Both the position numbers and the translations under genes were made by a program. From Chloroflexota bacterium (GTDB lineage Bacteria; Chloroflexota; Limnocylindria; Limnocylindrales; CSP1-4): 64,000 nucleotides of DNA. The notes beneath the pieces are model-generated. The model made no database searches. It was not told the origin of the DNA and saw nothing but the letters and a program-made list of their open reading frames with translations. Shown here piece after piece: positions 1 to 64,000 of the stretch. Within the stretch, counting starts at the first letter, position 1. The number at the start of each line of letters is the position of its first letter. The DNA is taken from contig JBIQKJ010000010.1 in NCBI GenBank assembly GCA_044506615.1, positions 68,440-132,439 of the forward strand, given 5' to 3'.

Positions 1-451
1 CGACTTCACCGCGATCTACGGCTTCCTCGAGACTGCGATCGGCGTCGGCAACCTGGTCGGCGGCTTCGTGATCGGGCTCGTCGGCGCGCGATTGGCCAAG
101 GGCTACATGGTGATCGCCGGCTACTCGGCGATGGGCTTCGCGATGCTGCTGCTCGCGTTCTCGGGCGACCTCGGGCTCTCGCTCGGGCTCATGTTCGGCA
201 TCGGCGTCGCGAACATGATCTTCGTGATCCCGAGCCAGACGCTCTTCCAGGAGCGGACGCCCAACGAGCTGCTCGGCCGGGTCGTGAGCTTCCGGTTCGC
301 GCTGGTCGGCGGCGCGATGACGATCGCGATGGGCGCGGGCGGCATCCTGGCCGAGGTCCTGCCGGTGACCGCGGTCATCGCCGCCTTCGGCATGCTGACG
401 CTGTGGGCCGGCATCGGCGGGTTGTTCGTGCCGGCGATCAGGGACGCGTGA
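1..451 (+). CDS. MFS-type transporter, C-terminal fragment (5' end outside window)
   Basis: Frame open from window edge to TGA 449-451. ORF 68..451 is a run of hydrophobic helices with an MFS-like loop (FQERTPNELLGRVVSFRF). Confidence 0.55.
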   Translation, partial: DFTAIYGFLETAIGVGNLVGGFVIGLVGARLAKGYMVIAGYSAMGFAMLLLAFSGDLGLSLGLMFGIGVANMIFVIPSQTLFQERTPNELLGRVVSFRFALVGGAMTIAMGAGGILAEVLPVTAVIAAFGMLTLWAGIGGLFVPAIRDA

Positions 452-563
452 CGGCCGATCGCCACTTCGCGAGACGGGACGGCCGCGGATCGGCTTCGCT
501 ACACTGGCGACCGCGCCGAGGCGCCCGAGGGCGGCCCGCGCCGACGAAGGAGACCTTCACCGC

Positions 564-1193
564 ATGACCGATCGACCGGGCACGCCCGACGAGCCGCTGC
601 CCGAGGGCACCGAGCCCGAGCCGACCGACACGACCGACGCCACCGACGCGCTCGAGACCTCCGACGCGCTCGCCGACGCCGACGCCGATGCGGTCGACGA
701 GGAGACCCTCGAGGCTGAGGCGGAGGACCTCGCTGCCGGCGAGGCCGACGACCTCGAGGCGGAGGTCTTCGAGACCGAGGAAGAGGCCGCGGCCGAGGAG
801 GCGCTGCGCGCCGAGGAGGATGCCGCGATCGCGGTCGGGGGCGCGGCAGGAGCGGCCGCCGCCGAACGCGCCGCCGAACGCCGGGAGCGCCGCCGGCTCG
901 GGTCGATCCAGAGCGGGGCACTGCCGACCGAGGGCGCCGTCCGCATCCGCGACGACGTCTCGAAGTGGTTCGTGATCCTGACCGTCGTCGTGTTCCTCGC
1001 GATCCTCGCGAACGGGTTCCTGCTCGGTCGCGGCGGGCTGTTCGCCCCGGCTCCGACGCCGCGACCGTCCCCGGCTGCGACCGCGAGCCCGGCCGCATCG
1101 GGGTCACCGACGGCGTCGGAGGGTGCAAGCCCCGCGGCCGCGTCACCGTCCCCGGCCGCATCGCCGTCGGCCGCCGCGTCCGCGTCGCCGTAG
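564..1193 (+). CDS. Hypothetical single-pass membrane protein, acidic N-terminal and Ala/Ser/Pro-rich C-terminal low-complexity regions
   Basis: ATG 564 preceded by AAGGAG (547-552). D/E/A/T-rich first ~110 aa, basic RRERRR, one TM helix (WFVILTVVVFLAILANGFLL), then PA/PS repeats. Confidence 0.5.
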   Translation: MTDRPGTPDEPLPEGTEPEPTDTTDATDALETSDALADADADAVDEETLEAEAEDLAAGEADDLEAEVFETEEEAAAEEALRAEEDAAIAVGGAAGAAAAERAAERRERRRLGSIQSGALPTEGAVRIRDDVSKWFVILTVVVFLAILANGFLLGRGGLFAPAPTPRPSPAATASPAASGSPTASEGASPAAASPSPAASPSAAASASP

Positions 1194-1314
1194 GGGGTCG
1201 GGTCTCGTCGGATCGGCCCCCGCGTGCCTCGTCTCGGCCCCCGGTCAGCCCCGAGCTTCGAACGCGCGCGGCGTAGCATCGTCGCTGCAACTCCGCGACG
1301 GAGTCCCCCGACCG

Positions 1315-2004
1315 ATGCGCGAGCGCCTCGAACGTATCCTCCGGACCATGACCGGTCCCGGCGACCCGGCCGACGCGCGAGCGGCGATGGTCGCCAACCA
1401 GCTGCGCACGCGCGGGATCGCCGATGAGCGCGTGCTGGCCGCGATGGCGTCGGTGCCGCGCGAGCGGTTCGTCGACGAGCGCCAGCGCTCCTGGGCCTAC
1501 GCCGACGAGGCGCTGCCGATCGAGGCCGGCCAGACCATCAGCCAGCCCTACGTCGTCGCGCGCATGACCGAGCTCCTCGCGCCGCGCGAGCACGATCGCA
1601 TCCTCGAGATCGGCACGGGCTCCGGCTACCAGGCGGCGGTGCTGGCCGCGCTCGGGTGTCGGGTGCTGTCGATCGAGCGTCACGCCAGCCTTGCCGACCA
1701 GGCGCGCGAGCGGCTGGCGTCGGTGGGGCTCGGCGACGCGGTCGAGATCCGGGTCGGCGACGGCAGCCTCGGCGCGCCGGATGCGGCGCCGTTCGACGGG
1801 ATCGTCGTGACCGCCGCTGCGCCGGCCGTGCCGCACAGCCTGCGCGAGCAGCTCGCCGACGGGGCCCGGCTCGTGGTCCCGGTCGGCGAGCGACGGCACC
1901 AGCAGCTCATCGTCGTGACGTGCCACGGCAACGAATGGACGGAGCACTCGGACGGGGCGGTGGTGTTCGTGCCGCTGATCGGCGACGAGGGCTGGTCGGA
2001 CTAA
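1315..2004 (+). CDS. pcm: Protein-L-isoaspartate O-methyltransferase
   Basis: ATG 1315 inside ORF 1123..2004. Motifs GQTISQPYVVA, ILEIGTGSGYQAAVLA (SAM-binding), DGIVVTAAAP. Confidence 0.9.
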   Translation: MRERLERILRTMTGPGDPADARAAMVANQLRTRGIADERVLAAMASVPRERFVDERQRSWAYADEALPIEAGQTISQPYVVARMTELLAPREHDRILEIGTGSGYQAAVLAALGCRVLSIERHASLADQARERLASVGLGDAVEIRVGDGSLGAPDAAPFDGIVVTAAAPAVPHSLREQLADGARLVVPVGERRHQQLIVVTCHGNEWTEHSDGAVVFVPLIGDEGWSD

Positions 2005-2276
2005 GCCCGCGGCGAGCCTCGCCGGTCATGGAGTCGGGCGAGCCTCCTGCCCGACCGGATGCGGTCGACGTAGGCCTCGCCGGTCTCGCCTCGGTCGCGC
2101 CAGGCACCGAAAGACGCGTCGATCGCCGCCAGGAGCTCATCACGTCGGGGCTCCGCAACGTACACCCGCTCGATCGCCTGGCGAATGAGGTCAGACCTGG
2201 TCCGTCCGAGGCGCGTCGCCTCGCGGTCGAGCGCCGCGATCTGGGCGCTGCTCAGGCTGACTGTGGTGCGCTCCAT
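2001..2276 (-). CDS. Ribbon-helix-helix (CopG/Arc-type) DNA-binding protein, antitoxin-like, no partner toxin adjacent
   Basis: ATG at 2276 (MERTTVSLSSAQIAALDREATRLGRTRSDLIRQAIERVY) gives a strand-helix-helix pattern. Its stop TAG (2001-2003) overlaps the pcm stop TAA (2002-2004) on the opposite strand. Confidence 0.7.
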   Translation of the reverse strand: MERTTVSLSSAQIAALDREATRLGRTRSDLIRQAIERVYVAEPRRDELLAAIDASFGAWRDRGETGEAYVDRIRSGRRLARLHDRRGSPRA

Positions 2277-2359
2277 GGTGGAGGTATACCTCGCAGCGGG
2301 ACCGCCGTCCATCGCGGGCCAGGCCCCATGAGTCCGGGTCGGGTGGCCCGTCGGTCCGG

Positions 2360-4600
2360 TTGCTCCGCCGATCCGACTGTCCCACACTGCCGCCCGTGGT
2401 CGTCCTGTTCAGCACTGCAATCCTGCTTTCGGCTGCCCTCGTCTTCATGGTCCAGCCGATGATCGCGAAGGCGGTCCTGCCCACCTTCGGTGGTACTCCG
2501 CAGGTCTGGACGGCGTCGATGCTGTTCTTCCAGGCGGCACTGCTCGCCGGGTACGGGTACTCGCATGTCGCGACGCGGCGGCTGGCCGTCCGGCCACAGG
2601 CCGCGATCCACGTGGTCGTGATGCTGCTGCCGCTCCTGGTCCTGCCGATCGCCCTTCGCGGGGTCGACGTCGTGGACGGTGCGGCGCCCGCCCTTGCCGT
2701 GGTCGGGATCCTCGCCCTCAGCGTCGGCCTCCCGTACGTGGTGGCCTCGACGACCAGTCCGCTGATCCAGCGGTGGTTCTCTCTCACCGGGCACCGACAC
2801 GCAGCCGACCCGTACTTCCTGTACGCCGCGAGCAACGTCGGGAGCCTCGCCGGGCTCCTCGCCTACCCATTCCTCGTGGAGCCGAACCTGCGCCTCGCTG
2901 ATCAAGGCCTGCTGTGGTCGATCGGCTACGCGCTGTTCATCGTCGCGGCCGCAGCCTGCGCCGTTGTCGTCGCGCGGACCGCCCGGGCAGCTCCGGCCCC
3001 TGCCGATCTGACGACGACTGATGTCGCCGGCGACCCGCAGGAAGCCGAGGTCGCGGCGACTGATGTCGCGCCGACGTGGCGTCGACGCGCGACCTGGGTC
3101 TTCAAGGCGTTCATCCCCTCGAGCCTGCTGCTCGGCGTGACGACCCACGTGCAGACCGACGTCGCGGCCGTTCCCCTGCTCTGGGTCATCCCGCTCTCGC
3201 TGTACCTGCTGACTTTCATCGTCGCCTTCTCGCCTCGGAGGCCCTTCGGGCCGGCGGGTGCAGCGCGGGTGCTTCCATTCGCGGTCGTGCTGACCGTGCT
3301 GACGTTCTTCCGCGTCATTCCGTTGCCGATCTGGGCGAACGTCGCCATCCACGACATCACGTTCTTCATCGCGGCGATGGTTGCGCACGGACAGCTCGCC
3401 GACGACCGACCGAGCCCGCGCCACCTCACGGGGTTCTACCTGCTCCTCGCCGTCGGCGGCGCCCTCGGCGGCATCTTCAACGCGCTGATCGCGCCACTCG
3501 TGTTCGACCAGGTGCTCGAGTACCCGCTGCTGCTCGTGATCGCCCTGCTCCTCCGGCAAGCACGATCTCGACCCGAACGGACCGCACGCCAGGCTCGGCG
3601 CGCGCTGCTCACCGACCTCGTCGTCCCCGCGCTCTACCTCGTCGTGCTTCTGGCCGGTCTCGCCTATCTGCCATTGGGCGAGGACGGGGCCGCCGTTTGG
3701 GCGACATTGGTCACCGGGGCCACCCTGGTGACGGTCCCGTGGCCGCGTCGATTCGCGCTTGCGACGGGAGCGGTTCTCGCAGTGACGTTTCTCTCGAGCG
3801 CGGGCGGGCTGTTTGCGGATCGGACCTTCTTCGGCGTGAACCGGGTGATCGAGGACGATGCCGGCAGGCACATCTACCTCAGCGGCGCGACGATCCACGG
3901 GGTTCAGCGCTGGGAGCCGGGCGGGGGTCGTCAGCCGCTCAGCTACTACCATCCCACTGGCCCGGCCGGGCAACTCTTCGACCGGTTCCGATCGGATCCC
4001 GCCGTCACGGACGTGGCGATCATCGGGCTCGGCGCGGGCGGCCTCGCGGCGTACAACGAGGCCCACCAGCGGTACGTGTTCTACGAGATCGACCCCGTGG
4101 TGGTGGACATCGCGAGGGACCCGACGCTCTTTACGTTCCTCGCCGATGCGCCCGGTACCGTCGAGGTCATCGAGGGTGACGGCCGCCTGGAGATCGAGCG
4201 CGCGCCCGACGCGTCGTATGACGTCATCGTGCTGGATGCATTCAGCTCGGACGCGATCCCCGCGCATCTGGTGACCCGCGAGGCGATCGGGGTCTACCTG
4301 GCGAAGCTCAAGCCCGGTGGGGTGCTCGTCGCGAATGTGTCCAATGCGTACCTCGATGTCGCCTCGGTCGTCGCGGCGGCCGCCGCGGCCAACGATCTCG
4401 CCGGCTTTGTTCGCACCGACGCTGACCTCGACGATGTCCCGGCCGGTGACAAGGAGGCCTCGTCGTGGATTGCCGCGAGCCGGGAACGTGCGCCGATCGC
4501 GCACCTCGAGAGCGACGAGCGCTGGGTGGATCTCTCCGAGGTCGATCGCGGCAACCTCTGGACCGACGACTTCTCGGACATCCTCAGCGTCATCCGCTGA
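2360..4600 (+). CDS. Polytopic membrane protein fused to spermidine-synthase-like (class I Rossmann) domain
   Basis: N-terminal multi-TM block. C-terminal IIGLGAGGLAAY ... DVIVLDAFSSDAIPAHL ... LKPGGVLV. TTG 2360 start is uncertain (GTG 2396 is also possible). Confidence 0.8.
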   Translation: MLRRSDCPTLPPVVVLFSTAILLSAALVFMVQPMIAKAVLPTFGGTPQVWTASMLFFQAALLAGYGYSHVATRRLAVRPQAAIHVVVMLLPLLVLPIALRGVDVVDGAAPALAVVGILALSVGLPYVVASTTSPLIQRWFSLTGHRHAADPYFLYAASNVGSLAGLLAYPFLVEPNLRLADQGLLWSIGYALFIVAAAACAVVVARTARAAPAPADLTTTDVAGDPQEAEVAATDVAPTWRRRATWVFKAFIPSSLLLGVTTHVQTDVAAVPLLWVIPLSLYLLTFIVAFSPRRPFGPAGAARVLPFAVVLTVLTFFRVIPLPIWANVAIHDITFFIAAMVAHGQLADDRPSPRHLTGFYLLLAVGGALGGIFNALIAPLVFDQVLEYPLLLVIALLLRQARSRPERTARQARRALLTDLVVPALYLVVLLAGLAYLPLGEDGAAVWATLVTGATLVTVPWPRRFALATGAVLAVTFLSSAGGLFADRTFFGVNRVIEDDAGRHIYLSGATIHGVQRWEPGGGRQPLSYYHPTGPAGQLFDRFRSDPAVTDVAIIGLGAGGLAAYNEAHQRYVFYEIDPVVVDIARDPTLFTFLADAPGTVEVIEGDGRLEIERAPDASYDVIVLDAFSSDAIPAHLVTREAIGVYLAKLKPGGVLVANVSNAYLDVASVVAAAAAANDLAGFVRTDADLDDVPAGDKEASSWIAASRERAPIAHLESDERWVDLSEVDRGNLWTDDFSDILSVIR

Positions 4601-4615
4601 GGGCCCCCGCCTCGG

Positions 4616-4621
4616 TATACT
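4616..4621 (+). promoter_or_regulatory. Candidate -10 box TATACT, 9 nt upstream of ATG 4631 (near-leaderless transcript)
   Basis: TATACT stands out in GC-rich DNA. No Shine-Dalgarno sequence lies between it and the ATG. Confidence 0.4.
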
Positions 4622-4630
4622 CGGCCGGCA

Positions 4631-5707
4631 ATGACCCACGTCTTCGTCGCGCCCCACCCCGACGACGTCGCCCTCTCCTGCGGCGGCCTCATCGCCTCGC
4701 TCCGTGAGCTCGGACAGAACGTCACGATCCTGACCGTCTTCTCCGGGACCGGCGCCGGCAACGGCAACCTGACCGACTACCAGCGGGAGGCCCTCGGCTT
4801 CGGCACCAAGGCCATGTGGCCGACGACCGAGGCGTTCAACCGCTCCGCGATCCTCGCCGACTACCCGGACGCTGCGCTCGTCCCCGCGTGGGCGGCCGAC
4901 GAGGATCGGCTCGAGGCCACCCAGGCCGATGCCGACGCTGCCGCGAAGCGGTTCTGGCAGCGCTCCTCGTGGTATCGACGCGCGAGCATCCGCAACGTCG
5001 CGCTCGCAGGCCAGCGGGTCATGGACGACGTCTCCACGCAGGGCCCGATCTACACGGACGGCATCGTCGAGGCGGCGCTGGCAGGCGATCTCATGGCCCG
5101 CCGCCGGGTCGAGGACGAGCGGTATGCCTACTTCGCCGAGGCCGCGATCGTCTTCCTCGACCTCCCCGACGCGGTCTTCCGCGGCTACGAGGGCGACGAC
5201 CAGCTGCTGTCCGCTCCCCGGCCCGACGACGACGCGCCGTACGAGGCCCTCCGGCGGGAGATCGTCCGGCTCGAGCCGCAGAAGATCTACTTCCCGCTCG
5301 GGATCGGCGGCCATGTCGACCACCAGCTGTGCCGGAACGTCGGCGTGCGGATGCTCGCCGAGGGTCGGGGCTGGGTCATGCCCGGGCCCGATTACGCCGG
5401 GATGACCGTGTTCTACGAGGACTTCCCGTACGCATGGTGGGAAGACTTCCGGCGGATCGAGGACCTCGGCCTGGGCGCGCTCGCCGGCTTCCCGGAGGAC
5501 CTCACGCTCGCGCCGCAGTACGCCGACGTGACCGATCAGATCGAGCGGAAGATCACCGGCATCTCGATCTACGAGAGCCAGCTCGAGCGCCTCTTCGACA
5601 GCCCCAAGGAGATGGGCGACGCGGTCCGCAGCTTCGGCAAGATCGTGGCCGAGCTCGGCAACGTGGCCGGCCTCGCCGAGCGCTACTGGGCGACCGCGCG
5701 AGTCTAA
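4631..5707 (+). CDS. PIG-L/LmbE family N-acetylglucosaminyl deacetylase with long insertion
   Basis: N-terminal VAPHPDDVALSCGG and a later GGHVDHQ motif typical of the PIG-L family. Confidence 0.8.
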   Translation: MTHVFVAPHPDDVALSCGGLIASLRELGQNVTILTVFSGTGAGNGNLTDYQREALGFGTKAMWPTTEAFNRSAILADYPDAALVPAWAADEDRLEATQADADAAAKRFWQRSSWYRRASIRNVALAGQRVMDDVSTQGPIYTDGIVEAALAGDLMARRRVEDERYAYFAEAAIVFLDLPDAVFRGYEGDDQLLSAPRPDDDAPYEALRREIVRLEPQKIYFPLGIGGHVDHQLCRNVGVRMLAEGRGWVMPGPDYAGMTVFYEDFPYAWWEDFRRIEDLGLGALAGFPEDLTLAPQYADVTDQIERKITGISIYESQLERLFDSPKEMGDAVRSFGKIVAELGNVAGLAERYWATARV

Positions 5708-6522
5708 ACGCGCTCCTTGCGCCTGCCGATCCACGCGATGATCGGCACAAGGAGCACGGGTACGCTCGTTACCGAGTAGAACAGCCCGCCGCCTCGCGAG
5801 TCCAGGACCACGCGAGGGTAGTCGAGCGTCGCACCAACGAAGGGGACTGACGCAAGGCCGAGGACCGCGAGGCCGATCCACCACCCGCGGCTCCGGATCC
5901 CGATCAGCGCGAACGGCGCCAGCGAGGGTTTGAGCAGCACGAGGACGCCCGGCCACCCGCGGAGATGCGCGAGCGCGAGGAACGCCGCAATCCAGAGCGA
6001 TGGGTTGGCGAAGACGACGTAGAGCAGCGTTACCGGATAGGCGATGCACAGCGCGAGAAGCGGCCGCGTCCATGCGGCGGGTCGCACCCGCCAAATGAAC
6101 CAGCCAAGAATGGCTATCGGCGCTGCGGTGAAGGTCCACGCCGGCAGGACCAGCCAAGGGAGGAAGAGCCAGGCGACGACGGGCGGATAGAGGACGTCCC
6201 CATGAACGATCGGGTAGGGACCGGAGAGCTGTCTCGAGAGGTACCAGTCGCCGTCAGCGAGGATTCGTGCCGTCGCGTCTCGATAGATCAGCAGGTCGTC
6301 GAAGAGGACCCGGGACCAGCCGACGCGATGACCGGCCATCGCGAAGATCGCGAGCCCAACGACGACGAACAGCACCGACAACCCGAGCGCGAGAGGACCT
6401 CCCCAGCGCAGGACAAGAGGCCGTGCAACCTCCGTGACGCGAACCCTCGGCTGCCACACCTGCGGAGGGGTTCCACTGAACGCACGTCGCGTGGTACGGC
6501 CTAGTTTGATCTCGAGTGCCAC
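5704..6522 (-). CDS. DUF2029/GT87-like polytopic membrane protein (putative GT-C glycosyltransferase)
   Basis: About 8 TM helices. Loop motif FDDLLIYRDATARILADGDWY follows TM1. GTG start at 6522 is uncertain. Confidence 0.6.
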   Translation of the reverse strand: MALEIKLGRTTRRAFSGTPPQVWQPRVRVTEVARPLVLRWGGPLALGLSVLFVVVGLAIFAMAGHRVGWSRVLFDDLLIYRDATARILADGDWYLSRQLSGPYPIVHGDVLYPPVVAWLFLPWLVLPAWTFTAAPIAILGWFIWRVRPAAWTRPLLALCIAYPVTLLYVVFANPSLWIAAFLALAHLRGWPGVLVLLKPSLAPFALIGIRSRGWWIGLAVLGLASVPFVGATLDYPRVVLDSRGGGLFYSVTSVPVLLVPIIAWIGRRKERV

Positions 6523-6710
6523 GGAACCCTTGCCCCTCCGCCGGAACGTCGCGTCACTCAGCGCTCACCGGCCCTTGGTACCAGGGTACAGACAGTACCT
6601 CAGGTGCCACTCTCTGGGCTCGGGATAGCGGCACACTTCGTCGCGTATCGACAGGGAGGCAAAGAACCCTGAACGGCAGTCACGCGCAGTACACCGACCG
6701 ACGATGGACG

Positions 6711-7946
6711 ATGGGGCTCCTGAGCTTGGCAGCGGCCGGCACGGTCGTTGCCACCGTGATCCGGCTCGTCCTCCTTCCGACCGACGGTCTCCGCGGTGAC
6801 ATCGACCAGTTCGTTGGCTGGGTGAACGGGATCGCCACCAACGGTCTCGGCAGGGCATTCGACCAGGAGCTGACGTTTGGGCCCGTGATCGCGTATGTGT
6901 GGGGCCTACTCGGGGCGGTCGAACCTGCCTTCCAAACCGCCACCGACGCGTCCGACCCGTGGATCCGCTCCTTGATGAAGCTGCCCGCGTCGCTCGCCGA
7001 TTTCGGGCTCGCGGCTGGCGTTCTCTACGGCCTCCGTGCCCGGCCCGCGCTCGCGGTGATCGGCGCCCTCGCGATCCTCTTCCAGCCGGCGACTTGGTAC
7101 GTGAGCGCCTGGTGGGGCCAATGGGAGTCGATGTACACGCTCCTCGCGTTGATCGCGGCGCTCTTCGCGATCGGGGGGCGCGACGGCTTCGCAGCGGCGT
7201 TCGTGGCGGCAGCGGTCCTCACGAAGCCGCAGGCGCTGCCCCTCCTCCTGCCATTCGCCGCCTGGTTCCTCGCAAGGGGAGGTTTGGCCGGCTTCCTGCG
7301 AGTCGCCGCGATCGGGCTTGCGACCGCTGCAGTCATCTGGCTCCCCTTCCTGGCGGCGGGTGGTCCCCTTCAATACCTGCGCGGGATTGGTGAGCTGCAG
7401 GACGAGACGTTCTCGATCCTGTCGCTTCGAGCGTGGAATGTGTGGTGGCTCGTGCAGGAGGCGGCTGCGGGCGGCTCGTTCGCATCCGATCGCACCGCAA
7501 TCCTCGGTCCAATCACGTTCCGACACATCGGATACGGGCTAACCGGGTTGCTCAGCCTGTTCGTCGCATTCCAAGTCTGGCGGCATCCACATCCGCGAAC
7601 CCTCGTCCTGGGGCTCGCCGCGGCGACGCTGATCGCATTCACGTTCCTGACCACAATGCACGAGCGCTACGCATACGCGGCGATCGTGTTCCTCTTGCTG
7701 CTGATCGATGACCGGCTGATCCGCGTTCTCGCGATCGCATTTGGCGTCGTCTTCACGCTCAACCTTCTCGCGGCGGTGCCCGCGACGGTGGCGATCAGTC
7801 AGCTGTTGCCGGTGTCGGGACTCGCGGGCATCGTGGGGTCCGGGTTGCTTGTCTCGCTCACGGTTCTTGTGGTCCTGTTGACGGCTGGCTCGAAGCCCGG
7901 CTCCCTGCCGCTTGAGAAGGTCGGTCTCGGCGAGCCCGCTCGGTGA
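6711..7946 (+). CDS. Polytopic membrane protein, GT-C-like (PIG-V/Alg-type mannosyltransferase-like)
   Basis: ATG 6711 inside ORF 6516..7946. Loop GDIDQFVGWVNGIATNG follows TM1, then more than 10 TM helices. Confidence 0.6.
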   Translation: MGLLSLAAAGTVVATVIRLVLLPTDGLRGDIDQFVGWVNGIATNGLGRAFDQELTFGPVIAYVWGLLGAVEPAFQTATDASDPWIRSLMKLPASLADFGLAAGVLYGLRARPALAVIGALAILFQPATWYVSAWWGQWESMYTLLALIAALFAIGGRDGFAAAFVAAAVLTKPQALPLLLPFAAWFLARGGLAGFLRVAAIGLATAAVIWLPFLAAGGPLQYLRGIGELQDETFSILSLRAWNVWWLVQEAAAGGSFASDRTAILGPITFRHIGYGLTGLLSLFVAFQVWRHPHPRTLVLGLAAATLIAFTFLTTMHERYAYAAIVFLLLLIDDRLIRVLAIAFGVVFTLNLLAAVPATVAISQLLPVSGLAGIVGSGLLVSLTVLVVLLTAGSKPGSLPLEKVGLGEPAR

Positions 7947-8793
7947 CGATACGGGAGAACACCGCGTGCGTTGCGACCGCCACCAAGGCAAGGAGCCCCG
8001 CCCCCTTGACTGGCAGCACGACAACCGCCGCCGCAACTGCGCTGCCTGTCGGTAGAACGAGGGTCGCGTAGTACTGCTGAGCGGATGGCCAAAGGGCCGG
8101 AACAGCCAGCCACGCCGCGTTCGCTCGCCCAACTGCCAAGAGGGCCAAAAGGCCGACAGGCGCGAGCGCAAGATGAAGCGGCATTGGAAGGCTCCAGCCC
8201 GCCTGTTCCTCCAGTCGCCCGTTGATCGCAGCAAGCTCCGAGAAGAAGGTGGGCCAAGGCATGAGTGGAACCGTGACAACCAGGATAAGCAGGGTGAAGG
8301 CAACCGGTCTCCATCGACCGAGGATCACGTCGGGCACGATTGCGTAGATCTTGAGCAGCGCAGCCAGTCCCCCTCCGCCCGCCAAGACCAAGGGCACGAG
8401 CAGTCCCTGTACATTCGCCCCGAGCATTGAGTGAACGAGAGGAGGAAAGAGGAGCCACCAAAGTGGTAAGCCCAGCATCCGCACGGTCGCCAGGCATCCG
8501 GCGACGATGAGAGCCGCCAGCACGAAGAGACCTACGGGCTCCGGCAACATCGCGAGTGGCGCCAATGGCAGGAGCGTCGGAGGAGGGGCCGCGAAGAAGA
8601 CCCCGTCGAGCTCGGTTGTCCACGGATTCTGACCGGCCAGCCAGTTTCGCGATGCGGCGAGATAAAGCTCCCCATCCCCGAGAAGGCGATCGCCCCGCAC
8701 GGCCACCTGCTGAACCCCTACCGCCGAAACAGCCGCAAACCACACGGCCAAGCCGTACCTTCGGAACCACCCGGTGACAAACCGAACGTTCAC
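7858..8793 (-). CDS. DUF2029-like small polytopic membrane protein, paralog family A member 1
   Basis: Motifs GDGELYLAASRNWLAGQNPW, FAAPPPTLLPL, LPLWWLLFPPL, LLKIYA, WPSAQQYY. GTG 8793 overlaps the upstream stop (GTGA). Confidence 0.65.
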   Translation of the reverse strand: MNVRFVTGWFRRYGLAVWFAAVSAVGVQQVAVRGDRLLGDGELYLAASRNWLAGQNPWTTELDGVFFAAPPPTLLPLAPLAMLPEPVGLFVLAALIVAGCLATVRMLGLPLWWLLFPPLVHSMLGANVQGLLVPLVLAGGGGLAALLKIYAIVPDVILGRWRPVAFTLLILVVTVPLMPWPTFFSELAAINGRLEEQAGWSLPMPLHLALAPVGLLALLAVGRANAAWLAVPALWPSAQQYYATLVLPTGSAVAAAVVVLPVKGAGLLALVAVATHAVFSRIVTERARRDRPSQAAGSRASSQPSTGPQEP

Positions 8794-9689
8794 GGTTCAG
8801 CGCGGCGCGTCGCCTCGACGGCACCGAGCACGAGCACGACGACGGGGACGAGCAGCACCACGGGCGTCGCAAGCAGGGCCGCGAGAACCGGCCGGCGCGC
8901 AATCGCGGGGAGCGCCGTCGACACGTAGTAGAACTGCGTTGCCGGGAAAATCGCTGGCACGATGAACCACTCAGCACCCCTTCGCCTGAGAAGCCAGAGT
9001 GCCGCCGCGACGAAGGGCAACAGGATGGGAAGACGCCATGCGCTCCCATTCCAAGCGGTCTGCAGGTGACTCCCGACACCGAGCCCCTGCTCGAGATAGA
9101 GCTGCCAGGGCACGATGATGAGCGCGACACCCAAGGCCAGACAAGCGATCACGAACCGACGAGGATGGAATGCCAAGGGGAGGAGCGCGTACAGCTTCAG
9201 CCCGGCCGCGATTACCCCGGCAACCGGCGTGCCGAGGACCAGCAGCGCAAGCATGATGGTCTGTGGGTTCGCGTTCCAGATCGCATGTGCGAGCGGCGGG
9301 AACAGGACCCACCACATGGGTAGGGATAGGCGTCGAACAAGCCACACCGCAGCGATCACGCCCACGACCATCCATAGGACGACGGACCCGTCGAGCGGGA
9401 AGAGGCTCGTCGGCGCATAGAACAGCAGGGTGTGCGGTCCCGCTGCGTACGGGATCCCGGACTCCGCCACCGCCCACGGATTTTCGCCATTGAGCCAAGC
9501 GTTCGCGGCTCGCTGGTAGTGCCGAGCGTCGATTCCGAGGACGTCGAGCTTGGCGATCCACAGCAGATCAACAACGACAAACCAGGCGGGCAGCCCGATT
9601 CGGCCTAGCGCTGAGCGGAAGGCACCGGTGCGACCAGCGACTCGACCGGCGATGCGATGAAGGTCAGGTGTGTCAAGGCCGGCGGCCAC
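8790..9689 (-). CDS. DUF2029-like small polytopic membrane protein, paralog family A member 2
   Basis: Motifs IDARHYQRAANAWLNGENPW, LPMWWVLFPPL, GLKLYA, FPATQFYY. GTG start 9689 overlaps the end of the GT2 gene. Confidence 0.65.
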   Translation of the reverse strand: MAAGLDTPDLHRIAGRVAGRTGAFRSALGRIGLPAWFVVVDLLWIAKLDVLGIDARHYQRAANAWLNGENPWAVAESGIPYAAGPHTLLFYAPTSLFPLDGSVVLWMVVGVIAAVWLVRRLSLPMWWVLFPPLAHAIWNANPQTIMLALLVLGTPVAGVIAAGLKLYALLPLAFHPRRFVIACLALGVALIIVPWQLYLEQGLGVGSHLQTAWNGSAWRLPILLPFVAAALWLLRRRGAEWFIVPAIFPATQFYYVSTALPAIARRPVLAALLATPVVLLVPVVVLVLGAVEATRRAEP

Positions 9690-10398
9690 GCCGGAGCCTT
9701 CCCATGAACGCGACCTGGTACCAGTGCAGGTAGTGCGGGAGCCACTTGCGAAGCTTGAAGTTGCTCTGGCCTGCGGTGCGATCGCGCCAAGTCGTCGGCA
9801 CTTCGGCGACGCGCCGCCCTTCGAGCGTTGCCTTGACCGTCAGCTCCAGTGCCAACTCGAAGCCGGCCGTGCTCTCGATCGTGGTCGCGTCGAGGAAGCG
9901 CCGGCTGTAGAGCTTGAAGTTGTTCGTCGGGTCATGGGTCGGGACGCCGGCGAACCAGTGGAGCGTCAGCCCGGCGACGCGGCTCATCAGGCGCTTGAGC
10001 GGAGGACCGCCGATCTGCCGGCCGCCGGGCATGTAGCGCGAGGCCGCCACGACGTCGGCACCCTCCTCAGCGAGCCGCACCATGCTGTCGACGACGTGCG
10101 GCTCGTCCGACCCGTCGGCCATCGAGATCAGCACGTACGACCCCTGTGACGCGGCGATCCCGGCCTTCATCGCGTTGAGCACGCCGCGCCTGAGGTCGTT
10201 GCGAAGCCCGCGGATGGTCGGCAGCTCCGCAGCGAGGCGGTCGATCACGGGCACCGTGGGATCCTCCTCGAAGTCGTAGACGACGAGGATCTCGTGCGAC
10301 GTCGTGATGCCGGCCGTCGTCGCCCGCAGGACGGGCTCGACGGCTTCGCCCTCCTTGAAGACGGGCATCACCACGGACAGCCGAGTTTTCGAAGTCAT
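9673..10398 (-). CDS. GT2 glycosyltransferase, polyprenyl-phosphate mannose/glucose synthase-like (DPM1/Ppm1-like), soluble
   Basis: ATG 10398 (MTSKTRLSVVMPVFKEGEAV). ILVVYDFEEDPT, ISMADGSDEP (DXD-like), TNNFKLY. The upstream part of ORF 9673..10728 is Arg-rich and probably non-coding. Confidence 0.8.
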   Translation of the reverse strand: MTSKTRLSVVMPVFKEGEAVEPVLRATTAGITTSHEILVVYDFEEDPTVPVIDRLAAELPTIRGLRNDLRRGVLNAMKAGIAASQGSYVLISMADGSDEPHVVDSMVRLAEEGADVVAASRYMPGGRQIGGPPLKRLMSRVAGLTLHWFAGVPTHDPTNNFKLYSRRFLDATTIESTAGFELALELTVKATLEGRRVAEVPTTWRDRTAGQSNFKLRKWLPHYLHWYQVAFMGRLRRGRRP

Positions 10399-10421
10399 GT
10401 TCTGTGCTCGATCCCCTTCGG

Positions 10422-10994
10422 TCACGGACGTGGCTGCCCGACGGACGACAGCTCGAATTCTGATTGTGGCCGGCGGAGCGCTGTCCATACGATCCGTTCC
10501 GGGACGCCGTCGATCGTGGTGTCGTACGAACGTTCGGAAATCTGCTGGAACCCAAATCTGCGGTGGAGCTCCAGGACCGGACGGTTCGTGGCCCGGGTCC
10601 TGCCACCGATCTCCTCCAGCCCGAGCACACCGAAGCCGTATTCGATCGCCTCCGCCTCCATGGCGATCCATGCGGGCAGCAGGGCGCCCCTTCGTTCGAG
10701 CCCTTCGATGTCGAGGAAGAACCCCCACTCCGCTGATCGGCGGTCGGCCTCAACGGTGAACATCACGACTCCGTAAGGTGCGCCATCGAACTCGAACACG
10801 AGCACGCGTCGTGCCGGGTCCCTGCTCACCCGCGACCACCAAGCCGCGTGCTCCTCCGGGCTGATGAACGCGGTGTGGATGTACGCCGCGCGGACCCTCG
10901 GATGGTTTCGCCAACGACGGATCTGGTCGAGATCCGCGACGCCAGCATCACGGAGCACTAGGACTTCCTCCCCACGGATCGGGTGTTGCCACAA
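10422..10994 (-). CDS. GNAT family N-acetyltransferase (PseH/WecD-like)
   Basis: LRDAGVADLDQIRRWRNHP ... GVVMF ... acetyl-CoA-fold pattern RGALLPAWIAMEAEAIEYGF. Start is uncertain (TTG 10994 or GTG 10958). Confidence 0.75.
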   Translation of the reverse strand: MWQHPIRGEEVLVLRDAGVADLDQIRRWRNHPRVRAAYIHTAFISPEEHAAWWSRVSRDPARRVLVFEFDGAPYGVVMFTVEADRRSAEWGFFLDIEGLERRGALLPAWIAMEAEAIEYGFGVLGLEEIGGRTRATNRPVLELHRRFGFQQISERSYDTTIDGVPERIVWTALRRPQSEFELSSVGQPRP

Positions 10995-11064
10995 CGCTAC
11001 ACTCAGCCGGCTTGGTTGCCCCTAGCCCCCACGTCCGGACGAGAACTAGGACCTGCGCGACGGA

Positions 11065-11304
11065 ATGACAGATCTCGACAAACTTCGCGAGGCGTTTCGC
11101 GAGGCCCTGTTCCTGGATGAGACCGCGGACGTCGATGCCCTTGAATATCGCGGTATCGAGCAGTGGGACTCGCTCGCGCACCTCACCCTCGTCGCCAAGG
11201 TGGAAGACACATTCGACCTGATGCTGACCACCGACGAGGTCATCGATCTGAGCTCATTCCAGGTCGCTCGGCGCATCCTCGCCAGCCACGGTGTCGATGT
11301 CTGA
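11065..11304 (+). CDS. Acyl/peptidyl carrier protein
   Basis: 79 aa, acidic, with a phosphopantetheine-site-like motif EQWDSLAHLTLV. Confidence 0.75.
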   Translation: MTDLDKLREAFREALFLDETADVDALEYRGIEQWDSLAHLTLVAKVEDTFDLMLTTDEVIDLSSFQVARRILASHGVDV

Positions 11305-12043
11305 GTCATTCGATCGCATCGCCTTCGTCACCGGCTCGTCCCGGGGGATCGGCCAGGCGATTGCCACCGAGCTTGCCGGACGCGGGCATGCGGTGATCGT
11401 CCACGCGCGCGAACCGGGCTCTGCCACGGACGTCGCGATGGAGATCCAGGAGCGCTTCGGAGTTCCCGTGATAGCGGTCCACGGCGACGTCGGTGACCAC
11501 GGGGCGATGCAATCGATCGCCGCCGAGGTGTTCCAGCGCTTTCGCCGCCTCGACGCCCTAGTTGTGAATGCCGGGGTGCACGAGGCATCGCTGCTGGGGA
11601 TGATCGACCCGTCGACGGCAGAGCGGGTGTTCTCGGTGAATGCCCTCGGCGCCCTGTACACCCTGCAGGCGTTCGTCCGATTGCTTCGTCGCGGCCGGAA
11701 TCCTGCTGTGGTGCTCACGTCCTCGATCATGGGCGTCAACGGAGCCGCCGGCCAGACCGTGTACTCAGCCACGAAGGCGGCACTGATCGGTCTTACCCAC
11801 GCGGCCGCGAAAGAGCTCGGCCCGATCGGGTGCCGGGTGAACGCGATCGCCCCGGGGTTCATCGAGACGGACATGACCGCGACCCTCAGCGAGGAGGAGC
11901 GGGAGGTCCGGATCCGTTCGACCCCGCTGGGGCGGTTCGGGCTCCCGAGCGAGGTAGCGGCCGTCGTCGCCTTCCTCCTGTCTGACCAGGCATCGTTCGT
12001 CACCGGCCAGGTGATCGGGGTGGACGGCGGAGTCACGGTGTGA
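11297..12043 (+). CDS. Short-chain dehydrogenase/reductase, 3-oxoacyl-ACP reductase (FabG)-like
   Basis: ATG 11297 overlaps the ACP stop. VTGSSRGIGQAIA, NAG, YSATKAAL (YxxxK), PGFIETDM. Confidence 0.85.
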   Translation: MSESFDRIAFVTGSSRGIGQAIATELAGRGHAVIVHAREPGSATDVAMEIQERFGVPVIAVHGDVGDHGAMQSIAAEVFQRFRRLDALVVNAGVHEASLLGMIDPSTAERVFSVNALGALYTLQAFVRLLRRGRNPAVVLTSSIMGVNGAAGQTVYSATKAALIGLTHAAAKELGPIGCRVNAIAPGFIETDMTATLSEEEREVRIRSTPLGRFGLPSEVAAVVAFLLSDQASFVTGQVIGVDGGVTV

Positions 12044-13443
12044 TCCCGGCTTTCGCAGGGGCTCGGATCGTGGAGGCATCCACCGGCCGGGTGCTGGAGG
12101 CGGGCGAGTTGCGAGACGAGATTCACCGGGCCAGCGCCGACCTCCAGCGGGTTCCGCCCGGGGTCGTCTTCATTCGAGCCGCTCGAGGCTTGCCGGCGAT
12201 CGTCGGCTATCTGGGCGCGCTGGACGCGCGGCGCCCGGTGGCGCTGCTCGATCCTGCCACCGCAGACGACCTGCTCGCGGGCTACGTTGGTCGCTATCTT
12301 CCCTCCGCGATCCACCCGTGGGAAGGGGATGTGCCCGATTGGGCCGTACCACTCGGCTATCGCGCCGCGAGCATCCCGGGTCTCGGGACCGCGCTCGTGT
12401 CGGGGTCCACCGGGCCGGAGACGCACCCGGATCTCGCCGTGCTCCTGCCGACCTCCGGCTCTACCGGGGACCCGCGCTTCGTCCGCCTCTCCCGGGCGGC
12501 GATCGAGGCGAACACAAATGCCATCGTGGAGACCCTGGGGATCACCGAAGCCGACGTGGTTGTAACCGCATTGCCGGTTTTCTACAGCTACGGGATGTCC
12601 GTGCTGAACACCCACCTGGCCGCCGGAGCGACCGTGGTCCTCTCCGACGATGGCCTGGCTAGTCGCACCTTCTGGAGCGTCGTGGACGAGTTTGGCGTCA
12701 CGACGCTGTCGTTGGTGCCGGCCCACTTCCACATCCTCGAGCGCCTGCGCTTCGACCCGAGGAGCCATCGGGCGTTGCGGACGCTCACGCAGGCGGGGGG
12801 TCGGCTGAGAACGGAATCAGTCCTGGACTTCCACGACCGGCTCCGCCCGATCGGGGGCAGGCTCTTCGTGATGTACGGCCAGACGGAAGGCGGGCCACGG
12901 CTCACGACGCTGCCGCCCTCGATGCTTCCCGCGAAGGCCGGCTCCGTCGGCCTGCCGCTTCCAGGCGGGAGCATTGCGATCGCCACGGACAGCGGTACAA
13001 CCACCGAGCCGCGGGTGGCAGGCGAGGTGGTCTACCGCGGGCCTAATGTGATGATGGGCTACGCACTGGATCGCGCCGATCTGGCGCTCGGCGACGAAAT
13101 GGGCGGCGAGCTGCACACCGGGGACGAAGGTGTCCTCGACGGGGACGGGTGCCTCACGATCGTCGGCCGGAGAAACCGCATCGCGAAGGTGTCCGGTGTG
13201 CGCGTGAACCTCGACGACATCGAGCGGCTCTTGACCGGCCCCGAACGAGTCGTCGCCGTGTCCGGCGAGGACAGCATCACCATCTGGTGTGAAGCCGATC
13301 CCGAGGCCCTGCGGAAGCGCGTGGTCGCCCTGGCCCTGGATCTGCGGCTCCATCCGTCGGGCTTCGAAGTCCGGCAGATCCGCGAGGTTCCGATAATGCC
13401 GAACGGCAAGGTCGACTACCGGCGCCTGGGAGCGCTGTCTTGA
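12040..13443 (+). CDS. Adenylate-forming AMP-dependent synthetase/ligase
   Basis: GTG 12040 overlaps the SDR stop. Motifs LLPTSGSTGDPRFV, YGQTEG, HTGDEG, PNGKVDYRRL. Confidence 0.8.
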   Translation: MIPAFAGARIVEASTGRVLEAGELRDEIHRASADLQRVPPGVVFIRAARGLPAIVGYLGALDARRPVALLDPATADDLLAGYVGRYLPSAIHPWEGDVPDWAVPLGYRAASIPGLGTALVSGSTGPETHPDLAVLLPTSGSTGDPRFVRLSRAAIEANTNAIVETLGITEADVVVTALPVFYSYGMSVLNTHLAAGATVVLSDDGLASRTFWSVVDEFGVTTLSLVPAHFHILERLRFDPRSHRALRTLTQAGGRLRTESVLDFHDRLRPIGGRLFVMYGQTEGGPRLTTLPPSMLPAKAGSVGLPLPGGSIAIATDSGTTTEPRVAGEVVYRGPNVMMGYALDRADLALGDEMGGELHTGDEGVLDGDGCLTIVGRRNRIAKVSGVRVNLDDIERLLTGPERVVAVSGEDSITIWCEADPEALRKRVVALALDLRLHPSGFEVRQIREVPIMPNGKVDYRRLGALS

Positions 13444-14504
13444 CTTACCCGTTTGAACGCTCGCAGGCGCAGCGCGAGGAGACGCTGCTTCCCCGTCTCG
13501 TCGCGCTGACGGAGCATCACCGCGAGCGGTGCGAGCCCTACGCGGCCATCCTGCGTGCCATCGGGCATTCGACCTCCACCGACTACCAGAGCGTGGCCGA
13601 ACTCCCATGGCTCCCGGTACGTCTGTTCAAGCTCCTGCAGCTCAGTTCCGTCCGGCCCGAGGATGTGTTTCGGGTGCTGACCTCAAGTGGCACAACCGGC
13701 GAAGCGAGCAGGATCTATGTCGATCGGGCGGCGGCAGCAGCGCAGGCGAAGGCGCTCGCGGACACGATGAAGGCCGTCCTCGGTCCGGACCGCCTTCCGA
13801 TGCTGATCGTAGACGGCCAAGGCCTCTTCAAGAACAGGCACAGCTTCTCGGCACGAGGCGCGGGCGTTCTCGGGATGATGAACTTCGGCCGCGACCACGC
13901 CTGGGTCCTCGATGCAGAGGGCCATCCCCAGCCGAACGAGATCAAGGACTTCCTCGCACGGCACGGGAATTCGCCGTTCCTCGTCTTCGGCTTCACGTTC
14001 ATGGTCTGGCGATTCCTGTACGAGATCGCCCGAGCTGAGTCGCTCGACCTGTCAAACGGGAGCCTCATTCACTCGGGCGGCTGGAAGCGCATGACCGAGA
14101 TCGCCGTCGACAAGGCGGAGTTCCGCGAGCGGTTCCGGCGCGACACGGGCCTGACGCGGATCCACGACTTCTACGGGATGGTCGAGCAGATCGGGGTGGT
14201 ATATCTGGAGGGCGCCGAAGGCGGCTCCTACTACTGCCCGGACTTCGCCGACGTCGTCGTGCGCGACCCGGAGACCTGGGAAGTGGCTCCGATCGGGACA
14301 CCCGGCGTCCTGCAGGTGATCAGCGCGTTGCCGGAGTCGTATCCGGGACACGTTCTGTTGACCGAGGACCTAGGGGTCATCCATGGCATCGATGACGGCA
14401 CCTGGCCCGGCAAGCGCTTCTCGGTGCTCGGCCGGCTGCCGAAGGCCGAGGCGCGAGGCTGCAGCGACACGTCGGACGCTGGGGCGCCGCGTGTGACGAA
14501 CTGA
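13440..14504 (+). CDS. LuxE-like acyl-protein synthetase
   Basis: TTG 13440 overlaps the ligase stop (TTGA). ELPWLPVRLFK ... VLTSSGTTGEASRIYVD ... LIHSGGWKR match the LuxE family pattern as I remember it. Confidence 0.7.
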   Translation: MTYPFERSQAQREETLLPRLVALTEHHRERCEPYAAILRAIGHSTSTDYQSVAELPWLPVRLFKLLQLSSVRPEDVFRVLTSSGTTGEASRIYVDRAAAAAQAKALADTMKAVLGPDRLPMLIVDGQGLFKNRHSFSARGAGVLGMMNFGRDHAWVLDAEGHPQPNEIKDFLARHGNSPFLVFGFTFMVWRFLYEIARAESLDLSNGSLIHSGGWKRMTEIAVDKAEFRERFRRDTGLTRIHDFYGMVEQIGVVYLEGAEGGSYYCPDFADVVVRDPETWEVAPIGTPGVLQVISALPESYPGHVLLTEDLGVIHGIDDGTWPGKRFSVLGRLPKAEARGCSDTSDAGAPRVTN

Positions 14505-14505
14505 C

Positions 14506-15735
14506 TTGAGCATCGACGTCCTCCTCCCGACGCGACGGCAGGTCAGCCTCGAGGAGCTGACTGCGGAGATCGCCCGGCGGGCGAACGACGACCACCTCGC
14601 CGTCGGGGATGGGCGCGCACGCACCGTCCTCGAGGAGGTGTCGTCCAGGCTGCTCGGGTCACGAGCCATCCGCCGGTTCCCGGAGCTCGGCGCGCTCGGG
14701 TTCTTCCTTCGTCGCAGCGAGCTCAGCCGGATCGTGGAGCGCTCCTCCCCGGCGGGCGAACTCGTCCTCGTACCGAGGGGACTGGTTGTTCACTTTCCAC
14801 CGGCGAACGTGGACACGATCTTCGCGTACTCGTGGTCGCTGTCGTTGCTCGCCGGCAACCGAAACGTCGTTCGGCTGTCGTCCCGGGCCGGTCCAGCCGC
14901 CACCGCACTCGTCGAACTGCTTGCGGATGTCCTCGCTCAGGCAGACCCGGCCGTGCGCGACTCGCAGCGTGTCGTGACATACGCGCACGATGACGCCATC
15001 ACGGCCGGACTGATTGCGATCGCCGACGTTCGCGTTGCCTGGGGAGGCGACCGGGCGGTGAATGCTCTGCGGTCGGCGCCGCTCACGCCTCTTGCTCGAG
15101 ACGTGGCCTTCCCCGACCGATCGTCGTTCGCCGCGATCAATGTCGCCGCCCTCGCGGGAGCGGACAATGCTCGCAGAGAGGCGCTCGCGGAGCAGCTCGC
15201 AACAGACGTGTTCTGGTTCGACCAAGCGGCGTGTTCCTCCCCGCGCGTCGTCTTCTGGGTTGGCGATCTCGTCCAGGCACTGGGCCTGCGGGCATCCCTC
15301 ATGGCTCAGGTCGCCACGGCCGCGAAGCGACGCGGGTTCACGCTCGAGCCGGCCATGGCGGTCGAGCAGCGGGTTCAAGCCCTACGCCTCGCCGGCGACG
15401 GTGTCGCCACAAAGGTCGAGTTCGTCGGCAACATGCTCGCTTCGTTCGAGCTCGAGCCCGATGCGCCGTTGCCGCGCGGTTGGCTGGGCAGCGGCGTGCT
15501 CGCCCACGTGGACATCGCCACGCTGGCTGAGGTCGAGCGATACTTGACTCGCCGCGACCAGACCCTGACCCACTTCGGGTTCACGCCCGAAGAGCTGCGG
15601 GTTCTGCTCGACCACGCTGGCGATCGAGCGCCGGACCGGATGGTGCCGATCGGCCACGCGCTGTCGTTCGAAGCGATCTGGGACGGGCACGATTTGCTCC
15701 GCGAATTCACTCGAACGGTCGTGTTCAGGCCATGA
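14506..15735 (+). CDS. LuxC-like acyl-CoA/acyl-carrier reductase
   Basis: TTG 14506, 2 nt after the LuxE stop. VVHFPPANVDTIFAYSW ... WFDQAACSSPRVVFWVG (catalytic-Cys context). Position after LuxE fits. Confidence 0.65.
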   Translation: MSIDVLLPTRRQVSLEELTAEIARRANDDHLAVGDGRARTVLEEVSSRLLGSRAIRRFPELGALGFFLRRSELSRIVERSSPAGELVLVPRGLVVHFPPANVDTIFAYSWSLSLLAGNRNVVRLSSRAGPAATALVELLADVLAQADPAVRDSQRVVTYAHDDAITAGLIAIADVRVAWGGDRAVNALRSAPLTPLARDVAFPDRSSFAAINVAALAGADNARREALAEQLATDVFWFDQAACSSPRVVFWVGDLVQALGLRASLMAQVATAAKRRGFTLEPAMAVEQRVQALRLAGDGVATKVEFVGNMLASFELEPDAPLPRGWLGSGVLAHVDIATLAEVERYLTRRDQTLTHFGFTPEELRVLLDHAGDRAPDRMVPIGHALSFEAIWDGHDLLREFTRTVVFRP

Positions 15736-15758
15736 TCCGTAGCGTCGTGCGCCAGTAG

Positions 15759-17711
15759 ATGGCCGAACGCCTCGTCGCGGACGGAGCAGCATTCCTCGCC
15801 GATCCAACGACTTGGATCAGCCTTGCTGCGGCTCTGACGATGATGATCGGGTCGTTGGGGGTTGGCATCGTCGCCGGGCGACGGATCGGACTATTCAACC
15901 GCGAGAGTCCCGTTTTGACCGTGTTCGGCCTCGGTCTAGGTCTGGGACTCCTGGTCATCACGCTCGCCTACGCGACCCTCCGATCACTCGGTGGCTCGAC
16001 GTACCTCCCGAGCGCCGTCCTTCTCGCAGCGACGCTGGTCCTCGGGCGCAGCCCGCTGATGCCCGGCGCGCCTCGTCGAGGCCTCGTGGCGCTCACGGTG
16101 GTTGCGTCCGGGTGCCTCTTCGTCGGTGCCGCGGCCTACGGGATGACGCTGGCACCCAGCCCACGGGATGGCCTCCAGCCGATCGAGTTCATGGATCCCG
16201 CCTTCTATGCGGTGCTCGGCTGGACCCTGGTCGACACGGGTGTCGAGTCGACGGTTGCGCACACGGGGATGAGCCAACTCGCGGGACAAGCGTCGCAGGC
16301 GTCGTACCACTGGGGGGAGATCTGGCTCGCAGCACTGGCGCTCAACTTCCCGGGCGTCACGCCGATGTCCGCGCGTCACGTCGTTGCGTTGCCGCTCGTC
16401 ATCCTCGCCACGACCGCATTGGTCGCCGGTCTCGCGGCCCAGGGGGTGCGCCGTGCCGAACGACGAGAGGCGGCTGTTCTTGCGGCAGTCGGCATGGCCG
16501 GCGTTGCCCCGATCCCGTTCTGGCTCGACCTGCACTTCGACTGGTGGGCGCGGCCGATCGGCTTCTCCGCGACGCTCTACGGTCTCGCGTACGTGGTGGC
16601 CGGGCTCGGCCTCATGCTGGCGCTGCGTGGTCGACACACGTGGACCCTCGCCACGTCCATGCTCGCAAGCGCGCTCACCGCGGCCTTGGTGGCATCACAC
16701 GTACTCGTCGCGGCGGTTGCTGCCGTCGGTGTCGCGGTGGGCTGGCTGGCATGGCTCGTGGTCACCAACGCCCCGCCAGGGCCCGCCCTTCGATCAGTGC
16801 GCATGCCCGTGGTCGCGTGCCTCGTGGGCGGGGTAGCAACCGTTGCCTGGGGCTTCCTCACAGGGCACGGGCTCGGGGCAGAGTCGCCCGTCCCCGGCGT
16901 TGCTCCGTTCGATTGGGCCTGGCGGCGGGCAATGCTCCTGACAACCGTCGGCGGGGGCGTGCTGATCGTGGGAGTCGTCCTGGCCGTGCGAGAGCGCAGG
17001 TCGAACCCGCGCCTCGCCGCCATTGCCATCGGTTCCACAGCCGCGGTCGGTTTGGGCGCGTTGTTATGGGGCTGGCGCCTCGCCGAGTTCAACATGTTCC
17101 ACATCTACTACGGAGCGATCGCCGTCCTGCTCACTCCCGTGGCCGTCCTCGCCACTGCCGTCACCCTCGTCCACGCCAGGCGGGATGGCTCCGGACGAGT
17201 CAGGGCCGTCCTGGCCACGTTGGTGTTTGCCCAGATTTCGATCGGCCTCGGCGCGACCGTCCAACGGCTCTATGAGTTCGGCCCTGGCCACTACGACCCG
17301 GTTCCAGTTGCGGTTCTCGATGAGATCAAATCCCTGCCCGAAGGGGCTCGCCTGGCGTACTCCTGCGACGAGATCGAGGAGGTCGCCCCGTGGGATGCTC
17401 GATTGATCAGCCTGACCGCCCACACGGGGCGGCCGGTAGTCGCGATGTGCTTCCAGGTAGATGTCTTCGGGGCCCAGTTGGGGGTTCTGCCGCCCGACCT
17501 CACGCGGATGAACCCCTTCTTCGCGTCCGCGCCGCAGCGTGACCTCTACCCTCGATCGGGCGCCAAGCCCACGACGGCGGAGATTCTGGCGTTCCTCGAG
17601 CGGTACGACATCGACTTCATCTACGAGGACGCCGACCATCCGAACCGGCTGCTACCCGACGCTCGACCTCGCTTCTCGATTGGTGCAGTGACGATCTATG
17701 AGGTGCCCTGA
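15759..17711 (+). CDS. Large polytopic membrane protein (about 14 TM) with C-terminal soluble domain; polymerase/GT-C-like, unclassified
   Basis: ORF 15759..17711 is continuous hydrophobic helices followed by a ~150-aa hydrophilic tail. Last gene of the ACP-LuxCE operon. Confidence 0.6.
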   Translation: MAERLVADGAAFLADPTTWISLAAALTMMIGSLGVGIVAGRRIGLFNRESPVLTVFGLGLGLGLLVITLAYATLRSLGGSTYLPSAVLLAATLVLGRSPLMPGAPRRGLVALTVVASGCLFVGAAAYGMTLAPSPRDGLQPIEFMDPAFYAVLGWTLVDTGVESTVAHTGMSQLAGQASQASYHWGEIWLAALALNFPGVTPMSARHVVALPLVILATTALVAGLAAQGVRRAERREAAVLAAVGMAGVAPIPFWLDLHFDWWARPIGFSATLYGLAYVVAGLGLMLALRGRHTWTLATSMLASALTAALVASHVLVAAVAAVGVAVGWLAWLVVTNAPPGPALRSVRMPVVACLVGGVATVAWGFLTGHGLGAESPVPGVAPFDWAWRRAMLLTTVGGGVLIVGVVLAVRERRSNPRLAAIAIGSTAAVGLGALLWGWRLAEFNMFHIYYGAIAVLLTPVAVLATAVTLVHARRDGSGRVRAVLATLVFAQISIGLGATVQRLYEFGPGHYDPVPVAVLDEIKSLPEGARLAYSCDEIEEVAPWDARLISLTAHTGRPVVAMCFQVDVFGAQLGVLPPDLTRMNPFFASAPQRDLYPRSGAKPTTAEILAFLERYDIDFIYEDADHPNRLLPDARPRFSIGAVTIYEVP

Positions 17712-17713
17712 CC

Positions 17714-18838
17714 TCAGTCGAGGGAAAGCAGGACGGCCTCGATGACGCCGTCCAGGTGGTCCTCGAGGCCGAGCCACACCGGAAGGCGAAGGAGTCGCTC
17801 GCTCGCGGCGTTCGTGTTCTCAAGGTCACCGCTCGCGCGCCCGACCTGACGCCCGTAGGGCGACGAGTGCAGCGGCACGTAGTGGAATACCGACTGCACC
17901 CCTCGGTCGCGGAGCCGGTCGATCGTCGCCGTGCGAGCCTCGAGATCCCGGAACAGCAGGTAGTAGAGGTGCGCGTTGTGCGTCCGACCTTCGGGAACGA
18001 GGGGCCTGCGGACGAGGCCACGCGCTTCTGCCTCGGCGAAGGCCTCGTGGTATCGGCTCCAGATTGCTAGGCGCCGTGCCGTGATCTCCTCAGCGTGCTC
18101 GAGCTGTGCGTAGAGGAACGCCGCAATGATCTCCCCGGGCAGATACGACGAGCCGATGTCCACCCAGGTGTACTTGTCGACCTCGCCTCGGAAGAACTGG
18201 CTGCGGTTCGTCCCCTTCTCGAGGATCACTTCGGCCCGAGCGGCAAGTTGAGCGTCGTTGACGAGAAGTGCGCCGCCTTCGCCCGAGATGACGTTCTTGG
18301 TCTCGTGGAACGACACGGCCGCGAGGTGCCCGTAGCTGCCCACCGGGCGCTCGTGGTACGTGGACATGAGACCCTGCGCGGCGTCCTCAACGACCATCAG
18401 GCCGTGGCGGGTCGCGATGTCCATGATTGCGTCCATCTCGGCCGACACGCCCGCGTAGTGCACGGGTACCAAAGCCCGCGTGCGGGGCGTGATCGCGTCC
18501 TCGATGCGTCGCTCATCGATGTTCAGCGTATCTGGCCTGATGTCCACGAAGACCGGCGTGGCGCCGCGCAGAACGAATGCGTTGGCGGTCGACACGAACG
18601 TGAAGGAGGGAAGGATCACCTCGTCGCCATGGCCGACGCCGCTCAGGATGGCCGCCATCTCGAGCGCGCCCGTGCAGGAATGGGTGAGCAGCGCTCGCGC
18701 CGAGCCCACCCGCTGCTCCAGCCACCGCGAGCAGAGTGCTGCGAACTCGCCCTGTCCGGCCAGGTGGCCGTTCTCGTAGGCCCGCTGGACATACTCCAGC
18801 TCCCTGCCAGTCATGAACGGCTTGTTGAACGGGATCAC
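17714..18838 (-). CDS. DegT/DnrJ/EryC1 aminotransferase, WecE-like (dTDP-4-keto-6-deoxyhexose 4-aminotransferase)
   Basis: GTG 18838 overlaps the upstream stop (GTGA). VIPFNKPFMTGRELEYV, PSFTFVSTANAFVLRGA, SFHETKN (PLP Lys), EKGTNRSQFFRGEVDKYTW. Close to E. coli WecE from memory. Confidence 0.9.
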   Translation of the reverse strand: MIPFNKPFMTGRELEYVQRAYENGHLAGQGEFAALCSRWLEQRVGSARALLTHSCTGALEMAAILSGVGHGDEVILPSFTFVSTANAFVLRGATPVFVDIRPDTLNIDERRIEDAITPRTRALVPVHYAGVSAEMDAIMDIATRHGLMVVEDAAQGLMSTYHERPVGSYGHLAAVSFHETKNVISGEGGALLVNDAQLAARAEVILEKGTNRSQFFRGEVDKYTWVDIGSSYLPGEIIAAFLYAQLEHAEEITARRLAIWSRYHEAFAEAEARGLVRRPLVPEGRTHNAHLYYLLFRDLEARTATIDRLRDRGVQSVFHYVPLHSSPYGRQVGRASGDLENTNAASERLLRLPVWLGLEDHLDGVIEAVLLSLD

Positions 18839-19710
18839 GGAGCCTGGTCCCGCTCGGCCGCGACGAGCAGGGACCCGCCGGCTGGAAACGACAGGCCCGC
18901 CTCGATGAGCCGACGCTCGAGCAACATCACGGGTCGAAGCAGAGCATCGATCGGTGCGGACACGGTCAGCGCGTCGACTCCATCCCGCTCCTCGGGGGCC
19001 CGCTCGCGCAGCCTCGCAAGCATCATGGCCGGCAGAAGCAGCGACACGAACGACGACATCCGACGCAGACGGAAACCCGCGGACTCCAACCTGCGGGCAA
19101 GCTGCTTTGCGACATACCGGCGCCGGTGGGACGCGCGCTCGTCCTGGGCGCTCCACAGGGCGGGGTGCTGCGGCACCGTCAGCAGGAGTCCGCCACCGGG
19201 TCGGAGCGCGCGGTGGAACATGCGCAACGCACCGAGATCGTCGTCGAGGTGCTCGATGACATCGAAGGCTCCGACCAGATCGAATTCCTCCACGAAGGGC
19301 ATTCGCGCCACGTCCACCTGGAGCAGCTTGATGTCGGGGTGGCGTGACCGAGCGATCTCCAACCCCTCGACGAGGACGTCACTGCCGGAGACCGTCGCGT
19401 CCGGCAGGGCGCGGCGCAGCGCCGAGAGAACATAGCCGGTGCCGCATCCTGCTTCGTGGACAGTTCGGCTGCTTGGGAAGTAGCGCCGCGCGGCCCACAT
19501 CACGAGCTGGTTCCGCGCCCGGAACCAGAAGCTTCCATCCTCCAGGCCGGCCAGCCCTTCGAAGTGGCCGGGATCGAAGCCGACCGATTCGAAGGCAAGA
19601 TCCGGGGCGAAGGCGGCAAATCCGCGAACGACCGAGGGGGCGAACCCACAGTCCTCGCACTTCCACTGTCCGTCACATCGGGCCGAACCACAGGCTGCAC
19701 ACGCCTTCAC
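18835..19710 (-). CDS. Class I SAM-dependent methyltransferase with N-terminal zinc-ribbon
   Basis: CxxC...CxxC (CAACGSARCDGQWKCEDCG), VHEAGCGTGYV, FDLVGAFDVIEHL, LRPGGGLLL. GTG 19710 overlaps the GT2 stop. Confidence 0.8.
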   Translation of the reverse strand: MKACAACGSARCDGQWKCEDCGFAPSVVRGFAAFAPDLAFESVGFDPGHFEGLAGLEDGSFWFRARNQLVMWAARRYFPSSRTVHEAGCGTGYVLSALRRALPDATVSGSDVLVEGLEIARSRHPDIKLLQVDVARMPFVEEFDLVGAFDVIEHLDDDLGALRMFHRALRPGGGLLLTVPQHPALWSAQDERASHRRRYVAKQLARRLESAGFRLRRMSSFVSLLLPAMMLARLRERAPEERDGVDALTVSAPIDALLRPVMLLERRLIEAGLSFPAGGSLLVAAERDQAP

Positions 19711-20720
19711 GGACGTTCTGCTGACCCTTCGTGGTCATCGGTCGTCGCGCGCACCACGTAAGTTGGGCGGTCCATCGTTCGGAAGTGAACCCGAGACAGG
19801 TACTCCCCGATGATCCCCAGGGCGAAGAGCTGCGCTCCACTGAAGATCGCGATGATCGACGCAATGAAGGCGAATCCCGGTACGGAGCTCCCGCCGTTGA
19901 CGAGGAAGCTGATCAGGACGTACGCCAGCACCAGGAGCCCGAACACGGTGAAGGCGAACCCGATGAGGCTGGCAACTTGCAGCGGGAACGTGCTGTAGGC
20001 GGTCATCACGTTCATCGCGTGACTGATGAGTGACCTGAGCGTGTAGTTCGAGCGTCCGTTCGCTCGCGGTTCGTGACGAACTTCCACGTGCGTGAACTTC
20101 GTGGTCCCCCAGGACAACAGCGCATCCAGCGCCACAAAGGGGCCCCGATACGCCTCGAATGCGGTGCGAAGCTCGGTGCGAAGCGCTCGAAATGCGCTCA
20201 CGTGGCGTGCAGTCTCCGCACCCATCACGCTCTGCAAGGCGAGCTTTGTGATCCGTGACGCCTGGTCTCGCAGAAAGCCGTGCTGCTCCCGATCCGGCGT
20301 CCCGTAGACGACGTCCATCCCGCCGGATAGCGCTGCCAGAAGTCGGGGTATCTCTTCCGGCGGGTTCTGCAGATCATCATCGATGGTGACCACGACGCTG
20401 TAGGTGGCCGCCCGGATGCCGCAGAGAAGGACGTGGTGCTGCCCGAAGTTGCGGCTCATCTGGAAGCCTCGGACACGCTCGTCGGTGGTTGCGATCTCCC
20501 GGATGACGCTCCACGAGGCGTCGCCGCCGCCATCCTCCACGAGCAGGATCTCGTAGGGAAGCCCAAGGTCCACCATAACGGCCGTGAGCCGCTGGTGGAG
20601 GTCGGGCAGCGTCGTCGCGGATCGGTAGACGGGCACGACGACCGAGACGCCGGACGGCAGCTCGGCTGGCTCCAAGGCATCCGTTGCTACGCGGCGCTCG
20701 ATGTGCCCGTTCAGGATCAA
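19707..20720 (-). CDS. Bitopic GT2, ArnC/GtrB-like polyprenyl-phosphate sugar transferase
   Basis: TTG 20720 overlaps the epimerase stop (TTGA). VSVVVPVYRS, ILLVEDGGGD, RNFGQHHVLLCG, TIDDDLQNPPEEIPRL, two C-terminal TM helices. The rest of ORF 19707..21926 is a shadow of the next gene. Confidence 0.85.
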   Translation of the reverse strand: MILNGHIERRVATDALEPAELPSGVSVVVPVYRSATTLPDLHQRLTAVMVDLGLPYEILLVEDGGGDASWSVIREIATTDERVRGFQMSRNFGQHHVLLCGIRAATYSVVVTIDDDLQNPPEEIPRLLAALSGGMDVVYGTPDREQHGFLRDQASRITKLALQSVMGAETARHVSAFRALRTELRTAFEAYRGPFVALDALLSWGTTKFTHVEVRHEPRANGRSNYTLRSLISHAMNVMTAYSTFPLQVASLIGFAFTVFGLLVLAYVLISFLVNGGSSVPGFAFIASIIAIFSGAQLFALGIIGEYLSRVHFRTMDRPTYVVRATTDDHEGSAERP

Positions 20721-21739
20721 AGCCGGCCTGCCTCCAGCTCGGCCCGGATCCACGGGATCACCTCGTCGAGCATCTGGTCGAGGGTCGTCGTCGCCTCGAA
20801 GCCGAGGACCTCGCGTGCCTTCCGGACGTCGGGGACACGCAGCTGGACATCGTGCTCGAACGGCGGGTCGGAGACGTAGCGGAACGGTCGGTCGGGACCG
20901 TGGATCTTGCGCCAGATCGCCTCGGCCAGCTCGAGCACGGTCGTCGAGGCCGCCGTCGAGAGGTTGAAGTCCTCGTTGATCGCCTTCGGTGACTCCATCG
21001 CGAGGCGGATGCCGTGGGCGAGGTCGCCGCCGTAGGTGTAGTGCCGGACCTGGTTGCCCTCGCCGAGGATGTGCAGCGGGTCCTGGCCCTTGAGCACCTT
21101 GAGCACGAGGTCGGGCACCACGTGTGAGAGGGCGAGCTTGACGTTCCCGCTCATCACGTCGGTGTCGCGGAGGGCCCGGCGCTCGCCGATCCCGACACAG
21201 TTGAACGGTCGCACGATCGTGTATGGCAGCTGGTACTGCTCCCAGGCGCCCTTCGCGAAGTACTCCGACGCGAGCTTCTGGAAGCCGTAGGTCGAGATCG
21301 GTGGCGGCGAGGTCAGCTGGGCGCCCTCGGGCGTCGGGAAGACATCGGACGACTCGTACACCATCGACGAGCTCATGACCACGATGCGCTCGAGATGGCC
21401 GTGCTCGTGGGCGGCGATCGCGGCTTCGAAGGTCGAGGCGAGGATGCGCTCGTTCTCGGCCATGAGGTCGAAGGCGAACTCGTGGAAGTAGCTGATCCCG
21501 CCGATCATCGCGGCGGCCGCGACGACCTGGTCGCAGTCGGCGGCGAGCTCGGTCAGGAGGCCCCGATCCTTCGCGTCGCCCTCGACGAAGCGGTAGCACG
21601 GGTGGCTGTCGTACGACTTCGCCAGCCGGCCGTACTTGCTGAAGTCGTCGACGCCGATGACCTCGTGGCCGGCCTCGAGAAGCTCCGGGACCAGATAGCC
21701 GTTGATGAACCCGGCGGCGCCGGTGATGAGGATGCGCAT
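20717..21739 (-). CDS. NAD-dependent nucleotide-sugar epimerase/dehydratase (extended SDR)
   Basis: MRILITGAAGFINGYL and a YGFQK catalytic dyad context. Confidence 0.85.
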   Translation of the reverse strand: MRILITGAAGFINGYLVPELLEAGHEVIGVDDFSKYGRLAKSYDSHPCYRFVEGDAKDRGLLTELAADCDQVVAAAAMIGGISYFHEFAFDLMAENERILASTFEAAIAAHEHGHLERIVVMSSSMVYESSDVFPTPEGAQLTSPPPISTYGFQKLASEYFAKGAWEQYQLPYTIVRPFNCVGIGERRALRDTDVMSGNVKLALSHVVPDLVLKVLKGQDPLHILGEGNQVRHYTYGGDLAHGIRLAMESPKAINEDFNLSTAASTTVLELAEAIWRKIHGPDRPFRYVSDPPFEHDVQLRVPDVRKAREVLGFEATTTLDQMLDEVIPWIRAELEAGRL

Positions 21740-21799
21740 CGAGGTTCGGCCTCTTCTGGTGTCGCCGGATCCCGGCGCTAGCGTGGGTTGACGAGCCGA

Positions 21800-23008
21800 C
21801 TAGAGCCGAATACCGCCACCGAGGGCTCCCCAGACATCGACGACATCCCTGCCGCCAATCTGGAGGTTCCGGTATGCCTTGTGCGGTGCGCCGAGGACGA
21901 TGACGTCGCTCTCCTGCAGGACGCACTCGAGCGTGGTCAGCCGGTCGTCCTGGACGTAGGGATCCGTGCAGACAACGCGAGCACCGGCCCAGGACAGCAG
22001 CTTTCGCAACTTGTAGGAGAGCGATGCGCGGGTGTCGTCGGACTCACCCTTGAAGGCCATGCCGAGGATGCCAACCGTCTTCCCGCGAAGGCCGCCGTAC
22101 CGGCGCTCGAGGGCCGACACAATGTACGCCGGCAGCCCCTCGTTGACCTGCATCGCCGCCTGACCGAGCGGGAAGTGGTCCGCGGTGAACGCGGCCAACT
22201 GCATGCAGTCCTTGAACAGGCAGGGGCCGGCGGCGAATCCGGGTCCTGGGAGGTCGGCCGCTCGAGGGTAGTCCTCGCGGATCGCCCGAAGGACGTTCGT
22301 GTAGTCGACGCCGGCTTGGTCCGCGATCATGAAGAACTGGTTGGCGACTGCGAACTTCATGTATCGCCAGGTGTTCGTGAAGAGTTTGGCCAGCTCGGCT
22401 TCGCGGGTGCTGGTTCGGATCGTCTTCGCGGCCAGGGTGGCGAACAGCGCGGTCGCCCGTTCGGCGGCGCGGTCGTCGTCGGCGCCGATGATCTGCGGCA
22501 GTGAGTGCAACTCCTCGAGGGCATGGCCCTCGGCGATCCGCTCCGGGCAGAACGCCACATCGACGCGGCAGCCGCGCTCTTCGAGGTGCTGGCGGACGTA
22601 GGCGGTTGTACTGGGGTATACCGTGCTCCGGAGGACCACGAGGGAACCGTCTCGAAGGTGCGGGGCGATCTGCTCGACCGTTCGCTCGAAGATGGTCATC
22701 GACGGCCCGAGGAACTCGTCGACCGGCGTCCCGACAACCACGATCAACTGCTCCGTGCGCTCGATCATCTCGGCGGACGAGCCAAGCTCAAGGCGGCCGG
22801 TGGGCAGGATTCGGGCGAGCAGATCTTCCGCGCCGTTCTCCATGAACGGCATTTCGCCGGCTTCGATCCGGTCGAGCGTCGTCTGGTTCGTGTCGTAGAC
22901 GCCGACCTTCAGCCCGGCGTCCGCAAAGGCGAGGCTCAGTGGAAGTCCGACGTGACCGCCCCCGCCGAGAACGACGACGTCGAGATCGTTCGTGGTCATC
23001 GGCCGCAC
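21800..23008 (-). CDS. Nucleotide-sugar dehydrogenase (UDP-glucose/UDP-ManNAc dehydrogenase family)
   Basis: VVVLGGGGHVGLPLSLAFA Rossmann motif, AAGPCLFKD catalytic Cys, C-terminal UDP-binding domain (GILGMAFKGESDDTR). Confidence 0.85.
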   Translation of the reverse strand: MRPMTTNDLDVVVLGGGGHVGLPLSLAFADAGLKVGVYDTNQTTLDRIEAGEMPFMENGAEDLLARILPTGRLELGSSAEMIERTEQLIVVVGTPVDEFLGPSMTIFERTVEQIAPHLRDGSLVVLRSTVYPSTTAYVRQHLEERGCRVDVAFCPERIAEGHALEELHSLPQIIGADDDRAAERATALFATLAAKTIRTSTREAELAKLFTNTWRYMKFAVANQFFMIADQAGVDYTNVLRAIREDYPRAADLPGPGFAAGPCLFKDCMQLAAFTADHFPLGQAAMQVNEGLPAYIVSALERRYGGLRGKTVGILGMAFKGESDDTRASLSYKLRKLLSWAGARVVCTDPYVQDDRLTTLECVLQESDVIVLGAPHKAYRNLQIGGRDVVDVWGALGGGIRL

Positions 23009-23030
23009 TCTAGCAGCGCGGTGCGCGAAG

Positions 23031-23975
23031 TCACCGCCCCGAAGGTCCTACGGCAGTACCGCTAGCGGCCTTCGGCGCCGATCGCTCGCGCCAGGTGAGA
23101 AGGGCGAGAACGAATAGTGCGGCCGTGCCGGCGCCGGCGACGGGCAGGGCGACGATCGCCGCCGCAATCTTGCTCTGAGCCGGGAGCACGAGCGTTCCGT
23201 AGTAGAACTGCTGGGCGGGCCACATGGCCGGAACCGCGAGCCAGGCGCCGCGATCACGGCCGACAAGCCACAGGGACGCGAGAATCAACGGAGAGAGGGC
23301 CACGAGCACGAGCGTGGGGAGGCCGTTCTCGTTCTGGATGGACAGGCGCGAGCCGATGAGGTCGAGGTCCGCGAGGAACGTGCCCCAGGGCAGGACGCCC
23401 AGCGAGGCGACACCGATCACGGCGAGGATGAGGAGCTGCCGCCCCTGACCGAGGATCAGCACCGGGACAGCCGCGTAGATCTTGAGCAGTGCGGCGAGCC
23501 AGCCGAGCCGCAGCAGGATCAGCGGCACGAGCAGCGCCTGCACGTTCCCCGAGAGCACGCTCTGGACGAGCGGCGGGAAGAGGATCCACCACCACGGGAG
23601 CTGGAGGAGGCGGATCGTGGCCACTGCGCCAACCGCGCACAGCCCGGCGAGAACCAGGTAGCCGGCTTCTGGCGGCAGGAGCGCAAACGGGACGAGCGGC
23701 AACAGCATCGGCGGCGGTGCCGCGAAATAGTTGCCGGCGATGTGCACCTGCCACGGGTCCGCCCCCTCGAGCCAGGCGCGGGTCGCGGCAATGTAGAGGC
23801 GGGCGTCGAAGAAGATGTAGCGCGTATCGAGCAGGGCCTGAGCGAGCCCCATGACGGACTCGATCGCGAACCACGCGGGCAGACCGTAGACCGTGACGAT
23901 CCGTACGACCCATGGTGAGTTGAACGGATAGCGGTCGAGGGGACCCGGCAGCGTCATCGCGGTGCCGTCCGTCAC
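23031..23975 (-). CDS. DUF2029-like small polytopic membrane protein, paralog family A member 3
   Basis: FFDARLYIAATRAWLEGADPW, FAAPPPMLLPL, LPWWWILFPPL, LLKIYA, WPAQQFYY. Start is GTG 23975 (GTGA overlap) or ATG 23957. Confidence 0.65.
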   Translation of the reverse strand: MTDGTAMTLPGPLDRYPFNSPWVVRIVTVYGLPAWFAIESVMGLAQALLDTRYIFFDARLYIAATRAWLEGADPWQVHIAGNYFAAPPPMLLPLVPFALLPPEAGYLVLAGLCAVGAVATIRLLQLPWWWILFPPLVQSVLSGNVQALLVPLILLRLGWLAALLKIYAAVPVLILGQGRQLLILAVIGVASLGVLPWGTFLADLDLIGSRLSIQNENGLPTLVLVALSPLILASLWLVGRDRGAWLAVPAMWPAQQFYYGTLVLPAQSKIAAAIVALPVAGAGTAALFVLALLTWRERSAPKAASGTAVGPSGR

Positions 23976-25402
23976 GGCCGGGCCGTTCGAACGAAGAGGC
24001 TGCCCTCAGCTGCGTCGACCGCCCTCGCCCACCCAGCGTCCGCCAACCGTTCCTCGAAGGCCGCATCGCCTTCCTCGGTCGTGACGAGCGTCACGTCCCA
24101 CTCGTCGAGGATCGTCTCCCAGCCGTCGCCGCCGGTAAGCACCGTCTCGTAGTCGTCCCACACGGCCGCGGGGAACAGCTCGATGCGCGAGTCGATCGCT
24201 ACCGGCAGCTCGGGGAGCGCGAACTGGAACCATGAGCCCCACCGCTGCACGTTGAAGAGGCGGTCGTTGGGTCCGGTCACGTCGCGGAGCGCGATGGTCA
24301 ACTCGGCCGGGGCCTGGCTCAGGACACCCTGCGGCGCGCCGAGTCCCAAATCCGTCGGGCGCCAGAGCGGCAGTAGCGCCACCCCGACGAGGACGAGGAT
24401 CGCGGCGATGGCGCCGTTGGCGAACCGGATCGGCCGTGGGTCGACGCGGCGTACGAGCTCGCCCGGGACAGCTGCCAGCAGCGGCGCCACCGCCGCGACC
24501 GCCGCGAACGGCCACCAGGCGATACCGCGAGCCGCGTAGGTACCGATCAGGAAGAAGAACCCCAGCCAGGCGAGCGTCGCCCACGGCGTCGCCCGACCGC
24601 GCCGGGCGAGGAAGAGCGCCACGAGCAGCGCCGATGCGAAGAAGACGATCCCCTCGACGTCGCGGAGTGAGGTCGGCTGCCACTCGCTGATCCGGCGGGT
24701 CACCTCGGGGTTCGAGCCCAGGACGACGGCATACACCCACACCGCGGGCCCGTGGGGCGTGACGCAAGCGGCCAGCCCAGCGACGACCGCCACGACCAGC
24801 GATCGATGCCTGGCCGTACCGGCGAGCGCGGCGTTCCCGAGGTCCGCCAGCCAGGCGAGCCCGATGACCACCGGCGCGAGGAAGAAGCTGCCGTGGACGT
24901 TGGCCCACAGGAGCGTGATCGGGAAAACGAGCCACAGCGTCCACGGGCGCGCGTGCCGCTCCGAGACGAGGAGGAGCGTCGCGGCGAACAGCGCGATCGC
25001 GATCAGCTGGGGCCGCAGTGCGAGCGCCGGCGCCGCCACGGTGAACGCTCCGAGCACGAGCCACGCCGAGACGCGGACGCCGACGCCTCGCCGCCGGCAC
25101 AGCACCAGCAGCAGCCCGAAGGCCGCGCCGACGAGCAGCGCCCGGAACACGACGAGACCCGTCCATCCGGCCACGCGATAGATGCCAGCCAGCAGGACCT
25201 GCGCGCCCCATTGCTGGTCGAACCACGGCTGGCCGGCCGCGGTGAACGTCCACGTGTCGACGGTCGGGATCCGGCCGGTGTCGAGGATCTCGGCGCCCGC
25301 TCGCAGGTGGTAGGTGAGGTCGGTCGAGGGCAACGGCGCGAGCAGCGACGCGAGGACGGGCAGGGCGACGGCAAGGAACGCCCAGAACGTGCCGAGGTTC
25401 AC
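23972..25402 (-). CDS. Polytopic membrane protein with C-terminal extracytoplasmic domain, GT-C-like, unclassified
   Basis: About 11 TM helices, loop HLRAGAEILDTGRIPTVDTW after TM1, WANVHGSFF, and a hydrophilic ~110-aa tail. Confidence 0.55.
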   Translation of the reverse strand: MNLGTFWAFLAVALPVLASLLAPLPSTDLTYHLRAGAEILDTGRIPTVDTWTFTAAGQPWFDQQWGAQVLLAGIYRVAGWTGLVVFRALLVGAAFGLLLVLCRRRGVGVRVSAWLVLGAFTVAAPALALRPQLIAIALFAATLLLVSERHARPWTLWLVFPITLLWANVHGSFFLAPVVIGLAWLADLGNAALAGTARHRSLVVAVVAGLAACVTPHGPAVWVYAVVLGSNPEVTRRISEWQPTSLRDVEGIVFFASALLVALFLARRGRATPWATLAWLGFFFLIGTYAARGIAWWPFAAVAAVAPLLAAVPGELVRRVDPRPIRFANGAIAAILVLVGVALLPLWRPTDLGLGAPQGVLSQAPAELTIALRDVTGPNDRLFNVQRWGSWFQFALPELPVAIDSRIELFPAAVWDDYETVLTGGDGWETILDEWDVTLVTTEEGDAAFEERLADAGWARAVDAAEGSLFVRTARP

Positions 25403-25452
25403 GGCGCGGATGCTACGCGCCGACGGTGCGCGCCCGCACCGCCCCGATGGTC

Positions 25453-26655
25453 CTATCCGGCGACGACCGCCGGGATCCGGACGCTTCGGGCGCCCTCGGC
25501 GTAGATGTCCTGGATCGCGTTGACCATGAGCTCGATGCAGAACCGGTCGTGGACCATGTCGTGGCCCGTCCGCCCCAGCATGTCCGCGTACGGATGGTCG
25601 GTCAGCAGCCGGGTGATCGCGGCTGCGAGCGCAGCGGGGTCGTGCGGCGGGACCAGCAGCCCGTTCACGCCGTCCTCGATCATCTCGGGGATGCCGCCGA
25701 CATTGGACGCGACGACCGGCCGCGACAGCGCAAGCGCCTCGAGGATCGTCAGCCCCTGCGCCTCACGGTAGGACGGCAGGACCGCGACGTCGAGCGCGGC
25801 GGTCACGGCCGGGACGTCGTCACGACGCCCCGTGAAAACCACGCGGTGAGCGACCCGCAGATCGCGGGCGAGCTGTTCGAGCGCCTCCCGCCGGCTGCCC
25901 TCGCCGATGACGAGCAGGTAGGCGTCGGGCACCGTGCGCAGCACCTGCGGCCACGCCTCGATGAGCGTCGGGTGGCCCTTCTCGGGCTCGAGCCGCGCGA
26001 CGACGCCGACGATCTGCGACCCGGGCTCCATCCCGTACTCGTCGCGCAGCGTGCAGCACGGCTCCTGGTGGTCGTAGCGCTCGAGGTCGACGCCGTTGTA
26101 GATCAGGCGGATCGGCGCGGATGCCCGGCCCTCGTCGTGGAGCTTCTGCTCGATCGATCGCGACACCGCGATCAGCTGGCCGATCTCGGGCGTGAGCCGC
26201 GCGAGCTGCTCGCGGTCCTCTGCCGACCGGACCCGGCTCGAGTGGACCGTCGACACGACGAACGGGCGCCGGTGGCCGGCCTCGCCGAGCGCGATCGCCG
26301 CGCGCGTCCCGACGAGCTCGGCCCGGTACATGTGGTTGTGCAGGACGTCGGGCCGGATGTCGACCAGGTGCGCCGCCAGCGCCCCCACCGCGATCGCGTC
26401 GTCCGGGTCATCGATGACGGTCACCGGGATGCCGGCTCGCTGCAGCTTGCGCACCGACGAGCCGTGGGACAGCGAGACGACCGACACGTCGAAGCGCGAG
26501 CGGTCGATCCGCGTGACGAGCGAGTAGAGGTGCTCCTGCGCGCCGCCGTTCGTGCCGGTGGCGAGCACCTCCACGACGCGCACGCGGTCGGCGGCGGGCG
26601 GCGCCAAGGGGTCGGCGGTCGACACGCACGGATCAGGGCGGCTGGGCGGCGTCAT
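25453..26655 (-). CDS. GT4 (GT-B fold) glycosyltransferase
   Basis: ATG 26655. EPEKG, REAQGLTILEALALSRPVVASNVGGIPEMIEDGVNG (E-x7-E). Confidence 0.85.
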   Translation of the reverse strand: MTPPSRPDPCVSTADPLAPPAADRVRVVEVLATGTNGGAQEHLYSLVTRIDRSRFDVSVVSLSHGSSVRKLQRAGIPVTVIDDPDDAIAVGALAAHLVDIRPDVLHNHMYRAELVGTRAAIALGEAGHRRPFVVSTVHSSRVRSAEDREQLARLTPEIGQLIAVSRSIEQKLHDEGRASAPIRLIYNGVDLERYDHQEPCCTLRDEYGMEPGSQIVGVVARLEPEKGHPTLIEAWPQVLRTVPDAYLLVIGEGSRREALEQLARDLRVAHRVVFTGRRDDVPAVTAALDVAVLPSYREAQGLTILEALALSRPVVASNVGGIPEMIEDGVNGLLVPPHDPAALAAAITRLLTDHPYADMLGRTGHDMVHDRFCIELMVNAIQDIYAEGARSVRIPAVVAG

Positions 26656-26656
26656 G

Positions 26657-27895
26657 TCAGACCGTTCGCCGAACGAGCAGCCGCTGGATCGGCTCGTCGA
26701 CGGCGCCCCACTCGTACTTGTACGGCTCGTCGCCGCGCAGGAAGTCGAGGCGACGGCAGCCCTGGGCGATCGCACGCTGGACGAAGCTCGCGGTGAGAAC
26801 GACGCCCGGCGACAGCTCGCGCGCGTCGGGATCGACGCCCGCGTTGTAGTACAGGAGACCGTCCGGCGCGTCGAGGTGGACCCCCGCGGCGATCCGCCTG
26901 CCGCCGACGGTCAGGAACGTCAGGTGGACGGGGCCCTCGTCGCCGGACAGCTCGAACAGCCGCCGGAAGAAGAGCCGGCTCTGCTCGCCGCCCCGGGTTG
27001 CCGGGAAGAGCCCGCGCTCCGCCCAGCGCTTCTGGTGGAGGTCGATGAAGGCCTCGAGGTCGGCGAGCGGATCGAGCGAGTCCTCCAGTTGGACCGCACC
27101 GGCCGCCTCCGCCCGCCGGACCTTGCGCCGGATCTCGTGGCGCTCCTTCTTGCCGAGGGTCGCGAGGTAGTCGTCGAACGTTCCGCCCAGCGGCAGGGTC
27201 ACGACCGGGCAGACGTCCTCGCGCTCGACGTTGAGCGTCCAGCCCTCGGACACCTCGCGCGACCCGAACGCCTCGGCGAGGGCCTCGGCGGCAGGATCCC
27301 CGCAGCGCAGCCGGCGGAGGTCGACGACATCCCACGCCTTCGGGTGCGCCTCGTCCGGCGGAGGCTCGGCCGCCAGGTGGTCGACGAGGGCGTCGGCGAC
27401 GTCCCGCAGGTCGTCGGGATCCGCGAGGACCGTCGCGTAGTCGGCGTGGTACGAGGCGCCGAAGAAGATCGCCTTCGCGGTCGGCTCGACCGGCGTCAGC
27501 TCGAGGTCCGCGCCCGAGCGCATCGTCGTGCGCGTCAGCGCGTCGGTCGACTCGACCTCGTGGCGATGCATGAGCGGAACGATCGCGACGGGGTCGGCGT
27601 CGGCCGGGGCCGCGGGGTCGATGACGACGACGGTCTGCTCGTGCGCGTTGTCGCCGTACGCGTCCCACCAGGCGCGGTGGATCGTCCAATCCGAGAAGGC
27701 CGTCGCCCACGGGTTGACCCGGGCGAGACGGTTCCAGGTCTCGCGGGAGATGGAATCGAAGGGTCGCCGCTCAGCGGCCAGTCGGCGGCGAGTGGGGGAC
27801 CATTCGGGGGCCGGCGCGGATCGGCCGGGACAGGCAGGCTCCGTGTCGGAATGCGAAGACGTCACAGCGCTTGGAGCATACCCCGGGGTGCCCAT
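26657..27895 (-). CDS. FemAB/CelD-like GNAT-fold acyl(aminoacyl)transferase
   Basis: WTIHRAWWDAYG, LTFLTVGGRRIAAGVHL, LYYNAGVDPD, RLDFLRGDEPYKYEWGA. This pattern fits the CelD/BioF2-like acetyltransferase family as I recall it. Confidence 0.65.
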   Translation of the reverse strand: MGTPGYAPSAVTSSHSDTEPACPGRSAPAPEWSPTRRRLAAERRPFDSISRETWNRLARVNPWATAFSDWTIHRAWWDAYGDNAHEQTVVVIDPAAPADADPVAIVPLMHRHEVESTDALTRTTMRSGADLELTPVEPTAKAIFFGASYHADYATVLADPDDLRDVADALVDHLAAEPPPDEAHPKAWDVVDLRRLRCGDPAAEALAEAFGSREVSEGWTLNVEREDVCPVVTLPLGGTFDDYLATLGKKERHEIRRKVRRAEAAGAVQLEDSLDPLADLEAFIDLHQKRWAERGLFPATRGGEQSRLFFRRLFELSGDEGPVHLTFLTVGGRRIAAGVHLDAPDGLLYYNAGVDPDARELSPGVVLTASFVQRAIAQGCRRLDFLRGDEPYKYEWGAVDEPIQRLLVRRTV

Positions 27896-27919
27896 TCAAG
27901 TGATTGGGAGGAATACGCT

Positions 27920-28936
27920 GTGGCCGTGGATTCTCCCCATGCCCGCACGGACTCCAGGTCGAGGGTGCGGGTCAAGCTCTGGCGCTCGCTTGGGATCGCG
28001 GCGACGGTGATCGGCCTGTGGTCATTCGCGTCGTGGGCCTTCCCGTTCGAGTCCTGGGTCGGGATCGATGGCGTCCGAATCCTGGATGCCGGGCGTGTCT
28101 GGGCATCAGGTGGCGACCCCTATACCGTGGACGGCTTCTTGTACACCCCGGCAATGGCTGTCCTGGGTTCGGTGCTGCCGCCCATGACGCCCCTCGTCGT
28201 TGGGGTCGCGGAAGTGGCCGTGGTGCTTCTCCTCTGTCCGCGCCACCCCCTAGCCTGGCTCGCCGTGTTCTCGACGCTCGCGGTGTGGAGTGACATCGGG
28301 CTTGGCAACGTGACGATCCTGATCGTCGGCACCATGGCCCTCGCCCTCCGATCGAATCGATGGCTGGCTGGTGTCCCGTTCGGACTCGCTCTGGCGCTCG
28401 TGCCGAAGCCGATGTTCATCCCGATCCTCCTCTGGATGGCCGCGCATCAGCGACGGTCGCTGGCAGGTGTCGTGCTTGCAGGAACGCTACTCACGCTGCC
28501 CATGCTCATGACGGGCCTCTATCCGGACTTTGTTCGCGCCTTGATCCGGGGTGTCGAACCGGACTTCTCGGGGAACCATGGGCTTTCTACCCTTGCGCCG
28601 ATCCTCGGTCCCGTGGCGTCGGCGATCAGCTTGGGGCTCCTCGCGCTCGTGATCCGAAAACGGGAGTCGGGACTGATGGCGGCTGGCATCGCGGGCGTGT
28701 TCATGGGCTCGTATGTTGGGTCGTACGCTCCCGTGCTGCCGATGGCCCTGCTCCAGCGATACGAGCGATTCGCGCCGGTGCCGGCGCTCGCGGTGGCGGT
28801 CGTTGGACTGCTGTCGACGTTGATGCTGCCCGTTGCTGGCGGACTGGCATTCGCCGTTGTCCTCTGGTCGGAGTTCCACCGCGCGGGCGTCGTGGACTCT
28901 CCTTCCTCCCTAGCGGAGGCGTCGTCAGCACAGTGA
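27920..28936 (+). CDS. DUF2029/GT87-like polytopic membrane protein
   Basis: GTG 27920, 6 nt after GGGAGGAA (27906-27913). GIDGVRILDAGRVWASGGDPY after TM1. The upstream part of ORF 26552..28936 is antisense to real genes. Confidence 0.6.
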   Translation: MAVDSPHARTDSRSRVRVKLWRSLGIAATVIGLWSFASWAFPFESWVGIDGVRILDAGRVWASGGDPYTVDGFLYTPAMAVLGSVLPPMTPLVVGVAEVAVVLLLCPRHPLAWLAVFSTLAVWSDIGLGNVTILIVGTMALALRSNRWLAGVPFGLALALVPKPMFIPILLWMAAHQRRSLAGVVLAGTLLTLPMLMTGLYPDFVRALIRGVEPDFSGNHGLSTLAPILGPVASAISLGLLALVIRKRESGLMAAGIAGVFMGSYVGSYAPVLPMALLQRYERFAPVPALAVAVVGLLSTLMLPVAGGLAFAVVLWSEFHRAGVVDSPSSLAEASSAQ

Positions 28937-28941
28937 TCCCG

Positions 28942-31218
28942 CTACTGGCCGAAGCCGAACAGCCTGCGTAACAGGAAGTACTCGGGGAGTGGCCGGTCGT
29001 CGGTGATCACGGGCCCCTCGCCGGCCCGCTCCCGGACCTCGTCGCCCTCGAGCGTCACGAGCGACGGGATCCGCCGCGCCCAGCCCTCGAGCGTCGACTC
29101 CGGGGAGTCGTAGGCCGAGGAGATGTCGGCGAGCACGCCGGGGCGCTCGAGGGCCCCGCGGATGTTGGCTTCGGTCAGCTCGATGGGCTCCTCCGAACCG
29201 AGCATGAAGTTGCCGTAGCCTCCCGGTCCCCGGGCGACGAGCACGTGCGGGAAGGCCTGCGCGAACGTCCGCAGGTGGCGCTCGAACTCGCCCTCGAGGG
29301 TCCCGTGCGGAGTCCACTGCATCATGATCCCGCCCGGCGCGAGGTGCTCCCGGCCCGCCTCGTAGTACTCGCGCGACGAGATGACCGACGCGCCCGAGCT
29401 TTCGATGGGTGGCGGCGGGTCGGTGACGATGATGTCGTAGGCCTCGTCGCTGAGCTCGAGGTGGTTCCGCCCGTCGGCGACGATGATTCGGCCGTTCGGA
29501 TGGTTCCGGAAGACCTCGGCGTCCGGGTAGTAGTGGCCGAACATCTCGACGACCGAGGGCACGAGCTCGACGGCCTCGGTTCGGAGGCCAGCGATGAGCG
29601 CCGCTCGATAGCTCGAGCCCATGCCGAAGGCGACGATCAAGGCGTGCTCGGCGTCCGGATTCGCCATCAGCGGCAGGATCGGCATGAGCTTCGCATCGAT
29701 CGTGAGCAGCGTCATCGACGTCCCCGCGACCCACAGCTCCGGCGTCGAGCGGATCTGACCCGCCTGGACGGATGCAATCTCGTCCTCGCGTGACTCGAAG
29801 AGCCGGCCGCCCTCGGCCTGGCGGATCCATGTCTCGTTCGGTTGGGCGAGTGTTCCGGGGACGAGCGAAACGACGACGATGGCAAGCCCCACGGCCATGC
29901 CGGCGGCGGCGGTGAGGGCTCGACGCCCGCCGTTGGCGCGCTCCGCCGGCGAGGGCAGGAGCGCGAGGGCGACACCGACCGACGCGTTGACGAGCGTGAG
30001 CAGCGCGACCACGACCGGCGAGCCGAGCGCCGGGATGAGGAAGAACGGGATGACGAGGCTTCCCGTGATCGAGCCCGCGGTGTTGACGCCGAGCAGGGCG
30101 CCGGACGACGTGCCGGCGCGCTCGGGCCCGTCGGGGAGGAGCGCGCTCGCCGCGGGAAAGGCGAGCCCGAGCACCAGCGTGACGGGCAGCACGACGATGA
30201 CGACCGACGCAATGAGCGCGCCGATGGTCTCGAGTGGCCGGCTCGGCGTGAACGTTTGTGGCGAGCCGATGAGCCAGACGAGGCCGACGAACGCGAGCAG
30301 GGCCACGGCGATCTGCGCGACCGACAGCACCCGGACCGGATCGCTGATTCGCGGTCGGACGAGGTTGAAGACGACCGCGCCGAGCGCGATGCCGGTCAGG
30401 AACACGCCGAGGATCAGCGTGAAGACGTAGGTGGTGTTGCCCGTGCCGGACGCGAGCAGGCGCGTCCACAGCACCTGGTAGCCGAGGGACGTCAGCCCGG
30501 ACAGGAACGCGACCACCAGCGCGAGGCGGGGGCGCGCGACCCCGCGTCGGACGGCCGGTCTCGCCTGTGCCTCCACGGGCCGGCGCGCGACGTCGCTCCG
30601 ACGCTCCCGGCGCAGGGACAGGAGCACGGCAATGACCCCGGCAATCCCGGAGCAGGCAGCCCCGACCGCGAGCCCACCGCTCAGCCCGAGGATCTCGATG
30701 AGGATGAGCCCCGCGGCGAGCGTGCCGGCGATCGCACCGATCGTGTTGGCTGCGTACAGCCGCCCGAACGCCTGGCTCAGGTGCGCGTCACCCGTGAGAT
30801 CCCGGGTGAGGATCGGCAACGTCGCCCCCATGAGCACGGTCGCCGGCCCGAGTGCGAGCAGCGAGAGCCCGAGCCGAATCAGGGCGAGCGCCTGCGGCGC
30901 GGTCTCGAGCGAGGCGTAGATCCCGCGGTACGCCTCGTGGATGAGCCCGAAGGTCAGCGGCGTCGCGAGAACGATGCCGACCAGGACGATCTCGATGAGG
31001 CCGTACAGGCGCAGCGGTGACGAGACCCGGTCGGCGATCCGACCGCCGATCACGCTGCCGATCGCCATCCCGCCGAAGAAGCCGGTCAGGATGGCCGAGA
31101 CGGCCTGCGTCGTGTTCCCGAAGACGAGCACGAGCTGGCGCGCCCAGACGATCTCGTAGATGAGTCCGGCCGCCCCGGACAGGATGAAGATCCCGAGGAT
31201 CGGCCAGCGTGCGCGCAC
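28942..31218 (-). CDS. Polytopic membrane protein fused to spermidine-synthase-like domain (paralog of 2360..4600)
   Basis: ILGIFILSGAAGLIYEIVWARQL and about 14 TM helices. C-terminal ALIVAFGMGSSYRAAL, DIIVTDPPPP, LAPGGIMMQW. Confidence 0.8.
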   Translation of the reverse strand: MRARWPILGIFILSGAAGLIYEIVWARQLVLVFGNTTQAVSAILTGFFGGMAIGSVIGGRIADRVSSPLRLYGLIEIVLVGIVLATPLTFGLIHEAYRGIYASLETAPQALALIRLGLSLLALGPATVLMGATLPILTRDLTGDAHLSQAFGRLYAANTIGAIAGTLAAGLILIEILGLSGGLAVGAACSGIAGVIAVLLSLRRERRSDVARRPVEAQARPAVRRGVARPRLALVVAFLSGLTSLGYQVLWTRLLASGTGNTTYVFTLILGVFLTGIALGAVVFNLVRPRISDPVRVLSVAQIAVALLAFVGLVWLIGSPQTFTPSRPLETIGALIASVVIVVLPVTLVLGLAFPAASALLPDGPERAGTSSGALLGVNTAGSITGSLVIPFFLIPALGSPVVVALLTLVNASVGVALALLPSPAERANGGRRALTAAAGMAVGLAIVVVSLVPGTLAQPNETWIRQAEGGRLFESREDEIASVQAGQIRSTPELWVAGTSMTLLTIDAKLMPILPLMANPDAEHALIVAFGMGSSYRAALIAGLRTEAVELVPSVVEMFGHYYPDAEVFRNHPNGRIIVADGRNHLELSDEAYDIIVTDPPPPIESSGASVISSREYYEAGREHLAPGGIMMQWTPHGTLEGEFERHLRTFAQAFPHVLVARGPGGYGNFMLGSEEPIELTEANIRGALERPGVLADISSAYDSPESTLEGWARRIPSLVTLEGDEVRERAGEGPVITDDRPLPEYFLLRRLFGFGQ

Positions 31219-31275
31219 CGGCGGAGCGTGTCACTCGCCGGATTGCAGCGACGTTACAAACCGCTTCGACGGACG

Positions 31276-32154
31276 CTAGCGGGCGTATCCGGATGCGGTG
31301 GCACGGTGGGTGTTTCGGACGAGCGGCACGATTGCAACGAGCGTGCTCAGCGCGGTCATCCAGAGGGTCGGAAGCGCAGTGACGATCGCGACGACGAGCA
31401 GCGGCTCGCCGTAGCGGTCCGGAAGTCGGGCCGCAACCACGGCGAGGGCGACCGCGACGGCTGCACGGATCGCGTACGGGATCGGCAGGAAGCTCGAGAC
31501 GTCTCCAGGGCCGCGGGCAAGCAGGATGTCGACGAACTGTCCCCAGGCGCTCGGCGACAGGACGACGCTGACCGCCAGCAGGGCGGAACCCACGACGATG
31601 GCCGTCACGCCGGCCCGCCAGCGCCCGCTGGCGAGCAGGTACACGATGCCGACGCCCGGGCCGATCTTGATGGCTGCCGCGGCGGCGAAGAGCGCCGGCG
31701 CTCGTCGGACGGCCAGCACGATCAGGACGGCCAGGATGAGGTGGACGTTCCGGAACCAGAACTCGACCGCGACTGGTGGGAACGCGACGAGTGCGAGCGC
31801 GACGAGGACGTTGCGTCCGGCAAGCCACCAGAGGCAGCCGAGCATGAGGACGGTCCACGCCGCGGTGAAGGCCAGCTCCGGCAGGATCACAGCGAACGGG
31901 ACGAGTGCCTGCGCCACGATCGGCGGATACCAGAACGCGTACGGCGTGACAGGTGTCGCCGTCGGGTCGTACAGCGGCAGCCCTTCGACCAGCCGCCGCG
32001 CGGCGAGCCAGTAGGCATGCTCGTCGCTCGGGACCGACCATCGCGTGACGGCGACGATGACCAGGAGCGTCGCCCCGAGCGCTGCGAGCATGACGAGCCC
32101 GAGCGGGGGCAACGTCCGCCCACCCACGGCCACCGGTCGCATGAGCGCGGTCAT
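31276..32154 (-). CDS. DUF2029/GT87-like polytopic membrane protein
   Basis: ATG 32154 overlaps the upstream stop (ATGA). SDEHAYWLAARRLVEGLPLY after TM1. Confidence 0.6.
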   Translation of the reverse strand: MTALMRPVAVGGRTLPPLGLVMLAALGATLLVIVAVTRWSVPSDEHAYWLAARRLVEGLPLYDPTATPVTPYAFWYPPIVAQALVPFAVILPELAFTAAWTVLMLGCLWWLAGRNVLVALALVAFPPVAVEFWFRNVHLILAVLIVLAVRRAPALFAAAAAIKIGPGVGIVYLLASGRWRAGVTAIVVGSALLAVSVVLSPSAWGQFVDILLARGPGDVSSFLPIPYAIRAAVAVALAVVAARLPDRYGEPLLVVAIVTALPTLWMTALSTLVAIVPLVRNTHRATASGYAR

Positions 32155-33350
32155 ATCCGGTACGCCCAGTACGGCGCGAACGCCATCACGACGAGCCCGA
32201 CCGCAATCACCGCGCGCCAGGGCCACGACACGCCGCCTCGGTACACCGCCGCCATCCCGCAGATCGCCCAGAGGAACGGGATCGAGTCGAGGAAGTAGCG
32301 GTAGCCGTACTGGAGCCAGCCACCGCCGTAGTAGAGGAGCGTCGGGATCAGGACCGCGACTGCGGCACCCAGCAGCAGCCACGCCGTCCGATCACGCCAG
32401 TCGGCGCGGACCGCGTAGAGGAGGCCGGGCGTCGTGAGGAACACCGACATGCCGAGCCCGTCGGGCATGAAGAACGGGAACTCGTCGATGAGCCGCGGCA
32501 GGTGGAAGAAGAGGTAGTCGACGTTCATCGGCACGTGGGCGATCGAGAAGAGCCCGAGCTCGCGCTGCTCGGCCAGCCACCCGGGCAGACGCGCCAGCGC
32601 GTACCCGGATTCCAGCGGCGTGCCGAACCGGAGCTCGTTATAGAGGAAGAAGAAGACGATCGACGGCAGGACACCGAGGCCGAGCGCGACCCACCGTCGC
32701 CATTGCTCTCCGGGGAGGCGCCAGGTGATCGCGCCGTCCCACAGGAGCAACGCGTAGAACGGGACCGCGAACGCGAGCGGCGCCCGCGTCAGGAACGCCG
32801 CCCCTGCGAGCAGGCCGATCAGCCAGGCCCGGCGCCGGCCCCACAGCTCGATGAGACAGCCGAGGGTCAGCAGCGTCGCGATGAGATGCCCGGTGTGCCA
32901 GACGCCACCGCGGGTGGTGATCCACAGGATCTGCGTCGAGAAGCCGAGCAGCGCCACGAGCCAGATTCGGTCCCACAGCCGTTCGACGCCGATCCGGCCG
33001 AGCAGCCACCAGCCCATCCCGACGCTCGCCGCCGCGAGCAGCGCGTTGATCCCCGACTCCCAGATGTCGGCGCTCTCTGCCCCGATGAGTGCCACGAGCG
33101 GCATGAACGCGATCGCCGGGAACGGCGCAAAGGGGACGTAGAACCGGCCGTCGATTGCGATGACGTCGTTCGCGTTGGGACCGCCGGGCGGGAACTCGAG
33201 CCAGGTTCGGCCTTGGAGGAACGCCTCCGCCAGGTAGAAGAAGTCGCCGCGGCCGGCCTCGAAGCCGCGGTTGGCGATCCAGTAGATGACCGCCGAGACC
33301 GCCACCACGGCGAGCCCGATGAGGGTCGTCCGCTCCCGCAGCTGCGTCAC
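32151..33350 (-). CDS. ArnT/PMT_2-like GT-C membrane glycosyltransferase
   Basis: GTG 33350 overlaps the upstream stop. RGDFFYLAEAFLQGRTW loop and about 11 TM helices. Confidence 0.6.
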   Translation of the reverse strand: MTQLRERTTLIGLAVVAVSAVIYWIANRGFEAGRGDFFYLAEAFLQGRTWLEFPPGGPNANDVIAIDGRFYVPFAPFPAIAFMPLVALIGAESADIWESGINALLAAASVGMGWWLLGRIGVERLWDRIWLVALLGFSTQILWITTRGGVWHTGHLIATLLTLGCLIELWGRRRAWLIGLLAGAAFLTRAPLAFAVPFYALLLWDGAITWRLPGEQWRRWVALGLGVLPSIVFFFLYNELRFGTPLESGYALARLPGWLAEQRELGLFSIAHVPMNVDYLFFHLPRLIDEFPFFMPDGLGMSVFLTTPGLLYAVRADWRDRTAWLLLGAAVAVLIPTLLYYGGGWLQYGYRYFLDSIPFLWAICGMAAVYRGGVSWPWRAVIAVGLVVMAFAPYWAYRI

Positions 33351-34417
33351 GGTCTCGCCGGCACAGCGGGGGCCTCGACCGTCGGGCCGATCTCCCGTCG
33401 GGCAACCGCTGGCAAGAGCAGCACGAGCAGGACGACGAGCGCCGCGACAGGAAGGACGTCGCCGGGCAACCAGCCCGCGAGCGGCAAGGCGACAGCGACG
33501 GGGGTGAGGCGATCCACGAGGAACGCCGCAGGGATGAGCAGGATCACGAGGTAGTGCGGGTGGAGGAACGGGGCGGTCAGCAGGGTTGCCGTTGCCGTCA
33601 CGACGAATGCCGTGTCCCGATCCCTTCGTGCGGCGGCGTACGCGATCGCGGAAGCGCCGAGCACCACGCCGAGCACGAGCCCGGCGGTCGCAATCTCAGG
33701 GCCGAAGCCCGCACCGAGCGCGATCGACTTCAAGCTGAAGTTGTGCTCTCCGGCGCTGACATCCGGAAGTCCCGTGAGGAGCGCCAGGTACTCGCGGTAC
33801 GCATCGAGACCGACGATAGGGACGGACAGCAGGAGGATGACGATGCCGGCGAGGACGGTCCGCGCCACCATCGTCCATCGCCGTTGGAAGAGCCATTGAA
33901 CGCCGAAGACGAGAAATGGGATTCGCAGCATCGCGAGCGCGGCATGGACGATTCCGGCGACCCACCCATCGCCGAGTCGCCAGGCGACGGCAGTCAGCGC
34001 GAACAGCACCACACTGATGTTGCCCAGGTTCAGATCGAAGAGCACCGGAAACGACACGCAGGCGACGGCAAACGTCCCGAGTCGTGCGGCACGGGACACC
34101 GGCATGGCTGCACATCCCACGATGAGAAGCGCCAGCCGAAGGGCGAACCAGACGAACGCTGCCGACTCCGGGGGCAGCAGCGCCAGCGGCACAAAGCTGA
34201 TCGCCACAGGCGGTGGATACAGGTAGAGGCCCTCATACGCGCCCGAGCGATAGGCGCCAGCCGTTCCCGGAAGGTACAGAGGCTCGCCGTTGAGCAGCCG
34301 ACGCGCCGCTTCGTCATACGCGCGGAAGTCGTATGCCCAACCCTCACTGCCCTGGAAGATCGCCGCCGCGAGGATCAACACGGCCAAGCCTGTCGCAGCC
34401 GCTACCGGCAGAAGCAT
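33347..34417 (-). CDS. DUF2029/GT87-like polytopic membrane protein
   Basis: ATG 34417 (TTG 34450 possible). GWAYDFRAYDEAARRLLNGEPLY after TM1. Confidence 0.65.
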   Translation of the reverse strand: MLLPVAAATGLAVLILAAAIFQGSEGWAYDFRAYDEAARRLLNGEPLYLPGTAGAYRSGAYEGLYLYPPPVAISFVPLALLPPESAAFVWFALRLALLIVGCAAMPVSRAARLGTFAVACVSFPVLFDLNLGNISVVLFALTAVAWRLGDGWVAGIVHAALAMLRIPFLVFGVQWLFQRRWTMVARTVLAGIVILLLSVPIVGLDAYREYLALLTGLPDVSAGEHNFSLKSIALGAGFGPEIATAGLVLGVVLGASAIAYAAARRDRDTAFVVTATATLLTAPFLHPHYLVILLIPAAFLVDRLTPVAVALPLAGWLPGDVLPVAALVVLLVLLLPAVARREIGPTVEAPAVPARP

Positions 34418-34461
34418 CGGACGGAGCGAGGTCCCGGCGGTGCTGGTCAATCTCCGCTCCG

Positions 34462-35253
34462 TCAGCCGTCGCCCCCCGCAGCCGGCGCAGCACGACGCAC
34501 CGGTCGATGGATGAATGGGATTCGCAGGAGATCCCAGGCGACCTGGAGCGCGAGGCGCGGCCGCGCACGCATGCGGGACCCGCGCTTGTCTGCCCACTTG
34601 ATCGGCACCACGGAGATCCGGTACCCGCGTCGACGGGCGAGGTAGATCAGCTCTACGTCGAAGACGATGCTGGTGATTCGCTGCCGCGCGAAGAGGTCCT
34701 GCGCGGCCGCGTGCGTGAACCCCTTGAAGCCGCACTGGGTGTCCTTGACCGGTCCGACGACCCAGACCGACGCGAAGAGGTGGAACGCCCACCCGAGGAC
34801 CCGCCGGAAGATCGGCTGGCTCGCGCGCATGTCGGAGCCGTCCGGCTGGATGCGCGACCCGAGCGCCACATCGTGCGTCTCGAGCGCCGCCACCAAGAGG
34901 GGGAGCTGATCGGGCGGGGTCGCCATGTCGGCGTCGGCGAAGACCACCACGTCGCCGAGGGCAGCGAGCATGCCGGCGCGGACGGCCGCACCCTTGCCCC
35001 CGTGCGGCACCTCGAGGACGTCGAGCGTGACACCCGGGACCTGAGCCACGCCGTGCTCCGGGCGGGCGCGCACCAAGTTGGCCGTGCCATCGGTGCTGCC
35101 GTCGTCGACGACGAGGACTTCGACCGCTGCCGGGACGCTCCCGGAAGGAACCACCTCGCGGAGCCAGGTGAACAGCTCATCGAGGGCAGGGCCGAGCCGC
35201 TCCAGCTCGTTGTAGGCGGGCAGGACGATCGAAAGGCGCTGGACGGGAGGCAT
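34462..35253 (-). CDS. GT2, dolichyl/polyprenyl-phosphate beta-glucosyl(mannosyl)transferase-like
   Basis: LSIVLPAYNE, VLVVDDGSTDGT, HGGKGAAVRAG, FADADMATPP, TQCGFKGF. Confidence 0.85.
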   Translation of the reverse strand: MPPVQRLSIVLPAYNELERLGPALDELFTWLREVVPSGSVPAAVEVLVVDDGSTDGTANLVRARPEHGVAQVPGVTLDVLEVPHGGKGAAVRAGMLAALGDVVVFADADMATPPDQLPLLVAALETHDVALGSRIQPDGSDMRASQPIFRRVLGWAFHLFASVWVVGPVKDTQCGFKGFTHAAAQDLFARQRITSIVFDVELIYLARRRGYRISVVPIKWADKRGSRMRARPRLALQVAWDLLRIPFIHRPVRRAAPAAGGDG

Positions 35254-35314
35254 GTCGCGGGCAGTCTAGCGCCCTGGTGACGGGCGTCACCGCCCGCGTC
35301 TGGTCCCGCGCGAC

Positions 35315-35369
35315 TAGCCGATTCGTACTGGTCTCACATCGTCGGTCCGGTGCTACCCTGCACCGCGGG
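35315..35369 (+). promoter_or_regulatory. 55-bp upstream module copy A (TAGCCnATTCGTAC ... CCGGTGCTACCCTGCACCG) with -10-like TACCCT 35354-35359
   Basis: Aligns by eye at roughly three quarters identity with 36110..36164. Lies in the divergent GT2/methyltransferase intergenic region. Confidence 0.35.
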
Positions 35370-35382
35370 CTTCACACAACCG

Positions 35383-36084
35383 ATGCCCGCCCTGGAGGAT
35401 TCCGTGCACAACCATCACCACGCGACGAGCGAGCATGCCGCCGCCGGAATCGACCTCGAAGTCGGGTCCACCGCGTGGTCGGAATGGGTCAAGGACTACT
35501 ACCGCGACATCGAGACGTATGACTGGGTCGATGTCGCCGACAACCTTCGTGGGCTCGAAGCGTTCTTCCACCGCAATCGTGCTCGGGTGGTCCGCGGCCT
35601 CGTGTCGAAGTTCGCCCCCGCAGGTGCGGCCATCCTCGACGCCGGCTGTGGAACCGGGCTGAACCTGCGCAACTTGCCCCCGACGGCCGTCGGCATCGAC
35701 ATCAACCCGCGGAACCTCGAACTGATCCGGAGCCGCCTGCCCCACCACGTCGTTGAAGGGGACATCGAGGCGATGCCGTTTCCGGACGGCTCCTTCGACA
35801 CGATCCTCTGCACCGAGGTGCTGGAGCACGTACCGGCCCCCGAGACGGCGCTGCGCGAGTTCAATCGGGTGCTTCGGCCCGGCGGGGTGCTCATCGGGTC
35901 GGTACCGGCTCGATCACTGATCTGGAAGCTGCGGTTCCTCTCGAGCACGTGCCCGCACAGTGAGCCCTTCCACAACGAGTACCTGCCCCATGAGGTCCGG
36001 GCGATGCTCGCGGGCTGGACCGTCGAACAGATCCGGTACTCGCTGCTCCACTTCAACGTGATGTTCGTCGCCCGCAAGCGGTAG
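35383..36084 (+). CDS. Class I SAM-dependent methyltransferase
   Basis: ILDAGCGTGLNL, VEGDIEAMPFPDGSFDTILCTEVLEHV, LRPGGVLI. Start is ATG 35383 or GTG 35350. Confidence 0.75.
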   Translation: MPALEDSVHNHHHATSEHAAAGIDLEVGSTAWSEWVKDYYRDIETYDWVDVADNLRGLEAFFHRNRARVVRGLVSKFAPAGAAILDAGCGTGLNLRNLPPTAVGIDINPRNLELIRSRLPHHVVEGDIEAMPFPDGSFDTILCTEVLEHVPAPETALREFNRVLRPGGVLIGSVPARSLIWKLRFLSSTCPHSEPFHNEYLPHEVRAMLAGWTVEQIRYSLLHFNVMFVARKR

Positions 36085-36109
36085 ACCGTCGCCGCGAGTA
36101 CCCCTCGCG

Positions 36110-36164
36110 TAGCCCATTCGTACCGTTCGGTGCCGCCGGGGGCCGGTGCTACGCTGCACCGGCC
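36110..36164 (+). promoter_or_regulatory. 55-bp upstream module copy B with -10-like TACGCT 36150-36155, 9 nt before GTG 36165
   Basis: Duplicate of 35315..35369. No SD precedes GTG 36165. Confidence 0.35.
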
Positions 36165-37766
36165 GTGCGTACCCCCGTCCTGCTGTATCTGCTTGCGCTC
36201 GCGGTCCGCGCGTTGCTCATCGCGCTCTACCCGGACCCCGCGTACCCCGATTCCTACTACTACGTCGACGTCGCGAGGTCCCTTGCCGCCGGTCGCGGGT
36301 TCACAGTCGACTTCGTCTGGATCTTCGCCGAGGTGGGCGGCCGCATCCCGGCCCACCCGACCCTGCCGATCCCGTCGAACGCGCATTGGATGCCATTGGC
36401 GTCAATCGTGCAGGTGCCGTTCCTTGCTCTGTTCGGCCCGGTGGCGTGGGCTTCGGCAGCGCCCTTCGCCTTGATCGGATCTGCGGCCGCGCCGCTCGCG
36501 TGGGCGATCGCGCGAGACGCGGGTGCGCGACCCTGGGTCGCCCTGGGTGCCGGCGTCCTCACCGCGATCCCCGCCATGTCGGTCGTCTACATGGTTCAGC
36601 CAGACAACTTCTCCCTCTTCCAACCCCTGGTGGCGGGCGCCCTGTGGATGACGGCTCGCGGGCTCAAGGGCTCGCCTCGATCATTCATGCTCGCCGGGCT
36701 GCTCACCGGGCTCGCCACCCTGTCGCGCAATGACGGGCTCCTGGTCGCCGCCACCCTCGGGGTTGCCGTGGCGTGGGATCGCTGGCGGGCATGGCGATCG
36801 AGAAGCATCCGGCCGCCGGCCATTCCGTGGGTCGCCGTCGTCGTCGCAGCGATCGCATTCCTCGCCGTCATGGCGCCGTGGTGGCTCCGACAGCTTTCCG
36901 TCTTCGGATCGCTGTCGCCGTCCACCGCGTCCGGAAAGGTCCTGTTCATCCGCGACATCGGCGAGTGGAACAGCATCACCACGCCAGCAACCCTCGAGCA
37001 CCTGCTCGGTATGGGTGCCGGGCCGTTGATCGCGACGCGGCTGGGCGGCCTCGTGGCGGCGGTGACGATCTACGCGACATTGGTGGGGGGCGTCATCCTC
37101 GCGCCGCTGATGCTGGTCGGGGCGTGGGCGCGCCGGCGGTCCGTCGACTTCGGCCCGTTCTTCATCTATGCGCTCCTCCTGTTCGCGTTCTCGGCACTGG
37201 TTTCGGCCGTCCACGTGCCTGGCGGGACGTTCATCCACTCCGCGGTAGCGCTCGCGCCCCACAGCTACGTCCTGGCCCTCGAGGGCATCGCCGTCGCCGT
37301 CGCCTGGATCGCTCATCGCCGGCCAACGTGGCAACCCGCACCCGCGACTCGGATCTTCACCACGGCTGCGGTGGCATTCGCCGTGTTGGTCGGCGTGGCG
37401 GGATCGGCGTTCGTTCACCAGGTCTGGGGCGAGCGTCGCGAGCGAGGACGAGCGGTGGCCGCCGCCCTGGATGCTGCCGGTGCGTCACCGTCCGACCGGG
37501 TGATGTCCATCGATGCCGCGGGTACTCGGTACTGGACGGGTCGCGGGGGTGTCGTGCTCGTGAACGATCCGCTCGAGACCGTCGCGGAGGTGGCGCGCGC
37601 CTACGACGTCGACTGGCTGGTGCTCGAGCGGGACGACACCGTCTCGGCAGCGGCCCCGGTCTTCGAGGGAGAGCGGCCCGACTGGGTCGGCCCGCCGGTC
37701 CTCGAGCGTGGGGACGATCGTGTGACGCTCGCGGTCTACCCGGTTCGACTGGATCCACAGCCATGA
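36165..37766 (+). CDS. ArnT/PMT_2-like GT-C membrane glycosyltransferase
   Basis: LYPDPAYPDSYYYVDVARSLAAGRGF after TM1, LSRNDG, about 12 TM helices plus a C-terminal soluble domain. Confidence 0.7.
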   Translation: MRTPVLLYLLALAVRALLIALYPDPAYPDSYYYVDVARSLAAGRGFTVDFVWIFAEVGGRIPAHPTLPIPSNAHWMPLASIVQVPFLALFGPVAWASAAPFALIGSAAAPLAWAIARDAGARPWVALGAGVLTAIPAMSVVYMVQPDNFSLFQPLVAGALWMTARGLKGSPRSFMLAGLLTGLATLSRNDGLLVAATLGVAVAWDRWRAWRSRSIRPPAIPWVAVVVAAIAFLAVMAPWWLRQLSVFGSLSPSTASGKVLFIRDIGEWNSITTPATLEHLLGMGAGPLIATRLGGLVAAVTIYATLVGGVILAPLMLVGAWARRRSVDFGPFFIYALLLFAFSALVSAVHVPGGTFIHSAVALAPHSYVLALEGIAVAVAWIAHRRPTWQPAPATRIFTTAAVAFAVLVGVAGSAFVHQVWGERRERGRAVAAALDAAGASPSDRVMSIDAAGTRYWTGRGGVVLVNDPLETVAEVARAYDVDWLVLERDDTVSAAAPVFEGERPDWVGPPVLERGDDRVTLAVYPVRLDPQP

Positions 37767-39397
37767 GCCGCCGTGAGGCCATCCTGACCGCGCTCGGGAT
37801 CTTCGCCGTCGCCCTCGCAGTCCGGTTCTGGTTCGCCGCGCAGATCGTCTACGCGAAGCCAGAGGACACGGCGTACTACGTCGGCGTCGCCCGGAACCTG
37901 CTGGAAGGCCGTGGGCTCATCTCGGATGCGCTGTGGAGCTACCAGACGCCGCCGCTCGAGCTCGGCCGTGATGCATTCGAAGTGTGGATGCCCCTCCCGA
38001 CGTTCCTGGCAGCGATCACGATGGCCGTCTTCGGCGTCTCCTTCACGGGGGCGCAGGTCTCATCCGTCATCGTCGGCGCGATGCTGCCCGTGCTGGCGTG
38101 GCGCCTGGCGGCCGACGTGGCGGACGATCGTCGCTTCGACGCGTGGCGTGCTCGGACGATCGCGATCGGGACAGGCCTGACCACTGCCGTCTATCTACCG
38201 GTCCTGCTGTTCTCGGCGTTGCCTGACTCGACGATGCCGTTTGCGGTGCTCGTCCTCGGTGCCTGCCTGCTCATGACCCGCATCCTCCGGGAGCCCGCTG
38301 CCCCCGCGCGGGTTGATGGCCGGGCGATCGCGCTCGGCGTTGTGCTCGGCTTGGGGGCCCTTACCCGCAACGAAACCGCCATTCTCGCCCTGATCTGGGC
38401 GGTGCTCGTATGGTTCCGGACTGGCTGGACGCTGGCGGAGCGTCTTCGCCTCATCGGGATCGTGGCCCTGGCTGCGTTCGTCGTGTTTCTCCCATGGATC
38501 GTCCGGAACCTCGTGGTCCTTGGTCACCCTTTGCCCAGCCAAGCGGCTGCGAATGCGCTCTATCTGACCGGTTTCGACGTCTTTGCATGGAACGACCCGC
38601 CAACGCTCGCCCGCTACCTCGCGCAGGGTCCGCTGCACCTCCTCGAGCTGCGTGTCGAGGGCACGGCGCACAACCTCTTCAATGTGCTCCTCTATCTCGG
38701 GCTGCCGATCTCGCTGATCGGCCTGGCGACCCTGCCCTGGCAGGGTCGCGACGCGGCTACACGGCCGCTGGTGCTGATCAGCGTGGTGCTGTTCGTGTTC
38801 ATCAGCCTCGTGTTCCCGGCCGCCACGCAGTGGGGAACATTCCTTCATGCCGCGGGACCCGCCCACGTCCTCCTGGTGCTCAGTGCATTGCTCGCTCTCG
38901 ACGCGGCGATTGCCCGGCTTGGCCAACGGCTCGGGTGGACGAACCCAGTAGCGTGGCTGGGGCCGGCCCTCGGAGTCTTCGCATCGCTGCTGTTCTCCGC
39001 GGTGCTGCTCGCAGGATTCGGCGCGAGCTCGCGCGAAACGGCGACCTATTACCAGGAGCTTGGCCGCCGCATGGCGGCAATCGGGCGGCCCCTCGACGCT
39101 TCCGCGGGACCCGTGATCTCCAACTTCCCCATTTGGGTGGCCGAGGAGTTCAGGATCCCCGCCCTCGCGCTGCCAAACGAGCCGCCCCTCGACGTCCTCG
39201 ACCTGGCCGCGTCGTTCGAGGGGACGCGGCTGTTGATCCTCAGCGATCCGGGCCATCCCCATTGGCCAGCCGACCTGGACGCCGGGGCGCCGGGCAGCGA
39301 GTGCTTCCAGGAGCTGGACCTCGGCGTGGCCCCCGACGCCACGTTGGCGACCGATCCCCTCGCGAAGACCCGCGTCTTCGTGATTGCCTGTCCATGA
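37763..39397 (+). CDS. ArnT/PMT_2-like GT-C membrane glycosyltransferase (tandem paralog)
   Basis: ATG 37763 overlaps the upstream stop (ATGA). KPEDTAYYVGVARNLLEGRGL, LTRNET, C-terminal soluble domain. Confidence 0.7.
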   Translation: MSRREAILTALGIFAVALAVRFWFAAQIVYAKPEDTAYYVGVARNLLEGRGLISDALWSYQTPPLELGRDAFEVWMPLPTFLAAITMAVFGVSFTGAQVSSVIVGAMLPVLAWRLAADVADDRRFDAWRARTIAIGTGLTTAVYLPVLLFSALPDSTMPFAVLVLGACLLMTRILREPAAPARVDGRAIALGVVLGLGALTRNETAILALIWAVLVWFRTGWTLAERLRLIGIVALAAFVVFLPWIVRNLVVLGHPLPSQAAANALYLTGFDVFAWNDPPTLARYLAQGPLHLLELRVEGTAHNLFNVLLYLGLPISLIGLATLPWQGRDAATRPLVLISVVLFVFISLVFPAATQWGTFLHAAGPAHVLLVLSALLALDAAIARLGQRLGWTNPVAWLGPALGVFASLLFSAVLLAGFGASSRETATYYQELGRRMAAIGRPLDASAGPVISNFPIWVAEEFRIPALALPNEPPLDVLDLAASFEGTRLLILSDPGHPHWPADLDAGAPGSECFQELDLGVAPDATLATDPLAKTRVFVIACP

Positions 39398-40518
39398 AAG
39401 GTCGTCCGTATACTCCAGAATCAATGGACGCCGTGCGCGCGGGCACCGAGCCGACCGACGGCCGCTTCGATGGGCTCCGGGCCGAGGCGTCCGCGGCGGT
39501 CGGATACAGCGCGAACACGCTCCGCGCCACCCGCGAGCGCTACCGGGAGGCCTACACCGACGCGCTTCGTCGCTGGCAGGGGCTCCGCGACGAGCTCGAG
39601 GCGCTCGAGCGGGCGCCGCGCGACGGGCGACCGAGGGTGGTCCCGCCGGGCGCAAGCCCCGAGGACGCCGCGACCGCCGCCGAGGCGCACGCCGACGACG
39701 AGCACCTTCGGGCGCTGCGCCACGAGGTCGAGAACCTGACTGCCGAGATCAGCGAGCGCCAGGCGCACCTCGGCAAGATCGAGCTCGCCGAGCGGACCCT
39801 CGAACGGACGTGGCTGTTCCTCGAGCAGCGCGACGCCAGCCTGCTCATGGAGGGCGGACCGACCACGGCGAGCGACTTCGCGATGCGCATCGTCGAGGCC
39901 CAGGAGGCCGAGCGGTCACGCCTCGCCCAGGAAGTCCACGACGGCCCCGCCCAGGCGCTCGCCAACGCCATCTTCCAGGTCGAGTACCTCGAGCGGATCA
40001 TCGAGTCGGATACCGCGCTCGCGCGCACCGAGCTTCGCTATCTGCGCGAGCTGCTGCGCCGCGAGCTGGGCGACGTCCGCTCGTTCATCAGCGCGCTGCG
40101 CCCACCGCTGCTCGCCGAGATCGGTCTCGACGGGTCGCTGCTCGAGGCAGTCGAGCACGCGCGGACGCTGACCGGCCTGCCGATCTCGGTGGAGCTGGGT
40201 GCGTCGAGCGACGGATTGGGGGCCGGAGCGCAGACAGTCGTCCTGCGCGTGGTACAGGAAGCACTGCAGAATGTCCGCAAGCACGCGGCCGCCACGAAGG
40301 CGTCCGTGGTGACGCGGACGGAGGGCACCGACTGGGTCGTTGAGGTGCGCGACGACGGGCGTGGGTTCGATCCGGCCGCGGTGGCCGCCCGAGGGCGGCG
40401 CAACTTCGGCCTCCAATTCATGCGCGAACGAGCCGAGCTGATCGGCGCCCGACTGGACGTACGATCTCGGACGGACGGCGGCACGGTCGTCCGACTGGCG
40501 ATCCCCGTCCCGGGCTGA
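39394..40518 (+). CDS. Soluble HisKA_3-type sensor histidine kinase (DegS-like, coiled-coil N-terminus, no TM)
   Basis: ATG 39394 overlaps the GT-C stop (ATGA); ATG 39424 is an alternative. EAERSRLAQEVHDGPAQ (H-box), QEALQNVRKHA (N-box), DDGRGF, FGLQFMRERA. Confidence 0.8.
   Translation: MKGRPYTPESMDAVRAGTEPTDGRFDGLRAEASAAVGYSANTLRATRERYREAYTDALRRWQGLRDELEALERAPRDGRPRVVPPGASPEDAATAAEAHADDEHLRALRHEVENLTAEISERQAHLGKIELAERTLERTWLFLEQRDASLLMEGGPTTASDFAMRIVEAQEAERSRLAQEVHDGPAQALANAIFQVEYLERIIESDTALARTELRYLRELLRRELGDVRSFISALRPPLLAEIGLDGSLLEAVEHARTLTGLPISVELGASSDGLGAGAQTVVLRVVQEALQNVRKHAAATKASVVTRTEGTDWVVEVRDDGRGFDPAAVAARGRRNFGLQFMRERAELIGARLDVRSRTDGGTVVRLAIPVPG
39409..39414 (+). promoter_or_regulatory. 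Candidate internal -10 box TATACT, 9 nt upstream of ATG 39424
   Basis: Same TATACT-N9-ATG geometry as at 4616-4633. Confidence 0.3.
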
Positions 40519-40539
40519 CAAGGGAGCAGAGGAGAGCGA

Positions 40540-41286
40540 ATGAGCGCAGCCGAGTACTCGGGCCCCGAGCGGCGACGGGGCGGTCCGGATCGCCGGAACC
40601 CAGGTGAGATCACGCGGATCCTCATCGTCGACGATCACGCGCTGTTCCGCGTCGGGATCGCCAACATCCTCGGCCGGGAGCCGGACTTCGAGATCGTCGG
40701 CGAGGCCGACGATTCGCGAAGCGCGATGGATCGGGCGCTCGAGACGTCGCCCGACATCATCCTCATGGACCTGTCGCTGCCCGCTCCGGGCGGCATCGAG
40801 ACCACCCAGCGGATCAAGCGCGAGCTGCCGTCGACCGCGATCGTCGTTCTTGCCGTCAGCGAGGACGAGGACGCGCTGTTCGACGCGATCAAGGCCGGCG
40901 CCGCCGCGTTCATCCTCAAGGACGTCGGCCCCGACGACCTCGTCACGATCATCCGCCGGGTCGTCTCCGGCGAGTACCTCATCAACGACAAGGTCTTCTC
41001 GAAGCCGTCGGTCGCGTCGCGGGTCCTCAAGGAGTTCCGCGAGCTCGCGGTCTACGGCCAGGAGGCCGCCCCGATCTTCGCGCCGCTGTCGCCGCGCGAG
41101 GTGGAGATCCTCGACAACATCGCCCAGGGCATGACGAACAAGCAGGTCGCCTATGCCCTCACGATCTCCGAGCAGACCGTCAAGAACCACATGAGCTCGA
41201 TCCTGCGCAAGCTCTCGGTCAACGACCGAACCCAGGCCGTCGTCTACGCGATGCGCCAGGGCTGGATCCGGATGCCCGAGGACTGA
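40540..41286 (+). CDS. NarL/LuxR (DegU-like) response regulator
   Basis: AGAGGAG SD. ILIVDDH, IILMDLSLP (phospho-Asp), VLAVSED, C-terminal HTH LSPREVEILDNIAQGMTNKQVAYALTISEQTVKNH. Confidence 0.9.
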   Translation: MSAAEYSGPERRRGGPDRRNPGEITRILIVDDHALFRVGIANILGREPDFEIVGEADDSRSAMDRALETSPDIILMDLSLPAPGGIETTQRIKRELPSTAIVVLAVSEDEDALFDAIKAGAAAFILKDVGPDDLVTIIRRVVSGEYLINDKVFSKPSVASRVLKEFRELAVYGQEAAPIFAPLSPREVEILDNIAQGMTNKQVAYALTISEQTVKNHMSSILRKLSVNDRTQAVVYAMRQGWIRMPED

Positions 41287-42512
41287 TGACCGACGCTGCC
41301 GCCGCCGAGCCGCCCGCGTCCGAGCTTCCGCTCCCGGAGCGCCTCGCGGGCGATCTCGACGCGATCGAGAAGGAGCTCGGCGAGATCGACCTGCTCGTCG
41401 AGCAGGCGACGACCGAGGCTGGCCGCCATGAGGCCCGTCGCGCCGCGGCCGCCGAGAAGGCGTCGCGCGCGGCTCGGGGCGGGACCGATCCTGCCGAGCT
41501 CAACGGCCTCTACGAGCAGCTCATGACGCTGACCAAGCGGGCGGCGCTCATGGAGTCCCAGGTCGAGGTGCTCGAGGGCAAGCGACGGGCGCTCACCCGG
41601 TATCGCGATGCCCTCGCGTCGTACGTCGACGCCGCCGGTGCCGCGCCAGCATCGCCGGCCACCGCCCGGTCGGAGCCGTCCGCGGTCGACGGCGGCGTGC
41701 TCGAAGGGGTGCCGCCGGCAGTCGCCCGTCTCCTGCTGACCACCCAGGAGGACCTGCGTCGCGACATCGCGCGCGCGATGCACGACGGGCCGGCACAGAG
41801 CCTCACGAACATCGTGCTCCAGGCCCAGATCGTCGAGCGGCTCGTCACCGCCGACCCGCAGATGGCCTCCGGCGAAGTCCGCCAGCTGATCGCGATGGTC
41901 CAGCAGACGCTCGAGGCGACGAAGTCGTTCATCTTCGACGTGCGCCCGATGGTGCTCGACGATCTCGGCCTCGTCGCGACGCTCCGGCGGGCGGCTCGTG
42001 ACCGCGGGCGGCGCGCCGGCGTCGCAGTCGAGTTCGATTCGGTCGGGGTCGACCGGCGGCTCCCGATGGAGATCGAGAGCGGCCTCTTCCGGATCCTCGA
42101 CGAGGCGCTGACCGCGTATCTCGCGCTCGGGCCCGATCGGGTGACCGTCAAGCTCGACTGGGGCGACGGGATGGAGGCGCGCGTGACCGCGATCCGAGGC
42201 GCCCCGGAGATGGCCGTCGAGGGCACGCCCGAGGAGCCGTCGACCGAGAAGACCTCCGGCCGGAAGGGCCGGGGCAAGGCAGCCGAGCTTCCGCCGGCCC
42301 TCGCCGCGATGATCGAGGAGCGCCGCGCCGATGAGCGCGATGCGGCCGAGGCCGCGCGGCTCCGGGCGCTGGTCGTCCTGCCCGCATCGACGTGGCGCGA
42401 GATCGAATCGCGTGCGCGCACGCTGGGACTCGAGGTCGAGCTGCTCGGCGAGGGCTCGGAGCTGCGCGTCGCGGTCGACCTCACCAACGGAGACCGTCCG
42501 GAGGCGGAGTGA
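41286..42512 (+). CDS. Degenerate HisKA_3 kinase-like protein (H-box retained, ATP-binding motifs lost)
   Basis: ATG 41286 overlaps the RR stop (TGATG). Coiled-coil N-terminus. RRDIARAMHDGPAQSL H-box. EALTAYLA replaces the N-box, there is no DxGxG, and a Lys/Glu-rich insert is present. Confidence 0.65.
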   Translation: MTDAAAAEPPASELPLPERLAGDLDAIEKELGEIDLLVEQATTEAGRHEARRAAAAEKASRAARGGTDPAELNGLYEQLMTLTKRAALMESQVEVLEGKRRALTRYRDALASYVDAAGAAPASPATARSEPSAVDGGVLEGVPPAVARLLLTTQEDLRRDIARAMHDGPAQSLTNIVLQAQIVERLVTADPQMASGEVRQLIAMVQQTLEATKSFIFDVRPMVLDDLGLVATLRRAARDRGRRAGVAVEFDSVGVDRRLPMEIESGLFRILDEALTAYLALGPDRVTVKLDWGDGMEARVTAIRGAPEMAVEGTPEEPSTEKTSGRKGRGKAAELPPALAAMIEERRADERDAAEAARLRALVVLPASTWREIESRARTLGLEVELLGEGSELRVAVDLTNGDRPEAE

Positions 42513-42691
42513 TCACCCTCGCTGCGATCCGTGGCCACGGCCCGGGCGCGTGCGCCGGCCAGGGCATCGTCGAGTACGGGCTGATCCTCGCGCTCACGTC
42601 GGTGCTGACGATCGTGATCCTCGTGGTCTTCGGCGGGACGCTCAGCGACGTGCTGCAGACGATCGGCGACGCGATCGACGCGGCGACGTAA
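42509..42691 (+). CDS. flp: Flp/Fap-type pilin 1
   Basis: GTG 42509 overlaps the upstream stop (GTGA) after GGAGGCGGAG. CAG/QGIVEYGLILALTSVL processing motif and hydrophobic core. Confidence 0.7.
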   Translation: MITLAAIRGHGPGACAGQGIVEYGLILALTSVLTIVILVVFGGTLSDVLQTIGDAIDAAT

Positions 42692-42707
42692 GTCGTGCCC
42701 CCGGCAA

Positions 42708-42728
42708 GGTCCCACCGCGGTTGGGACC
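42708..42728 (+). terminator. Weak hairpin after flp1 (GGTCCCA-N7-TGGGACC), no U-tract
   Basis: 7-bp perfect stem seen 17 nt after the flp1 stop. Confidence 0.3.
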
Positions 42729-42815
42729 AATAGGCTAGTGCAATCCCGGGAACGCTCGCGGATAGTTCAGACCGCCCCCGCTTGGGGGGTGAGTACTCAT
42801 CCAGGAGGCAGCCAC

Positions 42816-42986
42816 ATGGCGCTCGTCACCGCTCTCCTCGCCTCGCTTCGGCGCGACGAGGAAGGCCAGGGTCTCGCGGAGTACGCGCTGATCCTCGCCC
42901 TCATCGCGATCATCGCGATCATCGCCCTGATCTTCCTCGGTGGGCAGGTCAGCGGCATCCTGAGCAACGTCGGCAAGTCGATCTAG
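42816..42986 (+). CDS. flp: Flp/Fap-type pilin 2
   Basis: AGGAGG SD, ATG 42816. MALVTALLASLRRDEEG/QGLAEYALILALIAIIAIIALIFLGGQVSGILSNVGKSI. Confidence 0.85.
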   Translation: MALVTALLASLRRDEEGQGLAEYALILALIAIIAIIALIFLGGQVSGILSNVGKSI

Positions 42987-43006
42987 TCGACCTCGACAGC
43001 AACACC

Positions 43007-43055
43007 GAACCGCCGGAGCCCTCGGGCCCGGCGGTTCTTCCTTTTCTGGGGTTTT
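43007..43055 (+). terminator. Intrinsic terminator after flp2
   Basis: GAACCGCCGG...CCGGCGGTTC stem followed by TTCCTTTTCTGGGGTTTT. Confidence 0.7.
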
Positions 43056-43087
43056 CCGTGGTGCACCAGATACGGCATTACCCGTAC

Positions 43088-43116
43088 TTGACACGATCCC
43101 GAGTCGCACCTACCTT
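43088..43116 (+). promoter_or_regulatory. Sigma-70-like promoter of flp3 (TTGACA-N17-TACCTT)
   Basis: -35 at 43088-43093, 17-nt spacer, -10 at 43111-43116. About 55 nt upstream of ATG 43175. Confidence 0.5.
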
Positions 43117-43174
43117 GTCGCAGCCTCCGGTGGGGGCCGGGGAGCCCAAGGGGAAAGGAGGTGTCTGCCCAACC

Positions 43175-43345
43175 ATGTCGTACATCACTGCTCTCATCGC
43201 ATCGCTTCGCTCTGAGGACGAGGGCCAGGGTCTCGCGGAGTACGCGCTGATCCTCGCGCTCATCGCCATCATCGCGATCATCGCCCTGATCTTCCTGGGC
43301 GGCCAGGTCAGCGGGATCCTGAGCAACGTCGGCAAGTCGATCTAG
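43175..43345 (+). CDS. flp: Flp/Fap-type pilin 3 (mature peptide identical to pilin 2)
   Basis: AAAGGAGG SD, ATG 43175. MSYITALIASLRSEDEG/QGLAEY... From the processing-site Gly codon to the stop it differs from flp2 only by 6 synonymous changes. Confidence 0.85.
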   Translation: MSYITALIASLRSEDEGQGLAEYALILALIAIIAIIALIFLGGQVSGILSNVGKSI

Positions 43346-43370
43346 TCGGCTCCATCACGGACTCTGAACG

Positions 43371-43410
43371 GACCGCCGATCGCGTGAGCGACTCGGCGGT
43401 CTATTCGTCT
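43371..43410 (+). terminator. Hairpin terminator after flp3
   Basis: GACCGCCGA...TCGGCGGTC stem (extendable) followed by TATTCGTCT. Confidence 0.5.
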
Positions 43411-43447
43411 CGAGGGCACGGAGGCACCGTTCCGTACCAACGGCCTA

Positions 43448-43475
43448 TTGACCCGTCACACCCGGACCCTAGTGT
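43448..43475 (+). promoter_or_regulatory. Sigma-70-like promoter of flp4 (TTGACC-N16-TAGTGT)
   Basis: -35 at 43448-43453, -10 at 43470-43475. Confidence 0.45.
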
Positions 43476-43544
43476 CACCTCATACGGCCGCATCATGTCG
43501 CACGGTGCAGGCGGTCTAGGGAATGGAAGGAGGTGATCAGCTCC

Positions 43545-43718
43545 ATGTTCCGGCGCATCCGAGCGTTCCTGGACGCAGTTACCGCTGAAGCGCGTGGCCA
43601 AGGCCTCGCCGAGTATGCTCTCATCCTCGCGCTCATCGCGATTCTTGCCATCATCGCGCTGCTCTTCCTTGGCAGCCAGATCAGCGACCGGCTCAGCGAG
43701 GTCGGCCAGGCTCTGTAG
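43545..43718 (+). CDS. flp: Flp/Fap-type pilin 4
   Basis: GGAAGGAGG SD. ATG 43545 (GTG 43533 possible). MFRRIRAFLDAVTAEARG/QGLAEYALILALIAILAIIALLFLGSQISDRLSEVGQAL. Confidence 0.8.
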   Translation: MFRRIRAFLDAVTAEARGQGLAEYALILALIAILAIIALLFLGSQISDRLSEVGQAL

Positions 43719-43734
43719 TTCATCGTCAGATCTC

Positions 43735-43775
43735 GACGGCCCGCCAGCCCCTCGCTGGCGGGCCGTCTTATTGTT
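43735..43775 (+). terminator. Intrinsic terminator after flp4
   Basis: 14-bp perfect stem GACGGCCCGCCAGC / GCTGGCGGGCCGTC, 5-nt loop, then TTATTGTT. Confidence 0.7.
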
Positions 43776-43921
43776 CCGCGCACCTTGCTCGCGACCTTGC
43801 GCGACGCACGAAATCCTGCCGAATCCTCCCAATGGGTCCTAGCCCATTGGTATAGTCGCGCCGCGATTCGCCGGTGCTACAGTGGTGCCACCTGTCACAC
43901 CGTCTCGGGGAGTATCCAGCC

Positions 43922-44920
43922 TTGAAGCGCTCTAATCGTTTGGTCCTGCTCATCGGGGTGTTCCTCGCGGTTATCGCGTTCGTGGGCGTCCTGGTGCTGT
44001 CCCAGCCGGACACGGGCCCAGGCCCTGACACCCCTCCTACCGAAGCTACTGTGGTCATCGCACGCGAAGACATTCCTTTGGGGACGGTCATCGACCAAGG
44101 GATGGTCGAGAACCGCCAGCTGCCGATCAACGCAGCTGAAGCGGACGCTTACAACGACGTCTCACAGGTGATCGGTCAGGTGGCCCGACAGCAGGTTGTT
44201 GCCGGCGCTCAGATCACCGGACGCACGACGTCGGGGGGCACAAGCGGCGCGATCATCGATCTCGACGTCCCCGCCGGAATGCGCGCCATGACAATCCGGG
44301 TCGATCAGGTGACGGGCGTGGGTACGCTCATCAAGGCCGGCGACTACGTGGACATGGTCGTTCGAATGAAGATCCCACCCGCGCGCCTAGTCGAGATTGA
44401 TCCCGTGTGGGATACGACTTCGAAGCTGCTGATCCAAGGCGTGCAGGTACTCGGCGTCCAGCTGCCACCTCCCGCAGTCCCAGCCGAGGGCGGAGAAGGT
44501 GAGCCCCAGCAGCAAGGAACGGGCCTCGTTGAGCAGCAGGAGCTGGTCACGGTGGGCCTGACTCCCGCCCAGGTTGAGGTCGTGAAGTGGGTCCAGAACC
44601 TCGACGTCAATCCGGCCTGGTCCTCGGCCGACCCCTCCATTTCGCTAGTTCTCCGTGCTCCCGCCGACTTCATCGATGAGAACGGCGAGCCCCGGCTCCC
44701 TGAATCTCCGTGCACGGCACTGCCGCAGCCGACAGTCGCGCCCGAGCCAGGCGCAAGTCCGGCGCCCGAAGAGCCGCCTACGTACCGAGGTTGCGAGGTC
44801 ACCGACGGCGTCATCTTGAGCACACTCATTGACGAATACGGCGTTCTGTTCCCGGCTCTCGTGGACGGCGATATCGAGCCAGACGAGTCCCCGGAGGCCA
44901 CCGAGTCGCCGGCCCCGTAG
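43922..44920 (+). CDS. cpaB: CpaB/RcpC Flp pilus assembly protein with Pro/Glu-rich C-terminal extension
   Basis: TTG 43922 (GTG 43874 possible). N-terminal TM, SAF-like VVIAREDIPLGTVIDQGMV, RcpC-like central domain, C-terminal ~100 aa rich in P/E with two Cys. Confidence 0.75.
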   Translation: MKRSNRLVLLIGVFLAVIAFVGVLVLSQPDTGPGPDTPPTEATVVIAREDIPLGTVIDQGMVENRQLPINAAEADAYNDVSQVIGQVARQQVVAGAQITGRTTSGGTSGAIIDLDVPAGMRAMTIRVDQVTGVGTLIKAGDYVDMVVRMKIPPARLVEIDPVWDTTSKLLIQGVQVLGVQLPPPAVPAEGGEGEPQQQGTGLVEQQELVTVGLTPAQVEVVKWVQNLDVNPAWSSADPSISLVLRAPADFIDENGEPRLPESPCTALPQPTVAPEPGASPAPEEPPTYRGCEVTDGVILSTLIDEYGVLFPALVDGDIEPDESPEATESPAP

Positions 44921-44973
44921 GAAGACCACCGCAGTCGGTCGCGACGCGACCACCCCATGACGGGACCCAGGCC

Positions 44974-45010
44974 GACGGGCGCGGCGGAGCTCATCCGAAC
45001 CGCGCCCGTC
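44974..45010 (+). other. Strong RNA hairpin between cpaB and tadZ (11-bp perfect GC stem, 15-nt loop)
   Basis: GACGGGCGCGG (44974-44984) pairs with CCGCGCCCGTC (45000-45010). No U-tract follows. Confidence 0.4.
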
Positions 45011-45069
45011 CCGACTCCGGCCCCGGGACGACCATCGCCCATCCTTCGTAGCTGCAAAGACCAAGCCTG

Positions 45070-46317
45070 ATGGCAGACACGATCCGCGTACTCATCGTCG
45101 ACGACATCCCGGAGACCCGCGACCACCTGACGAAGCTGCTCGGCTTCGAGAGCGACATCGAGGTGGTCGGCTCGGCGGCGTCCGGGACGGAGGCGATCGA
45201 GCTCGCGGGAAAGCTCAACCCCGACGTCGTCCTGATGGACATCAACATGCCGGACATGGACGGCATCACCGCGACCGAGCGCCTCGCCACCGCGGCGCCG
45301 CTCAGCTCGGTGGTCATGATGTCCGTGCAGGGCGAGGCCGATTACCTGCGACGGTCCATGCTCGCGGGCGCGCGCGAGTTCCTGGTCAAGCCGTTCAGCT
45401 CCGACGAGCTCAACGCGTCGATCCGCCAGGTCTACGCCCGTGAGCGCGAGAAGCAGAGCCTGATCGCACCGGTCGTCGCGCCGCAGGCAGCCAACTCGGT
45501 GGCTCCCGGCCGCGAGCCCGGCACGGTGCTCGCGGTCTTCAGCCCGAAGGGCGGCGTCGGCCGGACGACCGTTGCGGTCAACCTCGCGATCGCTGCCGCG
45601 ACGGACCTCGGCAAGAAGGTCGTGCTCGTCGACGGATCGTTCCAGTTCGGCGACGTGGGCGTCCTGCTCAACCTGAATCCGAAGAACAAGTCGATCGCGG
45701 ACCTCCTGCCCGAGCTCGAAGCGGGCGAGCCCGAGTCGCTCGACACGTTCGTGATCACCCATTCGGCCGGCATCCGCGTGCTGCTCGCGCCGCCGACGCC
45801 CGAGACCGCCGAGCTGATCACGCCGGCCGCGATCCGGAAGGTGCTCGAGACGCTCCGGCGCGAGGCCGACGTCGTCATCGTGGACTGCAGCTCGTTCTTC
45901 AACGACACGACGCTGGCGATCCTCGACACGGCGGATACGATTCTCACGATGCTCAGCCTCGAGATCACGAGCATCAAGAACATGCGGCTCTTCCTCGAGG
46001 TGGCCGATCAGCTCGGCTACGAGAAGGGCAAGGTTCGACTCGTCCTGAACCGGGGCGACTCGGCGCTCGGCATCCGTGTGACCGACGTCGAGCAGTCGAT
46101 CGGCCGCAAGATCAACGACACGATCGTGAGCGACGGCCGCAGCGTCGTCTATGCCTTGAACCGCGGCGTCCCGTTCTACCTCAGCAACCGGGACGCGCAG
46201 GTCTCCCAGGACATCCTCCGATTGGCCAAGGCCGTGGTCGGCGAACGGACGCAGGTCGCGCCCGTCGAGGAATCGGCCAAGGCGTCCTCCAAGAAGTCGC
46301 TGTTCGCATGGCGATGA
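45070..46317 (+). CDS. CpaE/TadZ-type ParA/MinD-like ATPase with canonical N-terminal receiver domain
   Basis: REC domain: LIVDDIPE, VVLMDINMPDMDG, MMSVQGE, LVKPF. ATPase domain: FSPKGGVGRTTVAVNLA (deviant Walker A with Arg in place of Lys). Confidence 0.85.
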   Translation: MADTIRVLIVDDIPETRDHLTKLLGFESDIEVVGSAASGTEAIELAGKLNPDVVLMDINMPDMDGITATERLATAAPLSSVVMMSVQGEADYLRRSMLAGAREFLVKPFSSDELNASIRQVYAREREKQSLIAPVVAPQAANSVAPGREPGTVLAVFSPKGGVGRTTVAVNLAIAAATDLGKKVVLVDGSFQFGDVGVLLNLNPKNKSIADLLPELEAGEPESLDTFVITHSAGIRVLLAPPTPETAELITPAAIRKVLETLRREADVVIVDCSSFFNDTTLAILDTADTILTMLSLEITSIKNMRLFLEVADQLGYEKGKVRLVLNRGDSALGIRVTDVEQSIGRKINDTIVSDGRSVVYALNRGVPFYLSNRDAQVSQDILRLAKAVVGERTQVAPVEESAKASSKKSLFAWR

Positions 46318-46362
46318 GCGCGACCGTAGCGTGCCCGGCGGGGCGAGAAGGGGTGTGAATCA

Positions 46363-47775
46363 ATGTCTCTGCTGAAGCGGATCGAGAGTGCTCGACCGGG
46401 TGCAGGGTCGCCTGCTCCGGCCGCCCCCAGCGGCGGCCCGAACCTGCCGGTTCCGGCGGGTGGTCCTCCGGCCCCTCCTTCGGGCACCGGCCGGCTCATG
46501 ACCGCCGGTCCCCAGCGCGAGTCGTTCCGGGACGTCAAGTTCCGGATCCAGAACCGCGTCATCCAGGACCTCGACCCCAAGCTCGATCTGTCCAACCAGG
46601 TCGAGGTGCGCCGCCAGATCGAGGAGATCTTCGGTCGCGTCGTCGACGAGGAGGGCCTCGCCCTCACCCGTGCCGAGCGCGTCCGGATGCTCGAGCAGAT
46701 CACCGACGAGATCATCGGCCTCGGGCCGCTCGAGCCGCTCCTTCGCGACGAGTCGATCACCGAGGTCATGGTCAACGGCCCCCGCCAGGTCTACATCGAG
46801 CGCTCCGGCAAGCTCGAGCTGACCAACGTCGTCTTCCAGAACGACGACCACGTGATGCGCATCATCGACCGGATCATCGCCCCGATCGGTCGTCGCGTCG
46901 ACGAGTCGAGCCCGATGGTCGACGCGCGCCTCACCGACGGCTCCCGCGTCAACGCGATCATCCCGCCGCTGTCGTTGGTCGGGCCGGTCATCACGATCCG
47001 GAAGTTCTCGGCCTCGCCGTTCACGGTCGACGACCTCGTCCGCTTCGGCACCGCGACGCCCGACATGTTCGACTTCCTCCGCGCGTGCGTCGAGGCGCGG
47101 CTCAACATCTTCGTGTCCGGCGGCACCGGCTCGGGCAAGACGACCACGCTCAACGTGCTGTCGTCGTTCATCCCGAACGACGAGCGCATCGTGACGATCG
47201 AGGACGCGGCCGAGCTCCAGCTCCGCCAGGAGCACGTCGTGACGCTCGAGTCGCGCCCGCCGAACATCGAGGGCAAGGGCGCGATTCCGATCCGTGAGCT
47301 CGTGCGGAACGCCCTTCGCATGCGGCCCGACAGGATCATCGTCGGGGAGTGCCGTTCGGGTGAGGCGCTGGACATGCTCCAGGCGATGAACACCGGCCAC
47401 GACGGCTCGATGTCCACGGGTCACGCCAACAGCCCGCGCGACATGCTGTCGCGGCTCGAGACGATGGTCCTCATGGCCGGCGTCGATCTGCCGTTGCGCG
47501 CCATCCGCGAGCAGGTCGCCTCGGCGGTCGACCTGATCGTCCACCAGAGCCGCCTCAAGGACGGGACCCGCAAGATCACGAACATCACCGAGGTCCAGGG
47601 GATGGAAGGTGACGTGATCGTGATGCAGGACGTGTTCGTCTTCGAGCAGACCGGCGTGATCGAGGGCAAGATCCAGGGCCGCCTCAAGGCGACCGGCATC
47701 CGCCCGAAGTTCGTCGAGAAGTTCGAGATCATGGGCATCAACCTCCCGCCCGGCCTCTTCGGCTTCACCTACTAG
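46363..47775 (+). CDS. cpaF: CpaF/TadA pilus assembly secretion ATPase
   Basis: SITEVMVNGP, VSGGTGSGKTTTLN (Walker A), RIVTIEDAAEL, DRIIVGECRSGEALDMLQAMNTGHDGSMST. Confidence 0.95.
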   Translation: MSLLKRIESARPGAGSPAPAAPSGGPNLPVPAGGPPAPPSGTGRLMTAGPQRESFRDVKFRIQNRVIQDLDPKLDLSNQVEVRRQIEEIFGRVVDEEGLALTRAERVRMLEQITDEIIGLGPLEPLLRDESITEVMVNGPRQVYIERSGKLELTNVVFQNDDHVMRIIDRIIAPIGRRVDESSPMVDARLTDGSRVNAIIPPLSLVGPVITIRKFSASPFTVDDLVRFGTATPDMFDFLRACVEARLNIFVSGGTGSGKTTTLNVLSSFIPNDERIVTIEDAAELQLRQEHVVTLESRPPNIEGKGAIPIRELVRNALRMRPDRIIVGECRSGEALDMLQAMNTGHDGSMSTGHANSPRDMLSRLETMVLMAGVDLPLRAIREQVASAVDLIVHQSRLKDGTRKITNITEVQGMEGDVIVMQDVFVFEQTGVIEGKIQGRLKATGIRPKFVEKFEIMGINLPPGLFGFTY

Positions 47776-47796
47776 CACGGAAGGAGCAACCGGACC

Positions 47797-48810
47797 ATGG
47801 ATCCGATGACGCTCGCGGTCGCAGGAGCCGCTGCGCTTGCGGTCCTGTTCATCGCGGTCGGCATTGCGATGTCCGGTCGGTCGGGGATCACCGATCGGCT
47901 CGAGCGTTACGCCTCGACCGGCCGGCAGGGCCAAGCCAAGGCATCGACCGGGCAGGGACCGATCACCGACCTCATCGCGCAGAGCCAGGCGCTTGCCTCG
48001 CTCAACAAGGTCGTCGAGAACCGGGACTTCGGGGCCAACCTGGCCCGCGACATCGCGCGCGCCGACCTCAAGCTGAAGTCATCCGAGTTCCTAGCGATCT
48101 GGGGCGCCTCGATCGTCGGCGTCCCCGTCATCATGTGGATTCTCTCGTTCGTCCTGCCGACGCTCGGCACCCCGATCTTCCTGCTCATCGGCGCGCTGAT
48201 CGGGTTCATGCTCCCCCGAATGTGGCTCGGTCGTCGAAAGGGTTCGCGGCTCAACGCGTTCAACAAGCAGCTACCTGACACGATCACGCTGATCGCCAAC
48301 GCGCTGCGGGCCGGCTCGTCGTTCCTCCAGGCGATCGAGCTCGTCGTGCGCGAGTCGCGCCCGCCGATCTCGACCGAGTTCAGCCGGGTCATCCGCGAGG
48401 TCAACCTCGGTCTGCCGTTCGACCAGGCGCTCGAGAACATGGTCCGGCGCGTCCGATCCGACGACCTCGAGCTCATGGCGACCGCGATCACGATCCAGCA
48501 CCAGGTCGGCGGCAACCTCGCCGAGATCCTCGACTCGATCGCGTTCACGATCCGCGAGCGGATCCGGATCAAGGGCGAGATCAACACGCTGACCGCGCAG
48601 CAGCGGCTGTCGGGTTACGTCGTCGGCTTCCTGCCGATCGCGCTCGCCGGCTTCCTGTTCGTCGTCGCGCCGCAGTTCATGGAGCCGATGTTCGACAAGC
48701 CGCCCGACGCGTTCGGCTTGCCGCTGGGCATCGTCATCCTCGCGTTCGGCGGCTTCATGATGTTCGTCGGCTTCATGCTCATCCGCCGCATCGTCGACAT
48801 CGAGGTCTGA
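47797..48810 (+). CDS. tadB: TadB (type II secretion system F-domain platform protein)
   Basis: GGAAGGAG SD. N-terminal TM, QLPDTITLIANALRAGSSFLQAIE T2SSF pattern, C-terminal TM pair. Confidence 0.85.
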   Translation: MDPMTLAVAGAAALAVLFIAVGIAMSGRSGITDRLERYASTGRQGQAKASTGQGPITDLIAQSQALASLNKVVENRDFGANLARDIARADLKLKSSEFLAIWGASIVGVPVIMWILSFVLPTLGTPIFLLIGALIGFMLPRMWLGRRKGSRLNAFNKQLPDTITLIANALRAGSSFLQAIELVVRESRPPISTEFSRVIREVNLGLPFDQALENMVRRVRSDDLELMATAITIQHQVGGNLAEILDSIAFTIRERIRIKGEINTLTAQQRLSGYVVGFLPIALAGFLFVVAPQFMEPMFDKPPDAFGLPLGIVILAFGGFMMFVGFMLIRRIVDIEV

Positions 48811-48812
48811 CC

Positions 48813-49739
48813 ATGGAGCCCTTGTCGGTCATCATCGCGGCGGTTGCTGCGGGTGGCATCCTCCTCATCGTCCTCGGGCTGATCGGCAGCTCGCCGGTCG
48901 ACCCGGTCCAGGCGCGCCTGAGCCAGCTCGGCCAGATGCAGGCCAAGTCGCTCGAGGAGCTCGAGCTCCAGCAGCCGTTCCTCGAGCGGACGCTGCGCCC
49001 GTTCGTTGCCCGGATGTCGGGGACGGTCGAGCGAGTGACGTCCAGCTCGTTCACCGAGCGCACCGAGAAGCGGCTCGCACTCGCCGGAAATCCCGGCGAC
49101 CTGCGGGTCGCCGACTGGCTCGGCATCAAGGCCGTCGGCGCGATCGTGGGCGCGATCCTGTTCTTCCTGCTGTTCGGGCTGCTGAACATCCTCTCGATGC
49201 CCGTCCCGCTCAACTACCTGATGGTGCTGCTCGGGCTCTACATGGGCTACGCGCTTCCGGAGTTCTGGCTTGGCGGCAAGGTCAAGGCTCGCCAGAAGGC
49301 GATCCTGCTCATGGTGCCGGACACGCTCGACCTGCTGACGATCTCCGTCCGGGCCGGTCTCGGCTTCGACGCCGCGCTCGGCAAGGTCGTCGAGAAGCTC
49401 AAGGGTCCGCTGTCGGACGAGTTCAGGCGGGCGCTCGCCGAGGTCCGGGTCGGGAAGGCGCGCCGGGACGCGCTGCGCGACATCGTGCCGCGCACCGAGG
49501 TGCCGGCACTGACGAACTTCATCGGCGCGGTCATCCAGGCCGAACAGCTCGGTGTGTCGATCTCGAAGGTGCTCCAGGTCCAGTCGGAGCAGCTCCGGAT
49601 CGAGCGCCGACAGCGTGCGGAGGCCGAGGCGGCCCGGGCGCCGATCAAGATGCTGTTCCCGCTCGTCGGGTGCATCTTCCCGTCGCTGTTCATCGTCATC
49701 CTCGGACCGGCGATCATCCAGATCATGCAGGCGCTCTAG
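48813..49739 (+). CDS. tadC: TadC (type II secretion system F-domain platform protein)
   Basis: VPDTLDLLTISVRAGLGFDAAL T2SSF pattern, three TM segments. Starts 2 nt after tadB. Confidence 0.85.
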   Translation: MEPLSVIIAAVAAGGILLIVLGLIGSSPVDPVQARLSQLGQMQAKSLEELELQQPFLERTLRPFVARMSGTVERVTSSSFTERTEKRLALAGNPGDLRVADWLGIKAVGAIVGAILFFLLFGLLNILSMPVPLNYLMVLLGLYMGYALPEFWLGGKVKARQKAILLMVPDTLDLLTISVRAGLGFDAALGKVVEKLKGPLSDEFRRALAEVRVGKARRDALRDIVPRTEVPALTNFIGAVIQAEQLGVSISKVLQVQSEQLRIERRQRAEAEAARAPIKMLFPLVGCIFPSLFIVILGPAIIQIMQAL

Positions 49740-49778
49740 GCGGCTGCTGGATCCCCGGGGCGTCGGCGCCCTGCTCGG

Positions 49779-50141
49779 ATGATTGCCCGCAACGTCACCC
49801 GCGGGACCGTGCTCGCCTCGGACGTCGAGGTGGCCGCGAGCCTGTGGACCAAGTTCATGGGCCTGATGGGCCGTGCCTCGCTCGCGCAGGGGGCGGCCCT
49901 CTGGCTGCCCGACTCGAACGGCATCCACATGATGTTCATGCGGTTCCCCATCGACGCGGTGTTCGTCGGCGGTCCTGGCGCGGACGGGGCGCGGCGGGTG
50001 CTGTCCGTGCATCGGTCATTGCCCGCGTGGCGCGGGATCGTGCCGCTCGTACGGGGCGCCAAGGGCGTGCTGGAGCTGCCGGTCGGGGCGATCGACGCCT
50101 CCGCGACGTCGGTCGGTGACGAGGTGGTGCTCGAGGGCTGA
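49779..50141 (+). CDS. DUF192 domain protein
   Basis: FMGLMGR ... GAALWLPDSNGIHMMFMRFPIDAVFV ... VLELPVG matches my recollection of DUF192 (COG1430). Confidence 0.65.
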   Translation: MIARNVTRGTVLASDVEVAASLWTKFMGLMGRASLAQGAALWLPDSNGIHMMFMRFPIDAVFVGGPGADGARRVLSVHRSLPAWRGIVPLVRGAKGVLELPVGAIDASATSVGDEVVLEG

Positions 50142-50431
50142 GCGGAGGGCGCGGCCCCGGCGGGGCGGCCCTGGCGTCCCCCGGGCGCCCCCCGAGCGCC
50201 CTCCCGGCGCCCCGAGCGCTGTCCGGGGCCCCTTGGCCCCGTCACCTTCTCGGTTAGTCTCCTGGGTCCCACGTATGGCCCGTCTGGGCCGCTCAGCTTG
50301 CTGCGTAGTCCTGCCACGACTCGTACGGAAGCGGAACGGGCCGCGAGACCCGCGATCAGGCCCGAACAGCCGACCTGGACCCCGTTGTAGTCACCATACG
50401 ACTGCGGCGACAAGGAAACCGCGAAGGGGCT

Positions 50432-50439
50432 CGCGTACT
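50432..50439. repeat. Target-site duplication CGCGTACT (left copy)
   Basis: An identical 8-mer abuts the right IR at 51856-51863. Confidence 0.75.
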
Positions 50440-50475
50440 AGTGCTTATCCCCTTGCTTCAGCAGATGTGAGGCGG

Positions 50476-50481
50476 TAGCGT
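50476..50481 (+). promoter_or_regulatory. Candidate -10 box TAGCGT, 6 nt upstream of transposase ATG (leaderless)
   Basis: TAnnnT hexamer 50476-50481, ATG 50488, no SD. Confidence 0.35.
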
Positions 50482-50487
50482 CGGGTC

Positions 50488-51441
50488 ATGGTCCGACCCG
50501 GCTTTCCGAAGACGATCCGCGAGTTCCAGCTCGAGTTTGCCGACGAGGACGCGTGTGCGCGCTACCTGGCATCGTGCCGATGGCCGGACGGGTTCCGGTG
50601 TCCCAAGTGCGGTCACGACCGTGCCTACGTCCTCGCTGTGCTCCGCTGGCAGTGCGCCTCGCCCGACTGCCGCCACCAGACCTCGCTGACCGCGGGAACG
50701 GTCCTGCACGGGTCACGGACGCCGCTGACGACCTGGTTCTGGGCCGCCTACCTCATGGCGACGGACAAGCGGGGCGTGTCAGCCCTGCTCCTCCAGCGGC
50801 AGCTCGGCATGGGCTACAAGACGGCGTGGCTGCTGCTCCACAAGCTTCGCCGTGCGACAGTCGCCCTCGAGCGGACGAAGCTCCGCGGAGTCGTCGAGAT
50901 GGACGAGACCTGGGTCGGCGGGCTCCAGACCGGGCTCAAGGGCAGCCGGCAGCTCAAGGGGCGCAAGGCCGCGCTTGTCATCGTGGCGGTCGAGCGACGT
51001 GGGACCGCGACCGGCCGCGCCCGCATGGAGGTCATCCCCGACTTCACGCAGAAGACGATGACCGACTTCGCCCGGAGGAACATCGAGTCGGGGACGACGA
51101 TCATCACCGACAAGATGGTCGGGTTCGACGGGCTCCCGGCCGCCGGCTACGACCACCGGCCGAAGAAGCAGGGCAACATCCGCAAGGGCGCGGAGCACGT
51201 GGTGCCCCTCGCCGACCGTGCGATGGGCAACCTCAAGCAGTGGCTCCTGGGCACGTTCCACGGCGTCGGCCGGCCGCAGCTCCAGGCATACCTCGACGAG
51301 TTCGTCTTCCGGCACAACCGGCGGGGCAACCCGCAGGCCGCGTTCCAGACGCTGCTCGGGCTCGGGGCAAGTCGCGGGGCCTCGCCGCTGGCCGTGGTCC
51401 GCGGTGCGACCGACCTGCCGAACTACCCGGTGAGGGCCTGA
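50488..51441 (+). CDS. IS1595-family (ISXO2-like) DDE transposase with N-terminal zinc ribbon
   Basis: CRWPDGFRCPKCG...CASPDCRHQ zinc ribbon, VVEMDETWVGG, ITDKMVGF, LDEFVFRHNRR. Confidence 0.85.
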   Translation: MVRPGFPKTIREFQLEFADEDACARYLASCRWPDGFRCPKCGHDRAYVLAVLRWQCASPDCRHQTSLTAGTVLHGSRTPLTTWFWAAYLMATDKRGVSALLLQRQLGMGYKTAWLLLHKLRRATVALERTKLRGVVEMDETWVGGLQTGLKGSRQLKGRKAALVIVAVERRGTATGRARMEVIPDFTQKTMTDFARRNIESGTTIITDKMVGFDGLPAAGYDHRPKKQGNIRKGAEHVVPLADRAMGNLKQWLLGTFHGVGRPQLQAYLDEFVFRHNRRGNPQAAFQTLLGLGASRGASPLAVVRGATDLPNYPVRA

Positions 51442-51489
51442 CCCAGGTGAAGATCCGGCAGTCCCGCAAAGTCGAGCAACCGAGTCGCG

Positions 51490-51795
51490 GTGCCGTCTAG
51501 AATCGGGCGCGTGGAACTGTCGCCGCGCATCCTTGCGCGGATTGCCCGAGACTTCCCCGACAGCCGCGCGTCCGAGGTCGCCGACCTGCTAAGTGCGCTC
51601 GATCCGCCCCTACACCACTCGCCCGACGGCGACGAGCGGCTCTGCGGCGCGGTCCTGATCGTCGCCGGCGGCGACGTCGATCAGCTTCTGGAGGCGACTG
51701 CGCTCGCCGAGCTCGATTGGCGTGACCTGTTCGTTTCGGCCGGTCTCGAACACGACGACTGGCCGATGAAGCTCGCCAGGGCTCTCGCGGAGTAG
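51490..51795 (+). CDS. Hypothetical 101-aa protein carried inside the IS
   Basis: GTG 51490. Normal acidic/Leu-rich composition and G/C-rich third positions. Lies between the transposase gene and the right IR. Confidence 0.45.
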   Translation: MPSRIGRVELSPRILARIARDFPDSRASEVADLLSALDPPLHHSPDGDERLCGAVLIVAGGDVDQLLEATALAELDWRDLFVSAGLEHDDWPMKLARALAE

Positions 51796-51855
51796 CAGTT
51801 GCCCCGGCAGCCGGCTAGGGTGTTCGATGCCGGCTGAACGAAGGGGATAAGCACT

Positions 51856-51863
51856 CGCGTACT
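51856..51863. repeat. Target-site duplication CGCGTACT (right copy)
   Basis: See 50432-50439. Confidence 0.75.
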
Positions 51864-51958
51864 AGTCCTCCGGAGCATGAGCACGAAGTTCGGGAACAAG
51901 AGGGGCACGAGAACCCCGGGCCGCCCCCGCCCGTTGCGGCCCCGCGTCTCACCCGGAA

Positions 51959-52696
51959 CTACCCCCGAGCGCCGCCACTCCCCGCCGCGCGGCGGACCCG
52001 CCGGCGCAGCCGTCGGCTTCGAGCCGGAAGCTCGTCGGCGGCTACGAACCAGATCCCGGCAATCGCGCCCCGCGGCCGCAGGATCCAGGACCGGATTGCC
52101 GGCATCCGCTCGGGGAGGACGGAATCGAATGACGCGGCATGCCGCGACACGACCGTACGGTTTGCGGTCGTTCCGGGCAGCACGAGCAGCCGGGCGACAT
52201 GGGCGGGATCCCAGCCGCGATCGCGTCGAACGATTCCCGGCACGAGCCGGACCTTCCGGGCATACGAGGCGAACGTGTCCTGGAGGTCCGTGAGCCGCGA
52301 CTTCACCTCGACGATCAGCAGGATCCGTTCGGTTGGATGCCAGGCGAGGACATCCACCGAGCCCCGCTCGCCGTACTCGTTGAAGCCGAACTCGACCTCG
52401 GTCTCCCACCCGGCCGACCGCAACCGCTCGACGACATGCTCGACCACGCCGGCGTGTGCACCGTCGACGAGCCGGTCCAGCTCGCCCCGCATCCACCGTG
52501 CCTCCAAGAACAGGCGGACTTCGAGCACAGCGGCGACCTGCTCGAGCTGGCCGACGGTCATGCCGTCGATCTGCCCGCGCTCGATCCGCGACACGACCGA
52601 TTGGCTCACCCCGGCCTTCCCGGCAACGTCCGCCTGGCGAAAGCCCAAGTGCAACCGAACCGCCCTCAGGCGAGTCCCAAACCGAGCTCCGTTCAC
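51959..52696 (-). CDS. XRE-family HTH fused to PD-(D/E)xK nuclease-like domain
   Basis: GTG 52696 (TTG 52795 possible). FGTRLRAVRLHLGFRQADVAGKAGVSQSVVSRIERG HTH, then ERGSVDVLAW...LLIVEVKSRL (D...ExK). Confidence 0.6.
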   Translation of the reverse strand: MNGARFGTRLRAVRLHLGFRQADVAGKAGVSQSVVSRIERGQIDGMTVGQLEQVAAVLEVRLFLEARWMRGELDRLVDGAHAGVVEHVVERLRSAGWETEVEFGFNEYGERGSVDVLAWHPTERILLIVEVKSRLTDLQDTFASYARKVRLVPGIVRRDRGWDPAHVARLLVLPGTTANRTVVSRHAASFDSVLPERMPAIRSWILRPRGAIAGIWFVAADELPARSRRLRRRVRRAAGSGGARG

Positions 52697-52860
52697 GGCG
52701 CCAGTCTGTCGGTGCGCGATTGCCTGCCGATCTACCGGCACTTCACCGGCACTTAGCCGCGCGAGAAGAGGAGCAACTGCTCGACCTCGAACCAACCTAG
52801 CCCGCGCATCAGATCGGATACGTAGATCGCCGGTGAAGCGCCGCCTCGCATGCTCCCCTG

Positions 52861-53550
52861 ATGGCGGTCCTCACGAGGCTTGCATCGCGGGCCCTCGACC
52901 TGGCGTTCCCCGCGACCTGTGCGGGCTGCGGGCGTGAAGGCGACCCGATCTGCCGGCGCTGCGCTCCGGCCCTCGACGCCCGCCTCGAGCTCGCCGCAGG
53001 CATCCCGTTCGGGCTCGAGTCGGACGTCCCGGAGCCGCTCCTCCAGCTCGAGTGGTGTGCGCCGTTCACCGGCGTCGTCCGGACGGCCCTCCATCAGCTG
53101 AAGTACGCCGGCGAACGCCGCCACGCCGAGCCCCTTGGTCGCGCGATTGCACGCCGATGGTCGCGAGTCGGCGTCGGCGGCGACGTCCTCGTCCCGGTGC
53201 CGGTCCACCGGGATCGCGCACGCCAGCGCGGATACGATCAGGCCCTGCTGATCGCGGAGGTTGCAGGGCGCGAGCTCGGCCTCCCGATGGCGCCGCTGCT
53301 CGAGCGCGCCCGAGCGACCACCGCCCAGTTCGACCTCGATCGCGCGACGCGGGCGACGAATGTCCGTGGCGCCTTCCGCCTGCGCCCGCCGCCGGCGAGC
53401 CTCGGCGCTCGTGAACCACTGCGGGGCCGCTGGATCGTGCTGGTCGACGACGTCGTCACGACGGGCGCCACCCTCGCCGCCTGCGCCGCTCCCCTGCTCG
53501 AGGCGGGTGCGATCGGCGTGTCCGCGGTGGCCGTCGCGCGCGAGCGGTAG
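52861..53550 (+). CDS. comF: ComF-family protein (ComFC-like phosphoribosyltransferase)
   Basis: N-terminal CxxC...CxxC (CAGCGREGDPICRRC), LKYAGERR, PVPVH, WIVLVDDVVTTGATL PRTase motif. Confidence 0.8.
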   Translation: MAVLTRLASRALDLAFPATCAGCGREGDPICRRCAPALDARLELAAGIPFGLESDVPEPLLQLEWCAPFTGVVRTALHQLKYAGERRHAEPLGRAIARRWSRVGVGGDVLVPVPVHRDRARQRGYDQALLIAEVAGRELGLPMAPLLERARATTAQFDLDRATRATNVRGAFRLRPPPASLGAREPLRGRWIVLVDDVVTTGATLAACAAPLLEAGAIGVSAVAVARER

Positions 53551-53617
53551 CGCGAGCGGGACCTTTGGCCGAGCGGCCGGGACGACACGGCCCGGGCCAG
53601 CCTCGGAAGGCCCGGAC

Positions 53618-53623
53618 TATACT
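53618..53623 (+). promoter_or_regulatory. Candidate -10 box TATACT for hpf (leadered transcript)
   Basis: TATACT lies about 80 nt upstream of GTG 53705. GGGAGG SD at 53693-53698. Confidence 0.35.
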
Positions 53624-53704
53624 CGTGGTCCGACGGCCGACCGACCGGCCGGCCCGACGAATCGCAGCTCCTGCCAGCGAGGCACCGCCTCAGGGAGGTC
53701 ACGC

Positions 53705-54298
53705 GTGAGGACGATCGTCAAGGGCAAGAATGTCGAGGTCCCCGAGCGGGTACGGGAGTACGCGGAACGCCGCCTTCGCCGCATCGAGCGCCTCACCGAC
53801 GATCGAACGGACGCCATCGTCGAGCTCTCGAACGAGAAGCACCGGAGCGCCGCCGACGCCCACCGCGCCGACGTCACGCTGGTCATCGACGGCGCCACCC
53901 TCCACAGCCACGCGACCGGAGGTACGTACCAGGCCGCGCTCGACACCGTCGTCGATAAGGTCGAGCGACGGGCCGTCGACCACAAGAAGAAGCCGCGCCT
54001 GAAGGCGCGCGCGCCCGAGGAGAAGCAGATCCTCCGCCTGATCGCGGACGGCACGGCCGAGCCTGATGCCGAGCGCCGGGTCGTCAAGACGAAGCGCTTT
54101 GCGATCGAGCCGATGTTCGAGGAGGACGCGATCGCGTCGATGGAGGAGCTCGGGCACCAGTTCTTCGTGTTCGTGAATGCGGAGAGCGAGCGGGTCGCGA
54201 TCCTGTACGCCCGCAAGGACGGCGATTACGGCCTCATCGAGCCGGTCGTCGGCGGCGAGTACACGAAGGGCCGCGCCGGCTCGAACGGCCGGCATTGA
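53705..54298 (+). CDS. hpf: Ribosome hibernation promoting factor, long form
   Basis: GTG 53705 after GGGAGG. VRTIVKGKNVEVPERVREYAERRL N-terminal domain. C-terminal dimerisation domain KRFAIEPMFEEDAIASMEELGHQFFVFVN. Confidence 0.9.
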   Translation: MRTIVKGKNVEVPERVREYAERRLRRIERLTDDRTDAIVELSNEKHRSAADAHRADVTLVIDGATLHSHATGGTYQAALDTVVDKVERRAVDHKKKPRLKARAPEEKQILRLIADGTAEPDAERRVVKTKRFAIEPMFEEDAIASMEELGHQFFVFVNAESERVAILYARKDGDYGLIEPVVGGEYTKGRAGSNGRH

Positions 54299-54299
54299 G

Positions 54300-55184
54300 C
54301 TAGGGGCGCTCGACCGCCATCAGGGGACGGGTCGCCGGGGTGATGCCGTCCGGCCGGGACTCTCGATAGGGTGGACCGAGCCGCCAGAGCGCGATCGGGG
54401 CGAGGATCACGACCAGCTGGCCCCAGTACAGGTTCGGGCTGGCGAGCATTGCCCCGAGCGCGCGCGTCCAGGGGCGCTGCAGGGCCAGGAGCACGGCCGC
54501 GATCGGAAGCCGCACCAGGAACGGCACCGGCACGAGCGGCGCGATCGGGTCCTCCGCGTTCTCGAGGAGCTCCGCGATCCATTCGCCGTACCAGCCGAGC
54601 CACGGCAGCGTGATGACGGCCACAGCAAGGGCAGCGATCAGGAACTGCCGCCAGAGACGGGGCGGCAGCGCGAGCGCCGGCCAGATCTTTGCCCAGGACA
54701 TGATCGCCAGCGGCCAGACGTTGCGGCGCTGCGCCTCCACGATCGCTGCGGCGCAGAGGATGTTGAGCTGGCCCGCCCCCATCTCGGTCACGACCAGCGG
54801 GAACCACATCAGCCAGCCCGCCCGAAGCCAGGATCTCCCCGCGATGGCCCACAGCGCGACGAAGTCGAGCGCGATGATCGCGATGTGCATGGCGCCGTAG
54901 GGGAGCGCGGCGAACGGCGCCAGGATGAACCCCCACGGCGGCCCGTAGAAGAACAGGACACCGTAGGGAGACTCTCCTCGAAGGACGTCCCAGCCCGCCG
55001 GATAGAAGACGGCGACGAGGTCTCCGGCCGGGAACCACCAGTCCTGATTCAGGAACCCGTTCAGCAAGCCGAAGATCGCGAACAGGTAGCCACCCACGCT
55101 GAATGCCACCTGGAAGCGCCTGTCCCCGAACACGCCGACCAGCCTCGCGCCCGATGCCCGTTTCGTCACCGACCCAGAGGTCAC
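54300..55184 (-). CDS. DUF2029/GT87-like polytopic membrane protein (outlying copy)
   Basis: GTG 55184 overlaps the regulator stop (GTGA). AGDLVAVFYPAGWDVLRGESPY after TM1. About 8 TM helices. Confidence 0.6.
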   Translation of the reverse strand: MTSGSVTKRASGARLVGVFGDRRFQVAFSVGGYLFAIFGLLNGFLNQDWWFPAGDLVAVFYPAGWDVLRGESPYGVLFFYGPPWGFILAPFAALPYGAMHIAIIALDFVALWAIAGRSWLRAGWLMWFPLVVTEMGAGQLNILCAAAIVEAQRRNVWPLAIMSWAKIWPALALPPRLWRQFLIAALAVAVITLPWLGWYGEWIAELLENAEDPIAPLVPVPFLVRLPIAAVLLALQRPWTRALGAMLASPNLYWGQLVVILAPIALWRLGPPYRESRPDGITPATRPLMAVERP

Positions 55185-55756
55185 GCTCGGCGGTACTCCC
55201 CTGCTGCCCGGGTGACGAGGCCGCCGTCGACCATGTATCGGCGCAGCGACGCGACATCCGGGTGGAAGAGCGCGAGCCGCTGGTTGACCTCCTTCTCCGG
55301 GTACGGTCGGTCCTCGGTGAAGACGCGGTCGCGCAGATAGCGCAGGACGACGAGCCGCTTCCGCTCCTGGGCCGGGATCGTCGTGAGGCGGCCGTCGTCG
55401 AGGAACGAGCGGAGGATCCGCGCGTCCTCCGCCGTCAGCGGCTCGCCGTCGGGGCCGGTCGCGAGCGTCGGATCGTCGCCGGCGGTCGCGTCGAGCGCGG
55501 CGAGCCGCCGGCCGACGTCGTTGATGGCCTCGACCCTGAGTCCGAAGATAGGCCCCGCGCCACCCCTGGTGGACCGAGCCTCGACGAGCCCGAGGCGCTG
55601 CAGGAGCCCGAGCTGCCGGTTGACGACCGCGGTCGACAGACCGGTCGTCTCGCTGAGCTCGGCCAGCGTGCGATCGGCGGTCCCGAGCGCCCCGATGACC
55701 CGGAGACGCGGAACGTCGGCGAACGCCTTGAGCGTCTCGAGCAGGTCGCGATCCAT
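55181..55756 (-). CDS. ArsR-type winged-HTH regulator with DUF2087-like C-terminal domain
   Basis: RLRVIGALGTADRTLAELSETTGLSTAVVNRQLGLLQRLGLVE; C-terminal YPEKEVNQRLALFHPDVASLRRYMVDGGLV. Confidence 0.7.
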   Translation of the reverse strand: MDRDLLETLKAFADVPRLRVIGALGTADRTLAELSETTGLSTAVVNRQLGLLQRLGLVEARSTRGGAGPIFGLRVEAINDVGRRLAALDATAGDDPTLATGPDGEPLTAEDARILRSFLDDGRLTTIPAQERKRLVVLRYLRDRVFTEDRPYPEKEVNQRLALFHPDVASLRRYMVDGGLVTRAAGEYRRA

Positions 55757-55773
55757 GGTCCGGCCATCGTACG

Positions 55774-56742
55774 ATGCCCCGGATGCTTCCCGACGGCCGC
55801 CGCATCGGAGCCCACCTCCCGCTCGGCACGGGGATGGTCAAGGCGGTCGATCGGGCGCACGAGATCGGCGCCCAGGCGATCCAGATCTTCTCGGACAACC
55901 CGACCTCCTGGCGGCGCCGCGCCGCGCCCCCGAAGGAGCAGCCGGCGTTTCGGGCTCGGCTCCGCGCGCTCGGCATCGAGCCGGTCGCGATCCACGCCGC
56001 GTACCTCGTCAACCTCGCCGGGCCCGACCCGACGTTCTGGTCCCAGTCGATCGAGATCCTCGCCCACGAGCTCGAGACCGGGCCGGGGTTCCTCGCGCGG
56101 TTCGTGAACGTCCACATCGGGTCGCATCGGGGGACCGGCGTCGCGATGGGGACCGCCCGGGTCGCCGACGGCGTGCGCCGGGCGCTCGACCACGTCGACG
56201 ACACGCCCCGGACCCCGATGGTCGTGCTCGAGAATTCGGCCGGCGGGGGCTTCGGGTTGGGGGCATCGATCGAGGAGCTCGCGGGCATCGCGGACGCGCT
56301 CGCCGCGTGCGGCGTGCCCGAGCGTCGCGTCGGGTTCTGCCTCGACACCGCGCACGCCTGGGGGGCCGGTCACGACGTCTCCGATCCCCAGGCGATCGAT
56401 CGGCTGCTCGAGGCGTTCGATGCGCGTGTCGGGCTCCGGCGGCTCGTGATGATCCACCTCAACGATTCGAAGTCGGAGCTCGGGTCACACACGGACCGGC
56501 ACGAGCACATCGGGGCGGGTCAGATCGGCGAGGCCGGCATGGCCCACCTGCTGCGGCACCCGCGGCTCGCCCACGCCACGTACGTCATCGAAACGCCGGG
56601 CATGGACGAGGGGTACGACGCGATCAACCTGCGGCGGGCATTCGACCTGGCCGCCGGTCGGCCGCTCGAGCCGCTGCCGCCCGAGGCGATGCACGTCCGA
56701 GGCAGCCGGTCGAGAACGCCCCCGGAGCCGATCGAGGAGTGA
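55774..56742 (+). CDS. nfo: Endonuclease IV (AP endonuclease family 2)
   Basis: IGAHLPL, AIQIFSDNP, HAAYLVNLA, VNVHIGSH, VVLENSAG, CLDTAHAW, IHLNDSK, DRHEHIG. Confidence 0.9.
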   Translation: MPRMLPDGRRIGAHLPLGTGMVKAVDRAHEIGAQAIQIFSDNPTSWRRRAAPPKEQPAFRARLRALGIEPVAIHAAYLVNLAGPDPTFWSQSIEILAHELETGPGFLARFVNVHIGSHRGTGVAMGTARVADGVRRALDHVDDTPRTPMVVLENSAGGGFGLGASIEELAGIADALAACGVPERRVGFCLDTAHAWGAGHDVSDPQAIDRLLEAFDARVGLRRLVMIHLNDSKSELGSHTDRHEHIGAGQIGEAGMAHLLRHPRLAHATYVIETPGMDEGYDAINLRRAFDLAAGRPLEPLPPEAMHVRGSRSRTPPEPIEE

Positions 56743-58367
56743 GGGTGACCGAGGGGACCGAGGGGATCGGCGGGGCGGCGCGCCCGCGAGCGTGGTCGAT
56801 CTCCGCCGAGCTCATGGCGCTGCTCGTCATCGTCGCGCTGGCGGCGCTGCTGCGCCTCCCCGACCTGCCGCTGCGCGGCACCTGGGACAGCGACCAGGGA
56901 CACGACATGCTCGTGCTTCGGGCGCTCGTCCGCGACGGGGCGCTGCCGCTGCTCGGTCCACCGACGTCGATCGGCGACTTCCACCACGGCGCGCTCTACT
57001 ACTACCTGCTCTCGCCTGCCGCGTTCGTGTCGGGCGGCAGCGTCCCGCACCACGTCGTCGGGTGGATCGCGTTCCAGGGGATCGCCGCGGTGGCAGTCGT
57101 CTGGTGGCTCGCCCGATCGATCGGCGAGTCGGTCGCGGGTGCCGCGGCCGCGCTCCTCATGGCGATCTCCACGTCCGCCGTCGACGAGTCGACGTTCATC
57201 TGGAACCCGAACCCGATCCCGCTCTGGGCCGCACTCGCGCTCGCGACCGCGTGGCGCGCCTGGACGACGGGTCGTGTCCGGTGGTGGCTCGTCGCCGCGG
57301 CCACGACCGCGATGACGATGCAGCTCCACGTGCTCGCGGTGCTGTTCCTGCCGGTCGTGGCCGCGCTGCTCGTGGCCGATGCGCGACGGCGAACCGGGTC
57401 GGACCGTCGACGCGTGCTGCTCGCTGGGCTGGCCGGTCTCGGCATCATCGCGGTCGCGTACGTGCCGCTCGTCGTCCACGAGCTCACGACCGACTTCTCC
57501 GAGACGCGGGCAGCGCTCGACTGGCTCACCGGCGAGCGCGAGCCGTCACGGTTCGATCCGGTGACGCGGCTCCTGATCGTCGGGGTTCGGGTGCTGACGT
57601 GGCCGATCGTTGGGCTGATCTCGGACGCTGGCGCGGTCGCGCTCCTCGGGGCCGTGCTCGTCGTGGGGATCGTTGTGTGGCGCTGGCGGAGCGCCGACCG
57701 CGCCGAACGGGTCGCCGTGCGCTGGCTCGGTCTCGGGCTGCTCTGGTCGTCGGTCTCGCTGAGCTTCGCAGCGACGAGCCTCGCGACGGTTGCCCGCGGC
57801 CTGCCGAACGACCACTACCACGCCTTCGCCGATCCGATGGTGTTCGTGCTGATGGGCCTGGGCGCCGCGGCGGCGGTCCGCCTCGAGGTGCCGCGGCCGG
57901 GGCTGCGGACGAGGCTACGGGCGGCGGGCGCGGCGGGCGCGGGGGGCGCGGTGGGTGCCGCGCTCGTGCTCGGCGGGCTCGTCGCCTGGAACGTGACCCG
58001 GTTGCCGCCCGTGCCGAACCCGGACGGCGGCTTCCCGGCGATGCAGGCGGCGGCGCAGCGGACGGTGTCGGTGCTGGGCGAGCGGTCGTTCGCCTTCGCG
58101 TCTCTGCCCGACTTCAAGTCGACCGAGAACCTCGAGTACCCGCTGCTGCTCGAGGGGCTCGCGCCGGTGCCCGCGGCCGAGGCCGACGCGCTCGTGCTCG
58201 TGTGCGACGGGCTGTTCGAGGCGGCGATCGGGGCGGCGTGCGGCGGGGCGGCCGAGGATGCCGCGGTGCCGCCGTCGACGCGGTTCGTCGAGCTCGTGGA
58301 CCGGTTCGAGGCGCAACCCGAGACGTGGATCTCGGTGTACGTGGCGGCCGCGGCGGTCGGGGAGTAG
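56739..58367 (+). CDS. ArnT/PMT_2-like GT-C membrane glycosyltransferase
   Basis: GTG 56739 overlaps the nfo stop (GTGA); GTG 56745 is also possible. WDSDQGHDMLVLRALVRDG after TM1, about 12 TM helices, C-terminal soluble domain. Confidence 0.7.
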   Translation: MRVTEGTEGIGGAARPRAWSISAELMALLVIVALAALLRLPDLPLRGTWDSDQGHDMLVLRALVRDGALPLLGPPTSIGDFHHGALYYYLLSPAAFVSGGSVPHHVVGWIAFQGIAAVAVVWWLARSIGESVAGAAAALLMAISTSAVDESTFIWNPNPIPLWAALALATAWRAWTTGRVRWWLVAAATTAMTMQLHVLAVLFLPVVAALLVADARRRTGSDRRRVLLAGLAGLGIIAVAYVPLVVHELTTDFSETRAALDWLTGEREPSRFDPVTRLLIVGVRVLTWPIVGLISDAGAVALLGAVLVVGIVVWRWRSADRAERVAVRWLGLGLLWSSVSLSFAATSLATVARGLPNDHYHAFADPMVFVLMGLGAAAAVRLEVPRPGLRTRLRAAGAAGAGGAVGAALVLGGLVAWNVTRLPPVPNPDGGFPAMQAAAQRTVSVLGERSFAFASLPDFKSTENLEYPLLLEGLAPVPAAEADALVLVCDGLFEAAIGAACGGAAEDAAVPPSTRFVELVDRFEAQPETWISVYVAAAAVGE

Positions 58368-58459
58368 GCCCGGGGCCGCCGGGGCGGTCGGGGAGTAGGC
58401 CCGGGGCCGCTGGGGCGGTCGGGGCGGCCGGCGCGGTTGGGGCGGCCGGGGAGTAGGCC
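58353..58459. repeat. 31-bp tandem repeat (2 near-perfect copies plus 1 degenerate) that reiterates the last codons and TAG stop of the preceding gene
   Basis: GCGGTCGGGGAGTAGGCCCGGGGCCGC[C/T]GGG at 58353 and 58384 (30/31 identical). The third copy from 58415 is expanded and ends GGGGAGTAGGCC. Confidence 0.7.
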
Positions 58460-58611
58460 CCCCGTCGGTGCTGTCTCGCGCCGGAACTTCCCTCCGTAGT
58501 CGCCCGAGTACCAGTTACGGGTGACTGGGCTGAATCTCCCTGCTGGGTAGTCGCGGGGCAACTACTACGAAAGAGCCGAGCCCCCTCGCCCTGGTCTGGG
58601 AGCCGGAAACG

Positions 58612-58642
58612 CTCGTACCAGTCTCCCGGGGAGTACGCAGCA
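58612..58642. repeat. GTAC-core imperfect palindromic repeat, copy R1
   Basis: CTCGTACCAGTCTCCCGGGGAGTACGCAGCA. Near-identical to R2, 48 nt downstream. Confidence 0.6.
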
Positions 58643-58659
58643 ACCTCGTCGCGTAACTC

Positions 58660-58692
58660 CTCGCGTACGAGTCTCCCGGGGAATACGCAGCA
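58660..58692. repeat. GTAC-core imperfect palindromic repeat, copy R2
   Basis: CTCGCGTACGAGTCTCCCGGGGAATACGCAGCA. Its 5' half resembles the IS target site CTCGCGTACTAGTCCTCCGG. Confidence 0.6.
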
Positions 58693-58940
58693 GGTTGCGG
58701 GAGCAGCCGGGGCTCGGGCCTGCCCGAGGGGCCCCGGGGCGCCTGAGCGGGAGTGGGGTCCGCTGCCGGGAGGGTCCATCGCCGCGGCCGGCACCGGGAG
58801 ATGCGCCGCTGGCACGGCCGGGAGCCAGCGCCCCGCCAGCTCCTCACCGAATATGCGAACGCCGGCGCCCCAGCGCCGGCGTTCGCTGTCCCCGAGACCC
58901 GGTACGTGGAGGCCGTATCGGGTCGTGCCCTGGTGACTTC

Positions 58941-59540
58941 TCAGTAGCGTCCGGGCTCGCGTCCGGACCGAGCAACGGGTCGAACCGTGGCGATCGTCGA
59001 GATCGTCGCGGTCGGGGTCGTGCGGCGGATCGTGCCGCTGGCCTGGCTCCCCTCGGTCCGCGTCGGCGAGTTGCCGAACGGCCGGGACGAGACGGTGGTC
59101 GTCGGCCGGAGTGCATGGCCTTCACCGCGCTCCGAGCCGCCGCCTCCGCCCGATGTCGAGGTGCCCCCCTCGGGCTGGTAGGCGCGGCCGTAGCGTCGCA
59201 TCCGGACGGCGAGGTAGTACTCCATGATCTGGCGCACCTGCGCCTCGGAGAGCAGGTCGTCGCTGCGGAGCGCGTACTCGACGCGCGCCGTCGGATTGGT
59301 CGTCCCGGACGACACGAGCCCGAGATAGGCGGGCGTGTCGGCGTCGTCTCGGAGCTCCCGAAGTCCTCGGGCGAGCTTGGTTGCCGTACCGAGCGAGGGC
59401 ATGCGGTCGCCGCGGATCAGCCGGGAGATCGTCGAATGGTCGACCCCGGACTGCTGCGCCAGCTGACGCTGGGACATCTTCTTGGCCTTGAGCTGTCCTC
59501 GCAGCCACTCGTTGAACGCTCGGCCGTTCTGGCTCGTCAT
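58941..59540 (-). CDS. XRE-family HTH transcriptional regulator with low-complexity C-terminal tail
   Basis: ATG 59540. FNEWLRGQLKAKKMSQRQLAQQSGVDHSTISRLIRGDRMPS HTH. The tail is Gly/Thr/Ser-rich. Confidence 0.6.
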   Translation of the reverse strand: MTSQNGRAFNEWLRGQLKAKKMSQRQLAQQSGVDHSTISRLIRGDRMPSLGTATKLARGLRELRDDADTPAYLGLVSSGTTNPTARVEYALRSDDLLSEAQVRQIMEYYLAVRMRRYGRAYQPEGGTSTSGGGGGSERGEGHALRPTTTVSSRPFGNSPTRTEGSQASGTIRRTTPTATISTIATVRPVARSGREPGRY

Positions 59541-59915
59541 TGTGCCTGGGCGCTCCGTGAGGTCGGGGCGGCCGTTGCCGCGATGCCCCAACTATCCCGA
59601 CGCCGAGGCGGGGTCGTTATCCCCCGTTGGTACCAAACGGAATGCCGAGCGGCGTCGGGTCCGTTGGGGAGAGGTACGGTCTGTGGCCGTACTCGGTTCG
59701 CGGGGAGTGCCGGGTCGCGCGGGGGGCGGTGCTCCGGGTCCGGGTGGGCGCAACGAGGAAGTACGGGCTGCGCCGCCGTGGTGCTGGTGCGGGCGTGCGC
59801 CAGGGGCTTCGCCCAGGCGACGTCGGGACGTGGACGTGCCGCCGGGCCGCGGCGGGGCGTGCGAGCCGCGCCCTTTCCCAGTCCATAACGCTGGTACCGG
59901 TATATCCGGGCCTAC

Positions 59916-60218
59916 GTGTCGGACAACGCCGTCCACGCCGCCGCTTGTCGCGGTCCGCAACGCTGGGATCGATACGGCGAGCGTGAAGTCGGCGCCAAGG
60001 AGGCCCGAACCCGACGGCCGCACGGCTTGTGCCCGCTCAAGTGCCCGGTATATCGCTATCAGCGTTATGCGTCGACTTTGGGGCCGGGGGTCGACGTTGG
60101 GGGCCGGGGGTCGGCTGCCGCGGAAGGAGTTCGCCGCACGCGCGTCAGGTACGCGCCGGGCGCGCAGGCGGGTCCGAATCGGGTGGTCGGGCGCGGATAC
60201 GACGCGCCCCACGCGTAG
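59916..60218 (+). CDS. Speculative leaderless small ORF (100 aa, basic) in a non-coding island
   Basis: GTG 59916 lies exactly 9 nt after TATATC (59901-59906). Composition is Arg/Gly-rich, so coding is doubtful. Confidence 0.2.
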   Translation: MSDNAVHAAACRGPQRWDRYGEREVGAKEARTRRPHGLCPLKCPVYRYQRYASTLGPGVDVGGRGSAAAEGVRRTRVRYAPGAQAGPNRVVGRGYDAPHA

Positions 60219-60301
60219 GTGGTGGACGACGCCCCGCCGCGGCCGCGGAGGAGCCACGCGCCGCCGCGACTCCGGGAGGCGCCACGCCCCCCGGCCGAGC
60301 G

Positions 60302-61537
60302 TCAGACCGCGCCGCTCGGCAGCGACTCGTCGGCGACCCGCTCCTCGCCCCGCGGCTTCGCCGACAGAGCGTACGCGATCGATCCCAGCACGATGATCGA
60401 GAACACGCTGATCACCCGGTCGAGCAGCACGATCGCGGTCGCCTCAGCCACCGGGACGCCGTATGCGTTCGTCAGCACCCACGCGACCCCGAGCTCGACC
60501 ACGCCGAGACCGGCAGGCGCCAGCGGCACCGCGGTCAGCAGCGACCCGATGAGCGCCACGAACACCGCTCCCGAGATCCCGAGCGTCACGTCGGAGAACC
60601 CGAACGCCTGGACCACGAAGAACAGCCGAAGCGACTCGGTCGCCCAGATGAGCCCGGTGAGGATCCCGAACCGCGGCAGCTGTCGGACGCCGATCGCCCC
60701 GAACACGCCCTCCTCGAACCGGTCGTACAGCTCGAGCACCTGGCCGGGCAGCGGCAGCGCGACGATCAGCCGCCGGCCGAAGTTGCGCAGCGTGAACATC
60801 CCGAGCCCCAGCCCGAGGATCACGACCAGCCCGACGACGAACACGGCCTGGATCGGCCCCGGCATGCCGCTCCGGAAGCTCCAGAACCCGGCAGCGAGCC
60901 CGAGCGTGGCAATCGCGAACAGATCGAGGATTCGCTCGGTGAAGACGGTCCCGAAGGTCCGGCTCAGCGAGGTCGTGCTGTTGATCTTGAGCAGGTACGC
61001 GCGGTAGACGTCGCCGAGCTTCGCCGGCACCACGCAGTTCACGAGCCACGACAGGAAGAGGATCTCGGTCGCGTCCTTGACCCGGATCCGGACGCCGCTC
61101 CCGCGCAGCAGGCTCGCCCAGCGGTAGCCGCGCAGCGGGAAGCCGAGGTAGAAGATTCCGAAGGCGAGGAGGATCAGCAACGGGTTCGCCTGGAGGATCA
61201 GGCTCGGAACCCGCTCGAGGTCCTCGCGGTTCAGGTAGACGAAGACCGCGATGATGACGAGCGGGACCGCGATCGACAGGATCGTTCGGGGCTGTCGCAG
61301 CCGCGCCTTGATCGAGAGGCTCTCGCGGGACGGTCCCTCGGCGTCGGCGTCGTCCGCGCGTCGCGGTGCGGGCGGGGCGGATGGTGATGGGGTCGGTCCC
61401 CGATCTGCCGGCGCGGGGCGCGCGCTACCGGGGATGGCTCGGTCGTGCAGCGGGAGGTCCATCGGATCGGACGGTACCGAGCCGCCCTCGCCGGGCGCCA
61501 TCGGCCGATGGTCCTGCCCCCCGCCCCCTGCGCTCAC
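60302..61537 (-). CDS. Lysylphosphatidylglycerol-synthase-TM-like (flippase-like, UPF0104) membrane protein
   Basis: GTG 61537 overlaps the PHP stop. Pro/Ala-rich N-terminus, then LRGYRWASLLR, LSWLVNCVVPAKLGDVYRAYLLK, and about 8 TM helices. Confidence 0.7.
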   Translation of the reverse strand: MSAGGGGQDHRPMAPGEGGSVPSDPMDLPLHDRAIPGSARPAPADRGPTPSPSAPPAPRRADDADAEGPSRESLSIKARLRQPRTILSIAVPLVIIAVFVYLNREDLERVPSLILQANPLLILLAFGIFYLGFPLRGYRWASLLRGSGVRIRVKDATEILFLSWLVNCVVPAKLGDVYRAYLLKINSTTSLSRTFGTVFTERILDLFAIATLGLAAGFWSFRSGMPGPIQAVFVVGLVVILGLGLGMFTLRNFGRRLIVALPLPGQVLELYDRFEEGVFGAIGVRQLPRFGILTGLIWATESLRLFFVVQAFGFSDVTLGISGAVFVALIGSLLTAVPLAPAGLGVVELGVAWVLTNAYGVPVAEATAIVLLDRVISVFSIIVLGSIAYALSAKPRGEERVADESLPSGAV

Positions 61538-62271
61538 GGCGCGTCGCTCCCCGGATCCCGCGCGGCCCCGATCGCCCCAGTCGGTCCCACTGCGACCGGC
61601 GGCCGCCGGTTGCCGCGGACGCGATGGACGACCTTCGCGAACGGGGTCGCGAGCCGCACGAAGTACGTCGCCCGGCCCGGGCTGATCCGGGCCGTCGGCA
61701 GCGCCGACAGCAGCCCCGCGGGGGTCGACGGATCGGTGTCGAACGCGGTCTGCGCCACGCCGACCTCGAGGACGGTGTGCGCATCGGACACCGCGATGCC
61801 GGGCAGGCCCTCCTCCAGCGCGAACGCGCTCGCGCGCTCGTTCCCGTCGCCGACCATGATCCGCGCGTTGTGGACCTCGACCCAGTCGACCTTGGAGGCG
61901 AGCGACGCCATCGCGAGGTCGCGCAGGAGCGAGCCCCGGGAGCGGTCGAACGGGTGCGGGATCCCGACGAGCCCGCCCTGCTCCCGCACGGCCGCGATCG
62001 TGTCGTCGGCCGACAGGCCGCGCGGCACCGCGCGCTCGAGGAACAGGCAGATCAGGTCGCCGTCGCGGGTCCGCACCTCCTCGCCGACGATCACGGTCAG
62101 CCCGGACGGCGCGACGTCACGGACGGCGAGGGCGCCGTCGATCCGCTCGTGGTCGGTGATCGCGAGGTGGGTCAGCCCCCGGGCGGCGGCGGCGCGCACG
62201 ACGGCGGACGGCCGGGCGAGGCTGTCGAAGCTCGCCGCAGTGTGAACGTGAAGATCGGCGAAGAACGTCAA
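61534..62271 (-). CDS. PHP-domain metal-dependent phosphoesterase
   Basis: FADLHVHTAASFDS, LAITDHE, GIPHPFD, VSDAH. Confidence 0.8.
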   Translation of the reverse strand: MTFFADLHVHTAASFDSLARPSAVVRAAAARGLTHLAITDHERIDGALAVRDVAPSGLTVIVGEEVRTRDGDLICLFLERAVPRGLSADDTIAAVREQGGLVGIPHPFDRSRGSLLRDLAMASLASKVDWVEVHNARIMVGDGNERASAFALEEGLPGIAVSDAHTVLEVGVAQTAFDTDPSTPAGLLSALPTARISPGRATYFVRLATPFAKVVHRVRGNRRPPVAVGPTGAIGAARDPGSDAP

Positions 62272-62335
62272 ACCGGAGCGGGGTGGCGCCGATCGTCACG
62301 ACCCGCGACGGGACGCGCGACGGTGCCCGGGGCCA

Positions 62336-63334
62336 TCAGATCTGCTGGACGAGGGACTTCTTGAAGAAGTCGAAGTGCTCGAGCGCGAGGCCGGTCCCGA
62401 GCGCGACGCAGTTGAGCGAGTTCTCGGCGACGTGGCACGGCACGCCGGTCACCTGGGTGAGCAGCTTGTCGACGTTGCGCAGCAGCGCCCCGCCGCCGGA
62501 CATGACCATGCCCTTGTCGATGATGTCCGACGACAGCTCGGGCGGTGTCTGCTCGAGGACCGCGCGGACCGCTGCGACGAGCTGCTGCAGCGGCGCCTCG
62601 ATCGCCTCCATCACCTCGGACGAGGTGATCGGGATCGTGCGCGGCAGGCCGGCGATCAGGTCGCGCCCACGGACCTCCATCGAGAGCTCACGCTCGAGCG
62701 GTAGCGCGGTGCCGATCTGCATCTTGACCTCTTCGGCCGTCCGCTCGCCGATCATGAGGTTGTACTTCTTGCGGATGTAGGTCGCGATCGCCTCGTCGAA
62801 CTTGTTCCCGCCGACGCGCAGGCTGTGCGACACGACGATCCCGCCGAGCGCGATCACCGCGATCTCGCTCGTCCCGCCCCCGATGTCGATGATCAGGTTC
62901 CCCGACGGACCGCTGATCGGGACGTTGGCGCCGATCGCGGCGGCGAGCGGCTCCTCGATGAGGAACGCCTCCTTCGCGCCGGCCTTGAGCGTCGCGTCGC
63001 GCACGGCCCGCTTCTCGACCGACGTCACGCCGGCCGGCACCGAGATCATCACGTCGGGTCGCGACAGGCCGATCCGGCCCTTCGTCGCCTTGGCGATGAA
63101 GAAGCGGAGCATCGCCTCGGTGATGACGTAGTCGGCGATGACGCCGTCCTTCATCGGGCGGATGGCCTGGATGTTGCCGGGCGTGCGCCCGATCATCTCG
63201 CGCGCCTCCTCGCCGACGGCGACGATCCGGTTGTCGTCGCTCACCGCCACGACGGAGGGCTCGGTGATGACGATGCCCTTGCCCTTGACGTAGACGAGGA
63301 CGTTGGCCGTGCCGAGGTCGATGCCGATCTTCAT
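62336..63334 (-). CDS. mreB: Rod shape-determining actin homologue MreB
   Basis: [53 protein letters not shown] 63334 overlaps the murA stop (ATGA). Confidence 0.95.
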
Positions 63335-64000
63335 GAGGTCGTGACTGCGGTCCCTTCTGCGTGGCGCTCGATCCTCGCGCCGAGGTCGAGGAACTTCCGC
63401 TGGATGTTCTCATAGCCCCGGTGAACGTGGTGCGCACCGTGAATCGTCGTCGTGCCCTCGGCCGCGAGCGCGGCGAGGATCAGCGAGGCGCCCGCGCGCA
63501 GGTCGCCGATCTCGACGTCGGCGCCGCGCAATCGGGCGGGGCCGGTGATCGAGGCGTGGTGGTTGTCGTGGATCTCGACCCCCGCGCCCATCTTGGCCAG
63601 CTCCTCGAGCCACTCGAGGCGATCCTCGAAGATCGTCTCGTGGACCCGGGACGTGCCTGTCGCCTGGCTGAGCAGGACGCAGGTGGGCGGCTGGAGGTCG
63701 GTTGCGAGGCCCGGGTACGGGGCCGTCTCGACGTCGCAGGCGCGATAGCCGCCGTCGAGCAGCCCCCGGCCGTCGACCTCGATCGTGTCAGTGCCGCAGG
63801 CGACCGCGACGCCCGCCCGACCCATGAGCTCGAGGAAGCTCGCGAGGTGGTCGCAGGCCGCGTTCTCGAGCCGCACCTGGCCGCCCGTGACCGCGGCCGC
63901 GACGACGAACGTGCCGGATTCGATGCGGTCAGGGATGACCTTGTGCTCGGCCCCGCGCAGCCGGCGCTTGCCGTGGACCTCGATCGTGTCGGGGTACGTG
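63331..64000 (-). CDS. murA: UDP-N-acetylglucosamine 1-carboxyvinyltransferase, C-terminal part (5' end outside window)
   Basis: Frame stays open to the window edge. [71 protein letters not shown] align with E. coli MurA from memory. Confidence 0.9.

What the first reader, a model, noticed from the sequence alone, without database searches (positions are those of the whole stretch)
36165..42691. Unbroken translationally coupled chain from PMT/ArnT-like glycosyltransferases through a kinase module into the first Flp pilin
Several adjacent pairs in this stretch are linked by start/stop overlaps. The two ArnT/PMT_2-like genes overlap each other (ATGA 37763), and the second overlaps the soluble kinase (ATGA 39394). 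After a 21-nt gap comes the response regulator, which overlaps the degenerate kinase (TGATG 41284-41288). That kinase in turn overlaps flp1 (GTGA 42509). Actinobacterial PMT-type GT-C enzymes O-mannosylate Ser/Thr of exported proteins using polyprenyl-phosphate-mannose. A Ppm1/Alg5-like GT2 sits just upstream (34462-35253). All four predicted mature pilins end in a short hydrophilic tail with 3-4 Ser/Thr (GGQVSGILSNVGKSI, GGTLSDVLQTIGDAIDAAT, GSQISDRLSEVGQAL). A testable hypothesis follows: part of the glycan locus glycosylates Flp pili, under a shared two-component circuit. I do not know of Flp pilin glycosylation by GT-C enzymes being described.
Basis: inference. Interest (0 to 1): 0.7.

Follow-up and report, generated by a model that had tools for sequence, protein, structure and literature searches.

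The report
Glycosyltransferase pair wired to Flp pili
In an uncultured soil Chloroflexota lineage, two membrane glycosyltransferases, a cytoplasmic two-component system and the first Flp pilin gene form one conserved, tightly packed gene chain beside the Tad pilus machinery, which makes pilin glycosylation a plausible but unproven function.

Summary
All four start/stop overlaps and the 21-nt gap are at the stated coordinates. The order GT-C1, GT-C2, kinase, regulator, pseudo-kinase, flp, cpaB-tadZABC-DUF192 is present in 57 of 57 related genomes with enough flank, and the overlaps are mostly conserved.

The organism is Chloroflexota (class Limnocylindria), not an actinobacterium. The enzymes are ArnT-like GT-C proteins and are not specifically PMT-type.

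New evidence for a functional link:
- Distant homologues of GT-C1, apparently from Anaerolineae, also sit before a DegU/DegS-like pair plus flp. In one contig the homologue lies between flp and cpaB-tadABC.
- A two-box DNA element (TAGCCNATTNGTAY, about 20 nt, CGGTGCTACNNTG) lies upstream of GT-C1 and cpaB and almost nowhere else in 1.27 Mb of relatives.

Limits:
- Only flp1, a distinct pilin class, is in the chain. The multi-copy pilins have their own sigma-70-like promoters.
- Close GT-C orthologues also occur in polysaccharide loci without flp.
- The Ser/Thr tails are ordinary for Flp pilins.

I put Flp glycosylation at about 0.4 and a co-regulated envelope glycan at about 0.3. It is a new variant of a known kind and of moderately high interest.

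The parts
34462..35253 (-). GT2 glycosyltransferase, a candidate polyprenyl-phosphate sugar synthase. It is the first gene of the divergent minus-strand glycan operon.
   Evidence: Pfam Glycos_transf_2, E 1e-22. Weak NCBIfam hits to ArnC, dolichyl-P-hexose transferase and EpsD, all below their cut-offs. An orthologue lies within 5 kb upstream of GT-C1 in about 20 of 57 relatives.
35315..35360 (+). Copy 1 of the two-box element: Box1 TAGCCGATTCGTAC at 35315-35328 and Box2 CGGTGCTACCCTG at 35348-35360. It lies upstream of the methyltransferase.
   Evidence: About 63 nt here are duplicated upstream of GT-C1, with the same spacing.
35350..36084 (+). SAM-dependent methyltransferase. The GTG at 35350 lies inside Box2, so the real start is probably the ATG at 35383.
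   Evidence: Pfam Methyltransf_11, E 2.5e-26. An orthologue is present upstream of GT-C1 in only 8 relatives.
36110..36156 (+). Copy 2 of the two-box element: Box1 at 36110-36123 and Box2 at 36144-36156. It ends 9 nt before the GT-C1 start codon.
   Evidence: In relatives Box1 sits at a fixed -54 to -58 from the GT-C1 start, in 24/57 loci at up to 1 mismatch and 38/57 at up to 2 mismatches.
36165..37766 (+). GT-C1, an ArnT-like GT-C glycosyltransferase of 533 aa with about 10 hydrophobic segments and a C-terminal soluble domain.
   Evidence: Pfam PMT_2, 38.4 bits. AlphaFold2 model with pLDDT 79.6 and pTM 0.83. The best Foldseek match is ArnT 5F15, TM 0.53. The first-loop motif AYPDSxYYVD is conserved. 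Hydropathy.
37763..39397 (+). GT-C2, a paralogue of GT-C1 (29% identity), 544 aa. Its start overlaps the GT-C1 stop codon.
   Evidence: Pfam PMT_2, 26.4 bits against a cut-off of 26.1. BLASTP against GT-C1 gives E 2e-22. The motif PEDTAYYVGVA is conserved. The 4-nt overlap is conserved in 45/62 relatives.
39394..40518 (+). HK1, a soluble DegS-like histidine kinase (HisKA_3 plus HATPase_c, no transmembrane segment). Its start overlaps the GT-C2 stop codon.
   Evidence: Pfam, NCBIfam and hydropathy maximum 0.96. The overlap is conserved in 38/64 relatives.
40540..41286 (+). NarL/DegU-type response regulator (REC plus GerE).
   Evidence: Pfam. NCBIfam NarL at 7.9e-48, below that model's cut-off. 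Median identity across relatives is 90%.
41286..42512 (+). HK2, a soluble pseudo-kinase. It has a coiled coil, a HisKA_3 domain that keeps the His (MHDGPAQSL) and a CA-like fold without recognisable ATP-binding boxes.
   Evidence: Pfam HisKA_3 only. Alignment A1. AlphaFold2 model that matches the DesK cytoplasmic core. No transmembrane segment.
42509..42691 (+). flp1, a class A Flp pilin (mature QGIVEYGL...AIDAAT). Its GTG start overlaps the HK2 stop codon.
   Evidence: Class A is the pilin next to HK2 in most relatives. None of 57 class A genes has a sigma-70-like promoter pattern upstream.
42724..42737 (-). Box1-like site in reverse orientation, upstream of flp2.
   Evidence: 1 mismatch. In relatives, 14 reverse-strand Box1-like sites lie in the flp region, 12 of them upstream of an flp gene and most about 140 nt before the cleavage-site Gly.
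42816..42986 (+). flp2, a class B (multi-copy) Flp pilin with mature tail GGQVSGILSNVGKSI.
   Evidence: AGGAGG ribosome-binding site.
43088..43116 (+). Sigma-70-like promoter pattern TTGACA-17-TACCTT upstream of flp3.
   Evidence: It is one of only 2 such plus-strand matches in the 64-kb window. In relatives, 79 of 186 class B/C flp genes carry the pattern upstream.
43175..43345 (+). flp3, a class B Flp pilin whose mature part is identical to that of flp2.
   Evidence: A 196-nt direct repeat with flp2 is 85% identical.
43434..43475 (+). A reverse Box1-like site (43434-43447, matched on the minus strand) directly next to a sigma-70-like pattern TTGACC-16-TAGTGT (43448-43475, plus strand), upstream of flp4.
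43533..43718 (+). flp4, a Flp pilin resembling class C, with tail GSQISDRLSEVGQAL. The likely start is the ATG at 43545.
43735..43767 (+). Strong intrinsic-terminator-like hairpin (14 pairs, 12 G-C) followed by a T-rich tail. It lies between the pilin genes and cpaB.
   Evidence: I9.
43840..43884 (+). Copy 3 of the two-box element: Box1 at 43840-43853 and Box2 at 43872-43884, upstream of or at the annotated cpaB start.
   Evidence: Box1 is present upstream of cpaB in 55/63 relatives at up to 1 mismatch and 61/63 at up to 2 mismatches. The region is conserved at the DNA level in relatives, including third codon positions.
43874..44920 (+). cpaB/rcpC. The start is uncertain, because the first codons of this ORF are probably non-coding leader sequence.
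   Evidence: Pfam RcpC plus SAF. DNA-level conservation across the putative start.
45070..50141 (+). tadZ (with a genuine REC domain) at 45070-46317, tadA at 46363-47775, tadB at 47797-48810, tadC at 48813-49739 and a DUF192 gene at 49779-50141.
   Evidence: Pfam. All are syntenic in the relatives.

Best explanation
The two GT-C genes are not just the edge of the neighbouring glycan locus. They belong to a conserved Chloroflexota Tad/Flp pilus module.

Proposed transcription units (inferred):
- One transcript probably starts at the two-box element just upstream of GT-C1. It carries GT-C1, GT-C2, the soluble DegS-like kinase HK1, the NarL/DegU-type regulator, the pseudo-kinase HK2 and the class A pilin flp1. 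Stop/start overlaps keep their synthesis coupled.
- The multi-copy pilins (flp2-4) have their own sigma-70-like promoters and end at a strong terminator.
- The cpaB-tadZABC-DUF192 machinery operon carries the same two-box element as GT-C1. I infer that both operons answer to one regulator, most simply the encoded response regulator.

Proposed mechanism (inferred, not shown): GT-C1 and GT-C2 are paralogues that both keep the first-loop acidic motif, and they may act as a heterodimer. They would use a polyprenyl-phosphate sugar, made by a GT2 such as 34462-35253 and flipped outward. They would O-glycosylate the exposed C-terminal helix face of Flp pilins (conserved Ser29, Ser33 and Ser38 in class B) while the pilins wait in the membrane, before TadA-driven assembly.
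For: Shown here:
- The junctions and reading frames are correct.
- The full gene order holds in 57/57 Limnocylindria genome loci. The gene upstream of GT-C1 varies (at least 9 neighbour types), so the conserved block begins at GT-C1.
- The 4-nt overlaps are conserved.
- There is no strong terminator before 43735.
- Box1 TAGCCNATTNGTAY at up to 1 mismatch gives 85 hits in 1.27 Mb of relatives. All lie upstream of cpaB (55 hits), upstream of GT-C1 (24 hits, at a fixed -55) or in the flp region (6 hits). In the window there are 5 hits against 0.05 expected. Box2 occurs exactly 3 times in the window, each about 33 nt after a Box1.
- Cross-class recurrence: of 32 metagenome loci anchored on distant GT-C1-like proteins with at least 4 kb downstream, 16 carry a regulator plus DegS-like kinase and 11 carry an flp downstream. 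Closest named relatives are Anaerolineae or Chloroflexota. Independent gene calls give GT-C, regulator, DegS kinase, Flp, TadE.
- L157 reads flp-flp-GT-C-cpaB-tadA-tadB-tadC-DUF192 with no two-component system and no other glycan gene nearby.
- L156 reads GT-C, GT-C-like, regulator, kinase, tadZ, tadA, tadB/C.
- GT-C1 has a GT-C fold closest to ArnT. Both paralogues keep conserved first-loop Asp/Glu residues.
- The Flp C-terminal tail lies outside the membrane, and Ser29, Ser33 and Ser38 are 83-92% conserved in class B.

Precedent:
- TfpW is a GT-C enzyme encoded next to pilA that glycosylates a type IVa pilin (bioRxiv 10.1101/2020.04.19.049825).
- Aggregatibacter Flp1 is reported as glycosylated (PMC6182317).
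Against: - There is no biochemical evidence of any kind.
- Orthologues 64% identical to the flp-linked Anaerolineae GT-C sit in a classical polysaccharide locus (GT87, PMT_2, Bac_transf, Wzx-like, GT2) with no two-component system or flp within 9 kb. About half of the remote loci show no link.
- In Anaerolineae the GT-C is the last gene of a larger GT-C/GT87 cluster, which is its more constant partner.
- Within Limnocylindria general synteny is high. The unrelated ComF-like and HPF genes are also conserved downstream (28/45 loci immediately after DUF192), so gene order alone is weak evidence.
- Ser/Thr in Flp tails is a family-wide trait (own knowledge). The Caulobacter Tad pilus shows no extra density (PMC10710030).
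- The fold does not indicate the acceptor. ArnT acts on lipid A and the Aft enzymes act on arabinan.
- Only flp1, not the presumed major pilins, is in the chain.
Confidence: 0.4

Rival explanations
1. Co-regulated envelope glycan. The GT-C pair works with the neighbouring GT87, PMT_2, GT2 and LPG_synthase_TM-type genes. Together they build or decorate a cell-envelope polysaccharide or lipoglycan. This could be the layer the pilus must cross, or an adhesive polymer. The DegS/DegU-like system switches this glycan on together with Tad pili as one surface-adhesion programme. Pilins themselves are not modified.
For: - The GT-C lies at the end of a GT-C/GT87/GT2/methyltransferase/LPG_synthase_TM cluster in Anaerolineae.
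- A close orthologue sits inside a polysaccharide locus with Bac_transf and a Wzx-like flippase and without flp.
- In Limnocylindria the immediate upstream neighbour of GT-C1 is a GT87 or GT2 gene in 27/55 loci.
- The window is rich in GT87 and PMT_2 genes.
- The best structural match, ArnT, has a lipid acceptor.
Against: - In Limnocylindria the glycan genes upstream vary, while the GT-C pair stays fixed to the kinase, regulator and flp genes with overlapping codons.
- In L157 the GT-C sits alone inside a tad operon with no other glycan gene nearby.
- Box1 and Box2 link GT-C1 to cpaB. At up to 1 mismatch the only other Box1 match in the window is one site inside a gene at 12346.
Confidence: 0.3
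2. Membrane input for the soluble kinases. HK1 and HK2 have no sensor or membrane domain. The GT-C proteins are made in fixed ratio with HK1 through the overlapping stop/start codons. They would act as the membrane-embedded sensing partner. For example, they could report lipid-linked sugar flux or the pilin load in the membrane, in the way transporters report to intramembrane-sensing kinases. Their enzymatic product would be secondary.
For: - HK1 and HK2 lack any hydrophobic segment.
- The GT-C2/HK1 4-nt overlap is conserved in 38/64 loci.
- In Anaerolineae the regulator and DegS-like kinase directly follow the GT-C, 160-1960 nt after its end.
Against: - L157 and L101 keep the GT-C with flp but have no two-component system.
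- Catalytic-type acidic residues are conserved in both paralogues, which argues for enzymatic activity.
- I know of no precedent for a GT-C protein acting as a kinase co-sensor (own knowledge).
Confidence: 0.1
3. Inherited neighbourhood without a shared function. The GT-C pair and the two-component/flp genes are adjacent through common descent and compact genomes. Overlapping stop/start codons are common in high-GC operons and need not imply a shared pathway.
For: - Unrelated housekeeping genes (ComF-like, HPF) are also syntenic downstream in most relatives.
- All 80 genome loci come from one class.
Against: - The association recurs in at least four different architectures across lineages whose TadA is only about 60% identical to the window's.
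- A specific cis-element is shared by the GT-C1 and cpaB leaders.
- Conservation stops exactly at the GT-C1 start.
Confidence: 0.1

Closest known systems
TfpW of Pseudomonas aeruginosa Pa5196/PA7, a GT-C arabinosyltransferase for type IVa pilin
   Same: It is a polytopic GT-C enzyme with an outward-facing catalytic Asp motif. It is encoded next to the pilin gene, uses a polyprenyl-phosphate sugar and modifies Ser/Thr of the pilin outside the cytoplasm (bioRxiv 10.1101/2020.04.19.049825).
   Different: TfpW acts on a large type IVa pilin with a globular head and has C-terminal TPR repeats. The window has two ArnT-like paralogues without TPR domains, next to 40-aa Flp pilins, joined to a two-component system, in monoderm-type Chloroflexota. 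Sequence relatedness to TfpW was not tested.
ArnT (GT83), undecaprenyl-phosphate-L-Ara4N:lipid A transferase
   Same: It is the best structural match of the GT-C1 model (5F15/5EZM, TM 0.52-0.53). It belongs to the same Pfam PMT_2 family, is of similar size, and the model has a comparable transmembrane core followed by a C-terminal soluble domain.
   Different: Identity is only 14-15%. These organisms are not known to make lipid A (own knowledge), and the gene context here is pili rather than polymyxin-resistance genes.
Protein O-mannosyltransferases (PMT, GT39; yeast Pmt1-Pmt2 heterodimer, actinobacterial Pmt)
   Same: They are GT-C enzymes that transfer mannose from polyprenyl/dolichyl-phosphate-mannose to Ser/Thr of exported proteins. 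The yeast enzymes work as paralogue heterodimers, which parallels the coupled GT-C1/GT-C2 pair.
   Different: The PMT Pfam model is below threshold (16.8 bits against 22.7). PMT structures rank well below ArnT, the oligosaccharyltransferases and the Aft enzymes. No MIR domain was detected.
DegS-DegU of Bacillus subtilis
   Same: A cytoplasmic HisKA_3 kinase with an N-terminal coiled coil, paired with a LuxR/GerE-type regulator that controls surface behaviour. The Anaerolineae counterparts hit the Pfam DegS domain.
   Different: The window's HK1 does not hit the DegS domain model. Limnocylindria add a second, conserved pseudo-kinase (HK2). The targets are unknown.
Canonical tad/flp loci (Aggregatibacter, Caulobacter, Chloroflexales rcpC-tadZABC/tadEEG/flp)
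   Same: flp pilins with the G/XXXXEY motif, cpaB/rcpC, tadZ, tadA, tadB and tadC are present in the usual order. Tad pili are already reported in Chloroflexota (PMC7332563; bioRxiv 10.1101/2025.08.19.671072).
   Different: No secretin, tadV, or tadE/F/G gene was found in the window. The locus has three pilin classes, a tadZ with a genuine REC domain, a terminal DUF192 gene, and the GT-C pair plus two-component system at its head. These last features are not mentioned in the papers I read.

Membership tests
GT-C glycosyltransferases, Pfam PMT_2 (ArnT/PMT-like) | Match to PF13231 at or above the gathering score | tested here: met
   GT-C1 scores 38.4 bits and GT-C2 26.4 bits against a cut-off of 26.1. 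GT-C2 is borderline but is a clear paralogue of GT-C1 (E 2e-22).
GT-C glycosyltransferases, Pfam PMT_2 (ArnT/PMT-like) | Polytopic GT-C fold, with a transmembrane core followed by an extracytoplasmic C-terminal domain | tested here: met
   GT-C1 AlphaFold2 model has pTM 0.83. All 33 best Foldseek PDB matches are GT-C enzymes or GT-C-containing complexes (ArnT, STT3/AglB/PglB, AftA/AftB/AftD, DPY19, ALG3/ALG9, PMTs, a GPI-transamidase complex and EmbA/EmbB). There are 10-12 hydrophobic segments. GT-C2 was not modelled.
GT-C glycosyltransferases, Pfam PMT_2 (ArnT/PMT-like) | Conserved acidic residue(s) in the first extracytoplasmic loop | tested here: met
   In GT-C1 (AYPDSxYYVD), D29 is conserved in 32/36 sequences and D35 in 36/36. 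In GT-C2 the PEDTAYY motif is conserved across relatives. The side of the membrane on which the loop lies is inferred from the family, not measured.
GT-C glycosyltransferases, Pfam PMT_2 (ArnT/PMT-like) | Use of a polyprenyl-phosphate-linked sugar donor | not testable with these tools
   There is only context. A GT2 lies nearby, and GT2 plus LPG_synthase_TM genes sit in the Anaerolineae clusters.
Protein O-mannosyltransferase (PMT, GT39) | Match to PF02366 (PMT) above the gathering score | tested here: not met
   GT-C1 scores 16.8 bits against 22.7, and GT-C2 has no hit. PMT structures rank 19th and lower in the fold search.
Flp/Fap pilins | Match to PF04964 | tested here: inconclusive
   Scores are 24-27 bits (E 3e-5 to 3e-6), below the 32.2-bit gathering score. 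An Anaerolineae counterpart carries a precomputed Flp_Fap hit.
Flp/Fap pilins | Short prepilin with the G/XXXXEY processing motif, followed by a hydrophobic helix of about 20 aa, encoded next to tad genes | tested here: met
   The motifs are G/QGIVEY and G/QGLAEY, each with a single hydrophobic segment. The genes lie directly upstream of cpaB-tadZABC.
Tad pilus machinery | CpaB/RcpC, TadZ, TadA (T2SSE ATPase), TadB and TadC (T2SSF) | tested here: met
   Pfam RcpC plus SAF, REC plus AAA_31/ParA, T2SSE, and T2SSF twice.
Tad pilus machinery | Prepilin peptidase TadV and pseudopilins TadE/TadF in the locus | tested here: not met
   None of the window proteins I scanned carries Peptidase_A24 or TadE. 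These genes may lie elsewhere in the genome. Anaerolineae loci have tadE-tadE-tadG after flp.
NarL/DegU-type two-component system | HisKA_3 plus HATPase_c kinase paired with a REC plus GerE regulator | tested here: met
   HK1 and the regulator. HK1 has no transmembrane segment.
NarL/DegU-type two-component system | DegS N-terminal domain (PF05384) | tested here: inconclusive
   The domain is not detected in the window's HK1 or HK2. It is detected in the Anaerolineae kinases at the same position.
Histidine kinase (applied to HK2) | Catalytic ATP-binding domain with N, G1 and G2 boxes | tested here: not met
   There is no HATPase_c hit. The alignment shows no Asn box or Gly boxes. The fold still resembles the DesK DHp plus CA core, so HK2 is a pseudo-kinase that keeps the phospho-acceptor His.
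Pilin O-glycosylation systems (TfpW; PilO/TfpO/PglL) | Glycosyltransferase or oligosaccharyltransferase gene adjacent to the pilin gene | tested here: met
   In the window it is adjacent through the kinase module. In L157 it is directly adjacent (flp-flp-GT-C).
Pilin O-glycosylation systems (TfpW; PilO/TfpO/PglL) | Wzy_C/O-antigen-ligase domain (PilO/PglL type) | tested here: not met
   Neither GT-C protein has a Wzy_C hit in Pfam.
Pilin O-glycosylation systems (TfpW; PilO/TfpO/PglL) | Demonstrated glycan on the pilin | not testable with these tools
   This needs mass spectrometry of pili.

The most novel reading that the evidence does not exclude
A pilin-glycosylation circuit spread across Chloroflexota. 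A heterodimer of two ArnT-like GT-C enzymes O-glycosylates Flp pilins in the membrane. A membrane-less DegS-like kinase and a pseudo-kinase are made in fixed ratio with the enzymes and with a dedicated class A pilin. They read the enzymes' activity or the pilin load, as a form of flux sensing. The signal feeds back through the NarL-type regulator, which binds the shared Box1 operator upstream of the GT-C operon, some pilin genes and the cpaB-tad machinery operon.
Probability: 0.12. Interest if true: 0.85.

Novelty: new variant of a known kind. Interest (0 to 1): 0.62.

Why it matters
Tad/Flp pili are among the most widespread adhesion organelles. Yet no enzyme is known that glycosylates their tiny pilins, and the best-resolved Tad pilus is unmodified.

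A conserved GT-C pair placed at the head of the tad locus in two classes of abundant, mostly uncultured soil and sediment Chloroflexota gives a concrete candidate system to test. It comes with a candidate regulator and a candidate operator sequence.

If the pilins are glycosylated, GT-C-type protein glycosylation would extend to the smallest known pilins, which could help explain phage evasion or surface properties in these lineages. If an envelope glycan is the product instead, the locus still shows how pili and envelope glycans are co-regulated in monoderm-type Chloroflexota, whose envelopes are poorly understood.

Tried and rejected
- Sequence searches of both GT-C proteins against PDB chains found nothing at E up to 1. 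I needed a structure model and a fold search instead.
- NCBIfam gave no informative name for GT-C1 or GT-C2.
- A 22-sequence alignment of distant GT-C homologues was too diverse for the locus scan. A 10-sequence subset worked.
- The built-in sigma-70 scan found no promoter in 34000-45200. A looser TTGACN-16-18-TANNNT pattern found only the two sites before flp3 and flp4.
- Rfam found no known RNA family in 34500-45500.
- I considered reading Box1 upstream of cpaB as a hairpin or palindrome (CCAATGGG...CCCATTGG in the window). The left arm is not conserved in relatives, so I rejected this.
- I considered Box1 plus Box2 as ordinary -35 and -10 elements. The spacing of about 25 nt between the TTGGTA-like and TAnnnT-like hexamers does not fit sigma-70, so I left this open.
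- The Ser/Thr tail argument does not discriminate. The Ser positions are conserved, but such residues are common in Flp pilins generally.
- The Box1/Box2 element was not found in the Anaerolineae loci, so it cannot be used as cross-class evidence.

Full report

The window is about 69% G+C. A GC3 frame plot and a simple GC3-based gene caller give one clear reading frame per gene across 35350-50141, all on the plus strand.

- ATGA at 37763.
- ATGA at 39394.
- A 21-nt gap at 40519-40539 before the ATG at 40540.
- TGATG at 41284-41288.
- GTGA at 42509.

The GTG at 42509 is the last in-frame start before the G/QGIVEY processing motif. The upstream part of that ORF lies in the wrong GC3 frame, so flp1 does begin inside the HK2 stop codon.

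Pfam confirms the domain assignments:
- PMT_2 on both large membrane proteins: 38.4 bits, and a borderline 26.4 bits, against a cut-off of 26.1.
- HisKA_3 plus HATPase_c on HK1.
- REC plus GerE on the regulator.
- HisKA_3 alone on HK2.
- Flp_Fap on the small ORFs, at E 1e-5 to 1e-6, below the gathering score.

Neither kinase has a hydrophobic segment. The terminator scan reports one weak 5-pair hairpin at 38779 inside 36165-42691, at a rate no higher than chance. The one strong terminator-like hairpin (14 pairs) is at 43735-43767, after the last pilin gene.

**2. Whose genome is it?**

The closest HK2 homologues that carry a name are labelled Candidatus Limnocylindrales, with one labelled Solirubrobacterales. 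The 80 genome loci recovered with an HK2 alignment are almost all MAGs labelled Limnocylindria, Limnocylindrales, Chloroflexota, or 'uncultured Chloroflexia'. Limnocylindria is a class of Chloroflexota. This matters for the PMT analogy.

**3. Is the arrangement conserved?**

I compared the window's proteins by tblastn against the 80 loci.
- All 57 loci with at least 5.4 kb upstream of HK2 carry GT-C1, GT-C2, HK1 and the regulator in the same order and strand. They are followed by flp genes, cpaB, tadZ, tadA, tadB, tadC and a DUF192 gene.
- An independent gene call and clustering gave the same pattern.
- Median identities are 66% for GT-C1, 60% for GT-C2, 60% for HK1, 90% for the regulator, 56% for HK2 and 91% for TadA.
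- The 4-nt overlaps are also conserved: GT-C1/GT-C2 in 45/62 loci, GT-C2/HK1 in 38/64, HK1/regulator in 61/78 (the window's 21-nt gap is the exception), and HK2/flp1 in 25/68 (gap of 30 nt or less in 47/68). Outliers in that count are mostly artefacts of taking the best HSP.

The conserved block starts exactly at GT-C1. The gene immediately upstream varies: GT87 on the minus strand in 17/55 loci, GT2 on the minus strand in 7/55, and at least seven other types.

There is a caveat. Downstream of DUF192, the unrelated ComF-like and HPF genes are also syntenic in most relatives. Conserved order within this class is therefore not strong evidence on its own.

**4. What are the parts?**

GT-C1 and GT-C2:
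- They are paralogues (29% identity, E 2e-22). They are unrelated at the BLAST level to a third PMT_2 protein at 56739-58367.
- The AlphaFold2 model of GT-C1 (pLDDT 79.6, pTM 0.83) matches ArnT best (TM 0.52-0.53). Next come STT3/AglB/PglB, AftD/AftA and DPY19. PMTs rank lower. The proteins are thus ArnT-like GT-C enzymes, and the fold does not identify the acceptor.
- Both paralogues keep an acidic first-loop motif across relatives: AYPDSxYYVD in GT-C1 and PEDTAYY in GT-C2. Both are therefore probably active, and a heterodimer is conceivable. Both points are inference.

HK2:
- It is conserved at about 60-75% identity among the listed homologues and keeps the phospho-acceptor His (MHDGPAQSL).
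- It lacks the N and G boxes.
- Its model still resembles the DesK DHp plus CA core. It is a pseudo-kinase, perhaps a phosphatase or a partner of HK1.

Pilins fall into three conserved classes:
- Class A always lies next to HK2 and ends in ...AIDAATGG. The window's flp1 belongs here.
- Class B is multi-copy: QGLAEYALILALIAIVAIIALIFLGGQVSxILSTVGxSV. flp2 and flp3 belong here.
- Class C has a longer tail. flp4 resembles it.

**5. Transcription units**

The pattern TTGACN-16-18-TANNNT occurs only twice on the plus strand of the whole window, directly before flp3 and flp4. In the relatives, 79 of 186 class B/C flp genes have it upstream, and 0 of 57 class A genes do. The loci hold 89 plus-strand matches in total.

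The presumed major pilins therefore have their own promoters. Only the class A pilin flp1 depends on the kinase operon. This qualifies the 'unbroken chain into the pilins': the chain is real, but it ends in a special pilin.

**6. A shared cis-element (new)**

A repeat search showed that about 63 nt upstream of the methyltransferase gene is duplicated upstream of GT-C1.

In the window:
- The core, Box1 TAGCCNATTNGTAY, has 5 matches at up to 1 mismatch, against 0.05 expected. They lie before the methyltransferase (35315), before GT-C1 (36110), before cpaB (43840), in reverse orientation between flp1 and flp2 (42724), and once inside a gene at 12346.
- Box2, CGGTGCTACNNTG, occurs exactly three times, each about 33 nt after a forward Box1.

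In the 1.27 Mb of Limnocylindria loci:
- All 85 Box1 matches at up to 1 mismatch lie upstream of cpaB (55 of 63 loci), upstream of GT-C1 (24 of 57 loci, at a fixed -54 to -58), or in the flp region (6).
- At up to 2 mismatches the counts are 61 forward-strand matches before cpaB, 38 before GT-C1, 14 in the flp region, and 16 elsewhere. All 14 flp-region matches are on the reverse strand, and most sit about 140 nt before the cleavage-site Gly.

The leaders are conserved at the DNA level, including positions that my ORF calls had treated as the first codons of cpaB and the methyltransferase. Those starts are therefore probably further downstream.

The element has no Rfam match and is not found in the Anaerolineae loci.

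I read Box1 as an operator and Box2 as an extended -10-like box or leader. The simplest candidate binder is the encoded NarL-type regulator. This is inference. What is shown is that the GT-C operon and the tad machinery operon share a highly specific upstream sequence.

**7. Beyond the class**

An exhaustive phmmer search with GT-C1 found 1610 cluster representatives. I used a subset that is about 30-35% identical to GT-C1 (alignment A3) to fetch 80 metagenome loci. A further search with the GT-C of one of these loci, L112, returned mostly unnamed homologues; the few that carry a name are Anaerolineae or Chloroflexota.

Of 32 such loci with at least 4 kb downstream, 16 carry a regulator 41-51% identical to the window's, plus a DegS-like kinase on the same strand. 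Eleven carry a recognisable flp after them.

Examples:
- L082 reads GT-C/GT87 genes, GT-C, a weakly GT-C2-like protein, regulator, DegS-type kinase, flp, tadE, tadE, tadG.
- L163/L164, with independent gene calls, read PMT_2, GT2, methyltransferase, PMT_2, GT87, LPG_synthase_TM, GT-C, regulator, DegS kinase, Flp, TadE.
- L156 reads GT-C, GT-C-like, regulator, kinase, tadZ, tadA, tadB/C.
- L157 reads flp, flp, GT-C, cpaB-like, tadA, tadB, tadC, DUF192, comF-like. It has no two-component system and no other glycan gene nearby.

In a rough neighbour-joining tree, the linked loci are scattered through the GT-C1-like clade. This is the strongest argument that the link is functional.

The strongest counter-example is L161/L162. 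There, a GT-C 64% identical to the flp-linked GT-C of L112 sits in a polysaccharide locus (GT87, PMT_2, Bac_transf, Wzx-like, GT2) with no flp or two-component system within 9 kb. More generally, in Anaerolineae the upstream GT-C/GT87 cluster is the more constant partner of the GT-C.

**8. The pilin tails**

The quoted tails are correct. In 115 distinct class B pilins, Ser29, Ser33 and Ser38 are 92%, 87% and 83% conserved. They alternate with hydrophobic positions, so they would line one face of a helix.

This is compatible with O-glycosylation. It fits equally with small polar residues needed for helix packing.

From my own knowledge, S/T-rich tails are a general Flp trait. The 3.4 Å Caulobacter Tad pilus map shows no density for modification (PMC10710030). 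I therefore give this argument little weight.

**9. Comparison with what is known**

- Tad pili are known in Chloroflexota (PMC7332563; bioRxiv 10.1101/2025.08.19.671072). Those papers mention neither glycosylation nor a GT-C or DegS/DegU link.
- Aggregatibacter Flp1 is described as glycosylated (PMC6182317). I know of no responsible enzyme being identified (own knowledge).
- TfpW of P. aeruginosa is a GT-C enzyme encoded next to pilA that arabinosylates a type IVa pilin (bioRxiv 10.1101/2020.04.19.049825). It is the closest mechanistic precedent.
- My literature searches found no description of a GT-C enzyme tied to Flp pilins.

**10. Verdict**

A functional link between this GT-C subfamily, a DegS/DegU-like system and Flp/Tad pili is likely; I estimate about 0.8 for some functional link. 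The specific claim that the enzymes glycosylate Flp pilins is the best single hypothesis (about 0.4) but is untested. A co-regulated envelope glycan is nearly as good (about 0.3).

It is a new variant of a known kind, namely pilin-linked GT-C glycosylation and Tad regulation by a two-component system. It comes with a concrete and testable set of parts.

**Limits of my analysis**
- Gene calls and junction distances come from my own scripts.
- The remote loci are not phylogenetically independent.
- Their taxonomy is inferred from the names of homologues.
- The survey was anchored on HK2 or on the GT-C, not on tad genes.

Noticed in passing
window 35315-35360, 36110-36156, 43840-43884 (reverse Box1-like sites at 42724-42737 and 43434-43447): A two-box DNA element (Box1 TAGCCNATTNGTAY, about 20 nt, Box2 CGGTGCTACNNTG) lies upstream of the methyltransferase, GT-C1 and cpaB. 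In 80 related loci, essentially every Box1 match falls upstream of cpaB, upstream of GT-C1 or in the flp region. It has no Rfam match. It may be an operator plus promoter for the locus.
   Followed up: partly
window 50488-51441: An IS1595-family transposase (NCBIfam 184 bits), followed by an HTH gene at 51959-52654 on the minus strand, sits between DUF192 and the ComF-like gene. No relative has the transposase at this position, where ComF-like usually follows DUF192 directly. It is therefore probably a recent insertion.
   Followed up: partly
window 42509-43718 and loci L001-L080: There are three conserved Flp pilin classes per locus: class A next to the pseudo-kinase, a multi-copy class B with near-identical copies, and a longer-tailed class C. 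Copy number ranges from 0 to 6 per locus. flp2 and flp3 lie within a 196-nt direct repeat that is 85% identical.
   Followed up: partly
window 49779-50141: A DUF192 (COG1430) gene is the conserved last gene of the tad operon in about 50 Limnocylindria loci and also in the distant locus L157. Its role in Tad pili is unknown to me.
   Followed up: no
window 45070-46317: TadZ here has a full-scoring receiver domain (Response_reg, E 1.6e-28) fused to the ParA/MinD-like ATPase. It could be a second target of the kinases encoded upstream.
   Followed up: no
window 41286-42512: HK2 is a well conserved pseudo-kinase. It keeps the phospho-acceptor His and a DesK-like fold but has no ATP-binding motifs, and it contains a conserved ELPPALAAM...RRAD segment of unknown role. 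Anaerolineae loci have only one complete kinase, of DegS type.
   Followed up: partly
window 43874 and 35350: The first in-frame start codons of cpaB and the methyltransferase fall inside the DNA-conserved Box2 leader. The real starts are probably further downstream (for example ATG 35383 for the methyltransferase).
   Followed up: partly
window 54300-55184 (-), 56739-58367 (+), 60302-61537 (-), 31276-34450 (-): The window holds many more extracytoplasmic glycosylation genes: three GT87 (PimE-like) genes, a third unrelated PMT_2 GT-C, and an LPG_synthase_TM protein. The same set of families precedes the GT-C, regulator, kinase and flp genes in Anaerolineae (L163).
   Followed up: partly
window 28942-31218 (-): A 758-aa protein combines an MFS transporter domain with a spermidine/spermine synthase-like domain. 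It sits at the end of the minus-strand glycan operon.
   Followed up: no
window 12040-15735 (+): LuxE-like acyl-protein synthetase and LuxC-like acyl-CoA reductase genes lie next to an AMP-binding enzyme and a short-chain dehydrogenase. This looks like a possible fatty aldehyde or alcohol module beside the sugar-modification genes.
   Followed up: no
loci L082 (13700-15400) and L163 (13556-16852): In Anaerolineae the flp gene is followed by very large TadE-domain proteins of 566 and 1098 aa, the 566-aa one carrying a CarboxypepD_reg-like domain. These could be adhesin-like minor pilins and alternative acceptors for the GT-C enzymes.
   Followed up: no
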